From: a virus
Virus record (IMG/VR): IMGVR_UViG_3300045988_159857
Span: 51,791-115,790 of that record
Strand: one strand, 5' to 3'
Length of the DNA stretch: 64,000 bases
Shown here: positions 1-64,000 of the stretch, piece by piece
Layout of the letters: each line of letters starts with the position of its first letter
How positions within the stretch are numbered: position 1 is the stretch's first letter
Made by a program: the position numbers and the translations under genes
Notes under the pieces: generated by a model
What the model saw: the letters and a program-made list of their open reading frames with translations, nothing else
What the model was told of the DNA's origin: nothing
Databases searched by the model: none

Positions 1-92
1 CCTAAAATAAGAAACATAATACTAAGAATACCTAAAACTTTTCTCCTACGTCTGATTACCTTAATTCTTTCATTCTTAGTAAGTTTTTTCAT
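1..92 (-). CDS. 5' part of a small basic membrane-anchored protein (continues past left edge)
   Basis: GGAGG lies 8 nt upstream of the ATG at 92. The frame reads MKKLTKNERIKVIRRRRKVLGILSIMFLIL and stays open to position 1. Promoter 126..158 lies just upstream. Confidence 0.45.
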   Translation of the reverse strand, partial: MKKLTKNERIKVIRRRRKVLGILSIMFLIL

Positions 93-125
93 TTTCATTT
101 CCTCCAGTACTTAATTTATGCATAT

Positions 126-158
126 ATTATAGTATTAAATTAAATAACAATCAACTAA
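126..158 (-). promoter_or_regulatory. sigma-A-like promoter with extended -35 TTAGTTGA
   Basis: Minus strand reads TTAGTTGATT, 17 nt spacer, TATAAT. Confidence 0.6.
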
Positions 159-371
159 TTATATGAATACTAAGATACCTGTAAAGACTTGAAAAATTAA
201 CATTATTGACAAAAAACTTGTAACAAGACAAAATAAAATAAATAGTATTATTCTTTTTAATTTACACCTTTTACAAAATTCACCAAATATTGTGTTATAT
301 AATAACACACAATCAATAACAAAAACAAACAACCATATTATTAGTAATAAAGACCACTTAAATATTGTCAT
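159..371 (-). CDS. small hydrophobic membrane protein (2-3 predicted TM helices; holin-like candidate)
   Basis: 70 aa, almost entirely hydrophobic (LLLIIWLFVFVIDCVLL, RIILFILFCLVTSFLSIMLIF). AGGAGG lies 5 nt upstream of the ATG. Confidence 0.5.
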   Translation of the reverse strand: MTIFKWSLLLIIWLFVFVIDCVLLYNTIFGEFCKRCKLKRIILFILFCLVTSFLSIMLIFQVFTGILVFI

Positions 372-380
372 AACTACCTC

Positions 381-1127
381 CTATAGTAAATCGTCTTCTA
401 ATATTAAAACGTTCATTTCTCCTGTATATGCTGTACACCTGTCAATCGCATATATTCCTTCGTTCTCGTAAATGTTCCAACAAGCATTATCACCAAATTC
501 AGACATTGTTGTTTGAGATTTTCTTTCTGTATCCCTAGCCCATCCATACGAACAGTGCCAATGTCCACACACTGTTGTTTTATTAGGTACCAGTATTCCT
601 TTGTCAGCTAAATCCATACCGTTATACCAACAACTTTTAGACCAATTCCCATTTCTCCAGTTAAGGTCATATGAAGGAAAGTATGGTGTAAAACCTTTCA
701 TATTACAAGGTATCCAACCATGAACAAATACGTAGTTTTTAGTCTCAAAGTAGTCAACCATTTTGGAGTAAAATTCGTTAATTACTTTAGCTACTTGAGG
801 AAGTGTATATTCTTTCTTTTTAACTTTTATTTTATTAACAAGTGTTTGAAATGTTTCATCGGTACCGTTTTGATAGTCATGGTGAAGAGGGTATCCTCTA
901 TCAAGATAACTTTCCATAAGATATTCATGATTACCTTTTACAAGTACAACATTGTTTAACGACATTAAATATGTCATGACCTCATAAGGTTTGTCTCCCC
1001 TATCCCAATAGTCACCACAACAAACTAATAAGTCATTTTCGTTATTTTCTCTAAAACCAACACTCTTCAGTGTTTCTCTTAAGATATCGTAGTAACCGTG
1101 AATATCTGACACAGCGAAGATTCGCAT
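381..1127 (-). CDS. calcineurin-like metallophosphoesterase (Ser/Thr phosphatase / PrpE-like)
   Basis: Motifs SDIHG, GDYWDRGD, GNHE and GHWH occur in canonical order. RBS GGAAGGAG. Confidence 0.85.
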   Translation of the reverse strand: MRIFAVSDIHGYYDILRETLKSVGFRENNENDLLVCCGDYWDRGDKPYEVMTYLMSLNNVVLVKGNHEYLMESYLDRGYPLHHDYQNGTDETFQTLVNKIKVKKKEYTLPQVAKVINEFYSKMVDYFETKNYVFVHGWIPCNMKGFTPYFPSYDLNWRNGNWSKSCWYNGMDLADKGILVPNKTTVCGHWHCSYGWARDTERKSQTTMSEFGDNACWNIYENEGIYAIDRCTAYTGEMNVLILEDDLL

Positions 1128-1162
1128 TATTTATAAATCTCCTTCCACCTTTATTTTACTAT

Positions 1163-1195
1163 ATTATATTATTTTTAGTAGTAAAAAACAACTAA
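1163..1195 (-). promoter_or_regulatory. sigma-A-like promoter, -35 embedded in 3' arm of terminator
   Basis: Minus strand reads TTAGTTGTTT, 17 nt spacer, TATAAT. Confidence 0.5.
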
Positions 1196-1228
1196 GTCAT
1201 TTAAATATTTAATAGACTTAGTTGTTTT
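1185..1228 (-). terminator. rho-independent terminator
   Basis: 14-bp perfect stem AAAACAACTAAGTC/GACTTAGTTGTTTT, followed on the minus strand by a T run. Confidence 0.75.
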
Positions 1229-1240
1229 ATATAACCAGCT

Positions 1241-1930
1241 TTATATATGTTTTACTGTTGTAATATTTCCTTGAAATCCTAATCCATTAACTGTTCCGGA
1301 ACTTCTTGTTGCTTTAGACATACTTTTGGTATCAACAATAAATTCCATCATACAACCATTAGATAGTGTGTAAGAATGTGTACTATCTGTATGTTTATCA
1401 CTTTTAATATCTGCCAGAATAACTTTCCAGTGAGTACCTTCGTCTGTTTCTATATATAGTTTATCGCCAACTTTTCCATAATGAGTACCCATTGCTACAC
1501 AATAGTAATCACCTATTTTTCTTAAACCGTTCTCGTCGGTTACCGCTTGTTGTTGTAATTTGTAGGCAAAACTGTTTTTATTTGTTATTGTTCGGTAGTC
1601 CATATAACTTTTGAACGATGAACATTTTACCTTTGAAACAATATTGTTATTACTTTTTTGTGTTTGGACACTTAAATTATCAATCTTTTCTTGTAACGCC
1701 TTGTTTTCACTTTTATACTTTTCTAACTCCTCATTCAAACTATCTTGTTCGTTTTGTAATTGTTCAATCTGTTTATTTAATAAATCAATAGTACTTTTGC
1801 TACCTTCAATTTCTTGCTTATAGTTATATATTATATTATTAAAAGTATAAAACGTTGTACAACAAAAGATAATAAGCGATATAGCAACTATAATTTTAAT
1901 GTTAAACTTGTAAGATGTTTTAATTATGAT
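1241..1930 (-). CDS. membrane-anchored coiled-coil protein with conserved C-terminal globular domain (possible cell-wall-active domain); start likely non-canonical
   Basis: The ORF track starts at TTG 1738. The frame stays open 64 more codons, up to TAA 1936..1934. The extension encodes a TM helix (IKIIVAISLIIFCCTTFYTF) continuous with the coiled coil. GGAG at 1940..1937 is followed by ATC 1930, ATA 1927 and ATT 1924, with no ATG, GTG or TTG before 1738. Confidence 0.6.
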   Translation of the reverse strand: MIIKTSYKFNIKIIVAISLIIFCCTTFYTFNNIIYNYKQEIEGSKSTIDLLNKQIEQLQNEQDSLNEELEKYKSENKALQEKIDNLSVQTQKSNNNIVSKVKCSSFKSYMDYRTITNKNSFAYKLQQQAVTDENGLRKIGDYYCVAMGTHYGKVGDKLYIETDEGTHWKVILADIKSDKHTDSTHSYTLSNGCMMEFIVDTKSMSKATRSSGTVNGLGFQGNITTVKHI

Positions 1931-2024
1931 ACTTTACTCCTTTCGTAGATGACAAGTGTCATCTCCGCCGGTTATAGTTCACAAACCTCCTTTTCTTTTA
2001 GCTTAGGTTTCAAGTTTATGTAAA

Positions 2025-2052
2025 ATACAAACGGGTTTAATCCCGTTTGTAT
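2025..2052 (-). terminator. rho-independent terminator
   Basis: Stem ATACAAACGGG/CCCGTTTGTAT with a 6-nt loop, followed by TTTTA on the minus strand. Confidence 0.6.
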
Positions 2053-2068
2053 TGTTACCATTCGTTTA

Positions 2069-2596
2069 TTAAGCTTCCAAATCATTAAGTTTATAAATAT
2101 TTGCAAACTTAATAGTTTGTATTTCATTTCCTGAACTACCGTTGTTTTTCGTGAAATACAAATCTATTATACAATTTTTATAAGGGGAACCTTCAAGGGT
2201 TTCTGTGAAGAGGTAAATTCCTTCTTCAGGCCAAATTGTCAGAAACTTTGATTTTGTATTTGATTTTTCATTTAAGTTAGCAACCTGAAGGTAATAATTT
2301 GTAGTAACTAAATTATATTTAACTTTGTTTTCAACAATCCACTTATAATTATTTGTAGACTTTCTTTTTGTATCTTTTTCTTGTCTATTTTTAAGTCTTT
2401 CTACGACACTTCTAATGTTGTGATAATTAACACCTACTCGAGCACTTTTTTCAGTAAACTTAATTATCTTAAGACCTTTTTTATAAAAATCAGCTTTAAC
2501 AGGTAATTCTGTTCGGTAACCTACTCTAACAATTCTTCCATTACCAATGTCAGTAACCTTTTTAATTAACTTATCCTTTTCAATTGTTCCAAACAT
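2069..2596 (-). CDS. hypothetical protein
   Basis: Start trimmed to MFGTIEKDK (ATG 2596), preceded by AAGGAG. The longer ORF-track start overlaps promoter 2629..2661. Confidence 0.6.
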   Translation of the reverse strand: MFGTIEKDKLIKKVTDIGNGRIVRVGYRTELPVKADFYKKGLKIIKFTEKSARVGVNYHNIRSVVERLKNRQEKDTKRKSTNNYKWIVENKVKYNLVTTNYYLQVANLNEKSNTKSKFLTIWPEEGIYLFTETLEGSPYKNCIIDLYFTKNNGSSGNEIQTIKFANIYKLNDLEA

Positions 2597-2628
2597 TTTA
2601 ATAATCTCCTTATTTAATTTACACTTAC

Positions 2629-2661
2629 AGTATAGTATATTTTTAGTTAACATTCAACTAA
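2629..2661 (-). promoter_or_regulatory. sigma-A-like promoter with extended -35 TTAGTTGA
   Basis: TTAGTTGAAT, 17 nt spacer, TATACT. Confidence 0.6.
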
Positions 2662-3227
2662 AACTTATTTGAAGTTATTTCTTTATGTAGTTTAATGAAA
2701 TCCCAGGCCTCTGAAATGTTTTTAACTCGTATATCATAATAATTAAGTTGACAGTTATGATTATATGGCTTATCAATAAGTATTCTTATACTATCACTAT
2801 TTTTAATATTTTCTTCATAATCATCAATTATATAATCACATTTTATAATATCTTTATGTGAGGTAAAAATTATGTCAGAAGCTTTAATTACATTACCAAA
2901 ATGGTTTAATATAGAGTCTTCCATTTTCGCCTTGATTGTTCGATAATCAGAATCAGTAACTATATAAACAATGTTGTCTTTCTTCATCTCTTTTATAACG
3001 TCAATATAGTTGTTACTAACAGGAACATTTAACCAAAAGTACTCATTATATAAGGGTTCAAAAATTTCTTCTTTTGAAAGTGTTGGAAAAACTTTAGTCA
3101 TATCCCAATTACACACTTCGTTTACATTAACCCGTGTTCCGTGTTTGTTGTTTAACCAGTTAATCCAGGTTATTAACATATCGTTTAATACTGAGTCATA
3201 ATCACATAATATAATATCGTTAGACAT
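2658..3227 (-). CDS. HAD-superfamily 5'(3')-deoxyribonucleotidase-like protein
   Basis: N-terminal DxD nucleophile motif (ILCDYDSVLND). Size and layout resemble NT5C-type nucleotidases. RBS AAGGAG. Confidence 0.55.
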   Translation of the reverse strand: MSNDIILCDYDSVLNDMLITWINWLNNKHGTRVNVNEVCNWDMTKVFPTLSKEEIFEPLYNEYFWLNVPVSNNYIDVIKEMKKDNIVYIVTDSDYRTIKAKMEDSILNHFGNVIKASDIIFTSHKDIIKCDYIIDDYEENIKNSDSIRILIDKPYNHNCQLNYYDIRVKNISEAWDFIKLHKEITSNKF

Positions 3228-3257
3228 ATTTGTAACTCCTTAAATTTATGTAATTAT

Positions 3258-3290
3258 ATTTTAATATTTATTTAGTACATAATCAACTAA
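3258..3290 (-). promoter_or_regulatory. sigma-A-like promoter with extended -35 TTAGTTGA
   Basis: TTAGTTGATT, 17 nt spacer, TAAAAT. Confidence 0.55.
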
Positions 3291-3308
3291 AAAATAATTG
3301 TAAAATAA

Positions 3309-3333
3309 AACACCGGTATTAAATACCGGTGTT
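3309..3333 (-). terminator. rho-independent terminator downstream of tRNA
   Basis: Stem AACACCGGTATT/AATACCGGTGTT, followed by TTTTATTTT on the minus strand. Confidence 0.8.
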
Positions 3334-3371
3334 TAAGTAAAGGAGGACACAAAAATATAACAAACAATATA

Positions 3372-3445
3372 TGGCAGGAATAAGTTGATTCGAACAACTA
3401 CTGCAGCAGTCAAAGTGCTGTGTGCTACCGTTACACCATACTCCT
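3372..3445 (-). tRNA. tRNA-Gln (anticodon UUG), CCA encoded
   Basis: Hand-folded cloverleaf. Acceptor AGGAGTA/TATTCCT has one G-U pair. D arm is GTG(T)/(G)CAC with GG in the loop. Anticodon stem is CAGCA/TGCTG with loop CTTTGAC. T arm is AGTTG-TTCGAAT-CAACT. Discriminator G is followed by CCA. Confidence 0.9.
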
Positions 3446-3454
3446 ATATCAAAA

Positions 3455-3522
3455 GGCCTGGTACATAAAGGAAGGAAGATAAATAAAACAATACTAAATA
3501 CTACGGAGGTATGTACCAGGCC
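3455..3522 (-). other. long-loop hairpin between upstream ORF and tRNA (processing or terminator-like structure)
   Basis: 12-bp perfect stem GGCCTGGTACAT/ATGTACCAGGCC enclosing a 44-nt loop. TTTT follows, and the tRNA starts 9 nt later. Confidence 0.4.
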
Positions 3523-3532
3523 GAGGAATAAT

Positions 3533-3856
3533 TTACATTTCTGACTCTACTTTATTAAGCGTATTTCGATAGTTATCGAGTTCGGCGCTAGAATCATTTA
3601 CATACTTTATCATTTTTCTAAGATAGTTTTTAGATTCATAATACTGTTTAAGAGCCTCACGATATTTTTCATTAGCTCTTTTGTATCTTTTATCTCCAAC
3701 AAGAACGTCACAACGACATTTTGCAAGTCTGGCACCCTTAAGAGGGTCATATTTATCATTAGCAGAACAAACAGCCTTACATTTAATAGTTTTGCCGGCA
3801 TAATGACTTACACAATAAACTATATGTTTATCATCATTGAAATAATATCTATACAT
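3533..3856 (-). CDS. hypothetical protein
   Basis: 107 aa with RBS AAGGAG. Preceded by promoter 3895..3928. Confidence 0.6.
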   Translation of the reverse strand: MYRYYFNDDKHIVYCVSHYAGKTIKCKAVCSANDKYDPLKGARLAKCRCDVLVGDKRYKRANEKYREALKQYYESKNYLRKMIKYVNDSSAELDNYRNTLNKVESEM

Positions 3857-3894
3857 TTTTCCAAATCTCCTTATCCAAATTTACATACATATAT

Positions 3895-3928
3895 ATTATA
3901 TAATATAAATGTAAAAATTTTCAACTAA
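3895..3928 (-). promoter_or_regulatory. sigma-A-like promoter with extended -35 TTAGTTGA
   Basis: TTAGTTGAAA, 18 nt spacer, TATAAT. Confidence 0.55.
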
Positions 3929-4046
3929 TTTTTAATATTTCAGTTAACCTTTACAACAATATCATTTGTTATCTTGTAAAGTATACAAATATCGGGTGAT
4001 GGATGAAAATACTCTAAACATAATAATTATTTAATATCCAAAGGTT

Positions 4047-4238
4047 TTAAACATATATTTCCTCATCCGAGTGTGGTCCAAATTTATTTTGATATTTAAA
4101 CCTGTACGATGATTTGGTAACAACACTAGGTGAGCAATGATATAAAGTATCATCTTCCAATTTAATATAAATTAAAGGGTCATCATCCCCACTAAGTATA
4201 AAACCTTTACTTTCTGTAAATGTGTACTTAATTTTCAT
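4047..4238 (-). CDS. hypothetical protein
   Basis: 63 aa on the coding strand, downstream of promoter 4295..4327. The RBS is weak. Confidence 0.45.
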   Translation of the reverse strand: MKIKYTFTESKGFILSGDDDPLIYIKLEDDTLYHCSPSVVTKSSYRFKYQNKFGPHSDEEIYV

Positions 4239-4294
4239 AATCTTTAAACCATTTCCATTCTACCATTGTATCGCTACCTAAATTTTATACTTAA

Positions 4295-4327
4295 ATTATA
4301 GTAAATATTAAATAAATTATCAACTAA
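4295..4327 (-). promoter_or_regulatory. sigma-A-like promoter with extended -35 TTAGTTGA
   Basis: TTAGTTGATA, 17 nt spacer, TATAAT. Confidence 0.6.
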
Positions 4328-4359
4328 AAAATACATTATTTTTAAAAATGCGAAACATA

Positions 4360-4392
4360 ACGGGGAAAAGACCGTCATGTCATTTTCCCCGT
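4360..4392 (-). terminator. hairpin terminator after endolysin gene
   Basis: Stem ACGGGGAAAA/TTTTCCCCGT with a 13-nt loop. The T run is displaced by about 10 nt. Confidence 0.5.
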
Positions 4393-4415
4393 ATCACAAT
4401 TTAAATAAAAATAAA

Positions 4416-5498
4416 TTACTTGTAAATCTTAAGTACTTGTCCAACATAAATCCTGTTAGGATTAGAGATACCGTTGTCAGAAGCTATCTTACGATAGTTT
4501 GTATGGTATTTTACAGCAATACTAGAAAGGGTATCTCCACGCTTAACAGTATAAGTTACATAAGAAGGTTTGGGTGTACCAACTTTATTGTTTACAATCT
4601 TTTGGATAGTATCATAATCGTAACCTGCTGCAGTTAACTTATTCTTACGTTCAGCTCCATTACCCCATTGCCCCTTAAGTACTTCGTTAGCAATTTCTTC
4701 ATTTGATTTAACAGGAACAGTTTTAGTTACTCTTTCGTTAACAATTTTTTGAACAGCACTGTAGTCGTAACCAGCTTCTGTCAAACGTTGTTTACGTTCA
4801 TCACCGTTACCCCATTGTCCGTTTATAATTTCCGTAGCAATTTCCTCATTTGATTTCTTCACAGGAACGGTGTCGGTTGTAGTATCAGAAGATTTAATAA
4901 CTTCATTATACATAATGTTCATATCAACGTTTCCTGAAATACCGTCTACAGAACCCTTTGATGAATACTGCCAAATATCGTATGTTCTTGTAAAGTCGTT
5001 AACCTTCGAGGCGTATTCTGCTACCCACTTACTAACATTGTCGTACCAAGCATCGGTCATTTTCTCGTTCCAGAATGCCGAGCGTGACGAATAAATACCC
5101 ATCTTATAACCAGCTGCGGTTAACTGATTATAAAATTCTTTCATTATTTCTAACATTTTCTCGTTACTAATTGTTCGCCAGTCAAGTCCTTTTGTATTCT
5201 CGACATCAATGTACACAGGACCATCAATAGTCTTACCATTAAGTAATCTCTTAATGTGAGACATTTCACTAGTTACTTTACTTGTTGTTAAAGCATAACT
5301 AAAGAAATATACCGAGACAGGAATACCTACCCTGCGACACTCAGCATAGTTTCTTTCAAACTGTTTGTCATCTTGTGATTTAAGGTCATTACCAAGACCA
5401 CAGCGAATAATAGCGAATTGTACACCAGAAGCCTTTACTTTGTCCCAGTTAATTTCGCCTTGATATTTCGACACATCAATACCTTTAAATTCTGCCAT
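4416..5498 (-). CDS. endolysin: GH25 muramidase + 2 x CW_7 (Cpl-7-type) repeats + LysM
   Basis: N-terminus [27 protein letters not shown] is GH25-type. Two near-identical repeats occur (SNEEIAxExxxGQWGNGxERKxxLTxAGYDY). The C-terminal LysM reads [43 protein letters not shown]. Confidence 0.93.
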
Positions 5499-5529
5499 AT
5501 AATAATCTCCTTTTTAATTATTTAATATT

Positions 5530-5703
5530 TTAGGTAAGTGTTTCTTTGTAAGGACATGTTTCTAAACACTTGTCTAAGTCACAATAAGTGTCATATACAG
5601 CGTCGAACACACTGTTATTCTGTTCCATCGCTTTTTCTTTTATTGAGTCTCCAACAGGACATTCATCACACTTTAAGTATTTTGTTCTATCAAATATATC
5701 AAT
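5530..5703 (-). CDS. candidate small Cys-rich protein (about 55-57 aa; start non-canonical ATT or ATA)
   Basis: The frame is open for 60 codons between TAA 5715..5713 and TAA 5532..5530 on the coding strand. AGGTGG lies at 5712..5707. ATT 5703 overlaps the upstream TGA as ATTGA, and ATA 5697 lies 9 nt from the SD. It encodes ...KCDECPVGD...YCDLDKCLETCPY.... The only ATG (5628) would give 32 aa (MEQNNS...KETLT) without an RBS. Confidence 0.35.
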   Translation of the reverse strand: MDIFDRTKYLKCDECPVGDSIKEKAMEQNNSVFDAVYDTYCDLDKCLETCPYKETLT

Positions 5704-5887
5704 TACCCACCTTTACATATAACCCACAATGACAAGGTCCAGGGTCCTTACAGTTTATAAAATCTTTACACATACATTTAGTGTCTTCATTTTTAATTAA
5801 ACGACAAGGACAATATCCATCATTATCTTTTAATTTCTTTCTAATGGAGTTTACAAGACTTTCGTCATTGTTGACGACTATCTTCAT
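5699..5887 (-). CDS. ferredoxin:thioredoxin-reductase catalytic-subunit-like (FTR/FDR-like) mini-protein
   Basis: 62 aa with a CPC-x9-CMC-x11-CHC pattern (GYCPCRLIKNEDTKCMCKDFINCKDPGPCHCGLYV). This recalls the CPC..CPC..CHC signature of FTR catalytic subunits. RBS GAGGTGA. Directly follows the nrdG-like gene. Confidence 0.6.
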   Translation of the reverse strand: MKIVVNNDESLVNSIRKKLKDNDGYCPCRLIKNEDTKCMCKDFINCKDPGPCHCGLYVKVGN

Positions 5888-5888
5888 T

Positions 5889-6362
5889 TTAACTTATCAC
5901 CTCAGCATATTGATTGTCACTTACTAAATCTATTCCTAATATTTTGTCATAATGGGGTTTTTGATTGGGAATAAATCTCCCGTATTTGATAATGATATTT
6001 TCATATTTACTTAACCAAAGTACTTTATCTTGTAACTCATCTTTATAATATCCTGTGTAGATAATAATTTTTGCATCAGTATAATTTCGCGCTGTCTTTA
6101 CTAAGCTCTTTAAATCTTCCCAACTATCAAAAGGTTCCAACCCTCCACAAACAATTGCTTTTGTGATATTGTTATTTATGAACTTTTTAACAATTGAACC
6201 TTCCGTTACATAAATATCTTTTTCATTTGTAAGGGAGATGTTTTGACAGACACAGTTCCCATTTTCCTTGTTACATTTGAAAGAACACTTTGGAAAGATT
6301 ATAAACATTGAAGGTTCTTTGTAATTACAGAAATCCTCGTATATTATATCTTTAACAAACAT
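5889..6362 (-). CDS. nrdG: anaerobic RNR activating protein-like radical-SAM enzyme (NrdG-like)
   Basis: N-terminal Cys cluster region is FPKCSFKCNKENGNCVCQN. The GGLEP SAM-binding-like motif is present. Size is 157 aa. Lies immediately downstream of nrdD. Confidence 0.7.
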   Translation of the reverse strand: MFVKDIIYEDFCNYKEPSMFIIFPKCSFKCNKENGNCVCQNISLTNEKDIYVTEGSIVKKFINNNITKAIVCGGLEPFDSWEDLKSLVKTARNYTDAKIIIYTGYYKDELQDKVLWLSKYENIIIKYGRFIPNQKPHYDKILGIDLVSDNQYAEVIS

Positions 6363-6821
6363 TTACATCACCATGTCGTGTTCTAATACCGAGTACCACT
6401 TACGCATATCTCCTTCTTTACGGCGAACCGTTTGCCAACTACTAACAGGGGTGTAGAAACCTACAACTCTACGGTATTTGTCCTTAACGCCTTTCCCACA
6501 CATAGGGCACTTTGTAGTTCCTATGAAAGAGTGTCCGTCTTCACATACATTTATTGTGGTAGTAAACGCCGAATATATTACCTTATGTTCCGCAAGATAA
6601 TTTAACATTTCCCAAGCAGCTTCTTCTGTCGGGAATCTATTTTCAATGTTAATGTGTGCAATAGCTCCTCCGCTACAAAGATTGTCTAATACACTACTTA
6701 CAGCACACTTTTCTTCAATAGTACATTTTTCATAAAGGGGTATCCACTGATTTGACAGTATAAAGTATGAGTTGTCTCCTGTAACTACTTTAGACTTTAT
6801 ATTTAATTCATTGAACTTCAT
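6363..6821 (-). CDS. nrdD: anaerobic ribonucleoside-triphosphate reductase, C-terminal fragment (glycyl-radical domain)
   Basis: Contains LSNQWIPL and SGGAIAHINI. Zn site is CEDGH..CPMCG. Glycyl-radical motif is RRVVGFYTPVSSW. AAGGAG lies 8 nt upstream of the third codon ATG (6821); the ORF-track start is 6827. Confidence 0.85.
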   Translation of the reverse strand: MKFNELNIKSKVVTGDNSYFILSNQWIPLYEKCTIEEKCAVSSVLDNLCSGGAIAHINIENRFPTEEAAWEMLNYLAEHKVIYSAFTTTINVCEDGHSFIGTTKCPMCGKGVKDKYRRVVGFYTPVSSWQTVRRKEGDMRKWYSVLEHDMVM

Positions 6822-7638
6822 TACCATAACTCCTTAATTCACTAATAAAATTTTCAAACTGACTGCGATATATCGTCATATAGTTTAATTTATTTTTAAT
6901 TGCAAGTTCATGTTTTTTCTTGTCTAAGATTGACCAAGTGTATATTATCATATTTGACCAATCGTCTCCTTTCTGAAGTAGTTCGTTCAGAACTTTTACA
7001 TCACGGTCGCATTTATCATTGTATGCGTGGTCAAAATGTGAGGGGTGTATATTCAACTCAATAAATAAATCTTGTGATTTTATATAGAAATCACACTTAT
7101 AAGGGTATCTTTCATCTGTGTATTGACATATTATATCATCTTTATTATATTTACATTGTAAGGCTTCGTAAGCAAGATGTTCATAACTAGAAGTTGCATA
7201 TGTCCCATTTTTCTTGCGGGTTTCGTTTGCAACCATACTTCTTCTTTTATACTCTTCTTTCGAAATAGTTTTTCTATTCCTTCTTGCAGAATCAGACATC
7301 CTTTTGTGGTATAAGTCGTACTCCTCTTTTGTCCAAGAATTTCTGGACTGTTCTTTTTTGTATTCCCTATTATCACGATAGTCGTCCGAAACATTTTGCC
7401 AGAACTCTTTTAGGGTATTAGAAATCTTCTCACTACGTTTACGGTTGTATTCTTCCCACATACCATTATTCTTTAATTTATCATTAACTTTTCTAACCCC
7501 GGCACCAGATTTTTCATTAAGTTCTTTCTGATTCCAATTTCCAATTGACCATCCCTCATCAATATATCTTGACAAATCCTCTGTTCTCACTTTAGTGTTT
7601 ATGTGGTCCTTATTTATAAAAGTATATATCTTTCCCAT
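6808..7638 (-). mobile_element. free-standing homing-endonuclease-like gene inserted in nrdD
   Basis: Start trimmed to MGKIYTF (ATG 7638) behind AAAGGTGA. The basic middle region has NUMOD3-like repeats (KRSEKISNTLKEFW; RKTISKEEYKRRS). The C-terminus YKCDFYIKSQDLFIELNIHPSH resembles Vsr/DUF559-type PD-(D/E)xK nuclease cores. The gene sits exactly between the two nrdD fragments. Confidence 0.6.
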
Positions 7639-7704
7639 CAAATCACCTTTACCAATTGATTTTACGTATATATACAATTTTAAATTTGAAATCAGTGGTT
7701 ACCT

Positions 7705-9399
7705 TTAACGTATTCTATATCTTTCTATGTATTTCTCGTCCATATCTAATCCATTTCGAATAGCGGTGTCAAATGTCACCTTTATGTCACCATTTTTTTT
7801 AGTTACTTTAACAATATTAGTGCTATTTATCTTGTAATAGTGGTCCTTGTATTCAAATTCATAATCATAAGCGAGTTTTCTTGCATCCTCAAATAAAAGT
7901 TTGTCTGCAGCACACATGACTCCTGCAGCGTTTTCAGCCGGTATCTGTTCAATATTAAACGTAAACTCGTCTGTAAAATTATCTTTCACATCATTAAGGA
8001 CATTAAATATATCTTTTGCAAACTCAATACCCTCTTCTGTGTAAGACTTGTATCCCAATTCATCTGTTTGAATGAAACCAAACTCACACATAACTTCATA
8101 CATTCCAAGAATACCTATAGTACAGTATTGTTTATCAAGTTCTACGGCACCTTCTTGATAATTTGGAAGTAATCCTTTTTCAATATTACGTTTAAGTATA
8201 TGTCGCATAGCATATAAAGCCTGACAATCAAGGGTTGTTCTCTCTCTTAATTTATCTAAGTACCTTTTCTTGTTACACTTAGTTTCATAAGCAATACGTA
8301 CAAGGTTTATTGTAGAAACACGACAACTACCTACACTAAGAGCACTACCACCTACACTATTTTGAAAAGCTGTTAATTTTGAAGTATCTGAAAGTAATCT
8401 ACAACAGTTAGATAACGAGGTTACTTGGTCACTAATAAATAAATTACTATCAGCCCATTTCATGTTATGTTTACTAGCCCAACGAGCAAATTCCTCGTCT
8501 TGAAACCTACCATCCTTATACAGAAATGACATAGTTAGAACAGGAAAAGTAAACATTTGTTCTGAACGTATGTCAGACACAACTCTCATAAAGTCTTTTT
8601 GGAACTGCATTATTTCTTCAATACTGTCTATTGCAAAAGTTCCGTCAGGATATTCAAGTCCCCCAAATAAGGCCTCTAAGTATTTTCTATCAAATATAGA
8701 CATATTTGTAAAGGCACTTTGGTCAATCCTTAAAAAGGGCTGGTTAAGTCTAAATATCAACTTTTGGAAACACTGGTCTCTGTAATATCCAGGGTCTTTT
8801 ATGTAAAATCCTGTCTCAATATCCTTTTTCCAGAACCAATATGCCCATATTAAAATATTTGGAAGTCCTACTGCCCCACTTTGTCTATTAGATAAAAAAG
8901 ATATAAACTCTATGCAGTCATCAAGAAATGTAGTTAAATGTTTTGCTGGTTTGTTGTTATAATTGTTTCCGAGGAAGAATAGTCCTTCGCGAGCTAATCT
9001 TGATAAGTCTTGTGCCCAACAATAGGCGAATAAACTACATGAAGTACTATCATTAAGATAAAAACCTTTACTAAATTCTTGTTCCAACCAATCTTTAGCT
9101 ACTTTAATTCCAAAAAACTTCTTTATCTCTATAAAGACTTTATTGAGTCCAAAAAGTTTGTCAGAACTTTTTCCTTTTTCAGTCATAAAGGAACGTATGT
9201 CACGATGACTTGAATTAGCATTAGGGTCAATTGAGGCATCAGCCAAGTTTTCAGCTACAATAAAATTTTTCAAAAATTCAGAATAATCTAATTGTGACTC
9301 GTCAACACCGTTAAGTATTTCAAAATCGTTGCCATATTTTATACGCAGGGCATTGAGGGTGCGTTCAAAATCTTTGTTAAGTTTCAACTCGATTTGCAT
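7705..9399 (-). CDS. nrdD: anaerobic ribonucleoside-triphosphate reductase, N-terminal/catalytic fragment
   Basis: 564 aa with class III RNR motifs: SNCCRLLSD finger-loop-like motif and NIEQIPAENAAG. It ends after AADKLLFED plus a 59-aa non-conserved tail. The YxSNQWIPL continuation is found in ORF 6363..6821. Confidence 0.9.
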   Translation of the reverse strand: MQIELKLNKDFERTLNALRIKYGNDFEILNGVDESQLDYSEFLKNFIVAENLADASIDPNANSSHRDIRSFMTEKGKSSDKLFGLNKVFIEIKKFFGIKVAKDWLEQEFSKGFYLNDSTSCSLFAYCWAQDLSRLAREGLFFLGNNYNNKPAKHLTTFLDDCIEFISFLSNRQSGAVGLPNILIWAYWFWKKDIETGFYIKDPGYYRDQCFQKLIFRLNQPFLRIDQSAFTNMSIFDRKYLEALFGGLEYPDGTFAIDSIEEIMQFQKDFMRVVSDIRSEQMFTFPVLTMSFLYKDGRFQDEEFARWASKHNMKWADSNLFISDQVTSLSNCCRLLSDTSKLTAFQNSVGGSALSVGSCRVSTINLVRIAYETKCNKKRYLDKLRERTTLDCQALYAMRHILKRNIEKGLLPNYQEGAVELDKQYCTIGILGMYEVMCEFGFIQTDELGYKSYTEEGIEFAKDIFNVLNDVKDNFTDEFTFNIEQIPAENAAGVMCAADKLLFEDARKLAYDYEFEYKDHYYKINSTNIVKVTKKNGDIKVTFDTAIRNGLDMDEKYIERYRIR

Positions 9400-9402
9400 A
9401 TA

Positions 9403-9621
9403 CTAATTAATTCCTCTTCCTTGATTATTAACCCATTCTACAGCTTCAGTAAATCTAAGTAGTTTTCCTTCTACTTCGAGAAGAGGAACTTCGTCAAAAC
9501 CTTTTGCAATAAGTTCGTTTACATCAAAATTTGTTTTCAATGTAAAGTCTATGTTAGCGTTATGAAGTTTCTTAAGTAACACCTCACATTTTGGACATCC
9601 TGTTGAATATAGCGTTACCAT
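9403..9621 (-). CDS. glutaredoxin/NrdH-like redoxin
   Basis: Start trimmed to MVTLYSTGCPKCEVLLKKL behind AAAGGAG (5-nt spacer). CPKC active site with thioredoxin-fold layout (..VPLLEVEGKLL..). Confidence 0.75.
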   Translation of the reverse strand: MVTLYSTGCPKCEVLLKKLHNANIDFTLKTNFDVNELIAKGFDEVPLLEVEGKLLRFTEAVEWVNNQGRGIN

Positions 9622-9637
9622 AATTACTCCTTTCTTT

Positions 9638-9811
9638 TCAATGGTTAAAGGTATTCTTAGGGGTAAAAGCTCCACAAGGACCTTCAGTGCCATGACAACC
9701 GTGTGTATAATTAGCACAAGCCCAACATCTCTGTTTGTCCCACTTTCTTTGAAGTGCTCCTTCACTCAATTCACTAAAACTATAAGTAGGTTGTTTAAAT
9801 TCAATACTCAT
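9638..9811 (-). CDS. small Cys-rich protein (57 aa), absent from the ORF track
   Basis: AAAGGAG lies 8 nt upstream of ATG 9811. Product is MSIEFKQPTYSFSELSEGALQRKWDKQRCWACANYTHGCHGTEGPCGAFTPKNTFNH, with Cys spacing CxxC-x6-C-x6-C. First gene after promoter 9866..9898. Confidence 0.55.
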   Translation of the reverse strand: MSIEFKQPTYSFSELSEGALQRKWDKQRCWACANYTHGCHGTEGPCGAFTPKNTFNH

Positions 9812-9865
9812 AAATATTACTCCTTTATATAAATTTTACAGAAATTTGTTTTTCTGTTTAATCGT

Positions 9866-9898
9866 ATTATAATAGAGTAATATATTTATTTCAACTAA
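9866..9898 (-). promoter_or_regulatory. sigma-A-like promoter with extended -35 TTAGTTGA (RNR operon)
   Basis: TTAGTTGAAA, 17 nt spacer, TATAAT. Confidence 0.6.
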
Positions 9899-9906
9899 GT
9901 TAACAT

Positions 9907-9931
9907 AAACCGATAGTTTATCTATCGGTTT
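9907..9931 (-). terminator. hairpin terminator overlapping stop of upstream ORF
   Basis: Stem AAACCGATAG/CTATCGGTTT with a 5-nt loop. The T run is weak. Confidence 0.5.
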
Positions 9932-10125
9932 AACATCATTAACAATTGGTCACCGTTTGCGACCTTTCTACCATAAAAATCTCTTGTTACGTTTAATTTT
10001 TTATCGTATTTACCCTTAATTCTTCCATAAAAATCTCGGATAATTTTATTTCCGGTACGGGAATCTGTTTCAACGAAACCTATTATCTTCCCTGTCCAAT
10101 CTTTTATCTTCTCTTTATGAACCAT
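9922..10125 (-). CDS. hypothetical protein with internal RDFYGR repeat
   Basis: 67 aa. Two copies of ..RDFYGR(I/K).. lie 20 aa apart. RBS GAAGGAG. Confidence 0.55.
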   Translation of the reverse strand: MVHKEKIKDWTGKIIGFVETDSRTGNKIIRDFYGRIKGKYDKKLNVTRDFYGRKVANGDQLLMMLNR

Positions 10126-10483
10126 CCAAAAACAACTCCTTCATATTAACAATCCTTGACAAGGCTTCTTCTACACTTAATACGTTGACTTGAGTTATAC
10201 CTTTTCGCCTGTCGTTAACAAATATATCTATTGCTTTCTCCAACTTTGCTGGATTAAACTGTTGGTAGTCGTATACAAATGTTCTAGGTATTGTATAATC
10301 ATTCTCCTGGTCAATTATTTGTGGTCCGTATTGAATTATTTTACTGAACCCGTCTTTTGTTTCAACTATAAATAAGTATTCACAGAAATTATCATTTATA
10401 CACGAAAGTGCAAACTCTCCAATATTATCTATTTCAAATGTACCATTAGATTGTCGAACATAGTAATAATTGAATGAAGGCAT
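10115..10483 (-). CDS. hypothetical protein
   Basis: Start trimmed to MPSFNYYYV (ATG 10483), 1 nt after the upstream TGA. The ORF-track start would overlap the upstream gene by 38 nt and has no RBS. Confidence 0.5.
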   Translation of the reverse strand: MPSFNYYYVRQSNGTFEIDNIGEFALSCINDNFCEYLFIVETKDGFSKIIQYGPQIIDQENDYTIPRTFVYDYQQFNPAKLEKAIDIFVNDRRKGITQVNVLSVEEALSRIVNMKELFLDGS

Positions 10484-10484
10484 A

Positions 10485-11081
10485 TCAATCAACAACCTCG
10501 TATTTAGTAATGTAAACCTCATGTGCTATACGAATTTCATAGTCCCCGTTATCAAGTAATTGTTTATGTTCTCTAGACCTAAATTCTCCTGACACTTTTA
10601 ACTTTGTGTCTACACATTTAAAGGATAATTCTTTCGCTATTTTACCCCAACATATACAAGGAATATATGAATTCAACCTTTTTTGTTTATCCTCGGATAC
10701 AATATTATTTGCCAGAATAAAGTGTAAGTTATCCTTACCTGTACGTGTTTTTCTTATTTCACTTATTTTACAAATCCTACCATCTAACTCAACACTATTT
10801 ACAACATCCGTTTTCGGTTTGTCAAAGTAGGTAAAAACGTACATATCCACTTTATTTTTGTTATTACTAACCTTATGCGAATATGACCTAATGTTTCCAG
10901 TTAAACTAACCATGTCATTTTCTTTGTACGGATTAGTAAATTTTTTAAACTTTATATTCAAGACATCTTCAGTTCCATTATCTCGAGGTACAAGTAATTT
11001 AGCTTTATTGAATTCAATTCCTTGTATTGTGTGGGAAGGTTCAATATCTTTGATATAACCTTTCAAAGTAACTTTGTTCAA
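10485..11081 (-). CDS. tandem OB-fold SSB-like protein
   Basis: Start trimmed to TTG 11081 (MNKVTLKGYIKD) behind GGGGTGA. Each half shows the bacterial SSB OB pattern. First half: VTLKGYIKDIEPSH..GIEFNKAKLLV. Second half: VELDGRICKISEIRKTRTGKDNLHFILANN...CICWGKIAKEL...LKVSGEFRSRE. Confidence 0.5.
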   Translation of the reverse strand: MNKVTLKGYIKDIEPSHTIQGIEFNKAKLLVPRDNGTEDVLNIKFKKFTNPYKENDMVSLTGNIRSYSHKVSNNKNKVDMYVFTYFDKPKTDVVNSVELDGRICKISEIRKTRTGKDNLHFILANNIVSEDKQKRLNSYIPCICWGKIAKELSFKCVDTKLKVSGEFRSREHKQLLDNGDYEIRIAHEVYITKYEVVD

Positions 11082-11095
11082 ACTATATTCACCCC

Positions 11096-12403
11096 TTATA
11101 CACACATTTTCCACTGTCCATTATCATAAACATATGGCACTGCGGATAACCATTTTTGTTGTTTTTCATCGTATACAAAAACTGCAGCTGGAGTTGGGAC
11201 ACTTGTCGGTTCCGTAAAAACTCTCGCACACCCGGTAGGTGTGTTTGTTACAGTATTTGAATGATAAGTTACATTATTTGAATCTTTAGTAGCATAAGCT
11301 GTTCCTGATATAGGAACATTGGGAACACCTGTCACCCTAAATGTACATTTTGTTGTAGCTGTAGTTGTGGTGTTAACTATTCGTGTGCCGTCATTGAGTA
11401 ATAAATACCAGTTACGACATGGGACATCACTTTCCGCTGTGTAAACAATATCTAATCCTTCTACAACACTGGCTAATTTAATTATTGGATAAGTCGTATC
11501 ACAGTTAATTGTTGTTGAATTGTCAATACGAGTATTATCGAGTCTTTGTAAAGTGATGTTGTAAGAACGGTTTGTGTTCTCACCTAAATTAACATTAAAA
11601 GTTCCTTTATAATTTTGTGTGTTACCAACATAAACCCCTTCGAACCACACACTAGAATTTATATCAGTATCTAAACTTAATATTCCGGAAGTATTGTCAG
11701 TAACTGTTATCTTTGCATTATTTATAGCAGGCCTTCTGCAATCCCATGTTACGGTTGGGCTTTGTCCCCAAGGACCATTTACACGCTTTGCCCAAAGATA
11801 AACAGTGTGAATAGTGGGACTTATATTACTTAGTGACCACGTACCGTTTGTAGTAGCTTGTGACCAATATGTTGTGTCTCCTGTACCATCTAAGTTATAC
11901 ATCCAAATGTCACAACTTACATCACTACCAGCTTCCCAATATAAGGAGGATGCAGTACAACCTGCATTACTTAACCACACATTAGGAGGGGCATAAGCCG
12001 GTGCCCCAACTACCACTGACCAAACAACTTCCCAAGTATTTTTTGCGGGACACCCACAACTTGATTTTGTCCAAATTTTCAGTGTGACAGTATCTCCATA
12101 GTTAGTTGTAGAAACGGTTACATTACCACTATACCTCCCTGAACTCCATTTATTTGGACTAGTAGGTTTGTGATATATTTCTACTAGAGGGCTATCATCA
12201 ATACTTGCAGCTACACCAAGGGTGTAACCAAAGTACGAATACTTACCTGTCATTGCATTTAAGGACGCACTTACATTACATGTAAGAGTCGAACCATTTC
12301 TGTATATGTCCCCAAAGGTTACGTTAGAGGTTATTATAGGTGATTGGGGATAATAGGTATTAGGGGCTCCATGTACGGTTACTACTCCGTTCCAACTTGA
12401 CAT
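11096..12403 (-). CDS. putative tail fiber / receptor-binding protein
   Basis: 435 aa, rich in S, T, N and W, with beta-rich composition. The C-terminal aromatic-Gly-Trp repeats (VFVYDEKQQKW, YVYDNGQWK) are shared with CHAP protein 52515..53534. Follows a fiber-like gene. Confidence 0.45.
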   Translation of the reverse strand: MSSWNGVVTVHGAPNTYYPQSPIITSNVTFGDIYRNGSTLTCNVSASLNAMTGKYSYFGYTLGVAASIDDSPLVEIYHKPTSPNKWSSGRYSGNVTVSTTNYGDTVTLKIWTKSSCGCPAKNTWEVVWSVVVGAPAYAPPNVWLSNAGCTASSLYWEAGSDVSCDIWMYNLDGTGDTTYWSQATTNGTWSLSNISPTIHTVYLWAKRVNGPWGQSPTVTWDCRRPAINNAKITVTDNTSGILSLDTDINSSVWFEGVYVGNTQNYKGTFNVNLGENTNRSYNITLQRLDNTRIDNSTTINCDTTYPIIKLASVVEGLDIVYTAESDVPCRNWYLLLNDGTRIVNTTTTATTKCTFRVTGVPNVPISGTAYATKDSNNVTYHSNTVTNTPTGCARVFTEPTSVPTPAAVFVYDEKQQKWLSAVPYVYDNGQWKMCV

Positions 12404-12407
12404 TTAA

Positions 12408-12806
12408 TCACCTAACCTTAAAGAATAACTGTCCTTGTACCCCTGTTGTAGGTAAAGTACTCCCGTAGACATTATTACTTAAAACTATTTTTTGCGTATC
12501 AGTAAAGGTTGGTTTGTTGAACTCATATGTTGTACTTCCTGATTTGGGAGTAAATATAGAACCGTTACAAGATAGATTACCAACATTAAACACTGGTGTA
12601 TCGTTTGTCACATCAATGTTTAACCACGACTTTGAAATTTTACTAGCCTTATCAGCCGTTCCCGCATTAACTTTTGTAACAGTTCTATCAGGTAGTCCTA
12701 CATAAAGATATTTAGTACTTGTGTTAACAAAAAGTTCTCTGTCATCCAAAGTAGCAGGAGTACTTCCACCACCATTTATACTAATTGGTACATTAAGTGT
12801 TTCCAT
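12408..12806 (-). CDS. putative tail-fiber-like protein
   Basis: Start trimmed to METLNVPI (ATG 12806) behind AAAGGAG. The motif LDDRELFVNTSTKYLYVG is typical of phage fiber N-termini. Confidence 0.45.
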   Translation of the reverse strand: METLNVPISINGGGSTPATLDDRELFVNTSTKYLYVGLPDRTVTKVNAGTADKASKISKSWLNIDVTNDTPVFNVGNLSCNGSIFTPKSGSTTYEFNKPTFTDTQKIVLSNNVYGSTLPTTGVQGQLFFKVR

Positions 12807-13548
12807 TAGTTTTCTCCTTTTTCTCTTTTTGTTTTTTTTCAAATTCCTTTACTATTTTAATTTCCTCTTCTGTAAAAGGAACTTGTTCTATTTGTGTTTC
12901 CCCTTTTCTAACACTGTTAATAAATTTTATGGCATTAGAAAGTTTAGAAGCTTCAGGGTCATCTTTAATTTCTTTATTAAGTGTTTCCGACTTTAAATCT
13001 AAAGAGTCAAAGTAATAGTTAATAACTTCTTGTCTTTCCTCTTCAGTAGCCTTATCCCATCTGTCATCTATTTCAAGTCCCACATCAGAAAGAAGTAATC
13101 CGTCAAGATGGTCAATATGGTGTTGCATAACTCTTGCAGCCATACCTATCAACTGTACACTTTGTATTTTACCAAGTGGTGTTTGATAAGTTACATTTAT
13201 TTTAGGGTGTCTTATTCTAATAAATGTTTTACCGGGAATACTATGACAAGTTTCTTTTGAAAGCTCAATACCCTCTACTTTGTCAATTATAGGATTAACA
13301 AACGTCCTTATATCACCATCAAAATTTATACAAATAATACGTTTATTGTAACCTAATTGATTTGCCGACAACGCACAAATTTTCTCATCAGAACGAATGA
13401 CAGCTTTAAGTTTAGAAACAATTGTTTGAACTTCATTGTTTTTCTTTGTTAAGTCAAATTCGTCGCATCTCTCTGATAAACTATCATAATCAGTAACAAT
13501 GTCCTTTTTACTTAATTTTCTAATTTCATCAAAATTAAAAATTTCCAC
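12793..13548 (-). CDS. def: peptide deformylase homolog with non-canonical active site
   Basis: Motif 1 is ICALSANQLG (canonical GxGxAAxQ). Motif 2 is ETCHSIPG (canonical EGCLS). Motif 3 is QHHIDHLDG (canonical QHExDH). GTG start behind AAAGGAG. Charged C-terminal tail. Confidence 0.8.
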   Translation of the reverse strand: MEIFNFDEIRKLSKKDIVTDYDSLSERCDEFDLTKKNNEVQTIVSKLKAVIRSDEKICALSANQLGYNKRIICINFDGDIRTFVNPIIDKVEGIELSKETCHSIPGKTFIRIRHPKINVTYQTPLGKIQSVQLIGMAARVMQHHIDHLDGLLLSDVGLEIDDRWDKATEEERQEVINYYFDSLDLKSETLNKEIKDDPEASKLSNAIKFINSVRKGETQIEQVPFTEEEIKIVKEFEKKQKEKKEKTNGNT

Positions 13549-13550
13549 TA

Positions 13551-13829
13551 TTAGTTATCTCCTTTTAACTCAGTAACAACAAGTTTATATGTATCACTGT
13601 CAAAGTCAGCAATTAAATTCAATGAATATTTATCACTAGTATAGAGTATGTTTGATACTGTTTTACTAATAACACTTGAATCATAATTCTCTTCAACTAA
13701 ATCACTTTTATCAAGTTTACTAAATGCAGAGTTGTATTCTTCAGGACTTTCAAAATCTATAACATAATTATTATCAGATGAAAAATATCCCGGTTGAGTT
13801 ATACCAATCTTTCTTAACAAATCTTTCAT
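13551..13829 (-). CDS. hypothetical acidic protein
   Basis: 92 aa on the coding strand with RBS AGGAGAG. Confidence 0.55.
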   Translation of the reverse strand: MKDLLRKIGITQPGYFSSDNNYVIDFESPEEYNSAFSKLDKSDLVEENYDSSVISKTVSNILYTSDKYSLNLIADFDSDTYKLVVTELKGDN

Positions 13830-13866
13830 ATATATCTATAATCTCTCCTAATCTTATACAATTTGT

Positions 13867-14193
13867 TCACAATTTCAAGTTGTCAATAATCGACTTGTTA
13901 TCCTCTATAACATGTTGACCATTTTTGTTTTTTGAGGTTTTTAATAACAAATTATTTTTATCATATTTACGTTGTTTTTGTTTCTTCTTAGGCTTATCAA
14001 GAAGGTACTTTATATAACTTAAATTCTGATAACTTGTGATAACGGGGTTTATTGTTAATTTAAGGTTTTCAAGTCTTTCAGGAGAAACCATCCCTTCTTC
14101 AACTTCTTTAGACATATCTTCTAAACACTTTTTTAATTCAAAATATTGTTTACACACAGAATTATAATATTCGTCAAAATGCTTTTTAGCCAT
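13867..14193 (-). CDS. hypothetical protein
   Basis: Start trimmed to MAKKHFDEYYN behind GGAGG. The longer call runs through terminator 14211..14246. Confidence 0.5.
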   Translation of the reverse strand: MAKKHFDEYYNSVCKQYFELKKCLEDMSKEVEEGMVSPERLENLKLTINPVITSYQNLSYIKYLLDKPKKKQKQRKYDKNNLLLKTSKNKNGQHVIEDNKSIIDNLKL

Positions 14194-14210
14194 TTTACCT
14201 CCAAAAGAAA

Positions 14211-14246
14211 GGCGTACTACAAATATTTTTAACACTGTAGTACGCC
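14211..14246 (-). terminator. rho-independent terminator
   Basis: Stem GGCGTACTAC/GTAGTACGCC, followed by TTTCTTTT on the minus strand. Confidence 0.7.
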
Positions 14247-14308
14247 TCAAACTTTTATTTTTTATTTATATGTACAACAGTTAATTATCTTTAATATCTA
14301 TTTATACA

Positions 14309-14719
14309 TTAAAACCAGAAATGAAAGAAATCTTTCGACAATCTGTCCATTCTTTTGTTAAATTCTTTAATAGCTTTTTCTCCAGTATAAGTCGTTGTAT
14401 ATACCCCAAATTTTTCATTAAATTTTTTGATTGCTTCGGTCTTTTTAGATTCCGCTTCTTCAATAACTTTCTGGGCATTTTTTAATATTGTGTCAATCTT
14501 TTCGTTTGACTCTTCTAAAATTTTTGCAGCTTCTTCTTTTGCAACATCGTAAGCTTCATAAGCCTTCTCAACCTCGTCGTTGGCCTTGTCAATACGAAGT
14601 GCTAAAGATTTTTTACTTTCTTCTTCTTTAACTTCTAGTTCTTTTGCATCGCCTTCGGCTTTTTCAAGTTCCTCAGGACTGTTGAAAACCTTTTTCAATT
14701 CTTCTGAATAATACTTCAT
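14309..14719 (-). CDS. hypothetical E/K-rich coiled-coil protein
   Basis: 136 aa with RBS AAGGAG. Confidence 0.55.
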   Translation of the reverse strand: MKYYSEELKKVFNSPEELEKAEGDAKELEVKEEESKKSLALRIDKANDEVEKAYEAYDVAKEEAAKILEESNEKIDTILKNAQKVIEEAESKKTEAIKKFNEKFGVYTTTYTGEKAIKEFNKRMDRLSKDFFHFWF

Positions 14720-14740
14720 TTTACATCAATCTCCTTACTT

Positions 14741-14780
14741 TTAGGGACTTACCATTAAAGGACTTACCCTAAATGACTTA
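14741..14780. repeat. iterated 9-mer (GGACTTACC x2 plus TGACTTATA) at about 15-bp spacing, candidate operator
   Basis: Plus strand reads TTAGGGACTTACCATTAAAGGACTTACCCTAAATGACTTA. The outer TTAGGG/CCCTAA are inverted. Lies immediately upstream of the RBS of gene 14309..14719. Confidence 0.45.
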
Positions 14781-14823
14781 TAGAATTTTCTTCTGTACGT
14801 TTTCGTACATATTATTTATACAA

Positions 14824-16032
14824 TTAACATAAGTTAATTTTGTATATGGCTTCAGCTACATCTTCTTCAGAACTTATTATAAAGTTTTGAGAAGGTTTAT
14901 TTGTTAAACGTAAATCTTGTGCATACTGGTCTACTCCCATTAAACTACCATTTGATATTCTTAAACACTCGTGGGACTCGTCACAACTAAAATGATGATA
15001 ATGACTTGAAATTACTAAATCGTTTCGTTTTCTTGTCATTGAAATCATATTCTCGATAACCTTATTAGGTTTGTCCTTATGTCCGTGTACACCTACAACT
15101 TCATGTCCTAGTACACTAAAAGACACTATATCATCAGCATACTTGTTATCTAAAAATTTAATATTTTTATTTGCGCTCAATCTCTGTTTAAGGTACCAAG
15201 GAGTTATTCTTGCTAACGTTTCAAGCTCCATAGCTTCGCTCTTTCGAGGCTCTAACCTAGAATGATTATCAAGACAATCGGTATAAACTAAATCACAATA
15301 TTGTGATAACTCGTTTAAAAATTCAGCTAATATTTCACTAACTTCCATAGTTTGAGAAATAACATCTTCTCTAGATTCTAATCTTAATGTTAAATGAATT
15401 CGACCACAGATAAGGTCCCCTAAGTTTACTACATATATTTTTTTAATATTGTTTAAATTACAAATGTTTATAACCTTAAGTAACAATTTATTGACACGTT
15501 GTCTACAAATTTCAGGGTTATAATTGTTAAAATAGTTATTAACTTCAATTCCGTAGTGCCAGTCACTTAAACAAAGTATTCCTTCTTTTTGATTTTTATT
15601 TGTTTGTGAGTTAACATTTACATCGGGAATTGTAAGTAATTTTTCTTTTGACATCTTATCCGCAAAATCAGAAGCTATTTCTTTCAATGTTTCTTCTCTT
15701 GCAAGCATACGAATGTATGCATTATTCTGTATACGTTCCTCACTTAATTTGTAACGTTCCTTTTTAATGGTTGTTAAATAATTTTTATATTCAACTTCAG
15801 GGTCTGGTTCACATAAGTAGTTATTGAAATCAATCAATCCTTCATTATACATCTTATGTGCTTTACGACTATAAGCGTCTCTCTTTCGTCTATCTTTTTG
15901 TGGTTTAATAGAATTTAACGCTTCGACTATATCTTCCCAAGTAAATAAATTATCTCTAAGTTTAAGAGTGTATAACCTATTTTCATATTCGTCAAAGGTT
16001 TCATTTTCTTGTCTCACTAAAAGGTTTTCCAT
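14824..16032 (-). CDS. metallophosphoesterase (second Mre11/SbcD-like-fold protein) with helical N-terminal extension
   Basis: Motif order LSDWHYG, NLGDLICG, LDNHSR, GVHGHKD, SHYHH fits calcineurin-like phosphoesterases. Confidence 0.6.
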   Translation of the reverse strand: MENLLVRQENETFDEYENRLYTLKLRDNLFTWEDIVEALNSIKPQKDRRKRDAYSRKAHKMYNEGLIDFNNYLCEPDPEVEYKNYLTTIKKERYKLSEERIQNNAYIRMLAREETLKEIASDFADKMSKEKLLTIPDVNVNSQTNKNQKEGILCLSDWHYGIEVNNYFNNYNPEICRQRVNKLLLKVINICNLNNIKKIYVVNLGDLICGRIHLTLRLESREDVISQTMEVSEILAEFLNELSQYCDLVYTDCLDNHSRLEPRKSEAMELETLARITPWYLKQRLSANKNIKFLDNKYADDIVSFSVLGHEVVGVHGHKDKPNKVIENMISMTRKRNDLVISSHYHHFSCDESHECLRISNGSLMGVDQYAQDLRLTNKPSQNFIISSEEDVAEAIYKINLC

Positions 16033-16542
16033 TTAACTAATATCCTCACTGTCATCGTCTATTGCGACAAAATTGTCTTCTTCTTTAAGTTTATATATCA
16101 TTGCTTGTACAGCTTCAGTAACCCTTTGTCTACTTTCTCTGTCTAACTCTGTACAAACATTTATGTTAACTTGATTGTTTTGTTGTAACTGAATTGCGGG
16201 GGTAGTTTCAACCATGTTGAGGTTTTTATTCGCTCGGTCAATAGCGTTTTCAGTTACTTGCATATACTTTAGTAAATCTTCATTTGTAAAATTATCAGGA
16301 GTATTTTCAAATCTTTGAATTACTTTATCCGTTACGGTGTCTAATAAGTTCGACATCTTCATTACTCTTACAACATTTCTTTTTTGGTTGTTGAGATTAA
16401 ACAAGTTTGTCAAATCTTGTATTTCATCAACATCTTCAGAATTCATTATACTAACTGCTAAATCTGAAGTTTTTTTATCGAGTTGAGATAACGACGAAGT
16501 TGGGTCTGCAGGTTGTAACTGGTTTTTTTCATCCTTAGACAT
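16033..16542 (-). CDS. hypothetical acidic protein
   Basis: 169 aa, tightly packed in the operon. Confidence 0.55.
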   Translation of the reverse strand: MSKDEKNQLQPADPTSSLSQLDKKTSDLAVSIMNSEDVDEIQDLTNLFNLNNQKRNVVRVMKMSNLLDTVTDKVIQRFENTPDNFTNEDLLKYMQVTENAIDRANKNLNMVETTPAIQLQQNNQVNINVCTELDRESRQRVTEAVQAMIYKLKEEDNFVAIDDDSEDIS

Positions 16543-16871
16543 TAAATCAACTCCTTATACGTTTTTAAAATATTATTTGATAATTTTTCACTGACAAGTT
16601 CTTTTAAGGGTTTTTTGTTATTGTTAACACATTCCTGTAATTCTTTATTGAAGTCTTCTGAAGGTTTAAAGATGTATGAAAAATTACCGTCAAGATATTT
16701 AACATACAATACCCCTATTCCTATATCGAGTTCACAAACAGTATCTTCTGTACAAATATTTTCAACAATATTTTCTACTAAAATTGTCTGACAAGTTTTT
16801 GTTAGATTATTTATGATTTTTATAGGTATTGTAGATAATACCGATAAATCATCAAGTAGGTTGTATTTCAT
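16542..16871 (-). CDS. hypothetical protein
   Basis: 109 aa. Its start overlaps the upstream gene and its stop overlaps the downstream start. Confidence 0.55.
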   Translation of the reverse strand: MKYNLLDDLSVLSTIPIKIINNLTKTCQTILVENIVENICTEDTVCELDIGIGVLYVKYLDGNFSYIFKPSEDFNKELQECVNNNKKPLKELVSEKLSNNILKTYKELI

Positions 16872-17071
16872 AATTTCTTTGTCATCCTTCGATAAACAGT
16901 TTCTGTGTTACGATTTTTCAGATAAGAAATAGAATCTTCAATTTCTTTATCGTATACTAATAAACTTTTATTTAATCTTTCTTTTACACACTTAACATAA
17001 AGTTCATTTGGAGTATGTTTATGATTACTTAAACTTTCCATTATATTATACAGTTTACTCTTGAAACTCAT
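16868..17071 (-). CDS. hypothetical protein
   Basis: 67 aa. Its stop overlaps the downstream start by 4 nt. Confidence 0.5.
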   Translation of the reverse strand: MSFKSKLYNIMESLSNHKHTPNELYVKCVKERLNKSLLVYDKEIEDSISYLKNRNTETVYRRMTKKL

Positions 17072-17074
17072 ATG

Positions 17075-17449
17075 TCACCTTCCACTGTTGAACGAAAAAT
17101 CTTTTAGAACTTCTTTTATGACAAAATAATTCTTTTTTATACTTTTTGTATTTTCTCCTTTTTTATCTAAAGTTGTTAAACATTTTGTAAAGTCTTGTTT
17201 TTCTATGTCAACTTTCTGAAATAGCAACAAAGCGTTAAGCATATCCTCTAACTCTTCTATTTTAGGGATATATATAGTCGTCCCACCATAATATTCGCAA
17301 AGTTTTAGTAAATTTTCTTCGTCAAGAATATAGCTTAACTGACTTAAAGAACTGTATTCGTTAGAATCTTTAAGTTTATACATAACAAACAACATTAACG
17401 AATATATGTCATTTTTTGTTAAGTTAGTTATCTCTGTGCTTATTGTCAT
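17075..17449 (-). CDS. putative Mor-like DNA-binding/transcription regulator
   Basis: The motif LCEYYGGTTIYIPK resembles the GGxxxYIPK signature of Mor/C-family activators. RBS ACGAGGA. Confidence 0.4.
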   Translation of the reverse strand: MTISTEITNLTKNDIYSLMLFVMYKLKDSNEYSSLSQLSYILDEENLLKLCEYYGGTTIYIPKIEELEDMLNALLLFQKVDIEKQDFTKCLTTLDKKGENTKSIKKNYFVIKEVLKDFSFNSGR

Positions 17450-18281
17450 CGAAATCCTCGTTTCCGTTGTAATAATTATAAAAACAACCTACATCATAAT
17501 CTACAACATTTTTCGTATGAATGATATCTCTTAAATCTTCTTTTATAATATTTTTAACTTGTTTAACTAAAACGTCTATGTAGTTCGACATACTGTCCGG
17601 TAAATGGTACAACACAGGTTTTGTATATTTAAATTTTATAAAAGCATTATTTATACTTTTCAAATTTTGAGTTTTGTTAACCATTTTTAAAAAATTTTCA
17701 TACGTAGGAGTTATAGTATTGTTAAATGTTAGACACACACTAATATATATGTTATCCCAAATATAACTATCTTTTGGATAAGGTAAAGTTTCTAAAAACT
17801 TTTCAATTGTTAAGGGAATATTTTTTGTAGTTAACTTAAAATCTGTTAAGTAAATATTATCAATACTACTTGCTAATAAGGTATTAAACGTTCCTGTGTC
17901 ATCATAAACTTCTTTAGACTTTCTAGAAATTAACGATGAACCTCTTTCCTCTTTGAACGAACAAAATTTTTTATTTATATTAGCATTTATGTAATTTTTT
18001 ACAGATTTTATTTTAGGTAATAAAGGTTGTCCGTTTTCATTTATCTTAAATTGTTTTGGATTGACAAGTCTCATATACACACGGTTACTCATAAATATAC
18101 AAAAATCATCAAGTGTTTCTCCGTATATATTAAACTTGTTATCGTAAAGACATACTGACCTTACTATATTATATATATAAGAATAAATTTTATATTCATC
18201 AATTTCTTCTTTATAGACGTTGTTGTCAACATAAATACACATTTCAGTTGTTGTTAAACCTTTTGGAATTTCAAAGTTCAT
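17424..18281 (-). CDS. hypothetical protein
   Basis: 285 aa in the operon. Confidence 0.55.
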   Translation of the reverse strand: MNFEIPKGLTTTEMCIYVDNNVYKEEIDEYKIYSYIYNIVRSVCLYDNKFNIYGETLDDFCIFMSNRVYMRLVNPKQFKINENGQPLLPKIKSVKNYINANINKKFCSFKEERGSSLISRKSKEVYDDTGTFNTLLASSIDNIYLTDFKLTTKNIPLTIEKFLETLPYPKDSYIWDNIYISVCLTFNNTITPTYENFLKMVNKTQNLKSINNAFIKFKYTKPVLYHLPDSMSNYIDVLVKQVKNIIKEDLRDIIHTKNVVDYDVGCFYNYYNGNEDFDDNKHRDN

Positions 18282-20158
18282 TTTATATGACTTACCCCAT
18301 TACTTTCTTTTACCACACTAATACAATTATCAACAGGAATATTTAACTCATTTGCATGATGTGAAATGATATAGATGCTACTAACATCATTAAACCTCTT
18401 ACTAATCATGTTAATAACCCGCTCACACCCTAAATAGTCTAAGTTATCAAATATTTCATCAAGTACAAGTAATGAACTACTAAAATTCATATATGTTGAT
18501 AACATATCTCTTAAAGCAAATTGTACTATTAAGTTAACTTTTTGTTTTTCCCCTCCCGAAAGATTTTCATAATCTTTCTGTTGAAACTTAATTATTATGT
18601 TATTTCCCTCAAGTTTAAACTCAATTAAAGAATCACCAAAAATATCTTGTGAATAAACATTTGCTCTCTCATCTATATACTTTATTATATTAGACAAGAG
18701 ATAACCTCTGAAATCTCGTTTAATTACACTGTCAAATTTATTAAGTATAGATTCTCGACGTTTATAATTTTCAGTTAATTCACTTGATTTTTCATACTCG
18801 TTAGTGTAAGTATTTATCTGTTCCTCATATTTCTTAACATAAGTAATTAGTTTATTATTTTCATTTTCAAAATTATCTAACTCAACAGTTATTTTGTTTA
18901 TTTCATTATTTATATCATTTCTTTTTGTGTTAAGTATTTTAAGCTCATTATCTAAGGAGTTCTTCGCTACCGTCAAATTGGACAAACTTTCTTTAATTCT
19001 TAATATATTTTGGTTATATTCGTCTTCAATAGTTTTACAAGCGATTTTATAAACATTTTCAATATCATTTATAGACTCATCACAAACATTTATCTTTGTT
19101 GTAAGTTCTAATATTTTATTTTTTTCGTTTGTGACGTCGGGTTTAACTACATTCTGTAACTTTTGTCCACAAGTAGGACAAAAGTCTACCATTTTCTCAA
19201 CATTCTGAACATATTGTTTAAGTTCATTTAATTCACTTTTTTGTGCTACAAAACCGTCTAGAATATCTTCTCTTTCCTTGTATCTCTTATTATCAAGTTC
19301 TTCTTTTTTCGTTGTGTAAGTTTTAAGGTACTTATTTTTTTCGTCTTCAAAAGAATTTATACTCGATTCAAAATCGAGTCCTTTGATTTCGTCTTCCTTT
19401 TTTACTATTTCTTCACAAACTAGTTTACACTCATCCTTCAACTCACTCAAATGTATTTTTTGTTTATTTATGTCAAGAGCATTTAATTTTTCTAAATCTT
19501 TTTTACACTCACTTAATAAATCTTGATTTGTTTCAATTTTTGTTGAAGCCGTTAACGTCTCATCTTCAGCTTGTCTTAAAAGATTATTTACAACAAGTTT
19601 TCTTTCGACCAATCGTTTTTTTAAATCTTCAATCATAAAATCTGACTTACTTAATTTCTCAAGAACTTCTTTTCTTCCTGAAGGGGTGTTATTAGAAAAC
19701 TTTAAGGGCATGCCTTGTCCTAATATTATTACACTACCAATAAAAGAACTAGTTAAGTCGGGTAAGAGCTCCTTAAGTATCTTTTCACTATCTCTTATAC
19801 CTTTACCACTTATATCTTTACCATCAACCGTTATCTGTAACGTTGTTTTATATTTTGAATGTTCTTTTGACCTTAAAACAGTGTAAACTTTATCATCAAA
19901 ACTAAATTCGAGGACAACGAGAGCCCCGTCATCACCATTTATGTTAACAACATTTTTAGAGCCCCTTAAGGTTTCCCCACAAAGACACCATATTATAGCT
20001 TCAAAAATACTACTTTTACCACTACCGTTTGAAATTGCCCCGTCATTACTATTATTAGTACCAGTTACGAGAGTATATCCGTTATCCTTCAAATTGATTT
20101 CACTACTACCTATTGACATAAAATTATAGATACTAAGTTTATTAAATTCTATGTTCAT
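18278..20158 (-). CDS. Rad50/SbcC-like recombination ATPase
   Basis: Walker A is NGSGKSSIFEAI. A long central coiled coil carries a CPTCGQ zinc hook. Signature LSGGEKQKV and Walker B LLVLDEIF are present. Confidence 0.88.
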   Translation of the reverse strand: MNIEFNKLSIYNFMSIGSSEINLKDNGYTLVTGTNNSNDGAISNGSGKSSIFEAIIWCLCGETLRGSKNVVNINGDDGALVVLEFSFDDKVYTVLRSKEHSKYKTTLQITVDGKDISGKGIRDSEKILKELLPDLTSSFIGSVIILGQGMPLKFSNNTPSGRKEVLEKLSKSDFMIEDLKKRLVERKLVVNNLLRQAEDETLTASTKIETNQDLLSECKKDLEKLNALDINKQKIHLSELKDECKLVCEEIVKKEDEIKGLDFESSINSFEDEKNKYLKTYTTKKEELDNKRYKEREDILDGFVAQKSELNELKQYVQNVEKMVDFCPTCGQKLQNVVKPDVTNEKNKILELTTKINVCDESINDIENVYKIACKTIEDEYNQNILRIKESLSNLTVAKNSLDNELKILNTKRNDINNEINKITVELDNFENENNKLITYVKKYEEQINTYTNEYEKSSELTENYKRRESILNKFDSVIKRDFRGYLLSNIIKYIDERANVYSQDIFGDSLIEFKLEGNNIIIKFQQKDYENLSGGEKQKVNLIVQFALRDMLSTYMNFSSSLLVLDEIFDNLDYLGCERVINMISKRFNDVSSIYIISHHANELNIPVDNCISVVKESNGVSHIK

Positions 20159-21243
20159 TTCAATATCTCCTGTAATTCGTCAATAGTTAAATTATCATTA
20201 CCAACATTATCTAGTACAAATTTCTTAAATTCCTCTAAATGGTCTAATTGTAATGATGTTATACTTTCACCTACTATGGGGGTTGTATCCTTTTCGACAA
20301 TAATCCTACAACATACTCCATTACAATTTTTAGGACAATTTATACTTTTCATTTTAGGATTATTATCGTTAGGGTCAAAACGATAACTTATGTATTCTCG
20401 ACTCTTTTCATCAACTTTTATAGTGGCAACATAATTTTTTAATTTAAATGATATATCATTTAAATAATGAATATCTTTATTTGTAAAATCGAGTTTATAA
20501 AAATTAAGTGCAAACGGGTTTTCGTGTAAAGTATAAGATAAGGTATCCAAATCAATTATCATTGCTTGGTGCTTATACTTTAGTGCATCTTCACTGAAGT
20601 TTTGTCCTGTTATATTCCCTATATTTAAGACATTATTTTTTACCCACTCACTATTATGAATGTGCCCGTTAACAGTTAAGTCGAATGATTTTTCTAAATT
20701 ATTTAGTTCAAAACCCAATTCAGAAACATAAGCTCCCATTCGTATACCTTTAATATCATTGTGTGTCAACAATAATTTGAATTTTTTGTCATCTGGCACA
20801 TCTTTAGGGAAGTAATCTTCGACAGGATTTTTATCATTTTCAAGAATATAAGGTAAAACATAAATAAGTGTGTTTCCCATACCCAGTATAGCTGGCTTAT
20901 TAAATATTTCACAATTTCTATTCTGTAGAAAAATTTGAGTGCTTGAAAATGAGTTATCCCCTCTACCGATTTCGTGATTTCCTACAACAAAGTAATTCGG
21001 TTTACATGAAAAGTCAATTTCAGATAATGCACTTATTTCTTCAGCGTTTAAGTCTGAACGGTCAAAAAAGTCTCCTAAACAAAAAAGCCCACAACAATTC
21101 TCTTGTTCAGCTAAATCGTTTAGCCATTTCATTGTTTGTATCTGGTTCTCTAACCGTTTTGAATATTTTTTTCCAATACCTCTAACAATTGAACTACTAG
21201 AACAAAAATGATTATCTGAATATATTAGAATCTTATTGTTCAA
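20155..21243 (-). CDS. Mre11/SbcD-like nuclease
   Basis: Motifs IYSDNHF, LGDFFDRSD, VGNHE and NGHIHN. Coupled to the Rad50-like gene. Confidence 0.85.
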   Translation of the reverse strand: MNNKILIYSDNHFCSSSSIVRGIGKKYSKRLENQIQTMKWLNDLAEQENCCGLFCLGDFFDRSDLNAEEISALSEIDFSCKPNYFVVGNHEIGRGDNSFSSTQIFLQNRNCEIFNKPAILGMGNTLIYVLPYILENDKNPVEDYFPKDVPDDKKFKLLLTHNDIKGIRMGAYVSELGFELNNLEKSFDLTVNGHIHNSEWVKNNVLNIGNITGQNFSEDALKYKHQAMIIDLDTLSYTLHENPFALNFYKLDFTNKDIHYLNDISFKLKNYVATIKVDEKSREYISYRFDPNDNNPKMKSINCPKNCNGVCCRIIVEKDTTPIVGESITSLQLDHLEEFKKFVLDNVGNDNLTIDELQEILK

Positions 21244-21968
21244 AATAACACCTTTCTCTTAATTTGTGTATCCATTACTGTACCATTTATACGACTTAAA
21301 GCAGTTTTATAATAATTTTCATTTATTTCTATTCCTATGAAATCTATATCCCTATTTAATTCTTTACAAGCAACACCAGTAGTACCACTACCCATAAAAG
21401 GGTCTAATACTATAAATCCAGGTTTAGTTGAATTACTTAACATACTTTTAACAAATGGTAATGGTTTTATAGTAGGATGATTATATATTTTATTTTCACG
21501 ATTTATTGGTGAAATGTATAATTTTTTAGCATCATTATAACACATAGGTTTACAATAAACTCCAGGGGTATAAAAATATAAACAGTACTCTATATCATCT
21601 ATATATTTATTATAATATGTTGGTAAGGCATTTGTTTTATTCCAAAAAAGTATAGTATAATTACATTTATATTTATTAACAAATATGTTCATATATTTAA
21701 TTATTTGACTTTTATTGCACCAAACATAAATATTAACATCCTTTAATACTCTTATCATTTCTTCACAAAACAAGTTTATATTAAATGTTTCACAACGTAA
21801 AGAATTAAGGGGTTTTAAACTTTTAGCTAACTTCATTCTTTTATTACAACTTCCAGTAGTATCTTCAGGATTGACATGGACATCATAAGGTGGGTCAGTA
21901 TATACTAAATCGATACTTTTCGAAGGTATATTTTTCAATATATTTATGTAATCGTCATTATATAACAT
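21240..21968 (-). CDS. DNA methyltransferase (beta-class, N6-adenine or N4-cytosine), no cognate nuclease seen
   Basis: Motif IV TDPPYDV occurs near the N-terminus and motif I DPFMGSGTTGVA near the C-terminus. Confidence 0.85.
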   Translation of the reverse strand: MLYNDDYINILKNIPSKSIDLVYTDPPYDVHVNPEDTTGSCNKRMKLAKSLKPLNSLRCETFNINLFCEEMIRVLKDVNIYVWCNKSQIIKYMNIFVNKYKCNYTILFWNKTNALPTYYNKYIDDIEYCLYFYTPGVYCKPMCYNDAKKLYISPINRENKIYNHPTIKPLPFVKSMLSNSTKPGFIVLDPFMGSGTTGVACKELNRDIDFIGIEINENYYKTALSRINGTVMDTQIKRKVLF

Positions 21969-21980
21969 CTATTAAACTCC

Positions 21981-22895
21981 CTACATTGATAGTATTTTCA
22001 ATACTATATAATCTCTGATATTTATGTTAACCAACTTACCACTTTTCAACAGATAATCAATATTAGTTAAAAAACTAATTATTTTAACTAACTGTTTAAT
22101 ATTCCATACCTTGGGACTTTTTCTTATTGCATATATCTGTTTCGAACTTAAACCAGTATTTTGAGGAGTTGGATTGTTATTTCCCCAAACATTTAATAAC
22201 TTAACAAAATTCTTATATAGAATAGTAACAACACCTAAGTCTTCAACATCCATTACATCAATATCTTGATAAATACATTTTAATGTATTCAAATCTCTTT
22301 TTTGTAAAGCATTCGTAAAATCAAAAATTGTTTTATTTGTTATATCTGAAAATGCATTATCATTAAGCATATCCTCAAAGATTGTTTGTCTCTGTATAGG
22401 CTCAAAACAAATTAGTTTATCTATTTCATTTTGAATTTTATCAATATTATTTTTACAATTTTTAATCAACCAGTCAAGATATTTTGTGTCAACACCTTCT
22501 AGTAAAGAATAAACATAATCTTTTATACACCACTCTTCAAGGTCGGGAACATTTACAATAAAATTATTATAAATACTTTCAGTGTCTTTTTCAACTTTTT
22601 TAGTGACAATTATTAAATTGTTTTTATTTAAAAGATTTTTATAGTTATATTCAAATTTATCGGTGATATAAATATTTAGACAATCATCAAAACTGTCTTG
22701 CCCGAAAAGATTTTTACTATCATTTTCATAAGTATCTAAACTGTCTATATACTGAATAGGTTTATTTAGACATTGAGATATTGCTTTGTAATATTGTCGA
22801 GCAATAAACGTCTCTTCCCCTTTGAAAATAATAAAAGTATCTTTGACGTTACCAGATTCAATTTGTCGTTTTACACTAGTTATATCCACAATCAA
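21981..22895 (-). CDS. clamp-loader delta subunit-like (HolA-like)
   Basis: Called from position after the delta-prime and DnaX genes. The N-terminus IIFKGEETFIARQY resembles the HolA N-terminus. TTG start overlaps the upstream TGA as TTGA. Confidence 0.5.
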   Translation of the reverse strand: MIVDITSVKRQIESGNVKDTFIIFKGEETFIARQYYKAISQCLNKPIQYIDSLDTYENDSKNLFGQDSFDDCLNIYITDKFEYNYKNLLNKNNLIIVTKKVEKDTESIYNNFIVNVPDLEEWCIKDYVYSLLEGVDTKYLDWLIKNCKNNIDKIQNEIDKLICFEPIQRQTIFEDMLNDNAFSDITNKTIFDFTNALQKRDLNTLKCIYQDIDVMDVEDLGVVTILYKNFVKLLNVWGNNNPTPQNTGLSSKQIYAIRKSPKVWNIKQLVKIISFLTNIDYLLKSGKLVNINIRDYIVLKILSM

Positions 22896-23695
22896 TTAAC
22901 ACCTTTCAATTCAAATAAATAACGTTCAAAAAGATACTTTTTATTAACTCCCCTTGTTTTACATTTTTTGATATAATCATTTGTTAACCAATAATCTTCA
23001 AAAGCTCTAGGATAATTTTTAATCATTCTATCATAAGAAATGTTTAACAAGATTTTCCAGAATAAATCAACATCATATTTATTCTTTTCCCTTTCAAAGG
23101 CCAGCCTACTAGAAATACTTAAAATATTGGCATAAGTAGCCAAATTTATCTTATCAAAAATTTTATTACCAAATTCAAATAGTTCCTTTAAATTGTAACT
23201 TTGTAAGAGTTGTACATCTCCCGGTGTTTTCGCTATCTCTAACACTAACTCATTATCGTTATCGTTTTCAATATCCATAAACTGTCTTAAACAATTTACA
23301 TTGTAAGGGTTAAGGGTTAAACAATAACATCTATTTCTTATAGTACATATCTGGTTATATTTATTCGTAGTTAATAACACAATAAAGGCATTTTTTAAGG
23401 GTTCTTCAAGAAACTTTAAAATGGTATTTTCGTTTTTAACTGTTATTTTATCACAATCAATTAAATATAGAAAAGGTTCTACTTTAAGATATATTTCATT
23501 TATTGTGTCTAGATTTAGTTTCTCTGATATATCAACTACAGTTAACCCAAACTTATCAGCAATGTAATTTGTAATTAAATGTTTACCGCCACCTTTTGGA
23601 CCTTCTAACATTAACGTTTTTGGAAAAGTGTCAAGATTATTACTATCTATGAAATTTAGTATTAAATCTTGATTAAGTATTTTCATCACTGACAC
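22892..23695 (-). CDS. clamp-loader delta-prime-like AAA+ subunit (HolB-like)
   Basis: P-loop-like LMLEGPKGGGKH. FLEEP motif. Follows the dnaX-like gene. Confidence 0.6.
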   Translation of the reverse strand: MSVMKILNQDLILNFIDSNNLDTFPKTLMLEGPKGGGKHLITNYIADKFGLTVVDISEKLNLDTINEIYLKVEPFLYLIDCDKITVKNENTILKFLEEPLKNAFIVLLTTNKYNQICTIRNRCYCLTLNPYNVNCLRQFMDIENDNDNELVLEIAKTPGDVQLLQSYNLKELFEFGNKIFDKINLATYANILSISSRLAFEREKNKYDVDLFWKILLNISYDRMIKNYPRAFEDYWLTNDYIKKCKTRGVNKKYLFERYLFELKGVN

Positions 23696-24705
23696 CTCGT
23701 CATTTGCAAAAACATAACGATTACGGTATTTTTCAAATTACTATCATCCTTAATAACTTGTTTAACATTAAGTAACTTATCAAGTAGGTATGAGTAATAA
23801 TTTGTAGGATTTTCAAAAGCTATACACCTTTTTATCTCTTCTTCGTAATTCGAAGGAATTGAAGTAATTTCAACATCATTAAACAAGGCGTATTTATCAA
23901 TATCCATTACAAAAGTAAAAAACTTATCAACAAATATTTTTAAGTCGTTTCCTTTGTTGTAAAAATCATCAATAGTTTTTATAACTACTTTTTCATTACC
24001 ATCTATAATAGCATTAACAAGTTCAAAAAATGACTCATATGAATAATTTCCTAAACTTTCAAGAACATTTTGAATTGCTAAATCGTTTGAATATCCTGAA
24101 CATTTTTCAAGGGTTGAGATAGCATCTCTCATTCCTCCATCACTTATTTTGGCGATATACTCACAAGCTTCAGCATAATTCGTAAACCCTTCTTGTTTAC
24201 AAATAAATTTCAATCTTTCCGTTATTTGTTGAGTACTTATTCTCGAAATGTTAAATCTCTGTACCCTATTAAGTATTGTATTTGGTATTTTCTGTGGGTC
24301 GGTTGTACAAAACATAAATATCGTATAAGCAGGTGGTTCTTCAATTGCCTTTAAGAATGCTTGCCAAGCTTGGTTACTTAATGCGTGACACTCATCAATT
24401 ATGTAGATTTTATACTCGCTATCTATAGAACGTTCTTTTGCTGCATTTATAATACTTTTTACATTGTCAACCCCGTTGTTAGACGCTCCATCTATTTCAA
24501 TCGGTTCGCCAACATTCCCGTTTATTTTTTTAGCAAAAATTCGAGCAATCGTTGTTTTACCACAACCTGATGCTCCAGCAAATAAATAACTATTTTTAAT
24601 GTTGTGTGTCTCTAATTGTCTATTAAGTATATGCACAACGGACCTTTGAGAACAAACATCTTCCCAGTCTTGAGGGCGATATTTTGTTGCCAAACTTTGT
24701 GCCAT
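23686..24705 (-). CDS. dnaX: DNA polymerase III gamma/tau-like clamp-loader ATPase (DnaX-like)
   Basis: Contains KYRPQDWEDV. Walker A is GASGCGKTT and Walker B is YIIDECHALS. KAIEEPP motif and sensor/SRC region ILNRVQRF are present. Confidence 0.9.
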   Translation of the reverse strand: MAQSLATKYRPQDWEDVCSQRSVVHILNRQLETHNIKNSYLFAGASGCGKTTIARIFAKKINGNVGEPIEIDGASNNGVDNVKSIINAAKERSIDSEYKIYIIDECHALSNQAWQAFLKAIEEPPAYTIFMFCTTDPQKIPNTILNRVQRFNISRISTQQITERLKFICKQEGFTNYAEACEYIAKISDGGMRDAISTLEKCSGYSNDLAIQNVLESLGNYSYESFFELVNAIIDGNEKVVIKTIDDFYNKGNDLKIFVDKFFTFVMDIDKYALFNDVEITSIPSNYEEEIKRCIAFENPTNYYSYLLDKLLNVKQVIKDDSNLKNTVIVMFLQMTRCQ

Positions 24706-24745
24706 TTAGATAACACTCCTTCCAGTTACATACTATTTTACATAT

Positions 24746-24778
24746 ATTATAAAAAATAAGCCACCAAAAATCAACTAA
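24746..24778 (-). promoter_or_regulatory. sigma-A-like promoter with -35 inside terminator loop
   Basis: TTAGTTGATT, 17 nt spacer, TATAAT. The -35 lies in the loop of hairpin 24758..24788. Confidence 0.6.
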
Positions 24779-24788
24779 TTGGTGGCTT
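24758..24788 (-). terminator. rho-independent terminator
   Basis: Stem AAGCCACCAA/TTGGTGGCTT, followed by ATTTTTT on the minus strand. Confidence 0.75.
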
Positions 24789-24793
24789 AACCT

Positions 24794-25168
24794 TTATAAC
24801 TTTTCTATTATTTTTACGCTTTTCGAAGGTAACCAACCTTCCCAAATGTAACTTGTATCAAGGTTGTTGGTAATATCATATCCAACTCCTTTTATCTTTA
24901 GCATTTTACCCATACACTGTAATACTTGAGCTTTCATAAATTCGTATTTTGGTACAATACCTTTGTTCCAATTACTATGTAAATTAAAATCTGGAGGGGG
25001 ATTTATAATATAATGTTCAAGCTGTATTAAGTACCAAGAATTCACATCAAAAACTGTTTTCTTATTTAACTCTTGTTTTGGAATAAATAGTTCTAATGTC
25101 TCCGGTGTGTATGGGGGTACTTTACAAAGTTTTAATTTTTTAAGTTGGTCTTCAATTATTTTGTTCAT
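24794..25168 (-). CDS. hypothetical protein
   Basis: 124 aa. Its start is adjacent to the upstream stop. Confidence 0.55.
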   Translation of the reverse strand: MNKIIEDQLKKLKLCKVPPYTPETLELFIPKQELNKKTVFDVNSWYLIQLEHYIINPPPDFNLHSNWNKGIVPKYEFMKAQVLQCMGKMLKIKGVGYDITNNLDTSYIWEGWLPSKSVKIIEKL

Positions 25169-25782
25169 TAGGCCTTATCCACATAACAACTTAACATATC
25201 AGCTAAATGTAGTAATACCGCTAAAGGATACTTGTCATAAACTAAACCAATGTTATCTTGTGCACTATCGAATGACATTCCTCCCATATGATGAAGTATT
25301 GCAACACTTTCTTCTACAGTTAAAGGTATATACTGTCTGATAAGAAATTCTGAATTCTGTTCGTGATTTCCATAAATGAATAAGTTGTTATTATCTTTTG
25401 TTTTGTAACTATCCTCTTTTGTCCAATTTGGACAGTCTTTTGATGGAGGCACATTTCGGGTATAAATTTCATACTTGTTAATTTTATCCAAATCGTGCAG
25501 CAAAGACACAATTATGATACTCTCTTCACTAATATTTGTTAAATGTTTTGAGTTAACAAGACTAACAAGGTTATGATATACACACAAACAATGGTCCGCT
25601 AAACCTCCTGGATAACTACCGTGATACTTAGTTGAGGCAGGGGCTGTGTAGAAATCACTATTCTCTAATCTAGAAAGTAGTTCGTCAATGTTTGCCCCAC
25701 TTCTTGTAATCTTTTTAATTAGTTGCTCAATGTTATCGGCATTTGCTTGAATTTCGTCATTAGTTAATACTTGTTTAATCAC
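25168..25782 (-). CDS. HD-domain phosphohydrolase
   Basis: KYHGSYPGGLADHCLCV and LLHDLDKI supply the H..HD..D metal ligands. Confidence 0.75.
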   Translation of the reverse strand: MIKQVLTNDEIQANADNIEQLIKKITRSGANIDELLSRLENSDFYTAPASTKYHGSYPGGLADHCLCVYHNLVSLVNSKHLTNISEESIIIVSLLHDLDKINKYEIYTRNVPPSKDCPNWTKEDSYKTKDNNNLFIYGNHEQNSEFLIRQYIPLTVEESVAILHHMGGMSFDSAQDNIGLVYDKYPLAVLLHLADMLSCYVDKA

Positions 25783-25800
25783 TTTTATAACCTCGTAAAA

Positions 25801-26139
25801 TTAAACTGCAAATTCCCGCATCTTTCGAGTGTCTACAATTTCTCTCTTCCACTTGATTCTGTCGGCCTTTGTTATGTTGGTAACTCCTGTGTGTTTACCA
25901 CATCTTGTGCTATTGTAATGAGCTCTCCATTCAGGACAAACATGATACTTAACCATTTTGGGACTAATTGACAACTTCTTACTAATTTCAGAAATGCTTA
26001 TACCTTTTTCATACATTCCTTTCATACGATTAAGAGTTGAATTACTAAACTTGCGTTTACGGTCAAATCTAGTTCCCTGAATATTGATAACCTTATCAAT
26101 TTCGTTATCAGTCATTTTCAAAATTTCGCTTCTTGTCAT
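25801..26139 (-). CDS. helix-turn-helix DNA-binding protein
   Basis: GISISEISKKLSISPKMVKYH is an HTH-like segment. Basic C-terminus. Confidence 0.5.
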   Translation of the reverse strand: MTRSEILKMTDNEIDKVINIQGTRFDRKRKFSNSTLNRMKGMYEKGISISEISKKLSISPKMVKYHVCPEWRAHYNSTRCGKHTGVTNITKADRIKWKREIVDTRKMREFAV

Positions 26140-26174
26140 CTAGTTACTTCCTCTCAAATATATTTTATACTGAT

Positions 26175-26207
26175 AGTATATAATAATTTTATATAATTTT
26201 CAACTAA
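26175..26207 (-). promoter_or_regulatory. sigma-A-like promoter with extended -35 TTAGTTGA
   Basis: TTAGTTGAAA, 17 nt spacer, TATACT. Confidence 0.55.
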
Positions 26208-26208
26208 G

Positions 26209-26556
26209 TTATTCAGACAAACCCTGAACAAGATACTTCATTAACTTTTCGTTAATAACGTAATAATTATCACCGTCAGGTTCAAAATTAAAACAAAGAC
26301 AGTTGTTTGAGTGTCGTGTCATAAAGGCTTCTTTTTTATTTTTTTCCAACCATTCTTTTTTAACCGAAAAAGAACTCTTAGGGGACATTGAACATTTAGC
26401 TTCAATGAGCATGTTAGCCAAAGGTATTTCAATGTCACCTTTTTGAAAGTTACCCGCCCCGGAGTTCGACTGTCGTCTACCTCCGAGGGCTTTACAAATA
26501 CTTTCTTCATGTTTAGTAGAATAATATCGTGTACTTTCTTTATTTTTAGTCATCAC
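26209..26556 (-). CDS. PD-(D/E)xK nuclease, Holliday-junction-resolvase-like
   Basis: Core motif KGDIEIP...LIEAKCS (D...ExK). Small size of 115 aa. Adjacent to recA. Confidence 0.55.
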   Translation of the reverse strand: MMTKNKESTRYYSTKHEESICKALGGRRQSNSGAGNFQKGDIEIPLANMLIEAKCSMSPKSSFSVKKEWLEKNKKEAFMTRHSNNCLCFNFEPDGDNYYVINEKLMKYLVQGLSE

Positions 26557-27730
26557 GATTTTCCTCTTCTAAATCTATATTAAATACTTCGTTCAAATCT
26601 ACTCCCAACATCTGTTCGAAAGAAATAATTGAAGGGTCTAGTTTTTGTGACAATTTTTCATAAACTTTATCATAAAGTTTTTTCCAAAGGTCTTTATGCT
26701 CTTCAAAATAAGGTTTAACGTTTTTCTTACCTCTTATTTTTATTTCGTTACCTTCAGCGTCACACATTAACTCGCCGGTTTCGGGGTCAATTATTTTGAA
26801 TGTACCTTGAACACTATTGTCTATAAGTCCAAAATAGGTGGCTACTTCAATGGTGTCTTGCATAATATCAACACCTCTATCGTAGTTAATGTACATTCTA
26901 CCCAATTTTCTATCCCACTTACAAACCTTCGTTTTAAGTACGGCAGCTTCCATTATGTATCCAGCAGGTGACTCGGCACTATTTGTCAATACATTACCTT
27001 CTTCGTCAATGAACGATGATTTCTTAAACATCATTCTTACATCACAAGCGTGTTTCCAACCTCTACCACCGGCAGTTTTAAGAGGGTTACCGTAACCACT
27101 GATATTTTCTCTTAATTGATTGATACCGATAAGGGTACAATTATACTTAACAAGCATACCTTTTACTCTTCTTGCAAAATCACCAAGAGGTTTTGCAATA
27201 CCACCCATATCTTTTTTAGTCAACGACTCTCCAAAAACTTGTTGAGGTACTAACATATTTAAGGAGTCAAGAATAACTAAACCTATCTGACCGGAACGAA
27301 TTGACTGTAATATAACATCAAAAATGTCTTCTGCACACATATCAATTCCTGTAAATCTTAATGTTTTGACGACCTCGTTGTTCATATCGTAACCCATTTT
27401 CAAAGACCAAGTAGGGTCTGCCCCACACTCAAGGTCTACAAATAATATTCCTCTTGGGTTTTCAGGATTTCTCTCTATTTCTTTACGCATATATGAAGCC
27501 GCAACAAGATAAGCCGTAGTTGTTTTACCGGAACCTTCAGCACCACTAAATTCTACACAACGTCTTTCAGGAAAACAATTATACAAACAAAAGTCAAATC
27601 CGGGTGAACCTAACGATAATGTTCCATAGTGTGTTAAATCTTCCACACCTATTGACATTACATCATTACCAAACTTTTTTGTTACATTCTTTAATATTTC
27701 GTTAAGACTTAAAATTTCTTCTTTAGCCAT
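26546..27730 (-). CDS. recA: RecA-family recombinase
   Basis: N-terminus FGNDVMSIG...LSLGSPGFDFCL resembles the RecA N-terminus. Walker A is GAEGSGKTT and Walker B is LVILDSLNML. Confidence 0.85.
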   Translation of the reverse strand: MAKEEILSLNEILKNVTKKFGNDVMSIGVEDLTHYGTLSLGSPGFDFCLYNCFPERRCVEFSGAEGSGKTTTAYLVAASYMRKEIERNPENPRGILFVDLECGADPTWSLKMGYDMNNEVVKTLRFTGIDMCAEDIFDVILQSIRSGQIGLVILDSLNMLVPQQVFGESLTKKDMGGIAKPLGDFARRVKGMLVKYNCTLIGINQLRENISGYGNPLKTAGGRGWKHACDVRMMFKKSSFIDEEGNVLTNSAESPAGYIMEAAVLKTKVCKWDRKLGRMYINYDRGVDIMQDTIEVATYFGLIDNSVQGTFKIIDPETGELMCDAEGNEIKIRGKKNVKPYFEEHKDLWKKLYDKVYEKLSQKLDPSIISFEQMLGVDLNEVFNIDLEEENRDD

Positions 27731-28308
27731 TAAAACTCCTCACTACCTACTACAACAGAACCTGTGTTTCTTGTATAGTCTAACTGGTTTTCTTGCATTC
27801 GCTTACTTATGATTTTTCTTAAACTAGATAACATTTCATAAGCAGCCTCTATCTTATACTTAATTTGTCTATATACTCGAGAATAAATGTTATTAACAAC
27901 AGTTTGATACCTACTATCATTTTCCGCCATTACTGTAAGTTCAGCTACTGTCGGTTTCTTTTTCTGGTCACCTACATTAGTTAAGTTATTCGTGTAAGAA
28001 TTGTTGTAAACTTCCTTAGCCGAAAGTTTAGTAATATCATCCTTTATCCCCACACTCTCTAATCGTGTACCCATAAAGTACAGTATATTACTAAGTTCCA
28101 TTACAAGTTTTTCGAGAATGTTATCAGAGGGTGTATTTTCAACAGCATTTTCCTTAATTTTTACAAGAAGTTTGTCTAAGTCCGAGGTGTAAGCTTTAAC
28201 CACTTCGTCGGAAATATTTGTAAATAAACTAGAAGCTTCGTCAGTTTTTTCGAAAACATTTGTGATTTCAACTTTTGACTGTTCATTCTCAATAAAAGTT
28301 TTTTCCAT
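27730..28308 (-). CDS. hypothetical protein
   Basis: 192 aa. ATGA-type junctions on both sides. Confidence 0.55.
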   Translation of the reverse strand: MEKTFIENEQSKVEITNVFEKTDEASSLFTNISDEVVKAYTSDLDKLLVKIKENAVENTPSDNILEKLVMELSNILYFMGTRLESVGIKDDITKLSAKEVYNNSYTNNLTNVGDQKKKPTVAELTVMAENDSRYQTVVNNIYSRVYRQIKYKIEAAYEMLSSLRKIISKRMQENQLDYTRNTGSVVVGSEEF

Positions 28309-28310
28309 AT

Positions 28311-28778
28311 TTAATCCCCTTCTTTCAATTTAGTCAACAATGTATAGTCGGTGTCCATAAATATTCGCCTTTTTGTTGAAGGTAATTCAAATATTCTATA
28401 ATTCGAATTAAGATGTCTCATCCCAACAGACTTCTCTCCGTTTTCTTTTAGCTCAGTAATCGTCTTAGTCGGTATATATAACACTTTATCCTTCTCATAT
28501 AACCACAACACGACACCACTCCTAACACCTTTTATAGATACCTTTTTACAAAGGTTTTCATATTGAGATATGTTACAAAGGGGCAATGAAGCCCCTTTAT
28601 GTGTCTTACATTCAAGATAAAATATATTAGGAAATATAAATCCAATATAGTCTGAAATTTGTTTTATACTTTTATATCCCATTACAACGTCATATAGTCT
28701 ATCTATTGTGGCGTTAGGAACTTTCAAAAAATCTTCTTTAAACTTTTTTTCAAAAGTTTTTCCAAAATCTTTAGACAT
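28311..28778 (-). CDS. RecU-like Holliday junction resolvase (PD-(D/E)xK)
   Basis: GKTFEKKF...IDRLYD...SDYIGFIFPNIFYLECKTHKG follows the RecU pattern (D...ExK). Confidence 0.5.
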   Translation of the reverse strand: MSKDFGKTFEKKFKEDFLKVPNATIDRLYDVVMGYKSIKQISDYIGFIFPNIFYLECKTHKGASLPLCNISQYENLCKKVSIKGVRSGVVLWLYEKDKVLYIPTKTITELKENGEKSVGMRHLNSNYRIFELPSTKRRIFMDTDYTLLTKLKEGD

Positions 28779-29905
28779 TAGTCAACTACACACTCAGGAA
28801 TTACATTTGTAATCCTACCTCTTGTTAAAACAATTGAAGTGTTATTTCCAAAATTGATATTTAAGTACGGTTCGTTACAAGTCTCTAAGGTTGCTTTCAA
28901 TTCAGGTAAATCAAGAATAGCCGTATATGGCTCATCAATATCTAATACTGTGTTATTGTAATTAACAACTTCTTTGTTTTCTTTTTTAACATCATAAATA
29001 ATTACAGAATCTTTTCCAAACTCTAATGTACTGTATGGTTTAACAATATCTCTACTTCCTGACAAAGTGTTGAACAACAACAATCTACTAATAGCTTGTA
29101 ACAAATACTCCTTGTTAATATTTATAGAATAAGGATATTCTGCAGTCGCAATACCTCTAATTGCTGATACCGGTACTTTTGAAAGTAAACTATCATCACA
29201 AGACAGGATAGCTGTTAATTTAATATCAGGCGAGGTAAACGAAACTTTTGTTTGAATTATATCTTCGCTAATATTATCATAACCAATTTTCAAATTAACT
29301 TTTGAACCGTCAAACAACTTAAACAACTTAACAAGTCTATCGTTAAACAACAACTTAACTTCCTGAGGAAGATTAAAAGAGTTAACACAAGCACCACTTG
29401 TAAATGTTATAGCGCCCTTTTCATCAACATAGTACAAACGCTGTACAGGACGAGCTATTGTACCTTTAAGTAATTCCTTACTGTTATATTGAAGAATACT
29501 TGTTAATATGTCACTATCAATTTCAAATTCGTTAGTTACATTCTTAATTTCAATTTCAGGTAACTCGAGAAGTTTATCACCGTCGAAAATCAGTGGAAGT
29601 TTATAAGTTCCATTAGCCACGACTACAACATAATTATCCTTGATATTAAGTTCAACTGTATCCGTTGTTATCTGAGATATAAGTTTGAGGAACAACGTAG
29701 CATTTACAGTGGCGTGAAAATCTACAACTTCTCCAATATCTATCTTAACTTGTGCAAAATACTCTCTATTTGTAACATTCATATAAAGATAATTATCTAC
29801 AGTTACTAATTCAAGAGTTTCAGTAATAGTTGAAAGTGTATTACTATCAACTGCTGTAAGTATGTTTTTACAGGCATTTTGAAGTTTTTCAATTCTAATA
29901 ATCAT
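28778..29905 (-). CDS. dnaN: DNA polymerase III beta sliding clamp-like (DnaN-like)
   Basis: 375 aa, the DnaN size. The N-terminus MIIRIEKLQNACKNILTAVDSN resembles DnaN. A full clamp-loader set occurs in the same window. Confidence 0.6.
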   Translation of the reverse strand: MIIRIEKLQNACKNILTAVDSNTLSTITETLELVTVDNYLYMNVTNREYFAQVKIDIGEVVDFHATVNATLFLKLISQITTDTVELNIKDNYVVVVANGTYKLPLIFDGDKLLELPEIEIKNVTNEFEIDSDILTSILQYNSKELLKGTIARPVQRLYYVDEKGAITFTSGACVNSFNLPQEVKLLFNDRLVKLFKLFDGSKVNLKIGYDNISEDIIQTKVSFTSPDIKLTAILSCDDSLLSKVPVSAIRGIATAEYPYSININKEYLLQAISRLLLFNTLSGSRDIVKPYSTLEFGKDSVIIYDVKKENKEVVNYNNTVLDIDEPYTAILDLPELKATLETCNEPYLNINFGNNTSIVLTRGRITNVIPECVVD

Positions 29906-29916
29906 CTAGTTATCTC

Positions 29917-30861
29917 CTAAAATAATTCATTTTTGTGTATATTATTACCACAATACACATAGTTGTTTGCCCAATCCTTACCATAACGAAGATTAAACAA
30001 TTCTCTCATTCGTGAGGCTTTAATATCATCGTCAATAAGAAGGTCGTCTAATGTCATTCCCATTTCGTTACAAACATTTTTAACAGCCTCTATAACAGCT
30101 GGGGATTGGTTGAGTACATGTTTATCATCACAAATTTTACGATTTGAGGTAAATAGAGTTTTCTTTCCTATTTGAATTTGTCCAAAAGCGGCAAGCTTTA
30201 GCCACGTCGTACTGTCGGAACTTGTAAAAGGGAAGTTTTCAAGAATTTTATAAGTCGAAATTCCAAATGCATGAGTCTTGACGTTTGGGTTACTACTATT
30301 CTTAATTATTGTAAAAACTTTTTCAAGCCACGGTTTCCAAGTGCTACTTGGTAAACTTTTGTTTGGTGAAATACCTATGTATTTAATATGACTACCATCT
30401 TCGTGTGTATATTCAAGCATATTTTTCAACCACTTGAAATCTTCCTGTTGGTGAAAAACTGGTATTAACTTATCCCTAGATTTAACACGGTCTTTCATAT
30501 ACAGATAATTTTCCCAACTAAGTTTGGGTGCTTCTAATTGTTGCTCAATAGTTACTTCTTGACCTCTTATACCAGCAATTGTATCGAGTTGGGCGAAAAC
30601 AGTAGTATAGTCGTCAATAGAATTAAGAAATTCTATATATTCGTCAACATCTATAGTAACACCTTTAGTATGTGCAGTAAAGGCACCACTATCAATAAAT
30701 AGATTACATTTACATTCTGGATGTTCTTTTAAATAGTCAACCCATTCCAAAATATGCTTCTTTTCGGTATACTGTGACAACAATTGATGATATCCAATTT
30801 CACGTTTGAAAGCATCTGTTTCTTTTGTTGTTGTCCCTGCCGCATATAATGTAAACGCCAC
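29917..30861 (-). CDS. dpdA: DpdA-like (TGT-family) DNA 7-deazaguanine transglycosylase
   Basis: LFIDSGAFT corresponds to the TDSGGFQ catalytic-Asp motif of tRNA-guanine transglycosylases. Co-located with queC, yhhQ and queF-like genes. Confidence 0.6.
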   Translation of the reverse strand: MAFTLYAAGTTTKETDAFKREIGYHQLLSQYTEKKHILEWVDYLKEHPECKCNLFIDSGAFTAHTKGVTIDVDEYIEFLNSIDDYTTVFAQLDTIAGIRGQEVTIEQQLEAPKLSWENYLYMKDRVKSRDKLIPVFHQQEDFKWLKNMLEYTHEDGSHIKYIGISPNKSLPSSTWKPWLEKVFTIIKNSSNPNVKTHAFGISTYKILENFPFTSSDSTTWLKLAAFGQIQIGKKTLFTSNRKICDDKHVLNQSPAVIEAVKNVCNEMGMTLDDLLIDDDIKASRMRELFNLRYGKDWANNYVYCGNNIHKNELF

Positions 30862-31254
30862 TTACTCACTCTCCTTTAATTTATTTTTTATGTATCTATA
30901 GGTTTTATACCAATTTATTTTACCCCCAGGAACACTTCTATCATCAACTATAAACAAAGCACATAATTTTCTAGGTTTAGTTTCAATTGAAGCTTCTTCT
31001 AAGGTTAGTATTGGTAAGTCCCATTTATGAATCATTTTAACAGCATAATCATATCGTTCATCACATCGACATGTCCATAATATAAGAGTTAAGCCAAGTT
31101 CTTCAACTAATTTTTTAGTATATTTTTCCGCTTTTTTACATAATGTCTTACCGTCTGTTGTTAACGTACCGTCAAAATCAATTCCTACTATTTTTAAGTT
31201 TTTCGTATATTTCGATAACATCTGGTTTCTGTTTTTCATAATTATTTCCAACAT
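30862..31254 (-). CDS. HAD-like hydrolase (start uncertain; overlaps queC-like 3' end)
   Basis: GIDFDGTLT (DxDGT nucleophile motif) and a late IVDDR motif. No clear RBS for any of the three candidate ATGs (31254, 31239, 31221). Confidence 0.5.
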   Translation of the reverse strand: MLEIIMKNRNQMLSKYTKNLKIVGIDFDGTLTTDGKTLCKKAEKYTKKLVEELGLTLILWTCRCDERYDYAVKMIHKWDLPILTLEEASIETKPRKLCALFIVDDRSVPGGKINWYKTYRYIKNKLKESE

Positions 31255-31891
31255 AATTCATAAACTTTTCAATTGTTTCAGGGTCAAACTTATACCCATT
31301 GTTATAAAAAGCTGCAAACTTACTTGTGCACGATGTACACGACATACAAGGTTTACCATTTGTTGGATTATAACAACTTACAGTCGCATTGTAAGCTTCT
31401 TCAATATTACCTCCATTATCAACAAACATCTTTAACAATTCAGTCTTTGTAGTGTCTTTAAAAGGTAATTTTACTACCACAGGACCTTCCCTTGTTTCAC
31501 TTAATAGATATGAAATAACATCTCCAGCTTTTGCTGCAAAGAGCGTTGTCTTGTCATAATGAGTACTTGAACCTGTCGCTCCTAAATAGATTTCGTTACC
31601 GTAATGTGCTGCTAAAGTTACAAAATGTAAATTTCTCAAAGGTAAAAAATAATTCTGGGACGGTCTTTCGTACTCACTTAAATCATAATCAACAACTTTT
31701 AATCTTGTTGTGTCAATTTTACCTTCTTCAACAAGTTTCAACAATTTTTCATACTCTACTTCATTGTTCGCTGTATGTATCCTAACAAACAATATAGTGT
31801 CAGGTTTAATGAGGTGGTCAATCAACCAACTATCCATTCCACCACTATAAAGTAATACTTTACCTTCAGGAATTTTCAACACTTCGTTCAT
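31178..31891 (-). CDS. queC: QueC-like 7-cyano-7-deazaguanine synthase (divergent)
   Basis: PP-loop LLYSGGMDS. C-terminal Zn motif C-x9-C-x2-C-x2-C (SCYNPTNGKPCMSCTSCTSKF). RBS AAGGAG at 7 nt. Confidence 0.7.
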   Translation of the reverse strand: MNEVLKIPEGKVLLYSGGMDSWLIDHLIKPDTILFVRIHTANNEVEYEKLLKLVEEGKIDTTRLKVVDYDLSEYERPSQNYFLPLRNLHFVTLAAHYGNEIYLGATGSSTHYDKTTLFAAKAGDVISYLLSETREGPVVVKLPFKDTTKTELLKMFVDNGGNIEEAYNATVSCYNPTNGKPCMSCTSCTSKFAAFYNNGYKFDPETIEKFMNYVGNNYEKQKPDVIEIYEKLKNSRN

Positions 31892-32609
31892 ACATATTCT
31901 CCTTGTTTATAATTAAATGTCTGGTTTCATAGTTTCCGACTTTATGTGCTATAAAAGTTGTTAAAGGAAGAATTATTGCTTCATAACCTGTTTTAAGGAT
32001 AACTTGTAAACAAATCATTGTGACTACTTCCTTAACAGTCATAATAGGATTAAGAACTAAAAATGCTAAAGGTAAGTAAATACAACTATCTACTATCTCA
32101 CCTACAAAACTGGAAAGTATGGCTCTCAACCCAAAACCTTTATGGTCAGTCACTTCGACATGACGTTTTTTCATCTTAGCAAAGATAACATCGTTAGCAA
32201 AATCTCCGAAAACATAAGCTATAATAGAAGCAACACTACAAGCAAAACTACCATTAAGTATCAATTTAAAAGAAGTTGATATTGTTACATAATAATCATT
32301 ATTAGGTACCGGAAATTTACTGACAATTGCAAATATTATTATCATTAAAAGGTTACAAGTAAAGGCAATATAACACGTTCTTCTACTCCACTGATAACCG
32401 TAAACTTCTGAAAAGACGTCTGACAATATATAGGTTACAGGAAACAACATCACAGCACTTGTCATACTAAACCCGAAAAAGTTAAATATTCTAGAGGATA
32501 TAATGTTTGAAATTAACAATGCGCAGACAAATATAATAGTTAGAATATTTTGAACGGGACTTATATTCTTATTGTCAAGTCCAAATTCTTTTTGTAAAAA
32601 CTTTAACAT
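31866..32609 (-). CDS. yhhQ: YhhQ/COG1738-family queuosine-precursor (preQ0/preQ1) transporter
   Basis: Polytopic membrane protein. It aligns by eye with E. coli YhhQ over three segments: ISNIISSRIF..FPVTYILSDVFSEVYG, ASIIAYVFGDFANDVIFAKMK and SSFVGEIVDS. Confidence 0.8.
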   Translation of the reverse strand: MLKFLQKEFGLDNKNISPVQNILTIIFVCALLISNIISSRIFNFFGFSMTSAVMLFPVTYILSDVFSEVYGYQWSRRTCYIAFTCNLLMIIIFAIVSKFPVPNNDYYVTISTSFKLILNGSFACSVASIIAYVFGDFANDVIFAKMKKRHVEVTDHKGFGLRAILSSFVGEIVDSCIYLPLAFLVLNPIMTVKEVVTMICLQVILKTGYEAIILPLTTFIAHKVGNYETRHLIINKENMYERSVENS

Positions 32610-32618
32610 TTAATTTTA

Positions 32619-32657
32619 CTCCTTTAATTTTTTATGGTTGGGAAAGGATTACAACCA
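32619..32657 (-). promoter_or_regulatory. candidate preQ1-I-like riboswitch (H-type pseudoknot sequestering the yhhQ SD)
   Basis: RNA is UGGUUG-UAAUCCUUUCC-CAACCA-UAAAAAAUU-AAAGGAG. P1 is 6 bp. Loop UCCUUU can pair with AAAGGA of the SD to form P2. An A-rich L3 is present, and C residues lie immediately 5' of the P1 3' strand. The ATG lies 9 nt after the SD. Confidence 0.45.
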
Positions 32658-32665
32658 GATTTTGT

Positions 32666-33001
32666 TTACTCTTTTTCCACTGTTACTGGAAAATGTTTAG
32701 CATTTTCAGCTCTAACGCTTACTTTAAGATATTTTGGTTTATATTCATCTTGGAGGTGTTGATAAACTCTGTCTACAACATCCTCTATAATAAGGTTCTG
32801 TCCTTGAATATAATTATTAAAAAACTCTTCTTCGTCAAGATAGTCCATCATCACCGTACCAGGGGTAAACTGAACGGTTATATAGGTTGTGTAATAATCA
32901 TGTCCAAGCGGACAATAAACTGTAAGAGTTTTATCAAAGGTTACTTTACTTATACCTTGTGTGTGTTCAAACTTAGCCAACTTGTCACCTTCTCTTAACA
33001 A
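32666..33001 (-). CDS. QueF-like T-fold protein lacking the NADPH-binding QueF motif
   Basis: Aligns by eye to B. subtilis QueF. LTVYCPLGHDYYTTYITVQFTP matches [22 protein letters not shown], so the catalytic Cys is kept. The E(S/L)K(S/A)hK(L/Y)(Y/F/W) motif is replaced by DYLDEEEFF. Only 111 aa. Confidence 0.55.
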   Translation of the reverse strand: MLREGDKLAKFEHTQGISKVTFDKTLTVYCPLGHDYYTTYITVQFTPGTVMMDYLDEEEFFNNYIQGQNLIIEDVVDRVYQHLQDEYKPKYLKVSVRAENAKHFPVTVEKE

Positions 33002-33017
33002 TATTATATATATATAA

Positions 33018-33272
33018 TCACGAATTACTTCGTGTTGTTTTAATAATATTTATGAAATAATAAACATCTAATACCAATATAATACTATTAGAAATCATTG
33101 TACTATAAGCTAAAAATTTTATAGAATATATCACAAATAAGATAGAAGCCAAACCATTAAACGCCCTCATCAGTAACTGTGTCTTAACAGATTTACAATT
33201 AAACGTCATTGACAAGATAAGTAATATTGTTGCAAAAATTCCAAGACATTCATTAAACAACTTCATCAACAC
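33018..33272 (-). CDS. small 3-TM membrane protein
   Basis: 84 aa with three hydrophobic segments. RBS GAAAGGTG. Confidence 0.55.
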   Translation of the reverse strand: MLMKLFNECLGIFATILLILSMTFNCKSVKTQLLMRAFNGLASILFVIYSIKFLAYSTMISNSIILVLDVYYFINIIKTTRSNS

Positions 33273-33289
33273 CTTTCATTTCAATGATT

Positions 33290-33322
33290 AGTATATATTA
33301 AATACAAATAAAATTCAACTAG
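33290..33322 (-). promoter_or_regulatory. sigma-A-like promoter (variant CTAGTTGA)
   Basis: CTAGTTGAAT, 17 nt spacer, TATACT. Overlaps the polA-C stop. Confidence 0.5.
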
Positions 33323-34490
33323 TTACAGTGTAATTTTTCAAAATAGTTTTAAGTTGCTCTTCACTAAGTTCTTCATACATAGTTTTTATTTGTTCAAAAC
33401 TTTTATTAAAATCATTATTATTAGTTTCCATCAAATTTTTGAAATTATCTTCTACAATTACAGAAAATTCATCAAGATACCAATTCGTTACACAATATGT
33501 GTCAACAGACATTGGAACTGTTGGTATTATATTCTTAGCACTAGTTACCATATCATCAATTAAGTACTCTGAAGCTTTTTCTGAAAATTTTTCAGGTACC
33601 TCTATAAGGATTTCATCGTGAACAGTATTTATTAGTTTTGCTTTGATATTATGAAGTCTTTCATCACTATAAATTTTTATAAGTGCTAATTTTGTAAGAG
33701 TTGCCGCTCCTCCCTGTACACAAGCATTTACACACTGTCTCTCAGCCTGACTTATAAATCCACCATTGTTTTTAATATCTATTTTATCTTTTATTGCATT
33801 TTCTTTGATTACATTTATTTGTTTTAGACTTTTAGCTTCAAGTAATTGCTTCATATAAATATCTATTTTAGGATTCACAGTTTTACCAACAAGTCCTTTA
33901 CAATATAACAAAGGATTTTCTGATATATTTGTTTTTTCAGATAAATCTTTCAAAGTAAACTTCGGTAATAAAATATCTGGTAATCGTCTTCTTCTACCTA
34001 CAATGTCTTCAACATACCCTTTTGTATGTGCCATTTCCATAGTACTATCTATCCATTTTTTAACTGAAGGGAAAGCATTAAAAAATTTGTCTATTATTTC
34101 TTGTGCCTCCTCAGTAGACTTACCTATTTGTTCTCCAACAGACTTAGCACCTCTACCGTACAAAATACCTAAAAGTATACTTTTAGCTAATGTTCTTCTA
34201 TGAGCTCCTTCTTTGTTTTTATGTGTCTTATACCCACAAGTAACTTTATTACCTTCGAAAACTATTTCAGTACCTTCAGGATAAAATTCTAGACATTCTT
34301 CATAAGGATAATTGAACGACTGTGAAGCTATAACTGAATATAGGTCACGCTTTTGTTTATATGCCTCAATCATTCGAGGGTCGTTTGAATAGAAAGCTGT
34401 CAAACGAGGTTCCTGACCACTATAATCTCCGCCAACTATAACATTTTTACATCTTACATTAACACTATTTTTAACATCTTCCAAAGTCAA
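33315..34490 (-). CDS. polA: family-A DNA polymerase, C-terminal part (motifs A, B, C)
   Basis: Motif A is VIVGGDYSGQEPRL, motif B is RRTLAKSILLGILYGRGAKS and motif C is NTVHDEILIEV. The TTG start overlaps the upstream TGA (GTTTGA) just after GAGGAGG. Confidence 0.9.
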   Translation of the reverse strand: MTLEDVKNSVNVRCKNVIVGGDYSGQEPRLTAFYSNDPRMIEAYKQKRDLYSVIASQSFNYPYEECLEFYPEGTEIVFEGNKVTCGYKTHKNKEGAHRRTLAKSILLGILYGRGAKSVGEQIGKSTEEAQEIIDKFFNAFPSVKKWIDSTMEMAHTKGYVEDIVGRRRRLPDILLPKFTLKDLSEKTNISENPLLYCKGLVGKTVNPKIDIYMKQLLEAKSLKQINVIKENAIKDKIDIKNNGGFISQAERQCVNACVQGGAATLTKLALIKIYSDERLHNIKAKLINTVHDEILIEVPEKFSEKASEYLIDDMVTSAKNIIPTVPMSVDTYCVTNWYLDEFSVIVEDNFKNLMETNNNDFNKSFEQIKTMYEELSEEQLKTILKNYTVTS

Positions 34491-36103
34491 ACCTCCTCGT
34501 TAACCAATTTACAAGTAATTGTATACTTTGTACAAACATTTGTAATAGAAATAACTTCCAATTTACCATTTTTTGACAACACTAGGTCTCCAGAAACAAG
34601 TTCAAAAGGTTTTTTCCATCCATCTATAGTTTCAAGCTCATCATCTTTATCTAAAACTATTTTGTCGTTATCAACCGAATATTTATCATATGTATAATCA
34701 GCACAAAACATTAACCGAATATTTTTACTTTTTGAAGGGATATTTTGAAGGTTAGGATTATTTGAACTATATCGACCTGTTTGAGCTCCTAATTGATTGA
34801 AACTTGCGTGTAGTCGATTATCTTTTTCTTGAACACATTCAGGTAACTTATCAATATACGTTCCAATCAGCTTTTGGAGTCCTCGCTGTGACAACACTAA
34901 TTTACACAAGGGTATATCTATCTGTTTTAGAATGTCTTCTCCAGTTCCCCTTGGACTCTTTTTACTTTTTGGGGGTATAGCTAATACGTCATATAATAAT
35001 ATAGCAAACTGGGTAGGACTGGTTAATTCTGGAGGTGACTTTAGTTGCTCAGACTTTGAACGTTGGTACGTATATTCACCATTTTTGTTTGGTTTTTTAC
35101 TTTTCGGTTTAAATATTGCAGCAGGCGTTTTTCTCCACTCGTTTATTTTATCCTCATATTTTAAAAGTTCTTCTGAAATTTGTTTATTAACTTCATCCTC
35201 AAGTTTATGATACTTAACACTAAGTCTTTGGGCATATCCTTTGTCAATAGACATTCCTGCGAGTTCCATTTCGGCGGTTACAGTAACTATTGGCATTTCA
35301 ATGTCGAAGAATAACTTCTTTATTCTTGAGTTATCTGGTAAATCCATTTGAACTTTTTGCCATTCATAAAGTTTATATGTCATATAAGGGTCAGTAGCGG
35401 CATATAAGGCAAAAACTTTAGGGTCAACCAAAGCATATTCAAGATTCTTAAATAAATTTTCAATATCATATTTTTCAATTGACGGGTCAATTTTCTGTAT
35501 ATACTGCTCCTTCAATGATACGTGTTCATTTTCATTAAGAAGTGCAGCGGCTATAATAGTATCCCAATAAATATTAAGGGATAATCCACAAGTACATTTG
35601 ATAACTTCATAGTCAAACTTACCGTTGTGCATAATTATATTAGTATTTGATAATCGACTAAACTCGTGGGCTATCTGTTCTTCCGTTAATTGATTTTCCA
35701 GTCTTTCTCTTGTTTCAGGATTAACATGATTAACTGGAATATAAATGTTTTTCCCACCAGGAGTATAAATACAAGGACCCATTAGCTTACAACTAACGGG
35801 TTGTAAGCTATTATTTGTCTCAGTGTCAATAGCTATAACACCGTTTGAAATCGCTAAGTTAATATAGTTATGTAAAGTAACTATATCAGTTATTACTTGA
35901 GTTTTCTCTTTGTAAATTCCTAAAATTCTATTTACTTCTTGTTCAATCTCCAAAAGTTGTTGTTTTAAGGACAAAGAACTATTTGATTTAGTCTTTGTCC
36001 TTTCACTTCTTTCTTTTGTGGGATTACTTATTTTTTTTATTATTTTTTTCGCTTTTTCGGGTGTCTTAGGAACAACAAATTCGTCTCCCCACAACGACGT
36101 CAT
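34487..36103 (-). CDS. polA: family-A DNA polymerase, N-terminal part (3'-5' exonuclease + thumb/palm up to motif A)
   Basis: ExoI is AIDTETN, ExoII is HNGKFDYEV and ExoIII is YAATDPYMTYKL. Pol region TGRYSSNNPNLQNIP...NIRLMFCA is followed by a roughly 70-aa non-polymerase tail. Confidence 0.9.
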   Translation of the reverse strand: MTSLWGDEFVVPKTPEKAKKIIKKISNPTKERSERTKTKSNSSLSLKQQLLEIEQEVNRILGIYKEKTQVITDIVTLHNYINLAISNGVIAIDTETNNSLQPVSCKLMGPCIYTPGGKNIYIPVNHVNPETRERLENQLTEEQIAHEFSRLSNTNIIMHNGKFDYEVIKCTCGLSLNIYWDTIIAAALLNENEHVSLKEQYIQKIDPSIEKYDIENLFKNLEYALVDPKVFALYAATDPYMTYKLYEWQKVQMDLPDNSRIKKLFFDIEMPIVTVTAEMELAGMSIDKGYAQRLSVKYHKLEDEVNKQISEELLKYEDKINEWRKTPAAIFKPKSKKPNKNGEYTYQRSKSEQLKSPPELTSPTQFAILLYDVLAIPPKSKKSPRGTGEDILKQIDIPLCKLVLSQRGLQKLIGTYIDKLPECVQEKDNRLHASFNQLGAQTGRYSSNNPNLQNIPSKSKNIRLMFCADYTYDKYSVDNDKIVLDKDDELETIDGWKKPFELVSGDLVLSKNGKLEVISITNVCTKYTITCKLVNEEV

Positions 36104-36915
36104 TAGTAATACCTCGTAGGACGACTAACGGTGGTAGTGGTACCTGTTATATTATTACCGGAAGGTGTAGTATTGTTAATGGGAGAGTTGTTAATGAAAG
36201 GTGGTGTAGTATTAAACGAGTTTGGGTTAGTAACCGGGGGTGTAACTGTTCCATAATTACTGTTAATTGTGGGAGTAACATTGTTTGTATTACTACTTTC
36301 TTTTGAGTCATTAAAACTTCCTGTTTCAATAAATTCCTTTAACTCTTCGTAATTCTTATCAAGTACAGCGTTACCGACTGCTTCATACCCTTTAAAAGCA
36401 TCATCTATCTTTGGATACAAATCATTATGATAAATTGAAGGGTTACCAAAAAGAATTTCATATTTAGTTGTTTTATCTCCAGGTTTACCGTTTCTACGAA
36501 TCTTAAAAATACAATCTGACAACGGTCCATACTCCTCGAGAAGAGACATTAACTTCTGTGACATAGACTTTGCAGCTCTACTCCAGACAACAGGAACCGG
36601 AACAATTTTACCTTCCTCATCCTTAACATAGTTAATCATATGAACATATATTGTCTGTTTCACAGGTAATTCACACTCACAAAAAGGACAATTTGTAACT
36701 GGTTGACCGATTTCTCTTATACAGTTCACACTACGATACTTACCATCAATCGTAACAGTATGATTAGTTACGATATCAAAGGTTTCAGGACTATCGTGCA
36801 TGATACGAACAATAGCTTCATCACCATCGTTCTTCAATGAAAAGAATTTAACCCTATTATTGTCACTACTTGTAGATGACATTTCATTTAACTGTTGAAA
36901 ATTTATCTTCGCCAT
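36103..36915 (-). CDS. putative Zn-containing ssDNA-binding protein with N/T/P-rich tail
   Basis: Called from position between polymerase and primase. Contains a HTV...C-x13-CPFC Zn-like motif. The 70-aa C-terminal low-complexity tail ends in RPTRYY. Confidence 0.45.
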   Translation of the reverse strand: MAKINFQQLNEMSSTSSDNNRVKFFSLKNDGDEAIVRIMHDSPETFDIVTNHTVTIDGKYRSVNCIREIGQPVTNCPFCECELPVKQTIYVHMINYVKDEEGKIVPVPVVWSRAAKSMSQKLMSLLEEYGPLSDCIFKIRRNGKPGDKTTKYEILFGNPSIYHNDLYPKIDDAFKGYEAVGNAVLDKNYEELKEFIETGSFNDSKESSNTNNVTPTINSNYGTVTPPVTNPNSFNTTPPFINNSPINNTTPSGNNITGTTTTVSRPTRYY

Positions 36916-36947
36916 TTTATTTCTCCTTTATATATATTATATTATGT

Positions 36948-36980
36948 ATTTTATATTAAAACTTCTTAATATTCAACTAA
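36948..36980 (-). promoter_or_regulatory. sigma-A-like promoter with extended -35 TTAGTTGA
   Basis: TTAGTTGAAT, 17 nt spacer, TAAAAT. Overlaps the primase stop. Confidence 0.55.
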
Positions 36981-37916
36981 ATTTAAATTATCAAACTCGG
37001 TTTTTGTTAAATCGTTAACATCTTTTGTAAAAGGAATTTTTTTACCTGAAACAAAAACATCCTTCCTAATATTTTGTAAAAACCTTTCAGTTCCCTTTTG
37101 TCCTGCGGCGTCTCCGTCAAAACAAAGTACATAATTTCTTATAGGACATTTATTAAGTATTTCATATTGATGGGTAGTTCCTGTACCAAAAAGCCCAATA
37201 GCTGGATACCCCCAAGACCACAAAGTTAAAACATTTATTTGACTTTCCGCTACATAGACTTTTTTGTACCCTTGTTTAATTACTTCGTTTAATAAATATA
37301 CCGGTTTCTCAACATCTTTTGGTATATTAAATATTTTTGAATCTACATTTCTTCTAGTTATCATAACTAACCTATTACTACTATCCCAAACAGGGAAAGT
37401 TATAGAATTAGATTTACTGTCAAAACCTATCTTAAAGTAGTCAACAACATTTTTAGATAGTTTCCTTTTCCACATATAAGGATGATAAAAAGCATATTTG
37501 TTTAATTCGTTTTCATTTAGAAATTTATTTTTCTTACATTTATATATGTTTATTTCAGGTAAACATAGATAATTAGAATTATACGAGGTACCAAAGTTTT
37601 CTAACAACCACTCTTTACCAAAAGCTTCTGTCTCCTCAAAACATTTACCTACAAATTGTGGTAAATTAGCCGTATACCCACAAGTAAAACAATGTACTTT
37701 TCCGTACTCAACATTAGGGTTGTCTTCACGACAGTAAATATTGCAAGAAGGGTGTCTCTCCATACCATTTTTATGATTAGGACAGGTCACTAAGACATTG
37801 TCTCTTTCTACCTCTCCAATATCACTTAGTAATCCGTTTTTTAATTCACTTTTAAGTTTTTTAAGAATAACAGGTATAGGAGTATCTATACACTTATTAT
37901 TTATAATTAACTTCAT
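36966..37916 (-). CDS. dnaG: DnaG-type DNA primase
   Basis: Zn finger is CPNHKNGMERHPSC...HCFTCG. TOPRIM motifs are VYVAESQINVLTL and CFDGDAAGQKG. Confidence 0.85.
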   Translation of the reverse strand: MKLIINNKCIDTPIPVILKKLKSELKNGLLSDIGEVERDNVLVTCPNHKNGMERHPSCNIYCREDNPNVEYGKVHCFTCGYTANLPQFVGKCFEETEAFGKEWLLENFGTSYNSNYLCLPEINIYKCKKNKFLNENELNKYAFYHPYMWKRKLSKNVVDYFKIGFDSKSNSITFPVWDSSNRLVMITRRNVDSKIFNIPKDVEKPVYLLNEVIKQGYKKVYVAESQINVLTLWSWGYPAIGLFGTGTTHQYEILNKCPIRNYVLCFDGDAAGQKGTERFLQNIRKDVFVSGKKIPFTKDVNDLTKTEFDNLNLVEY

Positions 37917-39184
37917 TAAAAGACATCATCCTCTAAACAATTATCACTTTCAAACTCATCTTTTAATTTTTCACAAGCTTGTGCATCAGTACCATCATTA
38001 GGTAAAAACTGGAATATACCTTTATCAAAATCACAAACATATTTAAGATGTTTATCATTTACAGAATCTCGAGCTTTGGTGAGATGTAAAGTCAGTACAC
38101 CATCTTTTTGTTCAATAAATATAACTATTGTACTGTCTTGTGATATTCGGTCACTTTGTGCTATATTGGCTGTACTTGGAGAATTGTTAAACTCACTACG
38201 ATTTTGCTGAGATACAGCTATAATCGGTATTTGTTTCAATACCTGTAAATTTTTCAAATCTCTTGAAATATTTGCAGCTTTTTCAACCGGGTTTTTAGCT
38301 TTTCTATCATCCTCTAACAATGAGTGTTGGTCAACAAACAATATGTCTAATTTTTCTTTTTCTACAAAAGCTCTGAGTGCCGTAACACATGCCGGACCGT
38401 TTATCATAGTAGGTGTAAGAACCTTAAGAGAACCTTTATACCTTGTTTTAAGGCTATCTATATATTTTTTATACTCACCCTCAACATTTATATTACCTCT
38501 TAATAAACTACTGTTTGACAAATGGCTTACCAAGGTGTCAAATCTATAACCTACCTTACGTTCACTCATTTCTCCTGAATATAAACCTACTTTTAAACCT
38601 TGTTCAAGTGCTGCAATCGCCATTTTTAACAATATCCAAGATTTACCAACACCAGGTCTTGCAGCTATCGTTGCAAGTTCTTCTGACTTATCCCAACCCC
38701 CTATTAAATCATCTAATTCATTAAATCCAGTTTTAATGTAATAATGAGAAAAATCTTGACACTTATCTACATAACTATCATAACGACTTGTATCTTGAGT
38801 TATGTCAACACAATCCAAAGGTACCGCTTTTGATAAGTCGTTTGAAGCGTTCATATAAACCTTCATAGCTTCTTCGGTTTTTCCATTTTCAAGTAAGTGT
38901 CTAACAGAGTTAAAAGTTTTAGCTAAAAATCTGGTATTATAGTCGTTATATAACTCATTTAATAGATAACTTGTCGGTTCATTTACCTGTAATACTTCAA
39001 AATCTGGAAACTTGTCTAAAAAAGATACTTTATCAGGAATTGTACCGTATTCATTAAGATGTGACTTTATATAATTATACTCATTAGGATAATCACAAAA
39101 GTACTCGTCACTTAAATTATTAAATAAGATTATTGACGAATCCTTTTTATCAAGTATGACATTTAGAAGTTGTAATTGAACCAT
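37916..39184 (-). CDS. dnaB: DnaB-family replicative helicase
   Basis: Walker A is AARPGVGKSWILLKMA and Walker B is ILFVDQHSLL. IIAVSQQNR is present. Confidence 0.9.
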   Translation of the reverse strand: MVQLQLLNVILDKKDSSIILFNNLSDEYFCDYPNEYNYIKSHLNEYGTIPDKVSFLDKFPDFEVLQVNEPTSYLLNELYNDYNTRFLAKTFNSVRHLLENGKTEEAMKVYMNASNDLSKAVPLDCVDITQDTSRYDSYVDKCQDFSHYYIKTGFNELDDLIGGWDKSEELATIAARPGVGKSWILLKMAIAALEQGLKVGLYSGEMSERKVGYRFDTLVSHLSNSSLLRGNINVEGEYKKYIDSLKTRYKGSLKVLTPTMINGPACVTALRAFVEKEKLDILFVDQHSLLEDDRKAKNPVEKAANISRDLKNLQVLKQIPIIAVSQQNRSEFNNSPSTANIAQSDRISQDSTIVIFIEQKDGVLTLHLTKARDSVNDKHLKYVCDFDKGIFQFLPNDGTDAQACEKLKDEFESDNCLEDDVF

Positions 39185-39879
39185 TATATAATACCCCTTT
39201 TATCTAAACCTTTAAACTCTATTTTTTCAGATTTTGTAACAACTCGAGAATAAAGCCTATCCCCAACACCATCCCTTAATTCCTCAGGGCTAAGATTTGA
39301 GGTGAATATTTGACATTTATTGTTATCAATACGATTATTGATAAAACTTAATAAATGTTCATGTTCAAATGAAGTAAGGTTCTTAGTACCAATTTCATCC
39401 CAAACAACAATATCAGCGTTATAAATATTATGTTTAATATGTTCAATATATTCAACATTTTCCGATATATTGTTTTTTAACTGTATGAAAAAATTTGGTA
39501 CATTTATAAACAAAGCTTTACAACTCATATCACATTTATACCAAATACTGTTAAGATAGGCTTGTATTAGTCTAATCGACCACGCTGTTTTACCATTTCC
39601 ACAAATATGAGAATAAATATACAAAGAATTACCGGACTTAACAAAGTCCTCAATATTATTCTCAATATTTTTAAGATGACTAAACTCGATTTTATCCGTT
39701 CCGTCAGCATCAGTTCTTAAGGGAATATAATTTCGTTGTTTTTCCGTTAATAAGGATTCTTTATAAAAATAATCTAACTTAAAAAGTTTTATACAAAAAG
39801 AATTGTCCTCTAATTTACAATTACCTTTACTAAATTTTTTACAGTTATTGTATAAAAAACAATCTCTAGATAATATCAT
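39184..39879 (-). CDS. DnaC/IstB-like AAA+ helicase loader
   Basis: Walker A-like ICGNGKTAW and Walker B VVWDEIG. Lies directly upstream of dnaB. Confidence 0.65.
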   Translation of the reverse strand: MILSRDCFLYNNCKKFSKGNCKLEDNSFCIKLFKLDYFYKESLLTEKQRNYIPLRTDADGTDKIEFSHLKNIENNIEDFVKSGNSLYIYSHICGNGKTAWSIRLIQAYLNSIWYKCDMSCKALFINVPNFFIQLKNNISENVEYIEHIKHNIYNADIVVWDEIGTKNLTSFEHEHLLSFINNRIDNNKCQIFTSNLSPEELRDGVGDRLYSRVVTKSEKIEFKGLDKRGII

Positions 39880-40595
39880 TAAAACACCTCACTGGACAAG
39901 TCTTCTAAGTTAGTAGCAACCTTATTTATAGTTGTATTAACACGATAACTTAATTTATAATTCTTTTCGTAGTTAACAATAGCCCAATGAATATCTTTAT
40001 AACCATTCACGGAAGCTATTTCTAGAATTTTCAAAGCCATATCTAAATCACGATGTGTGTATTCGTCAATAGTTTTCATAGCTACTTCTACCGCTTTTTT
40101 AGTCATCCAACCAAACTTTATGTAAACAGAATCTATCCACGTACTATAAGCTAATTTTAGTTCTTCATTAGTTACACTGTCAAGTAACTTTTTAAGGTTA
40201 AATTTAATAGACTCTTCTTTGGTTAAACGTTTATTTTTTCGTTTTGAAACTTTTTGTACTTCTTCTATAAGGACAGAATCCGTTGTACTCATTAACCGTA
40301 TAAGATTGTCTAAATTTATTCTTATAAGGTTACTATTTTCGACTCTTTCAAGAATTTCTAACTTTACAAGATTTGTCTCAATACTTAACTGTTCCTCTGT
40401 TGTTAATGTTGTACGTTCCGTTATGTATTCTCTTTTTAAGTCAAAATAACCTTCAGATAATTTATTCTTTTTTATTGCCTTATCGTTTATGTTTAACAAT
40501 TCAGCTAAATAAATAGCTGTATGTAACCCAAAAAGTTGTGCAACTTTATAATTATACGAAACAAGGTTAGCGTTACTAAGCAAATCAATTAACAT
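39879..40595 (-). CDS. putative replisome organizer (DnaD/phage Rep-org-like)
   Basis: The N-terminus VAQLFGLHTAIYLAELL...EGYFDLKREYITERTTLT resembles phage replisome-organizer N-domains. Lies upstream of the loader and helicase. Confidence 0.4.
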   Translation of the reverse strand: MLIDLLSNANLVSYNYKVAQLFGLHTAIYLAELLNINDKAIKKNKLSEGYFDLKREYITERTTLTTEEQLSIETNLVKLEILERVENSNLIRINLDNLIRLMSTTDSVLIEEVQKVSKRKNKRLTKEESIKFNLKKLLDSVTNEELKLAYSTWIDSVYIKFGWMTKKAVEVAMKTIDEYTHRDLDMALKILEIASVNGYKDIHWAIVNYEKNYKLSYRVNTTINKVATNLEDLSSEVF

Positions 40596-40597
40596 AA

Positions 40598-41368
40598 TTA
40601 CTTCATCTCTTTTAAGATTTTTTTAAGTCTTATAATATTATACTCCAGTTTTTTCTTCAACATCACAGGAGTAAGATTAACAACATATTCAGTACCTTCT
40701 TTAACCTTTTCAACAGGTAATGAATACCTATTTGCAAATTCATTACAAAAAGTATCGTCAAGTTTTCTTAAATACAATGATAGATTCTTCTCATATGTTT
40801 TATTTTTAAGTATATCATCGTATATAACTGCGTCTATAATAAAAGCTATCATATATTCTTGTGTGTTAAAAAACTTTATAACCATTTCAGTTATTTCGAA
40901 GATATTATCGTCAGTATATTTAGGTATAAATATATCACTATAATCATCTTTTAATGTATCTAAGGATAATGTTTCGCTATTTATTTTTCTATTAAACCGA
41001 TTAAGTTGTTGATAAAAAGTTAAGCGATGAGACTCCATAACTCTATTTATAACTTTATCAGGACCATTAACATCATTATAAATACTAGAACCTTCTTTTT
41101 CCCAAGGTTTGCGATTCATTGCATACAATACAGCTATTTCTAACCATTCATGAATATCCTCAGGGGTTGTAACAAGTTTACACCTATAATAAAATTGTGA
41201 TATTTTATTCCAATATTTTAACATTATTGCTGACACATAACCGTCTTTTAACGGTCCTTTTGGTAAATCCGCTGCAGTTCTGATTAAATCATTTTTATCT
41301 ATCGATTTCCAATCGGGTAAATAACATTCAGCACATTGTGTGTAAATGTCCTTCACTCCCTCTAACAC
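40598..41368 (-). CDS. hypothetical protein
   Basis: 256 aa. GTG start behind AAAGGAG. First gene after promoter 41442..41474. Confidence 0.55.
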   Translation of the reverse strand: MLEGVKDIYTQCAECYLPDWKSIDKNDLIRTAADLPKGPLKDGYVSAIMLKYWNKISQFYYRCKLVTTPEDIHEWLEIAVLYAMNRKPWEKEGSSIYNDVNGPDKVINRVMESHRLTFYQQLNRFNRKINSETLSLDTLKDDYSDIFIPKYTDDNIFEITEMVIKFFNTQEYMIAFIIDAVIYDDILKNKTYEKNLSLYLRKLDDTFCNEFANRYSLPVEKVKEGTEYVVNLTPVMLKKKLEYNIIRLKKILKEMK

Positions 41369-41441
41369 TTACTTTTTCTCCTTTTAATTGCAGATAAGTA
41401 GATAAATTTAATAAATTCTTTAACTTTTTAATTCTTAATTT

Positions 41442-41474
41442 AGTATATAATAAAATATAAATTTAATCAACTAA
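41442..41474 (-). promoter_or_regulatory. sigma-A-like promoter abutting terminator
   Basis: TTAGTTGATT, 17 nt spacer, TATACT. The TTAG overlaps the terminator T run. Confidence 0.6.
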
Positions 41475-41499
41475 AAAGGGTGTACAATGTACACCCTTT
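41475..41499 (-). terminator. rho-independent terminator after folE
   Basis: Stem AAAGGGTGTAC/GTACACCCTTT with a 3-nt loop, followed by TTTTT. Confidence 0.8.
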
Positions 41500-41508
41500 C
41501 TCTAATAG

Positions 41509-42135
41509 TTATTTACGAATCAAATCATAAAATTCAGAACGTAGAGCAGGGTTTGTTTTGAAATGTCCCCTTAAAGCGGCTGTCCTTGTCACTGTCCCGG
41601 GTTTCTTGACACCTCGCATAGTCATACAGGTATGTTCCCCTTCAATAACGACAATAATATTGTCAGTATTAAGAATTTTACTTAATACCTCTGCAATATC
41701 AGTTCCAAGTCTTTCTTGAAGTTGAGGTCTTTTTGCACACATCTCTGCTACACGGGCTATCTTTGATAAACCAATTACCTTACCGTTGGGAATATATCCT
41801 ACCGAAACAGTTGCATTAACCATAGGAAGAAGATGGTGTTCACACATTGAGTAAATCGGGATATGTCCTTCAACGACTAAGTCTCCACTTTCAACGTCCT
41901 CAAAACAAACATCGAATTTTTTAGCAATTTCGTCGTTTGTATAATCAAGTCCTTCAAAGATTTCTTTCCAAGCTTTATAAAAACGATGTGGCGTTTTTAC
42001 CAAACCTTCTCGGTTAGGGTCTTCACCTATACACACAAGCATATTTCTAACACAAGTTTCAAAAATATCTTCAACAGACCCGTTCTTGTTTATGTTTTTT
42101 ATTTCTTCTCTGTTAAGTGTTTCGTCGGTCCTCAT
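41509..42135 (-). CDS. folE: GTP cyclohydrolase I
   Basis: Contains SMCEHHLLP and the conserved VIEGEHTCMTMRGV. Confidence 0.92.
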   Translation of the reverse strand: MRTDETLNREEIKNINKNGSVEDIFETCVRNMLVCIGEDPNREGLVKTPHRFYKAWKEIFEGLDYTNDEIAKKFDVCFEDVESGDLVVEGHIPIYSMCEHHLLPMVNATVSVGYIPNGKVIGLSKIARVAEMCAKRPQLQERLGTDIAEVLSKILNTDNIIVVIEGEHTCMTMRGVKKPGTVTRTAALRGHFKTNPALRSEFYDLIRK

Positions 42136-42136
42136 A

Positions 42137-42799
42137 TTAAACTCCTCTCATATCAACAGGCCAAATAAATTTATGCAGCTGTAACTGCATTCTAATATCA
42201 TTGAGTGAATGAAATTGTAGATATTCTACAATTTCCTTTGGTTCAATATCACCAAAAATAGGACTTACAAATATCTGACAAACAGGATTATATGTTGTAA
42301 CTATTGATTTCATCTGTTCGAGGTCTTCTTTGTTCCCTACAACGAATTTAAAAACATCCTTTGGTCTAACAAAACTTAAATTTTCAACTAACATTTTATC
42401 AGCCATTCCAGATGAGTGTGACTTCCAGTCAACAGTATACATAAGATTATCAAGTAAGTGAACAGGTAATTTATTAGACAATTCATTTATTGATAAACTT
42501 CCATTTGTTTCAATATTTACTTCATAACCATTCGTCAAAAGTTCTTTAACAAGTACATCAACATCTTTATGGATAAGAGGTTCTCCCCCTGTTAATGTTA
42601 CCTTTTTACATTTATAACCATTAACAGCGTTAATTATTTCTTCTATTGACATTTCAGTATAATCGTTATTCGTAAAAGCATAAACTGAATCGCAATAAGA
42701 ACATCTAAGATTACAACCGTAAAGTCTGATGAATGTTGCTAAATAACCGGCTCTTGAGCCTTCTCCTTCTATACTATTGAATATTTCAACTACTTTCAT
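42137..42799 (-). CDS. queE: 7-carboxy-7-deazaguanine synthase (radical SAM)
   Basis: Contains SIEGEGSRAGYLATFIRLYGCNLRCSYCDS and TLTGGEPL. Confidence 0.9.
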   Translation of the reverse strand: MKVVEIFNSIEGEGSRAGYLATFIRLYGCNLRCSYCDSVYAFTNNDYTEMSIEEIINAVNGYKCKKVTLTGGEPLIHKDVDVLVKELLTNGYEVNIETNGSLSINELSNKLPVHLLDNLMYTVDWKSHSSGMADKMLVENLSFVRPKDVFKFVVGNKEDLEQMKSIVTTYNPVCQIFVSPIFGDIEPKEIVEYLQFHSLNDIRMQLQLHKFIWPVDMRGV

Positions 42800-43239
42800 T
42801 TAATTCCTCCAATTTTAGATATAGCAATATTATTTTCAGTTTCCTGAACCGCTACAGAAATTACTTTACACTTTTCATCAATTTCTTTAAGTTTTGTTTC
42901 AAGTATTTCTCTAAATACTTTTGACATCCATTCCGCTGTTGGGTTATCGTCAACAATGTGTACTTTTTTACAGTTAGCAAAAATTACTGAAGCTATAGGG
43001 TCATTAGATTTAAGAATACATGAATGGTCATAAACATTCTCAATATTTTCTCTGATAACTTTTTTCAACAACTTGAAATCAATTACCATACCAGCGTCAT
43101 TTAATTCATCTCTACCAACAACTACTGTTACCTTATATGAATGTCCGTGAAGATTATTCCTACACTCTTCAGAATATGTATTGACATCATATAGTCTATG
43201 AGCTGCTTCAAAAGATATTTTAGTTTCAACTGAATACAT
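42796..43239 (-). CDS. queD: 6-carboxy-5,6,7,8-tetrahydropterin synthase
   Basis: FEAAHRL...NLHGHSYKV is the PTPS/QueD His triad pattern. Confidence 0.9.
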   Translation of the reverse strand: MYSVETKISFEAAHRLYDVNTYSEECRNNLHGHSYKVTVVVGRDELNDAGMVIDFKLLKKVIRENIENVYDHSCILKSNDPIASVIFANCKKVHIVDDNPTAEWMSKVFREILETKLKEIDEKCKVISVAVQETENNIAISKIGGIK

Positions 43240-43271
43240 TTTGTCTCTCCTTATTAAATAAATTTTAATTT

Positions 43272-43304
43272 ATTATATAATTATGCTTTACATAATTCAA
43301 CTAA
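43272..43304 (-). promoter_or_regulatory. sigma-A-like promoter (proximal, queD operon)
   Basis: TTAGTTGAAT, 17 nt spacer, TATAAT. Confidence 0.6.
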
Positions 43305-43338
43305 AATATGTTTACAATTTAGTTAATTTTTGTGTTTT

Positions 43339-43362
43339 AGACAACTTCTACATAAGTTGTCT
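43339..43362 (-). other. leader hairpin followed by A-rich tract, between tandem promoters
   Basis: Stem AGACAACTT/AAGTTGTCT with loop ATGTAG. On the minus strand it is followed by AAAACACAAAAATTAACTAAA. Confidence 0.4.
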
Positions 43363-43397
43363 TAATAATATATATCTGACACATTACCTCTACATTT

Positions 43398-43431
43398 AAT
43401 ATATGATATTTTTTGGTAGTTCGTCAACTAA
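43398..43431 (-). promoter_or_regulatory. sigma-A-like promoter (distal, queD operon)
   Basis: TTAGTTGACG, 18 nt spacer, TATATT. Confidence 0.5.
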
Positions 43432-43483
43432 AAATTAGAATTTTTTGAAATAAAGTAGAAAAATAGGTAGTATTTAAAAAATA

Positions 43484-45157
43484 CTACCTTAATTCACAAA
43501 TATACTTCTTTAAAGACGCTATTGAATCTTTTGTTATTTCGTTATCTACAACAAATTCCGATAAAGCTTTTTTATCGGTTATTATACTTAAAACTTTTTC
43601 GTCAACTGTGTTTGTACATACTAGGTTATATATAAACACTGGATTTTTACTACCGATTCGATGTATTCTATCACAAGCTTGTTTAAACGCTCCGTCTGTC
43701 CAAGGGGTATCTATGAAAATCATATATCTAGCTCTATTTAATGTTAAACCGGTCCCACACTTTTGCCAAGTACCTATAAATACTTGATGTTCATTATCTT
43801 GTTGAAACATATCAATACTTGTAGATAATTCTACATCATCAGTTTCACCTGTTCCAATAACAGGATTATATTTTGATAACTTATCTTTCAATACATTTAC
43901 AGTATCCTTAAATGTGCTAAATATTACAACTTTTTCACCTGTTTTAACAAGTTGTTCAGTTAACTCACAAGCTCTTTCTATCTTAACAGAAGGAACATCA
44001 CTCGTTGTCAAAATTGAGGGACAAGCAGTAGCTTGTCTTAATCTTAATATGAGTGCTAAGGTGTCTGTGTAAGTTAACTTTACTTTATCTACCTCACTTT
44101 TAACTCCGTTAACTACATCTTCATAAAATTGTGTTTGTTTATCAGACATATCAACATATTCGGTAATAACGTTCTTTTCGGGTAAATCTAATAAATCTTT
44201 TTTTCTTCTTAAAGAAAATAATTGTAGTTGTTTTTTTATTATATCTAAATTATGATAACCTAAAAAATCATTACCAAATTTACCACCGTATATACAATAA
44301 TAATTTTTAAAATTAGTTAATGTAGATTTATCTATTCCTGCCCATTTGAAAGGTACATAAACATCTAAAGGGTCATTTAGCATTAAAGTACCTGTAGCCC
44401 CAACAAGATATTTAGCATCTGTTAATTTAAGTAAATTTTTACCTTGTTGTGAACTGTCAGACTTACACGTGTGAATTTCATCTACAACAATCATTTGATA
44501 ATTGTCTTGTTGTTTTTTAAGTTCTTTGATTATATTATCGTCTCTTAAAGCTTCTATATTAACGATTACAAAAAATTCTTTTATATCACTCTTAAGATGC
44601 TTTAATTTTTCTTTATTTCCTCCAAATCTTAAATTACCTTTACGTGTATTGTATTCCCCTAAAATGGTACTTGTTAAGTTAGAATGTTTATCAATTTCTT
44701 TTTTCCAATTTGTTTTAAGATTGTTTATTCCACAAACAATTAAACAATGTTTTAATTTATCTCTTTTTTTAAGTTCGTATGCTAAATATATTATTTGTAA
44801 TGTTTTCCCTAAACCAGGTTCGTCTAATAATAACCATTTATTATGGTTTAATCCATATTGTATTCCATCTAACTGATAAGGGTAAGGGTGTGTTTTGTAT
44901 TTTGATAACGTGTATACATTTTCTTCGTCAACAATGTAATCGTATAACTTAACATTTATATCATCTATAAAACATAATCTGTCAAGTAACTCACTTAGAT
45001 ATGTAACAGGTACTTCCCAAGTTTTTGTAACTTTTGAATAATTCTTGCAAGGTAGCGCTTTTATAATTTCGATTATTTCTTTATTATAGTCAAATGAAAC
45101 GAATAAGGAGGTTAAACCAGGTACCTTGGAGGTTAATTTTTCCTCTATACTAATCAT
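43484..45157 (-). CDS. SNF2-family helicase/translocase
   Basis: Motif I is LDEPGLGKTLQ and motif II is VVDEIHTCKS. The C-terminal helicase motif is GTGLTLNRARYMIFIDTPWTDGAFKQACDRIHRIGS. Confidence 0.85.
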   Translation of the reverse strand: MISIEEKLTSKVPGLTSLFVSFDYNKEIIEIIKALPCKNYSKVTKTWEVPVTYLSELLDRLCFIDDINVKLYDYIVDEENVYTLSKYKTHPYPYQLDGIQYGLNHNKWLLLDEPGLGKTLQIIYLAYELKKRDKLKHCLIVCGINNLKTNWKKEIDKHSNLTSTILGEYNTRKGNLRFGGNKEKLKHLKSDIKEFFVIVNIEALRDDNIIKELKKQQDNYQMIVVDEIHTCKSDSSQQGKNLLKLTDAKYLVGATGTLMLNDPLDVYVPFKWAGIDKSTLTNFKNYYCIYGGKFGNDFLGYHNLDIIKKQLQLFSLRRKKDLLDLPEKNVITEYVDMSDKQTQFYEDVVNGVKSEVDKVKLTYTDTLALILRLRQATACPSILTTSDVPSVKIERACELTEQLVKTGEKVVIFSTFKDTVNVLKDKLSKYNPVIGTGETDDVELSTSIDMFQQDNEHQVFIGTWQKCGTGLTLNRARYMIFIDTPWTDGAFKQACDRIHRIGSKNPVFIYNLVCTNTVDEKVLSIITDKKALSEFVVDNEITKDSIASLKKYICELR

Positions 45158-45422
45158 TATAAAACAAACTAACAGGTTTCAAAGACTCTTTTTTATCGTT
45201 TTCAACAATAAATGAAAACCTTGTTTTGACAGTAAACTCTTTCCCACAATTATCACAAATATATGTTTCAGTGTCTGTCATTTCAATACCTTCAAAACCT
45301 AGTATTTCTCCACTAACATTTCGAACAACATTTTTTGGTTGTCCTAAAAATTCTTTAGGCGTAAAAATCTCTCCTGGGAGGTACTGGTAACTACAATAAG
45401 GACAACTTATAGTCTTAAACAA
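45150..45422 (-). CDS. Zn-ribbon protein (paralog B)
   Basis: CPYCSYQY...CDNCGKEF. TTG start behind AAAGGGGA. Confidence 0.55.
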   Translation of the reverse strand: MFKTISCPYCSYQYLPGEIFTPKEFLGQPKNVVRNVSGEILGFEGIEMTDTETYICDNCGKEFTVKTRFSFIVENDKKESLKPVSLFYND

Positions 45423-45440
45423 ATTTATATCCCCTTTTAT

Positions 45441-45704
45441 CTATAAAGTGTTTACACAATTTGGAAAATCAACTTTCTCTAATTTTTTTGTGTTATATGT
45501 TGGGACAATAGTAACTTCAAATTGTTTGTTACAGTTATCACAGACATACTTTTCAACCATACTAGTAGTATCATTTATAACGTCGTGTATTTTACCCAGT
45601 TCGTCACGAGATACTAAATCAAATCTACCTATAACAGTATTTGGTAAAAATATTTCTGCTATATGATATTCATAGTTACAATAAGGACATTTTATATACT
45701 CCAT
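45441..45704 (-). CDS. Zn-ribbon protein (paralog A)
   Basis: CPYCNYEY...CDNCNKQF. Same architecture as the adjacent ORF. Confidence 0.55.
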   Translation of the reverse strand: MEYIKCPYCNYEYHIAEIFLPNTVIGRFDLVSRDELGKIHDVINDTTSMVEKYVCDNCNKQFEVTIVPTYNTKKLEKVDFPNCVNTL

Positions 45705-45741
45705 ACTAATTTCCTTTACATTTTTATGTGTGAAAAAAAAT

Positions 45742-45769
45742 AACCTGTGTGGATTTCTCTACACAGGTT
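45742..45769 (-). terminator. rho-independent terminator ending the structural operon
   Basis: Stem AACCTGTGT/ACACAGGTT, followed by ATTTTTTTT. Confidence 0.8.
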
Positions 45770-45792
45770 TATACAATTAAGGGTTTTGAAAA

Positions 45793-46272
45793 TCAATGTT
45801 TTCCGTCGATTTTGTCAATTTTTAAGGAAGAATTATCAAATTTTGTATAGGATTCAATCACAAGTTTCCACCCATCGGAGTCTTTTGACAACAACTTAAT
45901 ATAATATCCTTCAGTAGGTTCTGTTCCTAAAATATCAAGTACCGTAAAGTTGTTATTATCGTCCTGTCCTACGAGTTCGTTAGGTTCACCATCTAATTGA
46001 ATTCTTGCATATACACTATCTGTTGCATCTGCCGGAACAATTGATGTTTGGGGACTTATTTCAAAGTAATATCCTTTTATATTAAAACCTAAAGTTTCGG
46101 TAACTATACCACTTAAATCTACTTTACCCGAAACTATAAATCCTTGGACATCAATGAGTTGGTCAATTAACCTACTAACGTTCATTTCATAAAACAATCT
46201 ACTACCTAAGTCAGACGTTTGTCTAAATTTGGCAAAAGGAAATACTTTTATATTTGTAGAATTTATATTCAT
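45793..46272 (-). CDS. hypothetical distal-tail/fiber-associated protein
   Basis: Last gene of the baseplate operon. 159 aa. Confidence 0.5.
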   Translation of the reverse strand: MNINSTNIKVFPFAKFRQTSDLGSRLFYEMNVSRLIDQLIDVQGFIVSGKVDLSGIVTETLGFNIKGYYFEISPQTSIVPADATDSVYARIQLDGEPNELVGQDDNNNFTVLDILGTEPTEGYYIKLLSKDSDGWKLVIESYTKFDNSSLKIDKIDGKH

Positions 46273-46293
46273 TTACACTTCTCCTTGAATAAT

Positions 46294-46848
46294 TTAATTA
46301 TTTACAATATACATTGTCCAAGTAATTATTGCATCTTGACCAGCTTTTAAAGCGTCATACATAAGTTGTAAGTTACTGTTCATTTCACCGTTTATGGAAG
46401 AGTCTCCTAACGTTGCTAAACATTGTCTTTGTGTATTATTATCCCACATTGAAAATCTTAAAAGTTTATTTGTAGTTGAAAAACTTTTTATATTACTACT
46501 TTGTAATGTCGATACAAATTTAACTTTACCTATCATACCAGTTGGGTCTCCGTCCTCTACTAAGGGGTCTCCGTTATTGCCAGTTAACGGATAGTATGTG
46601 GCACCAGTTAACGGAACACTTGTCCTAACTAACGAACGCCAAATACCTTGACCTTCAGAAACTTCGAAATCAAACCATTTAGGAATATCTGAACGATTAA
46701 AATATCCTGCAAGGATTTTTGAAAACAGTAACCCAAGATAAACTGTTCCGTTGTTAAACATTGTTAAAGGAAAATGTTTATCTTTTTGTGATATGTCTAT
46801 TTTAACAACACCCTTATATGAAATTGAATTACTTGAAATGGTGTCCAC
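46294..46848 (-). CDS. hypothetical distal-tail/fiber-associated protein
   Basis: 184 aa. Follows the gpI-like gene. Confidence 0.5.
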   Translation of the reverse strand: MDTISSNSISYKGVVKIDISQKDKHFPLTMFNNGTVYLGLLFSKILAGYFNRSDIPKWFDFEVSEGQGIWRSLVRTSVPLTGATYYPLTGNNGDPLVEDGDPTGMIGKVKFVSTLQSSNIKSFSTTNKLLRFSMWDNNTQRQCLATLGDSSINGEMNSNLQLMYDALKAGQDAIITWTMYIVNN

Positions 46849-46865
46849 TATATACTCTCCTTATT

Positions 46866-47780
46866 TTATTTAGTTTCGGTTTCAATTTCGTGTGAAACGA
46901 TTTTTGAACCTTTTGTATTTTCTTTTACATTATTTAATTGTTTTGTTTGTTTACCTGAAACAAATGTTGTGTCAACTCTACCTAACATATCAGGATAGTC
47001 TATACTGTCTTTTGACGGTCTTAAACCACTTGAAACTAAACTAAATGTTTCACGAGATTCTGGTGTTGGATAATAAACATCAACTTTATCCGTAGAGCTA
47101 ATTGTGGTTATTGTATTACCACCGACTTTATAACTAAACCTTATTTTATATCCAGCTGGAATTACATATCTAAGTATTTCAGTTAATATCGTTGTGTCTG
47201 TAAGTTTACCCTTAACAGAAATGTCTACTATATAACTTTCATCATCCAAATAACCGTTTTGTTTAAAGTTTATTTTATTAGTTTTATTTGAATCATAGTA
47301 AAATGTAGTTTCATTAGTACCCCAATTATCCGGTGCATAATAACTTGTAATCATTTTACCATTACTGTCATAATATTTGTAAGATTCATAAATAGGAGTA
47401 GTCCCATAAGTTTTATTAGTAATATTAACATCAGAATCAACATCAAGTCCCATTATCTTCAAATATACTTGAACAGCGTATTGAATACCTGTTAATGAAC
47501 CTTTGTTATGTACAATCAGTGGAAAAGCTTTAAGTATTAACCTTAAGTCTTCTCCTTGAATTTTCGCGTTTGTAAAAAATCCTAACTTAGTTTGTAGTAA
47601 CGGTAAAAGTCGTTCGTTACACTGCGACGTGTCTGTTACATCTCGTATAGAGTCAATGTCATACTTTAACTGTCCAAACAAACAATCAAATATTGCACAG
47701 AACAATTGAAAGTCTCTAGACTTTCGACTGTACACATCGGGAGTGTGCTCTGATAATCTAAACTGTTTCATTGACATCAC
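46866..47780 (-). CDS. baseplate/tail protein, P2 gpI / XkdU-like
   Basis: Called from position directly after the J-like gene. The N-terminus LSEHTPDVYSRKSRDFQLFCAIFD...LLPLLQTKLG is typical of gpI-like proteins. Confidence 0.5.
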   Translation of the reverse strand: MMSMKQFRLSEHTPDVYSRKSRDFQLFCAIFDCLFGQLKYDIDSIRDVTDTSQCNERLLPLLQTKLGFFTNAKIQGEDLRLILKAFPLIVHNKGSLTGIQYAVQVYLKIMGLDVDSDVNITNKTYGTTPIYESYKYYDSNGKMITSYYAPDNWGTNETTFYYDSNKTNKINFKQNGYLDDESYIVDISVKGKLTDTTILTEILRYVIPAGYKIRFSYKVGGNTITTISSTDKVDVYYPTPESRETFSLVSSGLRPSKDSIDYPDMLGRVDTTFVSGKQTKQLNNVKENTKGSKIVSHEIETETK

Positions 47781-50700
47781 CTATTGTTTACAATTGAAAT
47801 TATTGAGTTAGTTTTTGAATCTCTTTCCACCGGAGGTTTAAGTACTGCTTCGGCTAACGCATACTTACTAAAAATATGGTTTTCATCGAAAAATGTTTTA
47901 CCGAGTATAGGGTCTTCTATCTTCGATGTTTCCGGTATATTGTAATTATATTTGAATTTGTCGTGTCCCTTATATGATTGCATATCTTCTAAAATAGTGT
48001 CAACCGACAACCCATAATTTTGTTCAAAAATTTTATTGTCTTGATATTTTAATAAATCATCAAATAAAATAAACCCTGTTTCATCAACACTATCTGTTGT
48101 TATAATCATTGTTAAATTTGTTAAATCGTTACAGTGAATTTTGTAATACCAAGGATGTTCGGAACCTAAAAATTCGTTTTCATTACCGTTAAGTAACTCA
48201 GAAACAACGGTGTTACCATGTTTGATTTGTAATTTAAAACGAACACCTTTACTGTTGTTATTCACACCTAACAAATAATCAAAATCACTTTGTAACGAAA
48301 TACCTGTTACAGGATGTTCCCCAGTAGTTGTTGTTGATAACGACACTTGATTATTGTAATAAGCGTAACCGTTAGTTAAGAATTGTTTATTTTTTTCATA
48401 AATTAAAACTTCTAAGGATTTTCTTATTCCGTCAATTGTCACATAACTTACGTCAACATTTTCTCCTCCTGTTCTTGTTAAAGGTGTGTTTGTCAACATA
48501 TATATTAAACTATCACCTTTTAACTTTTCGTTATCAGGATATTGTGTACCTAATATTTCAAATATTTGAATTGACTTTCGGGTCATTTTAGTACCGTCAT
48601 TGTTTAACCAGTAATTGTCAATTATTTGTGGTTCGGTACTAGAGCTATCTATATTAAGAATAGCAGTACCTTTCCAAATTGTCTCATCACTTTGAATTTG
48701 AATACCCGGTAATTCTGTATACGTTGAACCGTTAGTTGAGTAACTAATTTTAAAATCGTTAACAAGTGTTTCTGTTCCTGTAGAAAAGACCGGGAAGTTA
48801 GTATACTTTTTCGATGTATACTCCTTATCCAACTCTATTCTTACGGTGTCTCCCGAAGTAAAATTGTAAAGTTGTTGTTCTCTTAACAAGCAATTGTAAG
48901 GTAAAAGTTTACAAACATTTTCAAATACTGCAATTCCTTGTGTAGCTATTAAGTTATAGTCAACAGAAACAACTTCCTGCGTTAGTGTTGTTTCACCATT
49001 ATCTTCTCCTGTAAATCTTATAAGTGTACCTTGTCCAAGTATTTCATATTCGGTTTTATCTAAATTAGTATAAATAAAGTACTCGTCAGTTTTAAGTACA
49101 TACTCGTACACAGCCGTATTGTTGTTTGTAGACTTTTTATTTAATACCATTCTAAAGTATTTGGTACCTGTTGGATTAGTATAAACATCATTTGTAACAA
49201 AATATATATAGTTATCATTTTGTTTGATGTTTGTCTCGTTTATTCCTCTAATATCAATTGTTTGTGTACCAGATAAAGCATATCTACCAGTCATACTATA
49301 GACTTTTGAGTAAGCCGAGTCATTTGCCGAGTTATAAGGGATATATCCAGTATTAGATAATGCGTTTACATTTATTTTACTTGTTGTAGCTGGTATCGAG
49401 TTTAATGTAAATGAAGCCCTTATTATAGGACTGTCATTTTCAGAAGAACCTTTATAACATTCATATGTGTAAGGAGCTGTCGAACTATTATCTTCCGTCC
49501 AGAATAATGTTAAAGAGTCACCTTCAGATAGCTTATAATCAGTATTTGCGGGTACCGATAAAACATACGTTTCCCAAAATACTCCAACATTATTTTGCTG
49601 CCAAGCTTGTAAGAATGTTAATCCTTTGTTATTTGAAGGATTGATAGTAAAATCTACCTTTCTTGTTAACTCAGCATCATAATAGAAGTCACCTGTTCCC
49701 CAAGGATTTTGAGCACCTGGGGTATCAGGGTCTCCTGGATAACTGTCGACTAAACTACCATTGTTTGAATAATAAACATTGTCTTGGTAAACAGGTACTA
49801 AATACTGTTTATCTAATAAATTAAATCCAGTTTTAGAGTTATATAATGTAACATATTGATAATCATAATCTTCTGTGAATAGTTGTGTATAATAAGCAGG
49901 GTTAGACTGATAATCTTGCCAACTTAAGGATACTTTTTGTACAGTGTCACTGTCAGTTTTTTGTTTTATGAATTGATAAGTTACATAGTTTGAAAAGTTT
50001 CTTTTAGTTACAAAAGATGGTGCTAAGAATTGTAAAGTTTCGTTGTCTTTAAGTGTGTATTCTGCTGCTGTTTCCGTGTTATTCTCAGGCAACTGTTTTG
50101 GAACCCAACTGTTTGTGTTGTCATCGTGTACTAAACCGAAAGGACTAATTGTTAACTTTGTAGTCATTCTGTCAACGTCTTTCGTTTGTTCAATAACTTG
50201 TTGGTCTATTGTATAATTAAAAATTACTTCCTGTTCAAACAAGGGGGTAACACCAGCCAAGACACTTTTTATTATTATCTGTTCCCTGAAATTATCAACT
50301 TCACCTTCTACCGAATACGGTTCGAAAGTTTTGGTTGTTTTGTTGTATTTGTAAACACTATTTGGTTTACGTATATCCCCTTGTAAATAGTTACCTACAA
50401 AAGATAACTTCTCAGGACCGTTTATTGAGTTAACTTTATTATCGAAATCTTTTAACATTCCACTATATGTATTCGCGTCACTATAATAGATATATGGGTC
50501 AGAGTTATAATTACATAAAGGAATGTTTTTGAATTGTGTTCCCGTCCAATATGTTGCATATGTCGTATAATTAAAATCATCAAGTATTACTAATTTAATT
50601 CGCTCGTCCGCATTAGTTATTGTGTCATATATAACATCATAAGAGGGCTCTTGTCCGAATTCCACTTCGTGGGAATTAAGCGAGGAGAGTAATGCAGATA

Positions 50701-52123
50701 TTATGTTAACCTTAACAGAATCTTGCTGCATATCTGTTAATTTATACTGTGGTACTATTTTTATTCGCAATGGATAAGCAATTCTAAATAAACACGGACT
50801 TCCTTTTTCAATATCTTTGAAATCGTGAGTAATACATTTAGTTTGCTGAAGAGTTAATTTTACACTTTGAGTGGTAGAACTTTGTGACGGTATCATGTTA
50901 AATGTAGCTTCATAATCATCAAGTGTTCCTATATCTCCACCATTTTGTAAAAGATATAACTTCAAATCAAATGCTAACATATTTGGTTCATTGTTTTCAT
51001 TCTTTGTAACGACAGTGGTATGTGTGCCAGCTCCAGCTTTATCAGTAACAATAGAATATGAACATTGTAAATCGTTGTTCCTGTCAGAAACTACAACATT
51101 TGATACTAAACCTTGTGTATATATAGCGTCTATATAGTCTCTTAATGTTACTAAGGTTTCAAATGTTCCGGCATACTTTTTATAACTTTTATAAGCTTCA
51201 CTAATTTCTTGTGGGTCGTCACCGTTTTTTGTTGCGGAGGAATTATATAAAACGACAGAATCTGAATTAAGTGTTATTGTATCTGTACCAACTTTTATTG
51301 ACGTTTCCTCATAAAAAGAAGTTAACATCTTAGCAGAAACATTACCTTCTCTACCGTCACTCAACATATACTTAATATTTAAACCATCTTTTATTAACGA
51401 TTCAATGTCATTGGGAAACTCGATATAACAATTATTTGTCCTACCGTCTACCCCGAACTCGTAGTATGTATTTCCCCGTGTTTGAACAGCGAGGTTATTA
51501 ACCCTCGTCCAAGGGTTATATTCTCCAACATTTGTAATGAATATTCCGTTTTCGGCTACTGAGTAATCATCTAGATATAACCTATTGTTATGGTCAAGAT
51601 TAACTAATGATATTGTTGATTCTCCGTTAACCTCAACAGTTGTAACTATACCTTGTATAGCATTTACCATTGTTGTTAGAGAATCAGGTGTAAAATATAC
51701 ATCATTAACTAATGTATATATAAATTTACTGTCACTATCACAAACCATGGTGTACATAGGAATATGAACTTGTTCTCCAGCTGTCAAGTCCCTACCTACC
51801 CATTTAAGTGTAATTTCAGTTGTAGCTGAACGATACCAGGGCATTTCATAAGACAACTGATGATACATCGTTCTCGCTGAAACTTCTTGAGTTAAAGTTT
51901 CTGGAAAAACTTCAAGAACATTTTTATCTATGTTATAATTGTTTTTATCAGCAATTATTGCATTTAACTTTAACAGTATAACACCTGGGTCTGACTCGTT
52001 TGAAATACTCGGGTCCCATTTATATGTTAACTTTTTAACTAAGTCTAATAATTCAGGGTAAATATCCCTAAAATCCTTGTTTGTGTAACTTATGGCACTT
52101 AAAGGATTGTTAATATCAGGCAT
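47777..52123 (-). CDS. giant baseplate J-like (gp6/gpJ/XkdT-like) protein with a roughly 1000-aa extension
   Basis: The N-terminus YTNKDFRDIYPELLDLVKKLTYKWDPSISNESDPGVILLKLNAIIADK matches the Baseplate_J N-terminal pattern. 1448 aa. Confidence 0.65.
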   Translation of the reverse strand: MPDINNPLSAISYTNKDFRDIYPELLDLVKKLTYKWDPSISNESDPGVILLKLNAIIADKNNYNIDKNVLEVFPETLTQEVSARTMYHQLSYEMPWYRSATTEITLKWVGRDLTAGEQVHIPMYTMVCDSDSKFIYTLVNDVYFTPDSLTTMVNAIQGIVTTVEVNGESTISLVNLDHNNRLYLDDYSVAENGIFITNVGEYNPWTRVNNLAVQTRGNTYYEFGVDGRTNNCYIEFPNDIESLIKDGLNIKYMLSDGREGNVSAKMLTSFYEETSIKVGTDTITLNSDSVVLYNSSATKNGDDPQEISEAYKSYKKYAGTFETLVTLRDYIDAIYTQGLVSNVVVSDRNNDLQCSYSIVTDKAGAGTHTTVVTKNENNEPNMLAFDLKLYLLQNGGDIGTLDDYEATFNMIPSQSSTTQSVKLTLQQTKCITHDFKDIEKGSPCLFRIAYPLRIKIVPQYKLTDMQQDSVKVNIISALLSSLNSHEVEFGQEPSYDVIYDTITNADERIKLVILDDFNYTTYATYWTGTQFKNIPLCNYNSDPYIYYSDANTYSGMLKDFDNKVNSINGPEKLSFVGNYLQGDIRKPNSVYKYNKTTKTFEPYSVEGEVDNFREQIIIKSVLAGVTPLFEQEVIFNYTIDQQVIEQTKDVDRMTTKLTISPFGLVHDDNTNSWVPKQLPENNTETAAEYTLKDNETLQFLAPSFVTKRNFSNYVTYQFIKQKTDSDTVQKVSLSWQDYQSNPAYYTQLFTEDYDYQYVTLYNSKTGFNLLDKQYLVPVYQDNVYYSNNGSLVDSYPGDPDTPGAQNPWGTGDFYYDAELTRKVDFTINPSNNKGLTFLQAWQQNNVGVFWETYVLSVPANTDYKLSEGDSLTLFWTEDNSSTAPYTYECYKGSSENDSPIIRASFTLNSIPATTSKINVNALSNTGYIPYNSANDSAYSKVYSMTGRYALSGTQTIDIRGINETNIKQNDNYIYFVTNDVYTNPTGTKYFRMVLNKKSTNNNTAVYEYVLKTDEYFIYTNLDKTEYEILGQGTLIRFTGEDNGETTLTQEVVSVDYNLIATQGIAVFENVCKLLPYNCLLREQQLYNFTSGDTVRIELDKEYTSKKYTNFPVFSTGTETLVNDFKISYSTNGSTYTELPGIQIQSDETIWKGTAILNIDSSSTEPQIIDNYWLNNDGTKMTRKSIQIFEILGTQYPDNEKLKGDSLIYMLTNTPLTRTGGENVDVSYVTIDGIRKSLEVLIYEKNKQFLTNGYAYYNNQVSLSTTTTGEHPVTGISLQSDFDYLLGVNNNSKGVRFKLQIKHGNTVVSELLNGNENEFLGSEHPWYYKIHCNDLTNLTMIITTDSVDETGFILFDDLLKYQDNKIFEQNYGLSVDTILEDMQSYKGHDKFKYNYNIPETSKIEDPILGKTFFDENHIFSKYALAEAVLKPPVERDSKTNSIISIVNNR

Positions 52124-52134
52124 AAATCATCCTC

Positions 52135-52503
52135 CTACTGTTCATCCTCGGTTAAGTTTATCGTGTATAAATTAACCTCATTATTCAATTTATTTATACA
52201 GTTTATGGTGCAAAAAACCTGATTGTTTTTAAGTGTAATACTTATATCGTTACGTTTTACAAATACTTGTGGCATAAAGTCTTGAATTGAAACGTATATG
52301 TCATCAATTATTATTTCTCTAAGAATTATATTATTTTGTTCAAATATGAGCCTTTTAACATTAGTTCCGAAATAGGGGTCGCCAAACAATGAAGTTTTCC
52401 AGCTTGCCAACATAAGTCGTAGATTTGATAAGGTAGCTTTATTATCTTTTATTAGATTTGTTTTGGCACTACTTAACATATTTGGAAAATCAATTGAATA
52501 CAT
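52135..52503 (-). CDS. baseplate wedge protein gp25/gpW-like
   Basis: 122 aa. LFGDPYFGTNVKRLIFEQNN resembles the GPW_gp25 core. Lies upstream of the J-like gene. Confidence 0.65.
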   Translation of the reverse strand: MYSIDFPNMLSSAKTNLIKDNKATLSNLRLMLASWKTSLFGDPYFGTNVKRLIFEQNNIILREIIIDDIYVSIQDFMPQVFVKRNDISITLKNNQVFCTINCINKLNNEVNLYTINLTEDEQ

Positions 52504-52514
52504 TATATTGCTCC

Positions 52515-53534
52515 TTATTCTTTGTTTACATATATTTCATTCCAGATACCGTTGGTATACAATAAAGGTACTCCCCTTTTCCACACACCTTGTGTGTATA
52601 CGAAAGGTATACCTTGTCGTCTTTGTCCATTAACTGTCGTATATATACAAGGAATACTTGCGATGAGGTCAGCAACCGATAAAACTCCTCTATATGTATT
52701 TCCGTCATTATTTAACTGATAGGGACAAATAGCTACATTACCTGCTTCGTGTGGTTTGGTTATAATTATATCAAAATCTAAACCAACTTGTACATAACCA
52801 CTATAGTCAGAATCACTTACCCCGTTACTATCCCATTTATAATAAACAATACTTCCTGTTGTTGTACCACTTACACCATTACTTTTACCAATTACTCTTA
52901 TTTGTGTTTTAGATAATTGTGTAATTGATGATATATTAGCAGGGTTGTCTCCAGGATTGACAAGTGTAGTAGCGCCTGGGTTTGAAAGAAATCCTAGTAC
53001 AGTACCACGGTATCCCCAGTTCTTTCCTCTCGATACATTTGGGACAGTATTATTACACCAACCGGTGTTAGCCGTATTACGAACTGTCCACTTAGGAGTT
53101 GTATAACCGGACTCAATTATTGTAATTGTGTTGTTATCAATAACGTCCGAAATGTACGCAACGTGGTTAGCACTACCTCCCCAAAAAACAAGTCCTCCCA
53201 AGGGTGGGTAGGCACCTGGAGGTAATACATAAGGACTTAATCTTTTATCTTTTTTGGCGTTGTTAAGTATATTCTTAGCGTCACCCCTAACAAAAGTAAA
53301 TCCTCGCCAGGTGTCTGGTTGTCCCTTTGACCATGTTTCATTATAGGCTCCCCAAGCAAAACCTACACAGTTACAAAGAACATTCGCTCCGTTTCTTGTA
53401 GGTTTACCGTTTATACATCCTGAAATACCTCCGGCGTGACTATTGTTGTAAAAACGATTGTGGTCAACAACAAATCCATTTTTACGGATACTACCTTGAA
53501 ATTCTTCACTTGTTAAATTTACGTTAACTGGCAT
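52515..53534 (-). CDS. tail-associated CHAP-domain peptidoglycan hydrolase
   Basis: Cys motif is LCNCVGFAWGAY and His motif is ANHVAYISDV, followed by IIESGY. The C-terminus carries aromatic-Gly-Trp repeats. Confidence 0.6.
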   Translation of the reverse strand: MPVNVNLTSEEFQGSIRKNGFVVDHNRFYNNSHAGGISGCINGKPTRNGANVLCNCVGFAWGAYNETWSKGQPDTWRGFTFVRGDAKNILNNAKKDKRLSPYVLPPGAYPPLGGLVFWGGSANHVAYISDVIDNNTITIIESGYTTPKWTVRNTANTGWCNNTVPNVSRGKNWGYRGTVLGFLSNPGATTLVNPGDNPANISSITQLSKTQIRVIGKSNGVSGTTTGSIVYYKWDSNGVSDSDYSGYVQVGLDFDIIITKPHEAGNVAICPYQLNNDGNTYRGVLSVADLIASIPCIYTTVNGQRRQGIPFVYTQGVWKRGVPLLYTNGIWNEIYVNKE

Positions 53535-53544
53535 TTAATCAATC

Positions 53545-54177
53545 CTAATTTTGTATCCAAATAAACAACTGGCCTTCGACACCTGGGTCATAAGGCTTTG
53601 TTGTTCCATAATAACTTTTTCTAATTTTTGTTGTGCCCTCTTCAAGAGTTGACACCCTGCTTGTAATATTTGTTAAGTTAGTTTCTAAACTATTTTTGTA
53701 GGCGTTGTAACTACTGATTAAGTCATCGAGTTTTTTCCCTGTCTCAGCAATTAAAGAACTGTTATTTTCAGTTTTCAAATCAACTGTATCTATCTGTGTT
53801 TGAATATTGTCATTTACACCTATTAAGGTTTTAATGTTCTCTTTACTAACATCACCAATTGAAGTGTCTTCAGGTAGTTTTGTTGAAACGTTTACTTCTA
53901 AACTGTCAATTTTGGCGTCGCATACAGTATCACTAAATGGTTGAAAAAGTAGACCTAAAACAACTGGAGAACCATCATCATCGTCTTCATAAGCTACTAA
54001 AACAATATCTCCTCTTTTTAGCCGAGGAGAAAATCCAGGAGGTACACACATAACTGCCATACCTAATTCAGTATACGGAGTAGCTCCTACAGCCCCTTCT
54101 ACTTTATTTATTCGAGGAATTCGTACTTTCACATGAGTATTGTCTACTATTCCTTCCACAAAAGCTCTAGAAATCAT
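53545..54177 (-). CDS. baseplate spike/gpV-like protein
   Basis: OB-like N-domain (RGDIVLVAYEDDDDGSPVVLGLLF) followed by a coiled-coil C-terminus. Position fits a spike. Confidence 0.5.
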   Translation of the reverse strand: MISRAFVEGIVDNTHVKVRIPRINKVEGAVGATPYTELGMAVMCVPPGFSPRLKRGDIVLVAYEDDDDGSPVVLGLLFQPFSDTVCDAKIDSLEVNVSTKLPEDTSIGDVSKENIKTLIGVNDNIQTQIDTVDLKTENNSSLIAETGKKLDDLISSYNAYKNSLETNLTNITSRVSTLEEGTTKIRKSYYGTTKPYDPGVEGQLFIWIQN

Positions 54178-55407
54178 TTAATTGTCACCTGCAATTCTTA
54201 ACAGTGTTAATGTCGTAGTATAACCACTAGTATCAATGTTGTCAACTTGTTTTGTTATTATGTAAGTACCACTAGAAATATGTTTTATACCTCCTGCAAA
54301 CAGCACGTTTAATTTAACATATGTCATTAAAACTGAGGGTCGAGTTAAACCTTTTATTGTCAAAGTGGCTTCTATAGGAAATTCTGTCATCTTTGTCCAC
54401 CAACTACTTTTTGAAGGTGATAATTTATCACTGATACTCGACTTCATCATTGAAGGTGTGTAATTCGTTGAAATACTACCGTTATCGTTTATGCTATAAG
54501 TGTATTGTTCTTGTTTAACACTTTCAGCAAAATCATACAATATTGCCCAAGACTGGTCATTTGTCAAACTAAACTGTGTAACAAAGTTGTCTCCCGGATA
54601 GTTTATGTCTATTTCATATGTGTCGGTAGACTTAATAGTTTTCGTATTTTTACTTACTTCTTTAACTGAAAAGTACGTTCCTCCGACTTCGTTTTTGAAG
54701 TCGTCATGTATCGTAAGATAATATTTAGAAGACTGTATTGCAGAACCTTCTTTATTGTCCGTACTTATCATTGAATCAACAAGATAATTTATATAATCAA
54801 GTATTGTAACATTAGTTTGTGCCAATAATTGTACCTTTTTATCATTTGTTGCAATCAAGTTGTTATTTATAATGTTTGAAGCGTTACGCATTCCGGTAAA
54901 TACTTTTTTCAAACCGTATTTTGAATTTGATACAAGCTGCATTAAAACATCGCTTGGTTTAGCCGTACGGGCTCCAAAATTAAACGAAGTAGATGTTAGT
55001 CCTATTGCGTCACTTGTTGCTTGAATGTTATAAGATATCATTGCCGTATTCATATTTAACTGAGATGTGACATTTGTTATAATGGCTTTTTCAGCCTTAT
55101 ATATGTACGCCGGGGCGTTCCAGTCTCCGTATTCAAAAGTTATTACCCTATCAATAGCGGCTTTACTAAATATCTTATCAAGTAGATTAGGGTCATCACC
55201 TGTTCGAACTTGATACTGAAAATTTAAGTTGTAAGTATTAACTGTACCATTAACTTTTGTAACACTCATACCCCTCATGAAATTAGGGTATGTTACTGAA
55301 CCTGAATAGCCGTTACCTGTGTAAGACCCAAAAGTTACACCACCAATTGTTACTATAATAAAGGGACTTTGTACTAAAGTTGGTATACTTAAAAGACTTG
55401 AGGACAT
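54178..55407 (-). CDS. baseplate hub protein (gpD/XkdQ-like)
   Basis: 409 aa. Position between LysM-like and spike genes matches PBSX/P2-like tail modules. Confidence 0.45.
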   Translation of the reverse strand: MSSSLLSIPTLVQSPFIIVTIGGVTFGSYTGNGYSGSVTYPNFMRGMSVTKVNGTVNTYNLNFQYQVRTGDDPNLLDKIFSKAAIDRVITFEYGDWNAPAYIYKAEKAIITNVTSQLNMNTAMISYNIQATSDAIGLTSTSFNFGARTAKPSDVLMQLVSNSKYGLKKVFTGMRNASNIINNNLIATNDKKVQLLAQTNVTILDYINYLVDSMISTDNKEGSAIQSSKYYLTIHDDFKNEVGGTYFSVKEVSKNTKTIKSTDTYEIDINYPGDNFVTQFSLTNDQSWAILYDFAESVKQEQYTYSINDNGSISTNYTPSMMKSSISDKLSPSKSSWWTKMTEFPIEATLTIKGLTRPSVLMTYVKLNVLFAGGIKHISSGTYIITKQVDNIDTSGYTTTLTLLRIAGDN

Positions 55408-55411
55408 TTAA

Positions 55412-55756
55412 TTACACCCCCAAATCAAATTCAATACTATTAAATGTAGGAATTTTTAACTTAGTTCCAACTTTTAATTCCATATAAGGGTCTTGGATAT
55501 GATTATAATCGGCAATTATCCAATAATATAAGGGGTTTGAGTAATAGTATAAGGATAAACTATCTAAGGTGTCATTTAATACAACAGTGTGTACCACATA
55601 GGGAACATTGTCTTGTTTAAGTTGTGAAGTTATTCCGTAAATGTATTTTTCGTCTACCCTGTTAAAGTAGTACGGAAATACTGAATATCTAGACACCCTA
55701 TCGTATGTTTTATATTGCTTCTTTGAAAGAATCTCCATTACTATCCTCTTTTCCAA
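55412..55756 (-). CDS. LysM-like tail protein (gpX/XkdP-like)
   Basis: LNDTLDSLSLYYYSNPLYYWIIADYNHIQDPYMELKVGTKLKIP is a LysM-like segment. Confidence 0.5.
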   Translation of the reverse strand: MEKRIVMEILSKKQYKTYDRVSRYSVFPYYFNRVDEKYIYGITSQLKQDNVPYVVHTVVLNDTLDSLSLYYYSNPLYYWIIADYNHIQDPYMELKVGTKLKIPTFNSIEFDLGV

Positions 55757-56322
55757 ATATTTCGTTCTAATGTTTTATCAAGTCCTCTGAAGCTTCCCGC
55801 TGTTGCTACTTGTTGTGCACTGTAAGGGTCAACTTCTTCAACATTGAAAGATACAGCTATATGTGCGTATTTATTATTATCAAGTATAGGTAGGGAGTAT
55901 GTTACTGACACACTTCCACTAACAATTCCTTTTATAAATATTTCATTACCAAACCTTACTGCAACCATTGGTGGGTCTACAAGTTTTTCACTTGCTTTAT
56001 ATGCAGGTAATGCAACTGCTTGAAGTTGTTTTACTAATGTGTCAATATAATCATCACCAATTTCAAGTTTAGCGTTACTAACACCGTAATTTATCTGTGT
56101 CATCATGTCCCTATGTAAATCTAAGTTTATTTGCAAACTTCTAGGTCCTGAATCACTATATGAATATATAGGAGCAGAACGAGACATTGGTGTTGATTTA
56201 CTAAAGTTAACGGACATCGTATCAGTTAAAGATTCAGCAAATGTGGGAATTACAATGAATTGATTTATGTTATATATGTATACATAATTATCAACCATAT
56301 TAAATATTTTTTCAGTCGCCAT
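55741..56322 (-). CDS. hypothetical tail protein
   Basis: 193 aa. Overlapping junctions within the tail operon. Confidence 0.5.
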   Translation of the reverse strand: MATEKIFNMVDNYVYIYNINQFIVIPTFAESLTDTMSVNFSKSTPMSRSAPIYSYSDSGPRSLQINLDLHRDMMTQINYGVSNAKLEIGDDYIDTLVKQLQAVALPAYKASEKLVDPPMVAVRFGNEIFIKGIVSGSVSVTYSLPILDNNKYAHIAVSFNVEEVDPYSAQQVATAGSFRGLDKTLERNIWKRG

Positions 56323-57796
56323 AGTAAGGACTCAACCCTCTTTCTGCTTGTGTTTGTATTAACATTTCACCCCTATTTACGGCACTTTCTATATCGAGGT
56401 CTACAAATCCAAAGATATCTTTTTTGTTAATCCAAGGTTTGTTAGGTAAGTTCATATATGTCGTATATAAGGCGAAACGTAGTCCTTTGTCCCAGATACC
56501 GGGATAAAAATTTTTAAGATTCGGATTATACCCTATTTTTGTTTCTATATTTGCTACATTGTCATCAATATATTCCCTATCGTCTATCGTATACCTTAAT
56601 AAATATTCAATCAACTTATCACTAAAAGGTACTTGTGTATTTGTATTTGAGCTTAATAAACTTAACTCGCTCCTAAAGATAGAAGACAGTCTAGGCTCTC
56701 CTAAATTTTCAATATTTTGTGCTGAAGCTGTATAAGTTCCAGTGTTTAAGGTGTATTCACCCTCTAAAACTACTATTGATGAAGTGTTTGATTTAGGAAG
56801 TTGTATCGCCAAGTATAAATACTTTTCAAAATTACTTAAATTAACACAATACTTTGTAGCTTTTTCAATGGCGTTTAATTCCTCAACACTACTTGCATTG
56901 TACCCTATGTTAACAATCTCCGAGGGGTCATTTTTTATCTTAAATGTTTGAGGATTTATAAACTGTAATGAATTATATTTTGTAAATAAATAGGACAGCT
57001 TATCTGTCATACTCTCGTTGTTAGAATCTTTTATTAAATTTTTCCCGTCGTAAAAAACAGGACAAACACTTACGGAAAATGGACAATCTATTGCTATTGT
57101 ATATGTTTTATTAAATTTAATTGGTATTAAAATAACCTTTGTTTTTGGGTTAGCATAGTCATTAACCTTACCGTCTGATAAACTGATGTTTTCAGCTATT
57201 GTATAGTCAAAACAGTTATAAAGTCCCATTAAATCTACACCTTTAATATCCCTCAAACACCTTAAATATTCACCTAAAGTTCTATGTGTTTTTGAATCAT
57301 AATAATTAACATTTGAAACAAATTGTTTAGTAACATTAGGCACATAAGCACCAAAATTATATCGTGAAACTATTTCAAAGTCCGCTGTAGGTAGATAACT
57401 AAGTCTAACAAAATCGTCAGTAACTGTTAGGCCTCCTTCGTATTTTGAATTTGTTTCAAAATCATCAGGTGTCGGGTAAGGCCCTTCGTCTTTATAGTAT
57501 ACCCATTCATATTCTTTTTTCGTTGTGTTATAACGTAAATGTTTCATTATCTGATTGTTATCCGTAACAGTTATATCATCACTTACGTATAAATAATCTG
57601 ATTTAATATTTGTTGATTTAATACCGTTAAATCTACCTGATTGAGTACATTTTAGTATATCGTGTTTGTAAATATAGGTAGCCCCAGCTATCAAATAATC
57701 ATCTGTGTTTATAACTGGGTAAGTTGGAATAGGGTTACACGATAGTAAATATTTAATATATGAAGAAATAATTGTTGATTCAAAAAACTTTTGCAT
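56312..57796 (-). CDS. hypothetical tail protein
   Basis: 494 aa. Immediately after the tape measure gene. Confidence 0.5.
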   Translation of the reverse strand: MQKFFESTIISSYIKYLLSCNPIPTYPVINTDDYLIAGATYIYKHDILKCTQSGRFNGIKSTNIKSDYLYVSDDITVTDNNQIMKHLRYNTTKKEYEWVYYKDEGPYPTPDDFETNSKYEGGLTVTDDFVRLSYLPTADFEIVSRYNFGAYVPNVTKQFVSNVNYYDSKTHRTLGEYLRCLRDIKGVDLMGLYNCFDYTIAENISLSDGKVNDYANPKTKVILIPIKFNKTYTIAIDCPFSVSVCPVFYDGKNLIKDSNNESMTDKLSYLFTKYNSLQFINPQTFKIKNDPSEIVNIGYNASSVEELNAIEKATKYCVNLSNFEKYLYLAIQLPKSNTSSIVVLEGEYTLNTGTYTASAQNIENLGEPRLSSIFRSELSLLSSNTNTQVPFSDKLIEYLLRYTIDDREYIDDNVANIETKIGYNPNLKNFYPGIWDKGLRFALYTTYMNLPNKPWINKKDIFGFVDLDIESAVNRGEMLIQTQAERGLSPYYGD

Positions 57797-57811
57797 TTAT
57801 CTTAATACCTC

Positions 57812-60511
57812 TTATCTACGAATATTTACACTTGCGGAAGGACTAATTGAGGCTACATTTACATCAAAGGTGTTTCCAAAATCATTTTTTGCTTTGAAAA
57901 CAATTTCTCCACTCTTAAGCAAATTAAGCACTTCTTGTAACGAAACATTACCTTCACCATTATTTTCAGATAATGCTTTTACAAAGGCTGTTTTCAAACT
58001 ATTTTCATCTATTCTAACTGTTTGTACTTGACTTTTAGCGCTTGCTTGTGCCTGTGTGGCTTGTTGTATCGCCAATAAAGTTGCCACAACATCGTTCAAA
58101 CCGCTATCAGTTACTCTGATTGCTGTTCCTGTACTATATCGGTCTAACGAGTTATCTGAGACATTTAACCTTTTGTCGTAAAAAGAAGTTGTACCGAAAA
58201 CTGTTTGAATTTGTGTTGAAACAGTTTCGTCAAAAGCTCTTATCCATTGATTTCCTTCATCATATGCTTGACTAAGATAAGCTTCTTTTACAACAACATG
58301 AGAGTCATCTTCAACTACCGCATTGTAGAAATCCGCAAATGTTTTTTCTTTTCTTGTCTCTCCTATAATCTTTTCAGTTTCTTGTGCTTCTTCAGTAGCC
58401 GAAGTTATAGATGATTTTTTAATATCTCTTGTACTTCCTGTAGCTACGTATGTACTAGAAGATGTTCCACCTAAAGTTGTCGATAGTCCATTACCACCTA
58501 AACTACCTCTTGTAACAACGTCGTTACCTCCCCAAGCGGCTAAATCTAACCCACCATCAGCACCTAAGCTACCTAAAACAGAGCTTATTAAACCAATTGA
58601 ACCTGTTAAACCAATTCCAGACTTCATTATATTGTTTACTGTAGTATTAAGGTCAAAACCCCAAACCGCTGGAATGTTCATTTCGATACCCAATGCGTCT
58701 AAGGTATCTAAGGCTTTCATCATAGCATATAAAGCAGGACTATTATATATTTCAGTCCCAAGTCCAAATTTAGCATTTGATGTTATGTTTGACAATTTTT
58801 CTGAAAGTGGTATTCTTTCATTAAGTGCTGAAAACTGATTTTGTAACTCACTCAACATTCCATCATAACTTAAAGTATTTGCCGATATTGTTGAAATGTC
58901 AGAAGAGCTTAAATTCTGTACTGCAGTAAAATCCGAAGCTGATAAGTTAAATATGTCACCATAGGCTCCCCTTACAACTAAGTTTGGACTTTGTTCGGAT
59001 ATTTCCTTTAAGTAACCAACCATTGATTCCAATAATTTATTGGTATTACTTGCGTTTAGTCCTCCTAAAAGTAAGTCGGAATATGATAAGTTAGCTCTAG
59101 AAGCAGACATTGCTAACAATGTTTGTAATGAATTGTTACTTGCAAGTGCCTGCACATCTCCAGTGCCTAAGTAATTCAAACCTTGTGCTATACCTTGTAT
59201 GGCGGTAGAAGACATACCTACTGAACTTAATGAACCTAACCATTTTTGTACAACATATTCAAATTGTGCTGAATCGCTCCTGTTTAATTGCGAGCTTGCG
59301 TCTAATATAGCTCCTGATACGGAATCATATAATTCAGACAGGTATGAGGTATCTTCGAATAATTTGTTAAATGTACTTGTTAAACTTGCCTCCATACCTA
59401 ACCTTGCGGCGGTAGAGTCGGCTTGTTGTAGTCGTATTAACCTTGTAAGATTACTATCGAACGCGTCAAATGTAGAAGCAATCTTATCCGAAATACTTTC
59501 TAAAAAGGCTCTTTGCTCAATATTATAAGCAATACCTTGGTCAGAAGCTTTTTTAACCGCACTTAAAACTTCGGTAGTTTTAACCCAGGGAGAAGTAGAA
59601 GTGTTAGCAACGGTTAAATCAAGAATATCAGAAAAGGTTTTACCACTACCTTGTAAACGAGAACTTATTGGAGCATTGTATTCGGTCATTAAGTTCTCTA
59701 CTTGATGGAATACATTTGAAACCCCTTGTCCTAAATTATTTATTGTCTGTCCTAATTTATCGAAAAGGTTAACCATTTGGTCAGCTTTGAAAGATTCTTC
59801 CTTTGCTGTCGAAATGTCTTGTTTTGCTTTTTTTAACTGTGCTTCACTAGCTCCGGCTTCTTTTAAGTCAACATATTTTTGTACAGCGTTGTCTAAATCA
59901 TTCTGTCGAGCTTTAGCTATAGCTTTTAGTTTTTCACTTCTTTTACCTAATGCGTTCGCATAACTTTTTTCATAGGCAAGTTCTTTTTCATTTGCAATTT
60001 TACGGGCTTGAGATTCAACTTTAACTGAATCTCGTAAATCTTTTTGTCTCTGTTTGTTTAATTGTTTATACTGTTTCGTCCGTTTATCCATACCGGACGT
60101 TTCTCTTGCGAAGGTTTCCTCAATTTCTTCTCTATGAGTTTTTTCAGCGTCAGCATAAGTTTTAGAAGCTTTTATAGCATACTCACTCATTGACTTATCG
60201 ACAAGGTTCTTATATGTTTCGGTAGCTGCCCTGTAAGCTTTTTCTTGAATATTTTTTATTTTCTGTGCATACTCATTTTCAAGCTTTTGTCTTTTTTCCA
60301 AATTGTTTTTACAATTTTTTATTTCTTCTTTAAGTCTTTCTAAGTCTGACTTTTTAGACAGTTCCGTAAGATAGAATTGAAAGTCTTTGTTAAGAGCTTT
60401 TCTTTTACCTAATTGTTTTTCTAATTCTCTTAATGAGGCGAACTGTGAGTTAGAGCTTGTCGTTTTATTAAGTTCACTACGTTCTATTTCCCCGATATTA
60501 AAATCAGCCAC
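57812..60511 (-). CDS. tail tape measure protein
   Basis: 899 aa. K/E/Q-rich coiled-coil N-terminal third and Gly/Ser-rich segments. GTG start behind AGAGGTGAG. Position between chaperone and baseplate genes. Confidence 0.8.
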   Translation of the reverse strand: MADFNIGEIERSELNKTTSSNSQFASLRELEKQLGKRKALNKDFQFYLTELSKKSDLERLKEEIKNCKNNLEKRQKLENEYAQKIKNIQEKAYRAATETYKNLVDKSMSEYAIKASKTYADAEKTHREEIEETFARETSGMDKRTKQYKQLNKQRQKDLRDSVKVESQARKIANEKELAYEKSYANALGKRSEKLKAIAKARQNDLDNAVQKYVDLKEAGASEAQLKKAKQDISTAKEESFKADQMVNLFDKLGQTINNLGQGVSNVFHQVENLMTEYNAPISSRLQGSGKTFSDILDLTVANTSTSPWVKTTEVLSAVKKASDQGIAYNIEQRAFLESISDKIASTFDAFDSNLTRLIRLQQADSTAARLGMEASLTSTFNKLFEDTSYLSELYDSVSGAILDASSQLNRSDSAQFEYVVQKWLGSLSSVGMSSTAIQGIAQGLNYLGTGDVQALASNNSLQTLLAMSASRANLSYSDLLLGGLNASNTNKLLESMVGYLKEISEQSPNLVVRGAYGDIFNLSASDFTAVQNLSSSDISTISANTLSYDGMLSELQNQFSALNERIPLSEKLSNITSNAKFGLGTEIYNSPALYAMMKALDTLDALGIEMNIPAVWGFDLNTTVNNIMKSGIGLTGSIGLISSVLGSLGADGGLDLAAWGGNDVVTRGSLGGNGLSTTLGGTSSSTYVATGSTRDIKKSSITSATEEAQETEKIIGETRKEKTFADFYNAVVEDDSHVVVKEAYLSQAYDEGNQWIRAFDETVSTQIQTVFGTTSFYDKRLNVSDNSLDRYSTGTAIRVTDSGLNDVVATLLAIQQATQAQASAKSQVQTVRIDENSLKTAFVKALSENNGEGNVSLQEVLNLLKSGEIVFKAKNDFGNTFDVNVASISPSASVNIRR

Positions 60512-60516
60512 TTAAC

Positions 60517-60774
60517 TCACCTCTTTCTATTTTGTTGTGCTTCTTTTATCAATCTATTATTTCGCTCTATGTCTTCTGCTATAAACTTTAAGAGATAATC
60601 TCTTTCTAATGGGGTTATTTCTCCTACGTCATTATATGACGTATGAGTATGCTTGGTTATTTGGTATCTTTCCTCAATTATTTGTTTAAGACGTATTGGG
60701 GCATACGGAGCTCCAGTATTAGTAACTTGAGGGTCTAAAAAATTCCCTTGTGTAGCGAAAGGAGCCTGTATAAT
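60517..60774 (-). other. +1-frame extension ORF of the tail assembly chaperone (no start codon; programmed frameshift candidate)
   Basis: 85 sense codons are open in the +1 frame, from TAG 60777..60775 to TGA 60519..60517. No ATG, GTG or TTG occurs near its 5' end. A T6 run at 60742..60737 lies inside the overlap with ORF 60719..61474. Confidence 0.5.
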
Positions 60775-61474
60775 CTAACCCACATACCGAACACTCTCTT
60801 TTAATACTTGTTTGAATACCAAAACTGTCTAATAACTGCTGTGCTTTATTTGTTATAAAGTTTGTATCCATCATAGGAAGATTTCTAACAAAACGTTCTT
60901 TATTTAGTTGGTCTAAATATTCTCCGTCTACAGTGTCTATCATATACTCCAAAGTAAATAAAAATGCAGTATCCCCTTGTGTTCCTTTTGACTTTTTATC
61001 TAATTCTTTACTTTGAATAGATATTTGGTCAATCATCCTCGGGGTCTGCATTTTGAGTTTAATTCGTTTATTTGTTTTTGGTAGTAAAAACTCCTGTAAA
61101 TCTCCGAGATTTTCTGAATCTAACAACGTTACTTCTAATTCATCTAAATCTAAAGTTGTTTCCTCTTTTGTTCCACAATACGGACAAATAAACTGTAGAT
61201 TATAGTTTTTTCCATATGTGACAACTCTTAATTTTTGTAAGAGGAACTGATAATCAGCTAAACACATATCGTATGACGATATTCCAGGATTTTCTACTAA
61301 ACATTCATCAATTATCTCACACATTGTTTTGTAAGGTCTTTCTCCGGGAGATAATCTTTTCATCTCTTGATTGGTTGTCATTGACTTTAACTTAACAACC
61401 GGTGTTACGTTCTCAGAATATACCTTACCTAAAGACGGTAATGTAAATTCTTCAGCTATTGCAAAATCTGCCAT
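60719..61474 (-). CDS. putative tail assembly chaperone (Zn-ribbon containing)
   Basis: Lies directly upstream of the tape measure gene. Contains CPYCG...CSVCG. RBS AAAGGAG. Confidence 0.5.
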   Translation of the reverse strand: MADFAIAEEFTLPSLGKVYSENVTPVVKLKSMTTNQEMKRLSPGERPYKTMCEIIDECLVENPGISSYDMCLADYQFLLQKLRVVTYGKNYNLQFICPYCGTKEETTLDLDELEVTLLDSENLGDLQEFLLPKTNKRIKLKMQTPRMIDQISIQSKELDKKSKGTQGDTAFLFTLEYMIDTVDGEYLDQLNKERFVRNLPMMDTNFITNKAQQLLDSFGIQTSIKRECSVCGLDYTGSFRYTREFFRPSSY

Positions 61475-61548
61475 AATTGACTCCTTTGTAAAGTTATTTC
61501 ATGTTATATATTTTTATACATTGAAATAACCTTAAAAGTCAATTATTA

Positions 61549-62361
61549 TTAAGATAAGTAACCAACATCGTCGTCAGGATTTTCTGTTTTCAAAAGGGTT
61601 TGTTGAGGGTCATCTTTACTTGCAAAGCGTACTCCTTGTGTATTACCAGTTTTAAATCTTGTCGACTGTTGTTTTTCAACATTCGCTTTATCAATTACAT
61701 CTGTACTTGTGTCTAATTTATCACTATCGTCAAAAGATAATTGTACAGGCTCTTCATAAGGTTTTCCATAAATTGCCGGATATATTATATCAGCATACAT
61801 CTTTTGATAATGTTTTTTCATATAATCAATATAGTTAATGATTACACGAGCTACTCTTAATACCCACGAAGTGTTATTTAATACTAGAAGTATGTGTTTA
61901 CAACCACTACCTAACGTATCGTAAGGGTTAGTTATGTCAGACGGTCGAGTTTCACTACCATTACTATTAACCTTATTTACTGTTTGGAAGAACTTATATC
62001 TATAATGGTTGTCAGGACACGAGCAATCAATTAAAACATCGTCACGATTAAATCCAGTAATAGCCGCTCGTGAAACTTCTCTGAAGGTACATTGTCCCGT
62101 ACGTTTTACTTCGTCCCTGAGTATTTCAAGAAATCCTCCAAAGGTTATATTTACAATATAATCATTTGTCTCTCCCTTAACAGGAATATTAACAGATAGT
62201 ATATCATTTTTGAAAAGTTTATTCATATCTATACTATTAAAAGCTCTAACAGTGTTACCGACCTTTGAACGGTTTCGTTTGTTAAATCTTTCTTTTCCTT
62301 TTTTAGAGGATTTTGATTTATTTATTAACTTTTGTCTAGTATCTTCGTTCAGAACAATCAT
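61549..62361 (-). CDS. SWIM zinc-finger protein
   Basis: CSCPDNHYRYKFF...GSGCKHILLVL gives the CxC...CxH SWIM signature. RBS GGGAGGAAG. Confidence 0.6.
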   Translation of the reverse strand: MIVLNEDTRQKLINKSKSSKKGKERFNKRNRSKVGNTVRAFNSIDMNKLFKNDILSVNIPVKGETNDYIVNITFGGFLEILRDEVKRTGQCTFREVSRAAITGFNRDDVLIDCSCPDNHYRYKFFQTVNKVNSNGSETRPSDITNPYDTLGSGCKHILLVLNNTSWVLRVARVIINYIDYMKKHYQKMYADIIYPAIYGKPYEEPVQLSFDDSDKLDTSTDVIDKANVEKQQSTRFKTGNTQGVRFASKDDPQQTLLKTENPDDDVGYLS

Positions 62362-62383
62362 TAACTTCCTCCCTAGAAAAGAA

Positions 62384-62408
62384 ATACCGAGGACTTTGTC
62401 CTCGGTAT
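62384..62408 (-). terminator. rho-independent terminator
   Basis: Stem ATACCGAGGAC/GTCCTCGGTAT with a 3-nt loop, followed by TTCTTTTCT. Confidence 0.75.
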
Positions 62409-62504
62409 TTTATACAATAAATTTAAAGAGTGGAGAATACTTTTGTAAATGTTGTCATTTCATATCGTTGAAAATAACCCCTTATTAAAAAATTTGTGTA
62501 TAAA

Positions 62505-62530
62505 AATAAGAGGTTTTTACACCTCTTATT
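62505..62530 (-). terminator. rho-independent terminator after tube gene
   Basis: Stem AATAAGAGGT/ACCTCTTATT, followed by TTTAT. Confidence 0.65.
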
Positions 62531-62560
62531 TTATCTGTTTAATTATCAATAATCAACTAA
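62528..62560 (-). promoter_or_regulatory. sigma-A-like promoter with extended -35 TTAGTTGA, -10 overlapping terminator stem
   Basis: TTAGTTGATT, 17 nt spacer, TAAAAT. Confidence 0.5.
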
Positions 62561-62561
62561 A

Positions 62562-63164
62562 TTAAAGAACACTTGTTAAATCAATTTGTGCTCTGTCATA
62601 TTGAATTGTTGCATTTATCATATGTTTATCGCCATTGTCATTAGTATAACCGTCTTCACCAATGGACGATATCCAACAACCGTAAAGTTTCCAAGTACGA
62701 ACAGGCTCATAGTAGTCCGGGGGATATTCAATAAGATATGCAAGACGTTTATAATTTGTCCGCTGTAAACTTGCAACTTTCTCAGTATTAACATCATACG
62801 AAAGGTTTTGCCAAGCCATCAAGATATCTTTTGTTTGTGCACCAATAAAGTCGTGGAACTGGAACGAACCAGCCTCGAAATTAGGAACACCTGCGTAACG
62901 TAATGTGCTATTACCTCTTTTAATTTCAATTGGTTCCTGTGAAAAATGAGGTACCGCAGCTGAACTAACTGACAATCTTAATAATTCGGAAGCATTCTTA
63001 ATTTCAGCATTAGATTCAGTTCCAATCGCTCCAGCACGGATTAGTGGGTCTCCCGAAGGTCCTCCTAAAAGTGGTACCGAAAAGACGTAGTTATTATTTC
63101 TCTGAATTTCAAATAACTGTGGGTTATCTGAAAGATGATATGTACCTATCTGTTCAATAGCCAT
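62562..63164 (-). CDS. tail tube protein
   Basis: 200 aa. Lies directly downstream of the sheath gene. RBS AAAGGAGA. Confidence 0.6.
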   Translation of the reverse strand: MAIEQIGTYHLSDNPQLFEIQRNNNYVFSVPLLGGPSGDPLIRAGAIGTESNAEIKNASELLRLSVSSAAVPHFSQEPIEIKRGNSTLRYAGVPNFEAGSFQFHDFIGAQTKDILMAWQNLSYDVNTEKVASLQRTNYKRLAYLIEYPPDYYEPVRTWKLYGCWISSIGEDGYTNDNGDKHMINATIQYDRAQIDLTSVL

Positions 63165-63228
63165 GTCATAAGTCTCCTTTTATCATTTATATATAACGGT
63201 TAAAATACTTATATTGTTTATTTTAAAA

Positions 63229-63267
63229 GTTAGTCCTAAGTCATATTAACAAATACTTAGGACTAAC
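63229..63267 (-). terminator. hairpin terminator/attenuator between sheath and tube genes
   Basis: 13-bp stem GTTAGTCCTAAGT/ACTTAGGACTAAC, followed by TTTT. Confidence 0.65.
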
Positions 63268-63282
63268 ATTACAGTTTAGTTT

Positions 63283-64000
63283 TTATTCGTTAACAGAAAC
63301 TTCGTCATCCTTCAACACTATTGAAATATAAAAATCTTCAACAGCATATACTGGGTGTAAAACTATTTTTACACATAATGTAGCCTTAGGATTACCAAGT
63401 TCTCTCTGTTTATCTAAATCTTTTACTATCTTGTAACCACTTATACCATAACCTGATAACATCGTATCAAGTAACGGGGACATAAGAGCCTTAAATGTTG
63501 TCCACAATACATCATTGTTTTGTTCAAATGTTAACTGTCGAGCTGTCGTATAACATTGTTTCTTAACATCACTTACAAGATTTCTAATATTAAGGAACGA
63601 AGTAGCTGTCAAATTACCGTCTGTAGCATTGTCTTTAAGAGTTCTGTTTCCCCAAATAACATTTCCGTAAGGATTGATATTTGTAATTGGGTTTATAGCT
63701 ACACCATTCCTTGGTTGCATCCTATCAGCAGCTCCATTAGGAATTATAGTTGTCATACCTTCGTCAGCTAAATGTAAAACACTACCTCTTGCAGCTCCTG
63801 CGATAGCTAACCAATTAGCATTAGTTTTAATCGAATCAGCTAATGCGGCTAAATAAGCAAAACTTGCAGGTAATCTAATCTGGTCACTTGTATTTATATC
63901 CCCATCAAAGGTTGTGCGATTATATGTAGCCCAAGGAGTAAACATTGTTCCAAACTCACCGTGTGACTTCCAAGATTCGTCGTCTTGTACCACGGCATAA
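63283..64000 (-). CDS. tail sheath protein, C-terminal part (gene continues past right edge)
   Basis: IAGAARGSVLHLADEG...INPITNINPYGNVIWGNRTL is the sheath C-terminal-domain pattern. The frame is open to the window edge. Confidence 0.75.
   Translation of the reverse strand, partial: YAVVQDDESWKSHGEFGTMFTPWATYNRTTFDGDINTSDQIRLPASFAYLAALADSIKTNANWLAIAGAARGSVLHLADEGMTTIIPNGAADRMQPRNGVAINPITNINPYGNVIWGNRTLKDNATDGNLTATSFLNIRNLVSDVKKQCYTTARQLTFEQNNDVLWTTFKALMSPLLDTMLSGYGISGYKIVKDLDKQRELGNPKATLCVKIVLHPVYAVEDFYISIVLKDDEVSVNE

What the first reader, a model, noticed from the sequence alone, without database searches (positions are those of the whole stretch)
5530..9811. Class III RNR operon that appears to carry its own ferredoxin-type reductant chain (FTR-like reductase plus NrdH/Grx-like redoxin plus small Cys-rich ORFs)
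Seen in sequence: one promoter (9866..9898) drives the following genes in order.
- A 57-aa CxxC-x6-C-x6-C ORF.
- A CPKC redoxin.
- The split nrdD.
- An nrdG-like gene.
- A 62-aa CPC-x9-CMC-x11-CHC protein.
- A further open frame encoding CDECP...CDLDKCLETCP, with ferredoxin-like CxxxCP spacing.
The nrdD finger-loop-like motif is SNCCRL, with two adjacent Cys.

Established knowledge: T4 and E. coli NrdD (NrdD1) use formate. Other NrdD subtypes use thioredoxin or, in Methanosarcina barkeri, an NrdH-like redoxin reduced by a ferredoxin:disulfide reductase related to the FTR catalytic subunit (Stubbe laboratory work). As I recall, an adjacent Cys pair on the finger loop marks the redoxin-dependent subtypes.

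Inference: the phage imports a complete Fd to FDR to NrdH to NrdD electron path, independent of host formate or thioredoxin. I am not aware of a characterised phage example.
Basis: partly seen in the sequence, partly recalled or inferred. Interest (0 to 1): 0.75.

Follow-up and report, generated by a model that had tools for sequence, protein, structure and literature searches.

The report
Phage anaerobic RNR with mini-FDR reductase
This phage's oxygen-sensitive DNA-precursor enzyme (class III ribonucleotide reductase) sits next to its own small thiol redoxin and a 62-residue iron-sulfur-type disulfide reductase, a conserved but untested gene set in hundreds of gut phages that would probably power dNTP synthesis from host ferredoxin; the two small cysteine-rich genes are not ferredoxins.

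Summary

The 62-aa protein belongs to a large family of about 60-residue "mini" ferredoxin:disulfide-reductase (FDR/FTR-catalytic-subunit) homologues:
- Six Cys are invariant and the His is nearly so.
- 29 of 30 members hit Pfam FeThRed_B.
- The AlphaFold model (pLDDT 94.7) best matches the Methanosarcina acetivorans FDR.

In 76 of 80 viral loci the order redoxin-NrdD-NrdG-miniFDR is conserved. All 126 neighbouring NrdDs carry the active-site Glu, and nearly all carry the double Cys. That is the redoxin-dependent NrdD2 type (closest to Thermotoga maritima), not the M. barkeri NrdD3 type.

In cellular genomes some relatives of the mini-FDR sit next to canonical thioredoxin.

A dedicated FDR-to-redoxin-to-NrdD relay is therefore well supported. 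An imported ferredoxin is not. The two small Cys ORFs are lineage-specific, the CxxxCP motif is not conserved, and no ferredoxin motif occurs in the window.

The nrdD split comes from a 1.16-kb mobile insertion that near-identical relatives lack.

The same gene set was already visible in Clostridium phage c-st. I rate this a new variant of a known kind, of moderate interest.

The parts
9866..9894 (-). Sigma-70-like promoter candidate (TTGAAA-17-TATAAT) in the intergenic gap upstream of the first ORF
   Evidence: 11 of 12 matches, the best in 5300-10200. Promoter-like sites are not enriched over shuffles (25 against 22.1), so this is only plausible.
9638..9811 (-). orf57: small Cys/His protein (RCxxCANxxHGCHGxEGPCGAF), function unknown, lineage-specific
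   Evidence: strong RBS; conserved in L003, L005 and L008 (56% identity). No Pfam, NCBIfam or PHROG hit. Present in only 4 of 92 related loci.
9403..9621 (-). 72-aa thioredoxin-fold redoxin with a GCPKC active site (glutaredoxin-like, MTH895 type); proposed direct reductant of NrdD
   Evidence: Thioredoxin_3 E=4.6e-4. TIGR00412 8e-5, with NrdH only 18.7 bits. PHROG 22 'thioredoxin domain' 5e-6. Best PDB match is MTH895, 1ILO. A homologue lies directly upstream of NrdD in 114 of the 172 related loci scanned, with motif CPKC in 70 and CPRC in 12.
7705..9399 (-). NrdD N-terminal fragment (564 aa): barrel with Y126-C127, N331-C332-C333-R334 and E484. The last ~57 aa (after about residue 507) have no NrdD homology because they read into the insertion.
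   Evidence: Pfam NRDD 4.9e-53. T. maritima NrdD 4COI E=7e-115 with residue-level alignment. Junction analysis.
6756..7918 (-). 1163-nt insertion that splits nrdD. It replaces 52 nt of the intact gene of relatives and carries a 276-289-aa ORF (6808-7638/7677), a probable homing-endonuclease-like mobile gene.
   Evidence: window 9950-7919 and 6755-5400 align at 95-97% to L005, where NrdD is one 641-aa ORF. The ORF has 5-8 copies per genome in Lak megaphages. No Pfam or PHROG hit. No group I intron hit in Rfam.
6363..6827 (-). NrdD C-terminal fragment (Zn site CxxxH...CPMC and glycyl-radical motif RRVVGFY), with its own RBS (AAGGAG, 8 nt, ATG 6821)
   Evidence: Pfam NRDD positions 437-562, 1.7e-25. 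Sequence. Homology to intact NrdD resumes at 6755.
5889..6362 (-). NrdG-like radical-SAM activase
   Evidence: Fer4_12 3.9e-7. TIGR02491 NrdG 2.1e-6. PHROG 626. A homologue lies between NrdD and the mini-FDR in nearly all related loci.
5699..5887 (-). 62-aa mini ferredoxin:disulfide reductase (FTRc/FDR core): C26-P-C28, C38-M-C40, C52-H53-C54
   Evidence: FeThRed_B E=0.0014 for this protein, and 29 of 30 family members hit (best 8e-8). Six invariant Cys. AF2 pLDDT 94.7. Foldseek top hits 4TPU and 7PWE, TMq 0.74-0.75. 1398 cluster representatives. 418 IMG/VR contigs.
5530..5697 (-). orf4C: small conserved ORF with CxxC...CxxxC and no canonical start codon (candidates ATA 5697 or ATT 5703); function unknown; not a ferredoxin
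   Evidence: Homologous to a 56-aa ATG-initiated gene in L008/L009. The internal ATG is lost in L005. Only 5 of 92 loci have it. No family hit apart from a chance-level PadF match at E=0.034. No homologue in the protein collection.

Best explanation
The operon encodes a redoxin-dependent (NrdD2-type) class III ribonucleotide reductase together with a dedicated two-protein disulfide relay.

**Inferred mechanism**
1. A host low-potential one-electron donor (ferredoxin, possibly flavodoxin) reduces the 62-aa mini-FDR.
2. By analogy with FTR/FDR, the mini-FDR would hold a [4Fe-4S] cluster on C26, C38, C40 and C52, next to a C28-C54 redox-active disulfide, with H53.
3. The mini-FDR reduces the C9-x2-C12 disulfide of the 72-aa GCPKC redoxin.
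4. The redoxin re-reduces the disulfide formed in NrdD at each turnover, between the beta-A Cys (C127) and one of the adjacent finger-loop Cys (C332/C333).
5. E484 serves in proton transfer.
6. NrdG with SAM installs the glycyl radical, which in this phage sits on a separately translated C-terminal fragment.

**Shown here:** gene content, motif conservation, fold similarity, subtype-defining residues and very strong gene-neighbourhood conservation.

**Inferred only:** cluster binding, the electron donor, the direction and partners of thiol-disulfide exchange, and activity of the split NrdD.
For: **Mini-FDR identity**
- CPC-x9-C[M/I]C-x~11-C[H/C]C is invariant in 30 diverse members.
- 29 of 30 members hit Pfam FeThRed_B.
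- The profile hits only FDR-type structures, 7PWE and 4TPU, with Cys-for-Cys alignment.
- The AF2 model has pLDDT 94.7. It matches M. acetivorans FDR 4TPU (TMq 0.74, prob 0.99, 32% identity) and the Desulfotalea Grx/FDR fusion 7PWE (TMq 0.75).

**NrdD subtype**
- The best solved relative is T. maritima NrdD, E=7e-115.
- Y126-C127, NCCR and E484 align to Tm Y124-C125, S328CCR331 and E495.
- Double Cys, Glu present and no Met is the signature read as thioredoxin-only reduction (PMC9669993; PMC4493059).

**Linkage**
- 418 IMG/VR contigs carry the mini-FDR.
- 76 of 80 fetched viral loci have NrdD on the upstream side, nearly all with the redoxin before it and NrdG between it and the mini-FDR. The other 4 loci are cut off upstream or show no NrdD match.
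- All 126 neighbouring NrdDs have the Glu. 95 have NCCR, 14 SCCR and 6 MCCR.
- The redoxin motif is CP[K/R]C in 82 of 114.

**Independent pairing with redoxins**
- In cellular loci without NrdD, a canonical WCGPC thioredoxin lies immediately downstream in about 12 of 34. One locus has a 2x[4Fe-4S] ferredoxin there.
- A natural Grx/FDR fusion has been crystallised (7PWE).

**Precedent**
- M. barkeri FDR with an NrdH-like redoxin delivers electrons to its class III RNR (Wei et al. 2015, cited in PMC8365446 and PMC9176816).
- The text of PMC6262447 says the Methanosarcina FDR reduces MaTrx5, the homologue of a GCPKC-motif Trx. That paper's Table 1 instead assigns FDR to the ACPYC homologue MaTrx1.
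Against: - No biochemistry exists for any mini-FDR.
- The window protein itself is below the Pfam gathering score (19.1 against 22 bits).
- Foldseek E-values are weak (0.05-0.15) because the protein is so short.
- At 62 aa it lacks everything outside the FTRc core (no variable subunit, no rubredoxin domain), so ferredoxin docking is unexplained.
- No ferredoxin or flavodoxin is encoded in the window.
- Other phage NrdDs with SCCR and Glu (ProddE, cr116_1, Aeromonas 2L372X, Vibrio SRILMA) have no FTR-like gene within 3 kb. The mini-FDR is therefore not required by this NrdD type.
- CrAss001-like phages carry a mini-FDR away from any NrdD.
- One NrdG-miniFDR fusion (P0216) could instead point to a role with the activase.
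- In this particular phage nrdD is split, so activity is unproven.
Confidence: 0.6

Rival explanations
1. The mini-FDR is a general thiol-redox auxiliary gene. It reduces host thioredoxins or other disulfide targets to remodel host redox state, and its position after nrdG is only operon convenience. The phage redoxin would be reduced by host thioredoxin reductase.
For: CrAss001-like phages carry the gene with no NrdD nearby, and it was interpreted as an auxiliary metabolic gene (PMC6235969). Cellular relatives pair with ordinary thioredoxin and with oxidative-stress genes such as rubredoxin and flavodiiron protein. NrdD2-type phage enzymes exist without it.
Against: 76 of 80 viral loci have NrdD just upstream of the mini-FDR, and most keep the full order redoxin-NrdD-NrdG-miniFDR, across NrdD identities from 24% to 98%. 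Every linked NrdD is the Glu-containing type and nearly all have the double Cys, so they need a protein disulfide reductant.
Confidence: 0.15
2. The mini-FDR serves the activase rather than the reductase. It would pass electrons to the radical-SAM [4Fe-4S] cluster of NrdG (the role flavodoxin plays in E. coli), or protect or repair that cluster.
For: It is always immediately downstream of nrdG, often overlapping it. One representative protein, P0216, is an in-frame NrdG-miniFDR fusion.
Against: All six Cys and the His that define disulfide-reductase chemistry are conserved, not just four cluster ligands. Some cellular relatives sit next to thioredoxin rather than radical-SAM genes. Only one fusion was seen, and it could be a lost stop codon or an assembly error.
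Confidence: 0.12
3. One reading: the small Cys-rich ORFs (orf57 and/or orf4C) are ferredoxin-type carriers, so the phage brings the whole chain from Fd to FDR to redoxin to NrdD.
For: Both are real, conserved, Cys-rich small genes in the same transcription unit. orf4C has a chance-level match (E=0.034) to a ferredoxin-like PadF subunit.
Against: Neither has a Fer4 or other family hit. Only four Cys are conserved in each, in zinc-knuckle-like spacing. The CxxxCP motif and the first Cys of that stretch are lost in the L008 homologue. They occur in 4-5 of the first 92 related loci and in none of the 80 genome loci. Genes downstream of the mini-FDR are otherwise unrelated.
Confidence: 0.05
4. In this particular phage the RNR is dead. 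The mobile insertion has inactivated nrdD, and the accessory genes are decaying passengers.
For: nrdD is interrupted by 1163 nt. No self-splicing intron is detected. The insertion is recent, since flanks are 95-97% identical to intact relatives.
Against: Both fragments are intact ORFs that keep every catalytic residue. The C fragment has its own RBS at ideal spacing. Split but functional phage RNR genes are common, with nrdD the most frequently split (PMC3653736). All neighbouring genes are intact.
Confidence: 0.08

Closest known systems
Methanosarcina barkeri class III RNR system: ferredoxin:disulfide reductase (FDR), NrdH-like redoxin and NrdD3 (Wei et al. 2015, Biochemistry 54:7019; cited in PMC8365446 and PMC9176816)
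   Same: The logic is the same: an FTRc-related Fe-S disulfide reductase plus a small operon-encoded thioredoxin-fold redoxin supplies electrons to a glycyl-radical RNR with adjacent finger-loop cysteines.
   Different: Here the NrdD has the active-site Glu and an NCCR loop (NrdD2/NrdDh1, T. maritima-like). M. barkeri NrdD3 has QCCR and no Glu. The reductase is a 62-aa core, whereas the only solved Methanosarcina FDR, the M. acetivorans enzyme 4TPU, is a ~170-residue chain with a rubredoxin domain. The carrier is a phage or prophage, not an archaeon. Nothing has been tested biochemically.
M. acetivorans FDR (PDB 4TPU) and the Desulfotalea psychrophila Grx/FDR fusion (PDB 7PWE)
   Same: They are the best structural and profile matches. 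CPC, CxC and C(H/Y)C align residue for residue.
   Different: Those proteins are 170-196 aa with extra domains (rubredoxin, glutaredoxin) and have CYC instead of CHC. The phage protein is only the ~60-aa core and keeps the His, as plant and cyanobacterial FTRc does.
Neisseria bacilliformis and Thermotoga maritima NrdD (NrdD2/NrdDh; thioredoxin-dependent class III RNR; PDB 4COI, 4U3E)
   Same: They share the beta-A Cys, the double-Cys finger loop and the Glu, with no Met. T. maritima NrdD is the closest solved homologue (E=7e-115). Clostridium phage NrdDs were already placed in NrdDh1 with the Thermotogales (PMC4493059).
   Different: Those enzymes use the general thioredoxin system. For T. maritima it is an unidentified protein larger than 10 kDa. 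No dedicated FDR has been described for them. The window enzyme has N in place of S in the motif, lacks the 13-residue Tm insert, and is split into two polypeptides.
Clostridium phage c-st genes CST074-CST077 (NC_007581)
   Same: The gene set is the same: glutaredoxin, nrdG, nrdD and a 63-aa protein 57% identical to the window mini-FDR.
   Different: The gene order is grx-nrdG-nrdD-miniFDR. nrdD carries an intein between the two loop cysteines instead of a split by an endonuclease-like gene. CST077 is annotated as hypothetical, with only a note of weak FTR similarity.
T4-type phage RNR accessory redoxins (nrdC thioredoxin, NrdH-like glutaredoxins)
   Same: A phage supplies its own small redoxin for its own RNR.
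   Different: As I recall, T4 redoxins are recharged by host thioredoxin reductase or glutathione. Here the phage also supplies the redoxin reductase, and it is of the Fe-S type.

Membership tests
FTR catalytic subunit / FDR superfamily (Pfam PF02943 FeThRed_B) | Six cysteines in three CxC motifs (CPC...CPC...CHC): four cluster ligands plus a redox-active disulfide | tested here: met
   C26-P-C28, C38-M-C40 and C52-H-C54. All six Cys are invariant in 30 relatives. The middle motif is C[M/I]C instead of CPC. They align Cys-for-Cys to 4TPU and 7PWE.
FTR catalytic subunit / FDR superfamily (Pfam PF02943 FeThRed_B) | Score above the Pfam gathering threshold | tested here: inconclusive
   The window protein scores 19.1 bits, below the 22-bit cut-off (E=0.0014). 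29 of 30 relatives match at E<=0.01, best 8e-8. Most relatives have a precomputed PF02943 hit.
FTR catalytic subunit / FDR superfamily (Pfam PF02943 FeThRed_B) | FTRc/FDR core fold | tested here: met
   AF2 pLDDT 94.7. Foldseek top hits are 4TPU (TMq 0.74) and 7PWE (TMq 0.75), prob 0.99, but E is 0.05-0.15. Cyanobacterial or plant FTRc structures were not retrieved.
FTR catalytic subunit / FDR superfamily (Pfam PF02943 FeThRed_B) | Binds a [4Fe-4S] cluster and catalyses ferredoxin-dependent disulfide reduction | not testable with these tools
   This needs anaerobic purification, spectroscopy and activity assays.
Classical heterodimeric FTR (plants, cyanobacteria) | Variable subunit partner and a ~110-aa catalytic subunit | tested here: not met
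   The protein is 62 aa and covers only Pfam positions 21-87 of 106. No variable-subunit-like gene lies in the operon.
NrdD2 (redoxin-dependent class III RNR; RNRdb NrdDh) | [quoted passage not shown] | tested here: met
   C127, N331-C332-C333-R334 and E484 from the residue-level alignment to T. maritima NrdD. Criteria are from PMC9669993 and PMC4493059.
NrdD2 (redoxin-dependent class III RNR; RNRdb NrdDh) | C-terminal glycyl-radical domain with a Zn site | tested here: met
   The C fragment matches NRDD positions 437-562 and carries CEDGH...CPMC and RRVVGFY. It is on a separate polypeptide.
NrdD3 (M. barkeri type) | Double-Cys loop (QCCR/A) with neither Met nor the active-site Glu | tested here: not met
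   E484 is present. The Glu is present in all 126 NrdDs linked to a mini-FDR.
NrdD1 (formate-dependent, T4 / E. coli type) | Single-Cys MGCR loop, no Glu | tested here: not met
   The loop is NCCR with the Glu. T4 NrdD structures did not appear among PDB sequence hits at E<=0.001.
NrdH-redoxin (TIGR02194) | Model score above cut-off; CVQC-type site | tested here: not met
   18.7 bits against a cut-off of 85.75, and the motif is CPKC. The closest models and structures are the MTH895/ArsE thioredoxin-like family (TIGR00412, 1ILO).
Ferredoxin (4Fe-4S, Fer4), for orf57 and orf4C | CxxCxxCxxxCP cluster motif or a Fer4-family HMM hit, conserved among homologues | tested here: not met
   There are no hits. 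The motif is absent from all six frames of the window. The CP and one Cys are not conserved in L008.
Group I intron (as in T4 nrdD/sunY), for the nrdD interruption | Match to Rfam Intron_gpI or a related model | tested here: not met
   No intron-family hit at E<=1 over 5000-10500 or at E<=10 over 6700-7960. The C fragment has its own RBS and ATG.

The most novel reading that the evidence does not exclude
A ~60-residue protein is the smallest functional FTR-type [4Fe-4S] disulfide reductase. Together with a CP(K/R)C mini-redoxin, it forms a mobile, phage-borne reductant cassette. The cassette wires NrdD2-type anaerobic ribonucleotide reduction directly to the host ferredoxin pool, bypassing NADPH/thioredoxin reductase and formate. 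It occurs in hundreds of gut phages and prophages and was derived from a cellular miniFDR-thioredoxin pair of Clostridia.
Probability: 0.5. Interest if true: 0.65.

Novelty: new variant of a known kind. Interest (0 to 1): 0.55.

Why it matters
**For the RNR field.** The physiological reductants of the double-Cys (NrdD2/NrdDh) class III enzymes are known for very few organisms. For the T. maritima enzyme, the closest solved relative of this one, the reductant remained an unidentified protein (PMC4493059). A conserved and compact gene cassette gives a directly testable candidate system of four small, clonable proteins.

**For Fe-S enzymology.** A 60-aa FTR core would be a minimal model for the unusual cluster-plus-disulfide chemistry.

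**For phage biology.** It would show that many gut phages of strict anaerobes bring both an RNR and its electron-delivery enzymes, tying phage dNTP supply to host ferredoxin. It would also reinterpret the 'ferredoxin-thioredoxin reductase' auxiliary genes annotated in crAss-like and other phages, and PHROG 38239, which is listed as 'unknown function'.

Tried and rejected
- **Near-identical DNA in GenBank phages:** none found.
- **Group I intron as the cause of the nrdD split:** rejected. Two Rfam scans found nothing, and the C fragment has its own RBS and ATG.
- **Programmed +1 frameshift fusing the mini-FDR to orf4C:** considered because no canonical start exists and an SD-like GGTGGG precedes the stop. 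Rejected because the relative frame differs in L008, which has an ordinary ATG.
- **Ferredoxin identity for orf57 and orf4C:** rejected. A homologue search with orf4C found nothing.
- **Classical plant or cyanobacterial FTRc as the closest relative:** not retrieved by profile or Foldseek. Only FDR-type entries appeared.
- **Grx-miniFDR fusions among 150 top family representatives:** none seen. I found only N-terminal extensions of unknown type and one NrdG fusion.
- **NrdD-linked loci in isolate genomes as native cellular operons:** rejected for Roseburia and Hominicoprocola, where they sit beside phage integrases together with ThyA/DHFR.
- **Primary papers on FDR and NrdD subtypes** (PMC4697749, PMC4246965, PMC6005431): not held in the library. 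Their content is cited second-hand.
- **Co-folding of redoxin, mini-FDR and NrdD:** not possible with the tools.

Full report
**What is there**

The window is AT-rich (about 31% GC) with negative GC skew throughout, and nearly all long ORFs are on the minus strand. Between 9894 and 5530 the minus strand carries, in order:

1. A promoter-like site, TTGAAA-17-TATAAT, at 9894..9866. It matches 11 of 12 positions and is the best in the region. Such sites are no more frequent than in shuffles (25 against 22.1).
2. orf57, 9638-9811, with a strong RBS.
3. A 72-aa redoxin, 9403-9621, starting MVTLYSTGCPKC.
4. NrdD N-terminal fragment, 7705-9399.
5. A 276-289-aa ORF, 6808-7638/7677.
6. NrdD C-terminal fragment, 6363-6827.
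7. NrdG, 5889-6362.
8. A 62-aa CPC/CMC/CHC protein, 5699-5887.
9. A further open frame, 5530-5697.
10. A GH25-CW_7-LysM endolysin, 4416-5498.

**The 62-aa protein is a minimal FDR/FTRc homologue**

- On its own it hits Pfam FeThRed_B at E=0.0014 (19.1 bits, below the 22-bit cut-off).
- It has 209 relatives of 59-80 aa in the 5.8-billion-protein collection, most with a precomputed PF02943 hit.
- In an alignment of 30 of them, C26, P27, C28, C38, C40, C52 and C54 are invariant and H53 nearly so. The pattern is CPC-x9-C[M/I]C-x~11-C[H/C]C.
- 29 of those 30 match FeThRed_B, best 8e-8.
- A profile of the family hits 1398 50%-identity cluster representatives, 603 of them at E<=1e-10.
- Against the PDB, its only meaningful hits are the Desulfotalea Grx/FDR fusion 7PWE and the M. 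acetivorans FDR 4TPU. The three CxC motifs align in register.
- The AlphaFold2 model is confident (pLDDT 94.7). Its top Foldseek matches are the same two entries (TMq 0.74-0.75, prob 0.99, 28-32% identity). E-values are only 0.05-0.15 for so short a query.
- In BFVD it matches a 69-aa phage protein already named 'ferredoxin thioredoxin reductase' (TMq 0.90).
- PHROGs lists the family (38239) as function unknown.

Cluster binding itself cannot be tested here.

**The NrdD is the redoxin-dependent type, but not the M. barkeri type**

- The N fragment matches T. maritima NrdD (4COI/4U3E) at E=7e-115.
- From that alignment, window Y126-C127 correspond to Tm Y124-C125 (the beta-A Cys). N331-C332-C333-R334 correspond to Tm S328-C-C-R331. 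E484 corresponds to Tm E495, the column that Burnim et al. use for the proton-donor Glu (PMC9669993).
- That paper and Aurelius et al. (PMC4493059) summarise the Stubbe-laboratory classification. NrdD1 has a single Cys (MGCR) and uses formate. NrdD2 has the extra Cys plus Glu, and when the loop Met is absent it is read as thioredoxin-only. NrdD3 has QCCR with neither Met nor Glu and uses an NrdH-like redoxin.
- The window enzyme has NCCR with Glu and no Met, so it is NrdD2/NrdDh.
- Aurelius et al. had already placed 'two Clostridium phage' NrdDs in NrdDh1 with the Thermotogales.
The specific analogy to the M. barkeri enzyme is only functional.

**The redoxin**

- It is a minimal thioredoxin-fold protein: Thioredoxin_3 at 4.6e-4, TIGR00412 (MTH895/ArsE family) at 8e-5, PHROG 22 'thioredoxin domain' at 5e-6, and best PDB match MTH895.
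- It does not qualify as NrdH (18.7 bits against a cut-off of 85.75).
- Its GCPKC site matches the motif of the M. mazei protein MmTrx4. The text of PMC6262447 says the M. acetivorans homologue of MmTrx4, MaTrx5, is reduced by FDR. That paper's own Table 1 assigns FDR to a different Trx, so I treat this only as a lead.

**Comparative genomics links the four genes**

- *Close relatives.* L003 and L005 (95-97% nt identity) have the same order: orf57, redoxin, an intact 641-aa NrdD, NrdG, mini-FDR, endolysin.
- *More distant phage-like contigs.* They keep redoxin-NrdD-NrdG-miniFDR while everything around it changes.
- *IMG/VR.* A scan found 418 contigs encoding a relative. Of the 80 fetched, 76 have NrdD just upstream, nearly all with redoxin and NrdG in the same order. 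NrdD identity to the window ranges from 24% to 71%. The other four are cut off upstream or show no NrdD match.
- *Linked NrdD type.* Across all fetched loci, all 126 NrdDs next to a mini-FDR have the Glu. 121 have the YC. The loops are NCCR (95), SCCR (14) or MCCR (6). The redoxin site is CPKC (70) or CPRC (12).
- *GTDB genomes.* More than 565 loci were found. About half of the 80 fetched have the NrdD module. Where I checked isolate genomes (Roseburia, Hominicoprocola), it lies beside a phage integrase with ThyA/DHFR, which indicates a prophage.
- *Cellular loci without NrdD.* In about 12 of 34 of these, a canonical WCGPC thioredoxin sits next to the mini-FDR, often immediately downstream. 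In a Phascolarctobacterium contig it is followed by rubredoxins and a flavodiiron protein. One locus has a true 2x[4Fe-4S] ferredoxin downstream.
- *GenBank phages.* The linked form appears in Clostridium phages c-st and D-1873. The c-st record already notes that CST077 is 'weakly similar to ferredoxin-thioredoxin reductase'.
- *CrAss001-like phages.* They have an unlinked copy that was read as an auxiliary metabolic gene (PMC6235969).
- *The converse does not hold.* Desulfovibrio phage ProddE, crAss-like cr116_1, Aeromonas 2L372X and Vibrio SRILMA have SCCR-plus-Glu NrdDs but no FTR-like gene within 3 kb.

**The small Cys-rich ORFs are not ferredoxins**

*orf57*
- It is conserved in the immediate lineage, with the motif RCxxCANxxHGCHGxEGPCGAF.
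- It has no family hit.
- It occurs in 4 of the first 92 loci scanned and in none of the 80 genome loci.

*The downstream frame (orf4C)*
- It is truly coding. It shares 42% identity with a called 56-aa gene in L008/L009 that starts with ATG.
- Among the near-identical relatives, three of the few substitutions are synonymous third-position changes in this frame, two of them upstream of the internal ATG. The stop position is kept, and L005 has lost the internal ATG.
- Only CxxC...CxxxC is conserved. The 'CP' and the first Cys of 'CDLDKC' are not.
- There is no canonical start codon. ATA 5697, 8 nt after GGTGGG, or ATT 5703, overlapping the upstream TGA, are candidates.
- A frameshift fusion to the mini-FDR is unlikely, because the relative frame differs in L008.

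*Wider context*
- Genes downstream of the mini-FDR in other loci are unrelated: dUTPase, kinases, HNH genes and others.
- No CxxCxxCxxxC motif exists in any frame of the 64-kb window.

The 'complete imported chain' is therefore not supported, and the donor must come from the host.

**The split nrdD**

- Window 7918-6756 (1163 nt) replaces 52 nt of the intact gene in L005.
- Protein-level homology runs through ...AADKLLFED in the N fragment and resumes at ...GDNSYFILSNQW in the C fragment. The intact relatives read LLYGKNKYFIYSNQW at this point.
- The N ORF reads about 57 codons into the insert.
- The C fragment has AAGGAG, 8 nt, then ATG (6821), in frame.
- The internal ORF has no family hit but occurs 5-8 times per genome in Lak megaphages, as expected of a mobile endonuclease-like gene.
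- Rfam finds no intron.
- I conclude it is a recent mobile-gene insertion that produces a two-piece NrdD. Split phage RNR genes are common (PMC3653736). Whether this one is active is unknown.

**Mechanism and rivals**

The best-supported reading (confidence about 0.6) is a relay: host ferredoxin, then the mini-FDR ([4Fe-4S] plus the C28/C54 disulfide), then the CPKC redoxin, then the NrdD C127/C332-333 disulfide. NrdG makes the glycyl radical. Gene content, motifs, fold and linkage are shown here. Every electron-transfer step is inferred.

The rivals are:
- A general redox auxiliary gene (0.15).
- A helper of NrdG, prompted by the single NrdG-miniFDR fusion P0216 (0.12).
- A dead RNR in this phage (0.08).

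**Novelty**

The concept of an FDR plus a redoxin feeding a class III RNR is known from M. barkeri. Phage FTR-like genes are annotated in databases, and the c-st operon has been public since 2005. In the searchable literature I did not find three things:
- Recognition that a roughly 60-aa mini-FDR forms a conserved cassette with a CP(K/R)C redoxin and NrdD2-type enzymes in hundreds of phages and prophages.
- A connection between this cassette and the annotated phage FTR-like genes.
- Any biochemistry on these proteins.

The key primary papers were not readable here, so prior mention cannot be excluded. I rate it a new variant of a known kind, with interest 0.55.

Noticed in passing
window 41509-43239 and 31178-32609 (minus strand): The window holds a 7-deazaguanine/queuosine-precursor gene set: GTP cyclohydrolase I (41509-42135), a QueE-like radical SAM protein (42137-42799), QueD/PTPS (42796-43239), QueC (31178-31891) and a Vut_1/YhhQ-type transporter (31866-32609). 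This suggests the phage DNA carries a 7-deazaguanine modification. QueE is a second radical-SAM enzyme that needs a low-potential reductant.
   Followed up: partly
window 33315-36103 (minus strand): The family A DNA polymerase is encoded by two overlapping ORFs. One carries the 3'-5' exonuclease and the N-terminal polymerase part (34487-36103). The other carries the C-terminal polymerase part (33315-34490).
   Followed up: no
window 6808-7677 (minus strand): The ORF that splits nrdD has no Pfam, NCBIfam or PHROG hit. It has 5-8 homologous copies per genome in Prevotella Lak megaphages, so it looks like an unclassified mobile endonuclease-like family. By my reading, its C-terminal part (YKCDFYI...DLFIELN) resembles a PD-(D/E)xK motif.
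   Followed up: partly
window 5695-5703 (minus strand): orf4C has no ATG, GTG or TTG start upstream of its conserved CxxC, although it is conserved as coding. Initiation probably occurs at ATA (8 nt after GGTGGG) or at ATT overlapping the TGA of the mini-FDR gene. All four close relatives share this arrangement.
   Followed up: partly
L001 (Clostridium phage c-st) 1993-4929: The c-st NrdD intein is inserted exactly between the two cysteines of the finger-loop motif: ASC|C...intein...HN|CRL. It therefore sits in the most critical catalytic motif of the enzyme.
   Followed up: partly
protein P0216 (232 aa); BFVD A0A8S5RYM0 (232 aa): P0216 is an in-frame NrdG-miniFDR fusion. A 232-aa phage protein in BFVD, named 'dihydrofolate reductase', also contains a mini-FDR domain. 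It may be the same kind of fusion under a wrong name.
   Followed up: no
L156 6001-9014 (Phascolarctobacterium MAG) and L130, L133, L142, L146, L151, L153, L155, L158, L163, L171: A cellular mini-FDR lies immediately upstream of a canonical WCGPC thioredoxin. In L156 this is followed by a flavin reductase-rubredoxin fusion, a rubredoxin and a flavodiiron protein. This looks like an undescribed ferredoxin-linked thioredoxin system of gut anaerobes.
   Followed up: partly
L008 8564-9646 and L009 3469-4551: Relatives of this phage carry an IS605 OrfB/TnpB (Cas12f-like) gene between orf4C and the endolysin. The window has nothing at that position.
   Followed up: no
window 12793-13548 (minus strand): The phage encodes a peptide deformylase, which is conserved in relatives L003 and L008.
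   Followed up: no

What the first reader, a model, noticed from the sequence alone, without database searches (positions are those of the whole stretch)
6363..9399. nrdD is split into two separately translatable ORFs by a homing-endonuclease-like gene
Seen:
- The 564-aa ORF stops 59 codons after the conserved AADKLLFED.
- The next conserved NrdD block (YxLSNQWIPL, then the Zn site and glycyl-radical motif) resumes in ORF 6363..6821.
- That ORF has its own AAGGAG 8 nt before an ATG.
- The interval holds an 831-nt gene with NUMOD3-like repeats and a PD-(D/E)xK-like C-terminus. Its stop overlaps the downstream fragment.

Established: T4 nrdD carries a group I intron with I-TevIII. Aeromonas phage Aeh1 nrdA is split by mobE into two polypeptides that reassemble.

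Inference: this is a two-polypeptide NrdD generated by endonuclease-gene invasion rather than by an intron. The glycyl-radical domain would then be supplied in trans.
Basis: partly seen in the sequence, partly recalled or inferred. Interest (0 to 1): 0.65.

Follow-up and report, generated by a model that had tools for sequence, protein, structure and literature searches.

The report
Mobile endonuclease cassette splits phage nrdD
A selfish homing-endonuclease gene has inserted into this phage's anaerobic ribonucleotide reductase gene and cut it into two separately translated proteins, and it carries its own conserved extra peptide ends that probably let the two halves reassemble.

Summary
On the minus strand, nrdD is two ORFs: N piece 7705..9399 (564 aa) and C piece 6363..6821 (152 aa). 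An 831-nt free-standing endonuclease gene (6808..7638) lies between them.

No intron or intein is detectable, and positive controls for both scored in related loci.

A 54-kb metagenomic phage contig (L252) is 95-96% identical and collinear with the window. It has an intact 641-aa nrdD; window 7918..6756 (1163 nt) replaces 52 nt there.

The inserted unit is a cassette with four parts:
- codons for a 61-aa C-terminal tail plus a stop codon
- a Vsr-like nuclease gene with an EDxHD-like motif
- a Shine-Dalgarno site and ATG
- codons for an 18-aa N-terminal head

About ten distinct nrdD alleles carry this cassette, and they are scattered among intact alleles in the NrdD tree. In three phages the cassette is 85-99% identical at nucleotide level, while the flanking nrdD is only 55-78% identical.

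Tail and head are under purifying selection. The endonuclease gene decays in some lineages while both nrdD pieces stay intact.

This closely parallels Aeromonas phage Aeh1 nrdA-a/mobE/nrdA-b, but in a class III RNR with a different endonuclease family. It is a new member of a known kind. Reassembly and activity are inferred, not shown.

The parts
9866..9894 (-). Promoter-like site (TTGAAA-17-TATAAT) upstream of the operon: glutaredoxin-like gene, nrdD-N, HEG, nrdD-C, nrdG
   Evidence: 11 of 12 consensus matches. No terminator-like site on the minus strand between here and nrdG. This is a consensus match only.
9403..9621 (-). Small glutaredoxin/NrdH-like gene (CPKC motif), directly upstream of nrdD-N
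   Evidence: thioredoxin-type hits; translation. The same gene precedes nrdD in L252 and L253.
7891..9399 (-). nrdD-N core (residues 1-503): barrel part of class III RNR, including the finger-loop NCCR
   Evidence: Pfam NRDD E = 4.9e-53, model positions 30-445. 96% identical to the intact NrdD P0177. dN/dS against L252 = 0.03.
7891..7918 (-). 5' co-conversion tract (codons MCAADKLLF): differs from the empty-site allele L252 but matches cassette-bearing L003 and L245
7705..7890 (-). Cassette-borne C-terminal tail of NrdD-N (61 aa, EDARKLAYDYEF...RYRIR) plus TAA stop
   Evidence: Absent from intact alleles. Conserved in 10 split alleles at 61-65 aa. dN/dS 0.05-0.41. No homologue in other protein contexts among 1.84 billion representatives.
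7639..7704 (-). 66-nt spacer with the SD-like AAAGGTGA for the HEG
   Evidence: No significant RNA structure (z = +1.05).
6808..7638 (-). Free-standing homing-endonuclease gene (276 aa): N-terminal beta-hairpins and helical NUMOD3-like repeats, C-terminal Vsr-like nuclease with invariant D183, E194, N196, H201, D213
   Evidence: 56 homologues, many multi-copy in large phage genomes. Alignment A2. AF2 pLDDT 86. Foldseek: Vsr 1cw0/1vsr probability 0.66-0.72. BFVD hits to endonucleases, NUMOD3, homing endonucleases, DUF559 and Vsr.
6830..6835 (-). AAGGAG Shine-Dalgarno for nrdD-C, inside the 3' end of the HEG
   Evidence: A-rich GGAG-type SD 7-9 nt before the ATG in the other split loci; weaker in L168.
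6768..6821 (-). Cassette-borne N-terminal head of NrdD-C (18 aa, MKFNELNIKSKVVTGDNS)
   Evidence: Absent from intact alleles. M1 invariant and F3 nearly invariant in 18 C pieces (A3). dS 0-0.1 among WIN, L003 and L245, against more than 1.2 in the flanking core.
6363..6767 (-). nrdD-C core: last barrel strands, Zn ribbon (C..H..CxxC) and glycyl-radical loop (RVVGF), plus stop
   Evidence: Pfam NRDD model 437-562, E = 1.7e-25. Aligns to T. maritima NrdD 510-645, E = 1.6e-29. Tm Zn motif and Gly621 loop described in PMC4493059.
6756..7918 (-). Whole stretch that replaces 52 nt of the empty-site allele (cassette plus co-converted flanks)
   Evidence: blastn of window against L252. Sliding identity WIN/L003/L245 is 85-99% here and 55-78% outside.
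5889..6362 (-). nrdG (activase), start codon abutting the nrdD-C stop
   Evidence: Pfam Fer4_12 and PHROG 626. Adjacent in most relatives.

Best explanation
**What it is.** A roughly 1.1-kb mobile cassette has homed into a conserved site of this phage's class III ribonucleotide reductase gene, between codons ..LLF and YFI(Y/L)SNQWIPL.. The cassette consists of:
- 61 codons that extend the upstream reading frame, then a stop
- a free-standing Vsr-like homing-endonuclease gene with an EDxHD-like motif
- an SD and ATG inside the endonuclease 3' end
- 18 codons that lead into the downstream reading frame

**Shown:**
- the insertion, with an empty-site allele in a near-identical phage
- the absence of intron and intein signals
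- the horizontal spread of the cassette among diverged nrdD alleles
- purifying selection on tail and head
- persistence of the split after the endonuclease gene decays

**Inferred:**
- The endonuclease cuts cassette-free nrdD near the insertion site, and repair from a cassette-bearing genome copies in the cassette with short flanking tracts.
- The operon is transcribed as one mRNA.
- NrdD-N (barrel with the thiyl-cysteine finger loop) and NrdD-C (last barrel strands, Zn ribbon, glycyl-radical loop) are translated separately and assemble non-covalently.
- The cassette-encoded tail and head help assembly, as in Aeh1 NrdA-a/NrdA-b.
- NrdG puts the radical on the 17-kDa C piece.
For: **Insertion**
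- Window and L252 are 95-96% identical and collinear, except that 1163 nt in the window stands in place of 52 nt in L252. L252 encodes an intact 641-aa NrdD.
- L250 (split) against L119 (intact) gives the same junction.

**Mobility**
- Split alleles are polyphyletic in the NrdD core tree, with intact sisters at 76-100% bootstrap.
- The cassette is 85-99% identical among WIN, L003 and L245, against 55-78% in the flanks.
- Tail dS is 0.23-0.46 and head dS 0-0.1, against core dS above 1.2.
- The flanking tracts in the window match the donor type, not L252.
- The nuclease domain is multi-copy in many large phage contigs.
- A homologue sits between intact nrdD and nrdG in another clade.

**No splicing element**
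- No intron model scores, with the L114 intron as a positive control.
- No intein signal in tail plus head, with the L004 split intein as a positive control.
- In L247 the N-piece stop is immediately followed by the HEG ATG.

**Function retained**
- N and C ORFs, tail, head and SD are intact in about 10 distinct alleles.
- Tail dN/dS is 0.05-0.41; core dN/dS against L252 is about 0.03.
- The HEG is truncated in L015, carries a nonsense codon plus catalytic E194G in L245, and is frameshifted in L253, while nrdD stays intact.

**Precedent**
- The Aeh1 tails are essential for activity (PMC3045599).
Against: - There is no expression, protein or activity data.
- The AF2 model of the N+C concatenation was poor (mean pLDDT 57.6; tail and head below 50). 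It gives no structural support for a tail-head clasp.
- Tail and head show no charge complementarity, unlike Aeh1.
- Endonuclease activity and target are inferred only. The fold match to Vsr is weak in PDB (E = 0.45, TM 0.5), and a sequence profile finds no solved relative.
- Low core dN/dS between window and L252 mostly reflects time before the insertion.
- Some gains in the tree could instead be losses by gene conversion.
- All relatives are metagenomic assemblies.
Confidence: 0.78

Rival explanations
1. The interruption is a group I (or II) intron carrying the endonuclease ORF. RNA splicing restores one nrdD mRNA, as in T4 nrdD.
For: - T4 and other phages carry HEG-containing group I introns in RNR genes (PMC2988022, PMC3653736).
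- A bona fide group I intron sits at another site of a related nrdD (L114).
- Rfam models do not cover all intron subgroups.
Against: - No intron model scores at E <= 10 in 6300..8100, nor at gathering threshold in the window or seven other split loci.
- Outside the HEG ORF the only non-coding sequence is 66 nt, and 0 nt in L247.
- The 61 codons after the junction stay open in a ~30% G+C genome and evolve under dN/dS 0.05-0.41.
- The C piece has its own conserved SD and ATG.
- No significant RNA fold is found at either junction.
Confidence: 0.04
2. Tail and head are the halves of a small or degenerate split intein that ligates the two NrdD pieces by protein trans-splicing. This would be the 'fractured gene' arrangement of Dassa et al. 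2009.
For: - Endonucleases with a Vsr-like nuclease domain sit between split-intein halves in metagenomic RNR genes (PMC2677866, PMC3239194).
- L004 and L248 have exactly such a split intein at another site of the same gene.
- Crona et al. raised an intein-remnant origin for the Aeh1 tails.
- The window head ends ..GDN|S, which looks like an intein C-terminal junction.
Against: - Tail plus head is 79 aa, well below a HINT domain.
- There is no Pfam intein hit at E <= 10 for four cassette types. The L004 split intein hits PF14890 at 4e-5.
- The N|S junction is not conserved; most heads end ..EDKHE|YY. No conserved Cys/Ser/Thr follows ..LLF.
Confidence: 0.05
3. The insertion simply killed nrdD. 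The two ORFs are decaying remnants and the phage relies on host RNR.
For: - The insertion in the window lineage is recent: the window is 96% identical to an empty-site phage. An inactive gene might therefore not yet show decay.
- The split allele L250 is followed by a methyltransferase rather than nrdG.
- L003 has lost two of the four Zn ligands.
Against: - About 10 distinct split alleles, with cassettes diverged to 25-30% tail identity, all keep full-length N and C ORFs, SD, tail and head.
- The only gene that decays is the endonuclease.
- Tail and head show dN/dS below 0.5.
- Only 8 non-synonymous against 64 synonymous differences separate the window and L252 cores.
Confidence: 0.1

Closest known systems
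Aeromonas phage Aeh1 nrdA-a / mobE / nrdA-b genes-in-pieces class Ia RNR (Friedrich et al. 2007 PNAS; Crona et al. 2011 NAR, PMC3045599)
   Same: - A free-standing HEG splits the RNR catalytic subunit into two ORFs, without an intron or intein.
- The HEG 3' end overlaps the downstream piece.
[quoted passage not shown]
- The split lies in the region of the 10-stranded barrel. The exact strands here are inferred from alignment to T. maritima NrdD.
- HEG homologues sit intergenically beside the intact gene in related phages.
   Different: - Class III (NrdD, glycyl radical) rather than class Ia.
- A Vsr-like nuclease rather than an HNH endonuclease.
- The tail is longer (61 aa, predicted beta-beta-beta-alpha) and shows no charge complementarity with the head.
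- Here the cassette is seen in about 10 alleles, with empty sites and decayed HEGs, so tail and head are demonstrably part of the mobile unit. Aeh1 is a single instance, but it has biochemical proof, which is lacking here.
'Fractured genes': split inteins separated by a free-standing Vsr-like HEG (Dassa et al. 2009, PMC2677866)
   Same: - The same general endonuclease type and the same target class (RNR and replication genes).
- The same gene order: N piece, HEG, C piece.
- L004 and L248 carry such a fracture in the same nrdD.
   Different: There is no intein here. Tail plus head is only 79 aa and lacks splicing blocks and nucleophiles. The pieces must therefore stay separate.
I-Bth0305I / EDxHD homing endonucleases (Taylor et al. 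2011, PMC3239194)
   Same: - N-terminal NUMOD-type DNA-binding part with a C-terminal Vsr-like nuclease.
- Conserved D..N..H..D positions with similar spacing: 13, 5, 12 here against 12, 5, 9.
   Different: - I-Bth0305I is intron-encoded in recA.
- A profile search finds no sequence-level match to 3R3P.
- Pfam places distant relatives of the window protein in DUF7487.
T4 nrdD (sunY) group I intron with I-TevII
   Same: A phage nrdD interrupted by a mobile element that carries a homing endonuclease.
   Different: T4 restores one mRNA by RNA splicing. Here there is no intron, and two proteins are made.
GrcA/YfiD and T4 Y06I autonomous glycyl-radical 'spare part' proteins for pyruvate formate-lyase
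   Same: A small separate polypeptide carries the glycyl-radical loop and complements a large catalytic body in trans.
   Different: - Those proteins replace an oxygen-cleaved domain of an otherwise complete enzyme.
- Here the C piece also supplies barrel strands and the Zn ribbon, and it is the only source of the radical loop.
- The window C piece gave no Pfam Gly_radical hit; only NRDD matched.

Membership tests
HEG-generated genes-in-pieces RNR (Aeh1 type) | A gene that is contiguous in close relatives is split into two ORFs by a free-standing endonuclease gene | tested here: met
   L252 empty site at 95-96% genome identity. More than 50 intact alleles at 60-73% identity.
HEG-generated genes-in-pieces RNR (Aeh1 type) | No self-splicing intron or intein at the junction | tested here: met
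   Rfam negative with a positive control. Pfam intein negative with a positive control.
HEG-generated genes-in-pieces RNR (Aeh1 type) | Unique tail sequences on the C-terminus of piece a and the N-terminus of piece b, originating with the insertion | tested here: met
   A 61-aa tail and an 18-aa head, absent from intact alleles and conserved among split alleles. No homologues elsewhere.
HEG-generated genes-in-pieces RNR (Aeh1 type) | Pieces assemble into an active enzyme and the tails are required | not testable with these tools
   Only indirect evidence: purifying selection, and persistence after HEG decay. The AF2 model was uninformative.
EDxHD / Vsr-like homing endonucleases (I-Bth0305I) | C-terminal nuclease domain with a Vsr-like fold | tested here: inconclusive
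   AF2 pLDDT 86. Foldseek PDB: 1cw0/1vsr E = 0.45-0.6, probability 0.66-0.72, TM(target) 0.5. BFVD hits to homing endonucleases, DUF559 and Vsr-type proteins at E = 1e-11 to 2e-2.
EDxHD / Vsr-like homing endonucleases (I-Bth0305I) | Composite catalytic motif E, D, x(N/H), H, D | tested here: inconclusive
   Invariant or near-invariant E153, D183, N196, H201 and D213 in A2. Spacing resembles D196/N208/H213/D222 of I-Bth0305I. The mapping was done by eye, not by alignment.
EDxHD / Vsr-like homing endonucleases (I-Bth0305I) | Detectable sequence homology to the solved member (3R3P) | tested here: not met
   The profile of A2 against PDB sequences gave no relevant hit at E <= 10.
EDxHD / Vsr-like homing endonucleases (I-Bth0305I) | Cleaves the element-free allele near the insertion site | not testable with these tools
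   Inferred from the homing footprint.
Group I intron | Conserved catalytic core detectable by covariance model | tested here: not met
   No RF00028 or other intron hit in 6300..8100 at E <= 10, nor in 7 split loci at gathering threshold. The L114 intron scored 69.7 bits in the same run.
Split intein (fractured gene) | HINT-domain blocks split between the two pieces, with Cys/Ser/Thr nucleophiles at both junctions and a terminal Asn | tested here: not met
   79 aa in total, no PF14890 or other intein hit, and junction residues not conserved.
Class III RNR catalytic subunit NrdD | NRDD domain complete, finger-loop Cys, Zn ribbon, RVxG(F/Y) glycyl-radical motif, adjacent nrdG | tested here: met
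   Model positions 30-445 and 437-562 are covered by the two pieces. NCCR at residue 331, and CxxxH..CxxC and RVVGF in the C piece. nrdG at 5889..6362.

The most novel reading that the evidence does not exclude
The tail and head are a portable, non-covalent protein-complementation module that travels with the endonuclease gene. It would be an intein-free and intron-free way for a selfish element to make its insertion into an essential enzyme harmless. A side effect could be that the glycyl-radical part of NrdD becomes an exchangeable small subunit. The phage could then replace it after oxygen damage without remaking the large barrel subunit, as GrcA does for pyruvate formate-lyase.
Probability: 0.3. 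Interest if true: 0.8.

Novelty: new member of a known kind. Interest (0 to 1): 0.58.

Why it matters
Crona et al. (2011) proposed, from the single Aeh1 case, that tails brought in by a mobile endonuclease may be a general way to neutralise the fragmentation of essential genes.

This locus gives a second, independent system:
- a different RNR class
- a different endonuclease family
- a natural series of alleles: empty site, active cassette, decayed endonuclease, and several diverged tail and head types

The hypothesis therefore becomes testable by comparison and by simple co-expression experiments.

It also offers a glycyl-radical enzyme whose radical-bearing part is naturally a separate 17-kDa protein. 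That is useful for studying activation by NrdG and domain insertion into the barrel. For annotation, it shows that short 'NrdD fragments' in gut-phage metagenomes can be functional subunits rather than pseudogenes.

Tried and rejected
1. **Duplication at the junction.** The first MAFFT alignment suggested that the N tail and C head both align to the same ~10-17 residues of intact NrdD. Closer intact relatives show a clean breakpoint, LLF|..|YFI, with at most 2-4 replaced codons. The idea was dropped.
2. **Intron.** Rfam at gathering threshold and at E <= 10 found nothing.
3. **Intein.** No Pfam hit for tail plus head.
4. **Regulatory RNA hairpins at the two junctions in the window.** Not significant. 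Other cassette types (L004, L005, L248) do have a GC-rich hairpin over the HEG SD, which was not analysed further.
5. **Structure of the N+C assembly.**
   - The accepted run had a shallow alignment and gave pLDDT 57.6 with tail and head below 50, so it is uninformative.
6. **Tail homologues elsewhere.**
   - The profile search of 1.84 billion representatives gave only short NrdD-end fragments and repeat-like spurious hits.
   - Pfam found nothing.
7. **Megablast of the locus against GenBank phages.** No match. The closest isolate NrdD is Clostridium phage c-st at 41% identity.
8. **Profile search of the HEG against PDB sequences.** Nothing relevant.
9. **Charge complementarity of tail and head, as in Aeh1.** Absent.
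Full report
**1. Observation**

All genes in this part of the window lie on the minus strand.

- ORF 7705..9399 (564 aa) matches Pfam NRDD (PF13597) at E = 4.9e-53. Residues 100-529 cover model positions 30-445.
- ORF 6363..6827 matches the same model at positions 437-562, E = 1.7e-25. Its real start is the ATG at 6821, giving 152 aa.
- The C piece aligns to residues 510-645 of Thermotoga maritima NrdD (4COI/4U3E, E = 1.6e-29). It holds the CxxxH..CxxC zinc motif and the RVVGF glycyl-radical motif. Both features are described for the Tm enzyme in PMC4493059.
- Between the two pieces lies an 831-nt ORF (6808..7638). Its TGA falls inside the C-piece ORF.
- AAGGAG (6835..6830) sits 8 nt before the C-piece ATG.
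- nrdG follows directly at 5889..6362.

One background remark is wrong: the T4 nrdD intron carries I-TevII, not I-TevIII (PMC2988022).

**2. Neither an intron nor an intein**

- Rfam finds only a tRNA in the whole window. It finds nothing intron-like in 6300..8100 even at E <= 10.
- Seven other loci with the same split are also negative. A related nrdD with a 280-nt insertion at another site (L114) scores 69.7 bits for the group I intron model in the same run, which serves as a positive control.
- Outside the endonuclease ORF there are only 66 non-coding nucleotides. In L247 the N-piece stop is immediately followed by the endonuclease ATG.
- Tail plus head (79 aa) gives no intein hit in Pfam at E <= 10 for four cassette types. 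A genuine split intein at another site of the same gene (L004) hits Intein_splicing at 4e-5.
- The residues at the junctions are not conserved nucleophiles.

**3. The empty site**

The best database match of the N piece is P0177, an intact 641-aa NrdD that is 96% identical over the core.

Its 54-kb contig (L252) is collinear with window 15408..1407 at 95-96% nucleotide identity. The one exception is that window 7918..6756 (1163 nt) stands in place of 52 nt in L252.

At codon level:
- L252 reads ..ENAAGV LAKADNLLYGKNKYFIYSNQWIPLYEKC..
- The window N piece reads ..ENAAGV MCAADKLLF, followed by a 61-aa tail and a stop.
- The window C piece reads an 18-aa head followed by YFILSNQWIPLYEKC..

A second split/intact pair, L250 and L119, gives the same junction: a 1218-nt insert replaces 11-12 nt.

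**4. The inserted unit is a conserved cassette**

The same arrangement (N piece, endonuclease gene, C piece) occurs in independent contigs: L003, L004/L166, L005, L015/L134/L191, L168, L245, L247, L248, L250 and L253. About 15 protein clusters of C pieces in the 5.8-billion-protein collection start with the same head.

- All tails are 61-65 aa after LLF and fit one pattern: ..Y(D/W)Y.(F/I).(F/Y).G..Y.(I/L)......V.V.......VS...A(I/F)DN.YD(I/L).E..(L/I).(K/R)(F/Y)..
- Most heads are 17-18 aa; L168 has 25. They begin M(K/R)(F/I)(S/N)E.
- A GGAG-type SD lies 7-9 nt before the C-piece ATG throughout.
- Tail dN/dS is 0.05-0.41 and head dN/dS about 0.2, so both are selected as protein.
- The tail profile finds no homologue in any other protein context among 1.84 billion representatives.

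**5. The cassette moves**

- In the closest 80 IMG/VR relatives, nrdD is intact at this site in nearly all.
- A neighbour-joining tree of the NrdD core was built from 50 representatives with 100 bootstraps. It places split alleles in at least five separate positions next to intact sisters:
  - L250 with L119, 100%
  - L015 with L103 and L088, 100%
  - L168 with L006, 100%
  - WIN, L003 and L245 with L085, 76%
  - L247 with L087, L090 and L086, 87%
- Among WIN, L003 and L245, sliding nucleotide identity is 55-78% across nrdD and nrdG. It jumps to 85-99% from about 7970 to 6780.
- Tail dS is 0.23-0.46 and head dS 0-0.1, while the flanking core has dS above 1.2.
- The short flanking tracts in the window (MCAADKLLF; SYFILSNQ) match the L003/L245 type rather than L252. 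This is what co-conversion during homing would produce.
- In another clade (L006 type, 48% NrdD identity), a homologue of the endonuclease sits between intact nrdD and nrdG. That mirrors mobE in T4 compared with Aeh1.

**6. The endonuclease**

- The 276-aa protein has no Pfam or PHROG hit. It has 56 homologues; distant ones carry DUF7487 with HTH or NUMOD1 domains.
- The nuclease domain is multi-copy in Lak megaphages and in many large phage contigs.
- The family alignment has invariant R177-Y178, C182, F184-Y185-I186, D190, F192-I193-E194, N196 and H201. D183, H198, H204 and D213 are nearly invariant.
- AF2 (pLDDT 86) predicts N-terminal beta-hairpins, long helices and a C-terminal alpha/beta domain.
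- Foldseek gives weak PDB matches to Vsr (1cw0/1vsr, probability 0.66-0.72).
- BFVD matches are better. They include 'endonuclease-like', NUMOD3, homing endonucleases, DUF559 and Vsr-type proteins.
- The D..N..H..D spacing resembles the EDxHD motif of I-Bth0305I (PMC3239194). A profile search finds no solved relative by sequence.
- I therefore call it Vsr-like with an EDxHD-like motif and do not claim strict membership of that family.

**7. The split persists after the endonuclease dies**

- L015/L134/L191 retain only residues 174-269 of the endonuclease.
- L245 has an in-frame stop and the catalytic Glu changed to Gly (FIGLN).
- L253 is 97% identical to the window and has a frameshifted endonuclease gene.
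- In all of these, both nrdD pieces, the tail, the head and the SD are intact.
- Window against L252 shows 46 synonymous and 6 non-synonymous differences in the N core, and 18 and 2 in the C core. This gives dN/dS of about 0.03, similar to neighbouring genes.

**8. Mechanism**

*Shown:* insertion of a mobile cassette, two ORFs each with its own translation signals, and selection on both pieces and on the added peptides.

*Inferred:*
- One operon transcript starts at the promoter-like site 9894..9866, with no internal terminator.
- The two polypeptides assemble without covalent joining. The N piece supplies most of the barrel and the finger-loop cysteine (NCCR). The C piece supplies the last barrel strands, the Zn ribbon and the glycyl-radical loop, which NrdG activates.
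- Tail and head aid assembly. The model for this is Aeh1 NrdA-a/NrdA-b, where the tails are retained in the mature proteins and their deletion lowers activity about 2000-fold (PMC3045599).

Two points give no support for a direct tail-head clasp. Tail and head here lack opposite charges. My AF2 model of the concatenated pieces was too poor to show an interface.

**9. Novelty**

Already described:
- Splitting of an RNR subunit by a free-standing endonuclease with function-restoring tails: Aeh1, class Ia, HNH mobE.
- Split-intein 'fractured genes' with Vsr-like endonucleases (PMC2677866).
- Surveys of phage RNRs listing nrdD interrupted by introns, inteins or unexplained fragmentation (PMC3653736).

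I found no description of an intron- and intein-free two-polypeptide NrdD.

New here:
- the enzyme class
- the endonuclease family
- direct comparative evidence that the tails belong to the mobile unit

I rate this a new member of a known kind.

**Caveats**
- All relatives are metagenomic assemblies.
- The tree is a distance tree on a query-anchored alignment.
- Gains and losses cannot be fully separated.
- There is no biochemical evidence.

Noticed in passing
L037:2055-5432 (IMGVR_UViG_3300039431_001263): A different nrdD subfamily (ATP-cone type) is split at another site, just before the finger-loop MGCR. The splitting HEG shares the nuclease domain (40% identity). Again there is a ~50-aa tail (acidic, helical) and a ~14-aa basic head. 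Pfam NRDD covers model positions 2-245 and 255-562 on the two pieces.
   Followed up: partly
L004:2500-5924; L248:1-3087: In these relatives nrdD is in three pieces. Besides the cassette studied here, a split intein (113-aa N-intein, 36-aa C-intein ending VEN|C) with a 401-407-aa HEG-like ORF between its halves sits at N-piece position ~332. L247, Clostridium phage c-st, P0189 and P0194 have a contiguous intein at that position.
   Followed up: partly
L004:2500-7283; also L093 and relatives: These phages read TGA as Trp: in-frame TGA aligns with W of the window proteins. In L004 the two HEG genes use TGA for 7 of 8 and 3 of 4 Trp codons, while the nrdD pieces use mostly TGG. The window itself uses the standard code in this operon.
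   Followed up: partly
L114:3861-4107: A group I intron (RF00028, 69.7 bits) interrupts nrdD at N-piece position ~229. Other alleles have uncharacterised ~1-kb insertions at positions ~175, 287, 316 and 429. This nrdD clade is a hot spot for mobile elements.
   Followed up: partly
L006, L007, L009, L010, L012: about 4001-4789: A homologue of the endonuclease (about 36% identity) lies between an intact nrdD and nrdG. This is the intergenic counterpart of the in-gene insertion.
   Followed up: partly
L004, L005 and L248: the ~90 nt before the HEG start: A GC-rich hairpin (ccuagccuggug...caggcuagg) overlaps the HEG Shine-Dalgarno (AGGAGG). It recalls the RBS-sequestering hairpins of mobE and I-TevI. 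The window-type cassette has no significant structure there.
   Followed up: no
Proteins P0062, P0084, P0096, P0097, P0112, P0147, P0163: C-terminal NrdD ORFs in the database begin with conserved non-NrdD peptides (..GH(K/R)SNR(L/M) or MV(K/L)KVT(D/E)L) fused at ..|AENCAG, about 20 codons upstream of the site studied here. This suggests yet another recurrent interruption.
   Followed up: no
L003:6812-7276 (and P0057, P0102): Some split C pieces have Asp in place of the first and/or last Cys of the Zn ribbon (VDEHKH..CPIDG).
   Followed up: no
L066, L060, L068, L070: Other copies of the nuclease family sit between gyrB-like and gyrA-like topoisomerase genes, after major capsid genes, and between portal and MuF genes. 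These are typical free-standing HEG positions next to conserved genes.
   Followed up: partly
window 5699..5887 (-): A small Cys-rich ORF (62 aa) with a weak match to the ferredoxin-thioredoxin reductase catalytic chain follows nrdG. It is conserved after nrdG or nrdD in L003, L252, L253 and Clostridium phage c-st, and may be a redox partner of the RNR operon.
   Followed up: no

What the first reader, a model, noticed from the sequence alone, without database searches (positions are those of the whole stretch)
32610..32665. Candidate preQ1-I-like riboswitch controlling translation of the phage yhhQ transporter
Seen: the 56-nt gap between the queF-like stop and the yhhQ ATG reads, as RNA, UGGUUG UAAUCCUUUCC CAACCA UAAAAAAUU AAAGGAG UAAAAUUAA AUG.
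- A 6-bp hairpin (P1) forms.
- Its loop UCCUUU is complementary to AAAGGA of the SD, giving P2.
- The two are joined by an A-rich linker.
- C residues sit directly 5' of the P1 3' strand.

Established: preQ1-I riboswitches are roughly 34-nt H-type pseudoknots with exactly this layout. They have an A-rich L3, a ligand-pairing C at the end of L2, and the SD in P2. They typically precede queCDEF operons or preQ0/preQ1 transporters.

Inference: the phage throttles precursor import when preQ1 or preQ0 is abundant. The primary sequence differs from the Bacillus and Thermoanaerobacter examples I remember, so it may be a variant.
Basis: partly seen in the sequence, partly recalled or inferred. Interest (0 to 1): 0.65.

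Follow-up and report, generated by a model that had tools for sequence, protein, structure and literature searches.

The report
Phage preQ1-type riboswitch variant before yhhQ
The short spacer in front of a phage gene for a queuosine-precursor transporter holds a conserved RNA fold that looks like a new variant of the smallest known riboswitch (preQ1 class I), which is notable because riboswitches are rarely seen in phages and this one sits in a DNA-hypermodification gene cluster.

Summary
The 56-nt spacer (32665..32610, minus strand) has a 6-bp hairpin, a loop complementary to the Shine-Dalgarno (SD) sequence, an A6 tract and CC before the 3' stem strand. On its own this is not rare: 3 of 66 leaders in the window show similar loop-SD pairing. 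The comparative evidence is what counts.

- Eight distinct phage relatives keep the element while silent sites in both flanking genes are saturated.
- P1 (the stem) covaries.
- All class-I pocket hallmarks are invariant: the G-C top pair, a U after the 5' strand, a C before the 3' strand, and the A tract.
- Every loop carries a pyrimidine-rich anti-SD.
- A model built from the phage leaders alone recovers canonical-looking yhhQ leaders elsewhere. Rfam's PreQ1 model scores one of these at 25 bits.
- Rfam scores the window at only 12.3 bits (cut-off 39). It also misses the validated E. coli type III riboswitch, so that failure is uninformative.

My reading is a translational OFF switch for preQ1/preQ0. 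It is architecturally closest to type III, is related by descent to type I/II-like leaders, and fits no published subtype consensus. Ligand binding is untested.

The parts
32652..32657 (-). P1 5' strand, UGGUUG. The top G (32652) would form the pocket-floor G-C pair.
   Evidence: Sequence. The inner GUUG/CAAC is invariant in 8 phage variants, and the fifth pair switches U-A to G-C. In the wider family, 3 pairs change on both sides.
32649..32651 (-). L1, UAA. The first U (32651) corresponds to U6 of class-I aptamers.
   Evidence: The U is invariant in alignment A5. The role of U6 is taken from PMC10622847.
32643..32648 (-). Anti-SD / P2 5' strand, UCCUUU, inside a pyrimidine-rich loop.
   Evidence: It forms 6 WC pairs with AAAGGA. 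Relatives carry UUCCU, CUUCU, CUCU or UCCU at the same place, with 94.7% of P2 cells paired. Loops are 62-82% pyrimidine.
32641..32642 (-). L2, CC. The last C (32641) is the candidate specificity base that would pair with preQ1.
   Evidence: The C directly before the P1 3' strand is invariant in all phage variants. Its role is inferred from the class-I literature.
32635..32640 (-). P1 3' strand, CAACCA.
32626..32634 (-). L3, U-AAAAAA-UU. This is an A tract that would lie in the P1 minor groove.
   Evidence: The A6 run is invariant in the phage variants and aligns with the AUAAAAAA of the RF00522 consensus.
32619..32625 (-). Shine-Dalgarno AAAGGAG, which is also the P2 3' strand (the expression platform).
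   Evidence: AAGGAG is invariant in the relatives. It lies 9 nt before the AUG.
32607..32609 (-). yhhQ start codon.
   Evidence: ORF 31866..32609(-), Pfam Vut_1 E 1e-33.
31866..32609 (-). Regulated gene: a YhhQ-family queuosine-precursor (preQ0/preQ1) transporter.
   Evidence: The transport function of the family comes from literature cited in PMC11625349.
32666..32980 (-). Upstream QueF-like (T-fold) gene. Its stop codon lies 8 nt before P1.

Best explanation
The spacer encodes a small H-type pseudoknot aptamer of the preQ1 class-I kind. It acts as a translational OFF switch for the phage yhhQ transporter.

Proposed mechanism: P1 (UGGUUG/CAACCA) forms first. The A6 tract lies in its minor groove. 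The pyrimidine-rich loop then pairs with the SD to form P2. The ligand, preQ1 and possibly preQ0, would sit between the invariant G-C top pair of P1 and the U-A base of P2. It would pair with the invariant C that precedes the P1 3' strand. Binding would lock the otherwise marginal P2 and hide AAGGAG from the ribosome.

Consequence: the phage makes less importer when the 7-deazaguanine base it needs for DpdA-dependent DNA modification is already abundant.

Shown here: the sequence, its conservation, P1 covariation, invariance of the pocket positions, the link to canonical-type leaders, and the gene context.

Inferred: P2 docking, ligand identity, the direction of regulation and the physiological logic.

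The element is a variant. It is related by descent to type I/II-like yhhQ leaders of Clostridia-like genomes. Its loop has been remodelled into a type-III-like anti-SD, and it fits none of the three published subtype consensus models.
For: - Homologous leaders in 8 distinct phage relatives keep GUUG/CAAC, the loop-initial U, the loop-final C, the A6 tract and AAGGAG, while their flanks differ.
- The leader core is 0.71-0.97 identical, whereas four-fold synonymous sites of both flanking genes are saturated at 0.23-0.57. This holds even where the transporters are only 26% identical.
- P1 covaries: U-A to G-C within the phage set. In the wider family 3 pairs show double changes, and 0 of 500 shuffles reach the observed score.
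- P2 can form in all variants despite different loop sequences (UCCUUU, CUUCU, UUCCU, CUCU, UCCU). The changes are C-G to U.G.
- Topology and loop lengths match the validated E. coli type III control: L1 2-6 nt, P2 4-6 pairs, L2 2-3 nt, L3 8-11 nt, against Eco 3/3/3/11.
- P1 and P2 are individually weak (-1 to -4.5 kcal/mol), as in the Eco control.
- Model R1, built only from phage leaders, recovers untrained yhhQ leaders as its top hits in 244 kb: L125 at 39 bits, L061 at 26.9, then L010, L019, L060 and L005. RF00522 scores L060 at 25.2 bits, E 0.0016, full length with P1 fully paired.
- RF00522 places a full-length, sub-threshold alignment exactly on the element. Its E of 4.2 covers 4227 families, so for the single family named in advance it is about 1e-3.
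- Context: yhhQ sits next to queC, a DpdA-like transglycosylase, a QueF-like gene, and folE/queE/queD. yhhQ is a known target of preQ1 riboswitches.
- The leader has no terminator, and queC has its own SD. Control is therefore translational and specific to yhhQ.
Against: - RF00522 is far below its gathering score for the window (12.3 vs 39 bits) and lists nothing for the commoner phage variants L002 and L053. The CM alignment also uses a P1 register with two mispairs.
- P2 has no two-sided covariation because the SD is frozen. Its complementarity is largely explained by loop composition (shuffle P 0.02-0.87).
- Only about 8 distinct sequences exist, all from one phage lineage. Two IMG/VR scans added none.
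- The element departs from every subtype consensus. L2 is ACC, AAC or (U)CC rather than UC or AC. The C that follows the A tract in types I/II is missing. One or two U residues separate the A tract from the SD purines, whereas in Eco the A run abuts GG.
- Some related phages lack the hairpin (L124, L059) or carry a different form (L126, L127), so the element is dispensable in part of the family.
- A ribosome terminating 8 nt upstream will repeatedly unfold P1.
- No binding or reporter data exist.
Confidence: 0.62

Rival explanations
1. The element is a ligand-independent leader structure. It would be a decayed former preQ1 aptamer, or a simple SD-sequestering pseudoknot or hairpin, that constitutively damps yhhQ translation or stabilises the polycistronic mRNA without sensing a metabolite.
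For: - The loop has lost the purine-rich half seen in canonical-type relatives, and the C after the A tract is missing.
- In the window, the 6-bp anti-SD/SD helix already appears in the ligand-free MFE fold.
- RF00522 does not recognise the variant.
- Some relatives do without the element.
Against: - A plain SD-masking helix would not need the A6 tract, the G-C top pair, the loop-initial U or the loop-final C. All of these are invariant while neighbouring silent sites are saturated.
- These are exactly the positions that contact the ligand or form the pocket floor in all class-I structures.
- P1 and P2 are too weak to be stably closed on their own in most variants.
Confidence: 0.2
2. The element is a functional riboswitch whose pocket has shifted to another 7-deazapurine relevant to phage DNA modification. 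Candidates are strict preQ0, CDG, the 7-amido derivative or the archaeosine base, rather than preQ1.
For: - L2 (ACC/UCC) and the U-interrupted A tract differ from all three characterised subtypes.
- The phage encodes a complete preQ0 pathway plus a QueF-like enzyme whose product is uncertain. PMC6884629 notes that phage QueF and QueF-L cannot be told apart by sequence.
- Known subtypes differ strongly in preQ0/preQ1 discrimination: 133-fold in Eco.
Against: - The specificity C and the G-C floor are kept, which argues for a guanine-like Watson-Crick face as in preQ1 and preQ0.
- No data bear on the 7-substituent.
Confidence: 0.1
3. The element is a chance hairpin in an AT-rich spacer with no function beyond carrying the SD.
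For: - Loop-SD complementarity of this size occurs in 3 of 66 leaders in the window.
- The fold energy is not better than shuffles.
Against: - The core is conserved across phages whose silent sites are saturated.
- P1 shows compensatory changes.
- The descriptor and model R1 hit almost only yhhQ leaders.
Confidence: 0.03

Closest known systems
preQ1-I type III riboswitch (E. coli yhhQ leader; PDB 8fza; PMC10622847)
   Same: - It regulates the same gene, yhhQ, by translational control.
- It has the same H-type topology, with a short pyrimidine-rich loop whose anti-SD pairs by Watson-Crick with the GGA of the SD.
- A U-A pair lies next to the pocket.
- L2 is 3 nt and ends in the specificity C.
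- A G-C pair tops P1 and is followed by U.
- An A tract precedes the SD.
- Like the phage element, it is invisible to RF00522.
   Different: - P1 is GUUG/CAAC, with two G-C pairs, rather than three conserved G-C pairs.
- L1 is UA(A) rather than UU.
- L2 is ACC, AAC or UCC rather than YAC.
- One or two U residues separate the A tract from the SD purines.
- P2 is longer (4-6 pairs against 3), and the loop is 10-13 nt rather than 9.
- It occurs in AT-rich phages whose YhhQ is closest to Clostridia, not in gamma-proteobacteria.
- No sequence-level relationship was detected: model R1 does not hit the Eco leader. The likeness is therefore probably convergent.
preQ1-I types I/II (Rfam RF00522; Carnobacterium, Bacillus and Thermoanaerobacter aptamers)
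   Same: - P1 of about 5 bp, the AUAAAAAA tail, and the G-C/U/C pocket positions.
- It lies upstream of yhhQ.
- It is related by descent to canonical-looking leaders L060, L061, L010 and L125, which R1 finds at E 1e-6 to 0.04. RF00522 scores L060 at 25.2 bits.
- L125's loop (UAUGAAA + UUCCCAAC) looks like an intermediate.
   Different: - The purine-rich loop half (UAUGCGAAAA) is replaced by a pyrimidine anti-SD.
- The conserved C after the A tract is deleted.
- L2 is shortened from 4-6 nt to 2-3 nt.
- The whole SD core is paired, not just its first two nucleotides.
- The RF00522 score is 12.3 bits or nothing.
Previously reported phage-borne riboswitches (c-di-GMP-I in C. difficile prophages; glutamine aptamers in cyanophages; PMC5473149)
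   Same: A metabolite-sensing RNA carried by a phage next to an auxiliary metabolic gene.
   Different: It belongs to a different class and senses a different ligand. Here the regulated pathway feeds the phage's own DNA hypermodification. No report of a phage preQ1 riboswitch was found in the library.

Membership tests
preQ1 class I riboswitch (Rfam RF00522) | Covariance-model score at or above the gathering score (39 bits) | tested here: not met
   The window scores 12.3 bits, E 4.2. L002 and L053 are not listed, and there are no gathering-level hits. The test is uninformative, however: the validated E. coli type III leader is not listed either, and a canonical-looking relative reaches only 25.2 bits.
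preQ1 class I riboswitch (Rfam RF00522) | P1 hairpin of about 5 bp supported by comparative data | tested here: met
   P1 has 4-6 bp in all relatives. One covarying pair is seen in the phage set. In the wider family three pairs show double changes, with 0 of 500 shuffles reaching the score (outer unpaired positions were N-padded).
preQ1 class I riboswitch (Rfam RF00522) | Invariant G-C pair at the top of P1 (pocket floor) | tested here: met
   GC in 8 of 8 phage variants and 11 of 11 in the wider set. Its invariance across subtypes is stated in PMC10622847.
preQ1 class I riboswitch (Rfam RF00522) | U immediately 3' of the P1 5' strand (U6) and specificity C immediately 5' of the P1 3' strand | tested here: met
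   Both columns are invariant in A5. In the window they are U at 32651 and C at 32641.
preQ1 class I riboswitch (Rfam RF00522) | A-rich L3 able to dock in the P1 minor groove | tested here: met
   The A6 run is invariant. The docking itself was not testable.
preQ1 class I riboswitch (Rfam RF00522) | P2 pseudoknot between the loop and the 3' tail/SD | tested here: inconclusive
   P2 can form in all 8 variants, with 94.7% of cells paired against 37-84% in slid registers. Changes are one-sided only, and composition-preserving shuffles often do as well.
preQ1 class I riboswitch (Rfam RF00522) | Specific binding of preQ1 (and preQ0) | not testable with these tools
   This needs in-line probing, ITC or SPR.
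preQ1 class I riboswitch (Rfam RF00522) | Association with queuosine / 7-deazaguanine genes | tested here: met
   The element lies directly upstream of yhhQ, in a cluster with queC, a DpdA-like gene and a QueF-like gene; folE, queE and queD lie 10 kb away.
preQ1-I type III subtype | Pyrimidine-rich loop whose anti-SD pairs by WC with the SD (AAGG/GGA) | tested here: met
   Loops are 62-82% pyrimidine, against 89% in Eco and 36-53% in canonical-type relatives. The pairing is shown.
preQ1-I type III subtype | UU after the P1 5' strand, AC before the P1 3' strand, three conserved G-C pairs in P1, and a poly-A run abutting the SD | tested here: not met
   L1 is UA or UU. L2 is ACC, AAC or UCC. P1 is GUUG/CAAC, with two G-C pairs. 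One or two U residues lie between A6 and the SD purines.
preQ1-I type III subtype | Sequence-level relationship to validated type III members; Pseudomonadota distribution | tested here: not met
   Model R1 gives no hit on the E. coli yhhQ leader. The closest cellular YhhQ relatives are Clostridia MAGs.
preQ1-I type I / type II subtypes | UC (type I) or AC (type II) before the P1 3' strand; a conserved C after the A tract | tested here: not met
   The window has CC, and only L051 has AC. The tail C is absent (AAAAAAU(U)AAGGAG) in all phage variants.

The most novel reading that the evidence does not exclude
These leaders are a fourth, phage-borne subtype of the class-I preQ1 aptamer. It would have arisen from a type I/II-like ancestor by remodelling the loop into a type-III-like, fully SD-burying pseudoknot. 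Its altered pocket surroundings (the ACC/UCC L2 and the U-interrupted A tract) would have shifted ligand preference towards the base the phage actually inserts into its DNA, such as preQ0 or another 7-deazaguanine. A riboswitch would then be tuning precursor salvage for viral DNA hypermodification.
Probability: 0.15. Interest if true: 0.8.

Novelty: new variant of a known kind. Interest (0 to 1): 0.6.

Why it matters
Riboswitches are considered rare in phages. McCown et al. 2017 found only c-di-GMP-I and glutamine examples and speculated that phages may use undiscovered classes or variants. A conserved preQ1-type aptamer inside a phage 7-deazaguanine DNA-modification cluster would have three consequences.

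1. It would add a metabolite-sensing RNA to the phage anti-restriction toolkit.
2. It would give a natural series (canonical-type, then the L125 intermediate, then the pyrimidine-loop variant) showing how the smallest known aptamer can be remodelled while keeping its pocket. That series apparently converges on the type III solution of burying the whole SD.
3. It would expose a blind spot of the curated RF00522 model, which misses both this variant and the validated E. coli type III riboswitch. Phage and gut-metagenome surveys based on Rfam thresholds will therefore undercount such elements.

Tried and rejected
- **Rfam gathering scans** of the window and 24 loci found only a tRNA. The permissive scans are described above.
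- **Nucleotide search of deposited phages** found no relatives.
- **Protein-pattern scans of IMG/VR** with YhhQ or the 104-aa protein, singly or as alignment A2, found nothing. With alignment A3 they returned only the two contigs already known.
- **The metagenome scan** gave 5 loci.
- **DNA-pattern scans of IMG/VR.** The core pattern gave 59 hits, of which 57 were chance. The loop-plus-tail pattern with P1 left free gave no new genuine case.
- **A Bacillus-like P2** (loop UAA/UA pairing with the U(U)A after the A tract) was rejected. It leaves no L1 and is not conserved.
- **A Thermoanaerobacter-like register** with an A-U ceiling on the U after the A tract was rejected. It fails in the window (U.U) and gives only 2 pairs elsewhere.
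- **An alternative helix** between the last codons of the upstream ORF and the loop (GUAGAA/UUCUAC in L002-4, GGAAA/UUUCC in the window; first seen via a spurious PK-PYVV hit) was rejected as a conserved feature. Its register differs between phages, it is weak or absent in L053, L051 and L064, and the upstream strand is constrained by coding (PVTVEKE).
- **Translational coupling to queC** is not needed, because queC has its own AAGGAG.
- **Transcriptional attenuation** is unsupported: there is no terminator in the leader.
- **A second aptamer ahead of queD-queE-folE** was not found.
- **Plain MAFFT alignments** misplace the variable loops, so a curated N-padded alignment was used for the counts.

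Full report
**1. The observation**

The minus-strand sequence between the stop codon of ORF 32666..33001 and the AUG at 32609 reads as follows:

ACAAAAUC-UGGUUG-UAAUCCUUUCC-CAACCA-UAAAAAAUU-AAAGGAG-UAAAAUUAA-AUG

The 6-bp hairpin, the UCCUUU/AAAGGA complementarity, the A-rich linker and the CC in front of the 3' stem strand are all there.

The downstream gene is a Vut_1/YhhQ transporter (E 1e-33) followed by QueC. The upstream 104-aa protein is a weak but consistent relative of QueF-like T-fold enzymes. Its Pfam QueF match is below threshold. Its best solved relative is the 109-residue archaeosine synthase QueF-Like (E 0.0012), with the Cys-Pro motif aligned.

**2. Is it more than chance?**

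Not by itself. Of 66 leaders with an SD in this window, 26 have a hairpin of at least 5 bp upstream, and three, including this one, reach six contiguous loop-SD pairs. The nested MFE fold is no better than shuffles. The case therefore has to rest on comparison.

**3. Relatives**

Deposited phages and IMG/VR protein scans gave almost nothing. The large protein collection has many YhhQ homologues, and I fetched contigs for twelve of them.

They are phage contigs of 11-222 kb. Most of them (all but L124-L127) have the order PolA - (queD-queE-folE) - QueF-like - leader - yhhQ - queC - ... - a 314-aa protein. That last protein matches phage 'queuine tRNA-ribosyltransferase', i.e. DpdA-like (E 6e-48).

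The window phage has folE, queE and queD 10 kb away. This is a 7-deazaguanine DNA-modification cluster of the kind described by Hutinet et al. 2019.

**4. The element in relatives**

| Source | P1 5' | Loop | P1 3' | Tail |
|---|---|---|---|---|
| window | UGGUUG | UAAUCCUUUCC | CAACCA | UAAAAAAUUAAAGGAG |
| L002/3 | UGUUG | UAGACUUCUACC | CAACA | UUAAAAAAUAAGGAG |
| L051 | GGUUG | UUGCAACUCUAAC | CAACC | AUAAAAAAUAAGGAG |
| L053/56 | UGUUG | UAUUCCUACC | CAACA | AUAAAAAAUAAGGAG |
| L064 | UGUUG | UUCAUCCUACC | CAACA | AUAAAAAAUAAGGAG |

The invariant features are GUUG/CAAC, the U that opens the loop, the C that closes it, the A6 run and AAGGAG. The 5' flank and the SD-AUG spacer are not conserved.

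Four-fold synonymous sites in both flanking genes are saturated (0.23-0.57 identity), but the leader core is 0.71-0.97 identical. L064's transporter is only 26% identical to the window's, yet its leader core is 74% identical to the window's and 94% identical to L053's. This is strong evidence for selection on the RNA.

**5. Structure tests**

On a curated alignment of the eight phage variants (A5), 97.5% of cells pair, against 37-84% in slid registers.
- One P1 pair switches U-A to G-C.
- Two P2 pairs change C-G to U.G on the loop side.
- The SD side never varies.
- 17 of 500 shuffles reach the observed score.

I then added the canonical-looking leaders L060, L061, L010 and L125 (A6). P1 then has three pairs with changes on both sides, and no shuffle reaches the score. 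One caveat applies: unpaired outer positions were N-padded, so the 100% paired figure is partly by construction.

P2 is compatible everywhere (UCCUUU, CUUCU, UUCCU, CUCU and UCCU against A(A)AGGAG) but is not proven. Shuffles that preserve the pyrimidine-rich composition often pair as well (P 0.02-0.87).

Both helices are individually marginal, as in the E. coli control.

**6. Rfam**

RF00522 aligns full-length to 32664..32618 but scores only 12.3 bits (cut-off 39). It uses a P1 register with two mispairs, and the score comes mainly from the AUAAAAAA..AAGGA tail. L002 and L053 are not listed at all.

Two controls change how this should be read.
- L060 is a metagenomic yhhQ leader with a canonical-looking loop (AGCUG UAUGCAAAAAUC CAGCU AUAAAAAACUAAGGAG). 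It scores 25.2 bits, E 0.0016, with P1 fully paired.
- The E. coli K-12 yhhQ leader reads AUUGGG UUCCCUCAC CCCAAU GGUUAAUC AAAAAGG. Its linker is the one published for the validated type III riboswitch. RF00522 does not report it at all at E <= 10.

The model is therefore blind to pyrimidine-loop members of the class.

**7. Link to canonical aptamers**

I built covariance model R1 from the eight phage leaders only and searched 244 kb on both strands. After the window itself, its best hits were exactly the untrained yhhQ leaders:
- L125: 39.0 bits, E 1e-6
- L061: 26.9 bits, E 7e-4
- L010, L019, L060 and L005: E 0.01-0.04

There is no second copy in the window, and no hit on the E. coli leader.

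L125 comes from a phage contig. Its loop joins the canonical 5' half (UAUGAAA) to a pyrimidine stretch (UUCCCAAC), and it looks like an intermediate.

The phage variant is thus related by descent to type I/II-like leaders, while its likeness to type III is architectural.

**8. Comparison with the known subtypes**

All class-I aptamers share five features: a G-C pair under the ligand, a U after the P1 5' strand, a specificity C before the P1 3' strand, A-minor contacts from L3, and a P2 that includes SD bases. The phage element has every one of these that sequence can show.

Like type III, it has a pyrimidine-rich loop, Watson-Crick burial of GGA, a U-A pair next to the pocket, a 3-nt L2 and yhhQ as its target.

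It differs from type III in these ways:
- P1 composition;
- L1 is UA rather than UU;
- L2 is ACC, AAC or UCC rather than YAC;
- a U(U) lies between the A tract and the SD purines;
- P2 is longer;
- its taxonomic setting is different.

It differs from types I/II in its loop, in lacking the tail C, and in its short L2. I therefore file it as a class-I-like variant, not as a member of any described subtype.

**9. Mechanism**

The most likely mechanism is a translational OFF switch. Ligand-stabilised docking of the anti-SD loop onto AAGGAG blocks initiation of yhhQ only. The leader has no terminator, and queC has its own SD.

The aptamer starts 8 nt after the upstream stop codon (6-11 nt in relatives). 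Terminating ribosomes must therefore unfold it repeatedly, and the switch would work in a refolding, kinetic regime. This last point is inference.

The physiological reading is also inference: import less precursor when preQ1/preQ0 from the phage's own pathway is plentiful.

**10. Novelty**

The library holds no report of a preQ1 riboswitch in a phage. The 2017 survey states that riboswitches are rarely found in phages. The phage 7-deazaguanine paper does not mention riboswitches.

**11. Limits**

- There are about eight distinct sequences, all from one lineage.
- P2 is unproven.
- There are no binding data.
- Some relatives lack the element or carry another form.

Noticed in passing
L126:1140-1200, L127:1135-1200, L019:1449-1490: A third form of yhhQ leader occurs in related phage contigs and in an Eggerthellaceae genome. 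It reads ...GCG UUU(N)UUCCUCAU UGC... followed by AAAACACUAAGGAG. The loop closes with U or A rather than C, and the top pair would be G.U. If this is an aptamer, its specificity base differs, which in class I changes the ligand preference.
   Followed up: partly
L123:5176-5216 (E. coli K-12 yhhQ leader) and L060:1440-1484: Rfam RF00522 (release 15) does not report the validated E. coli type III preQ1-I riboswitch at E <= 10 in a 141-nt search. It scores a canonical-looking yhhQ leader at only 25 bits against a 39-bit cut-off. Surveys run at gathering threshold will miss such members.
   Followed up: yes
window 33315..36103 (-): The family A DNA polymerase is split into two ORFs of 538 and 391 aa, exactly before the DYSxxExR motif. 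The N-terminal part ends in a 70-residue extension that begins with Cys right after ...IRLMF. The C-terminal part has about 16 extra residues. Relatives have either an intact 837-849-aa PolA or split versions. The arrangement resembles a split intein, but the C-terminal piece lacks the usual HN + Ser/Thr/Cys junction.
   Followed up: partly
window 33018..33272 (-); L064:5135-5386: An 84-aa, very hydrophobic protein (about 3 predicted helices) is conserved between PolA and the QueF-like gene. It has no Pfam or PHROG match. It could be a small transporter or membrane partner belonging to the same cluster.
   Followed up: no
L064:6487-6867; L052:3957-4925; L056:4004-4966: The cluster content varies between relatives. 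L064 has a second QueF-like paralogue (126 aa, 29% identical to the window's). L052 and L056 carry a zinc-type alcohol dehydrogenase after queC. This suggests different final 7-deazaguanine derivatives.
   Followed up: no
window 32666..32690 (-) with 32641..32648 (-): The last codons of the QueF-like ORF (GUGGAAAAAGAG) can pair with the loop pyrimidines (UUUCC). In L002-L004, GUAGAA pairs with UUCUAC. The register differs between phages, so this is probably a by-product of purine-rich codons, but it could act as a competitor helix.
   Followed up: partly
L124:1090-1200; L059:170-310; L005:1405-1458: Some relatives have lost the element. L124 and L059 have no P1 hairpin, and L005 has a U in place of the G of the top pair. 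The leader is therefore dispensable or decaying in part of the family.
   Followed up: partly
window 30862..31254 (-): A 130-aa ORF between queC and the DpdA-like gene matches phrog_1238, annotated 'phosphoheptose isomerase' (E 7e-17). It overlaps queC by about 75 nt, and its role in the cluster is unclear.
   Followed up: no
window 3375..3445 (-): This tRNA gene (60.9 bits) is the only Rfam gathering-level hit in the 64-kb window.
   Followed up: no
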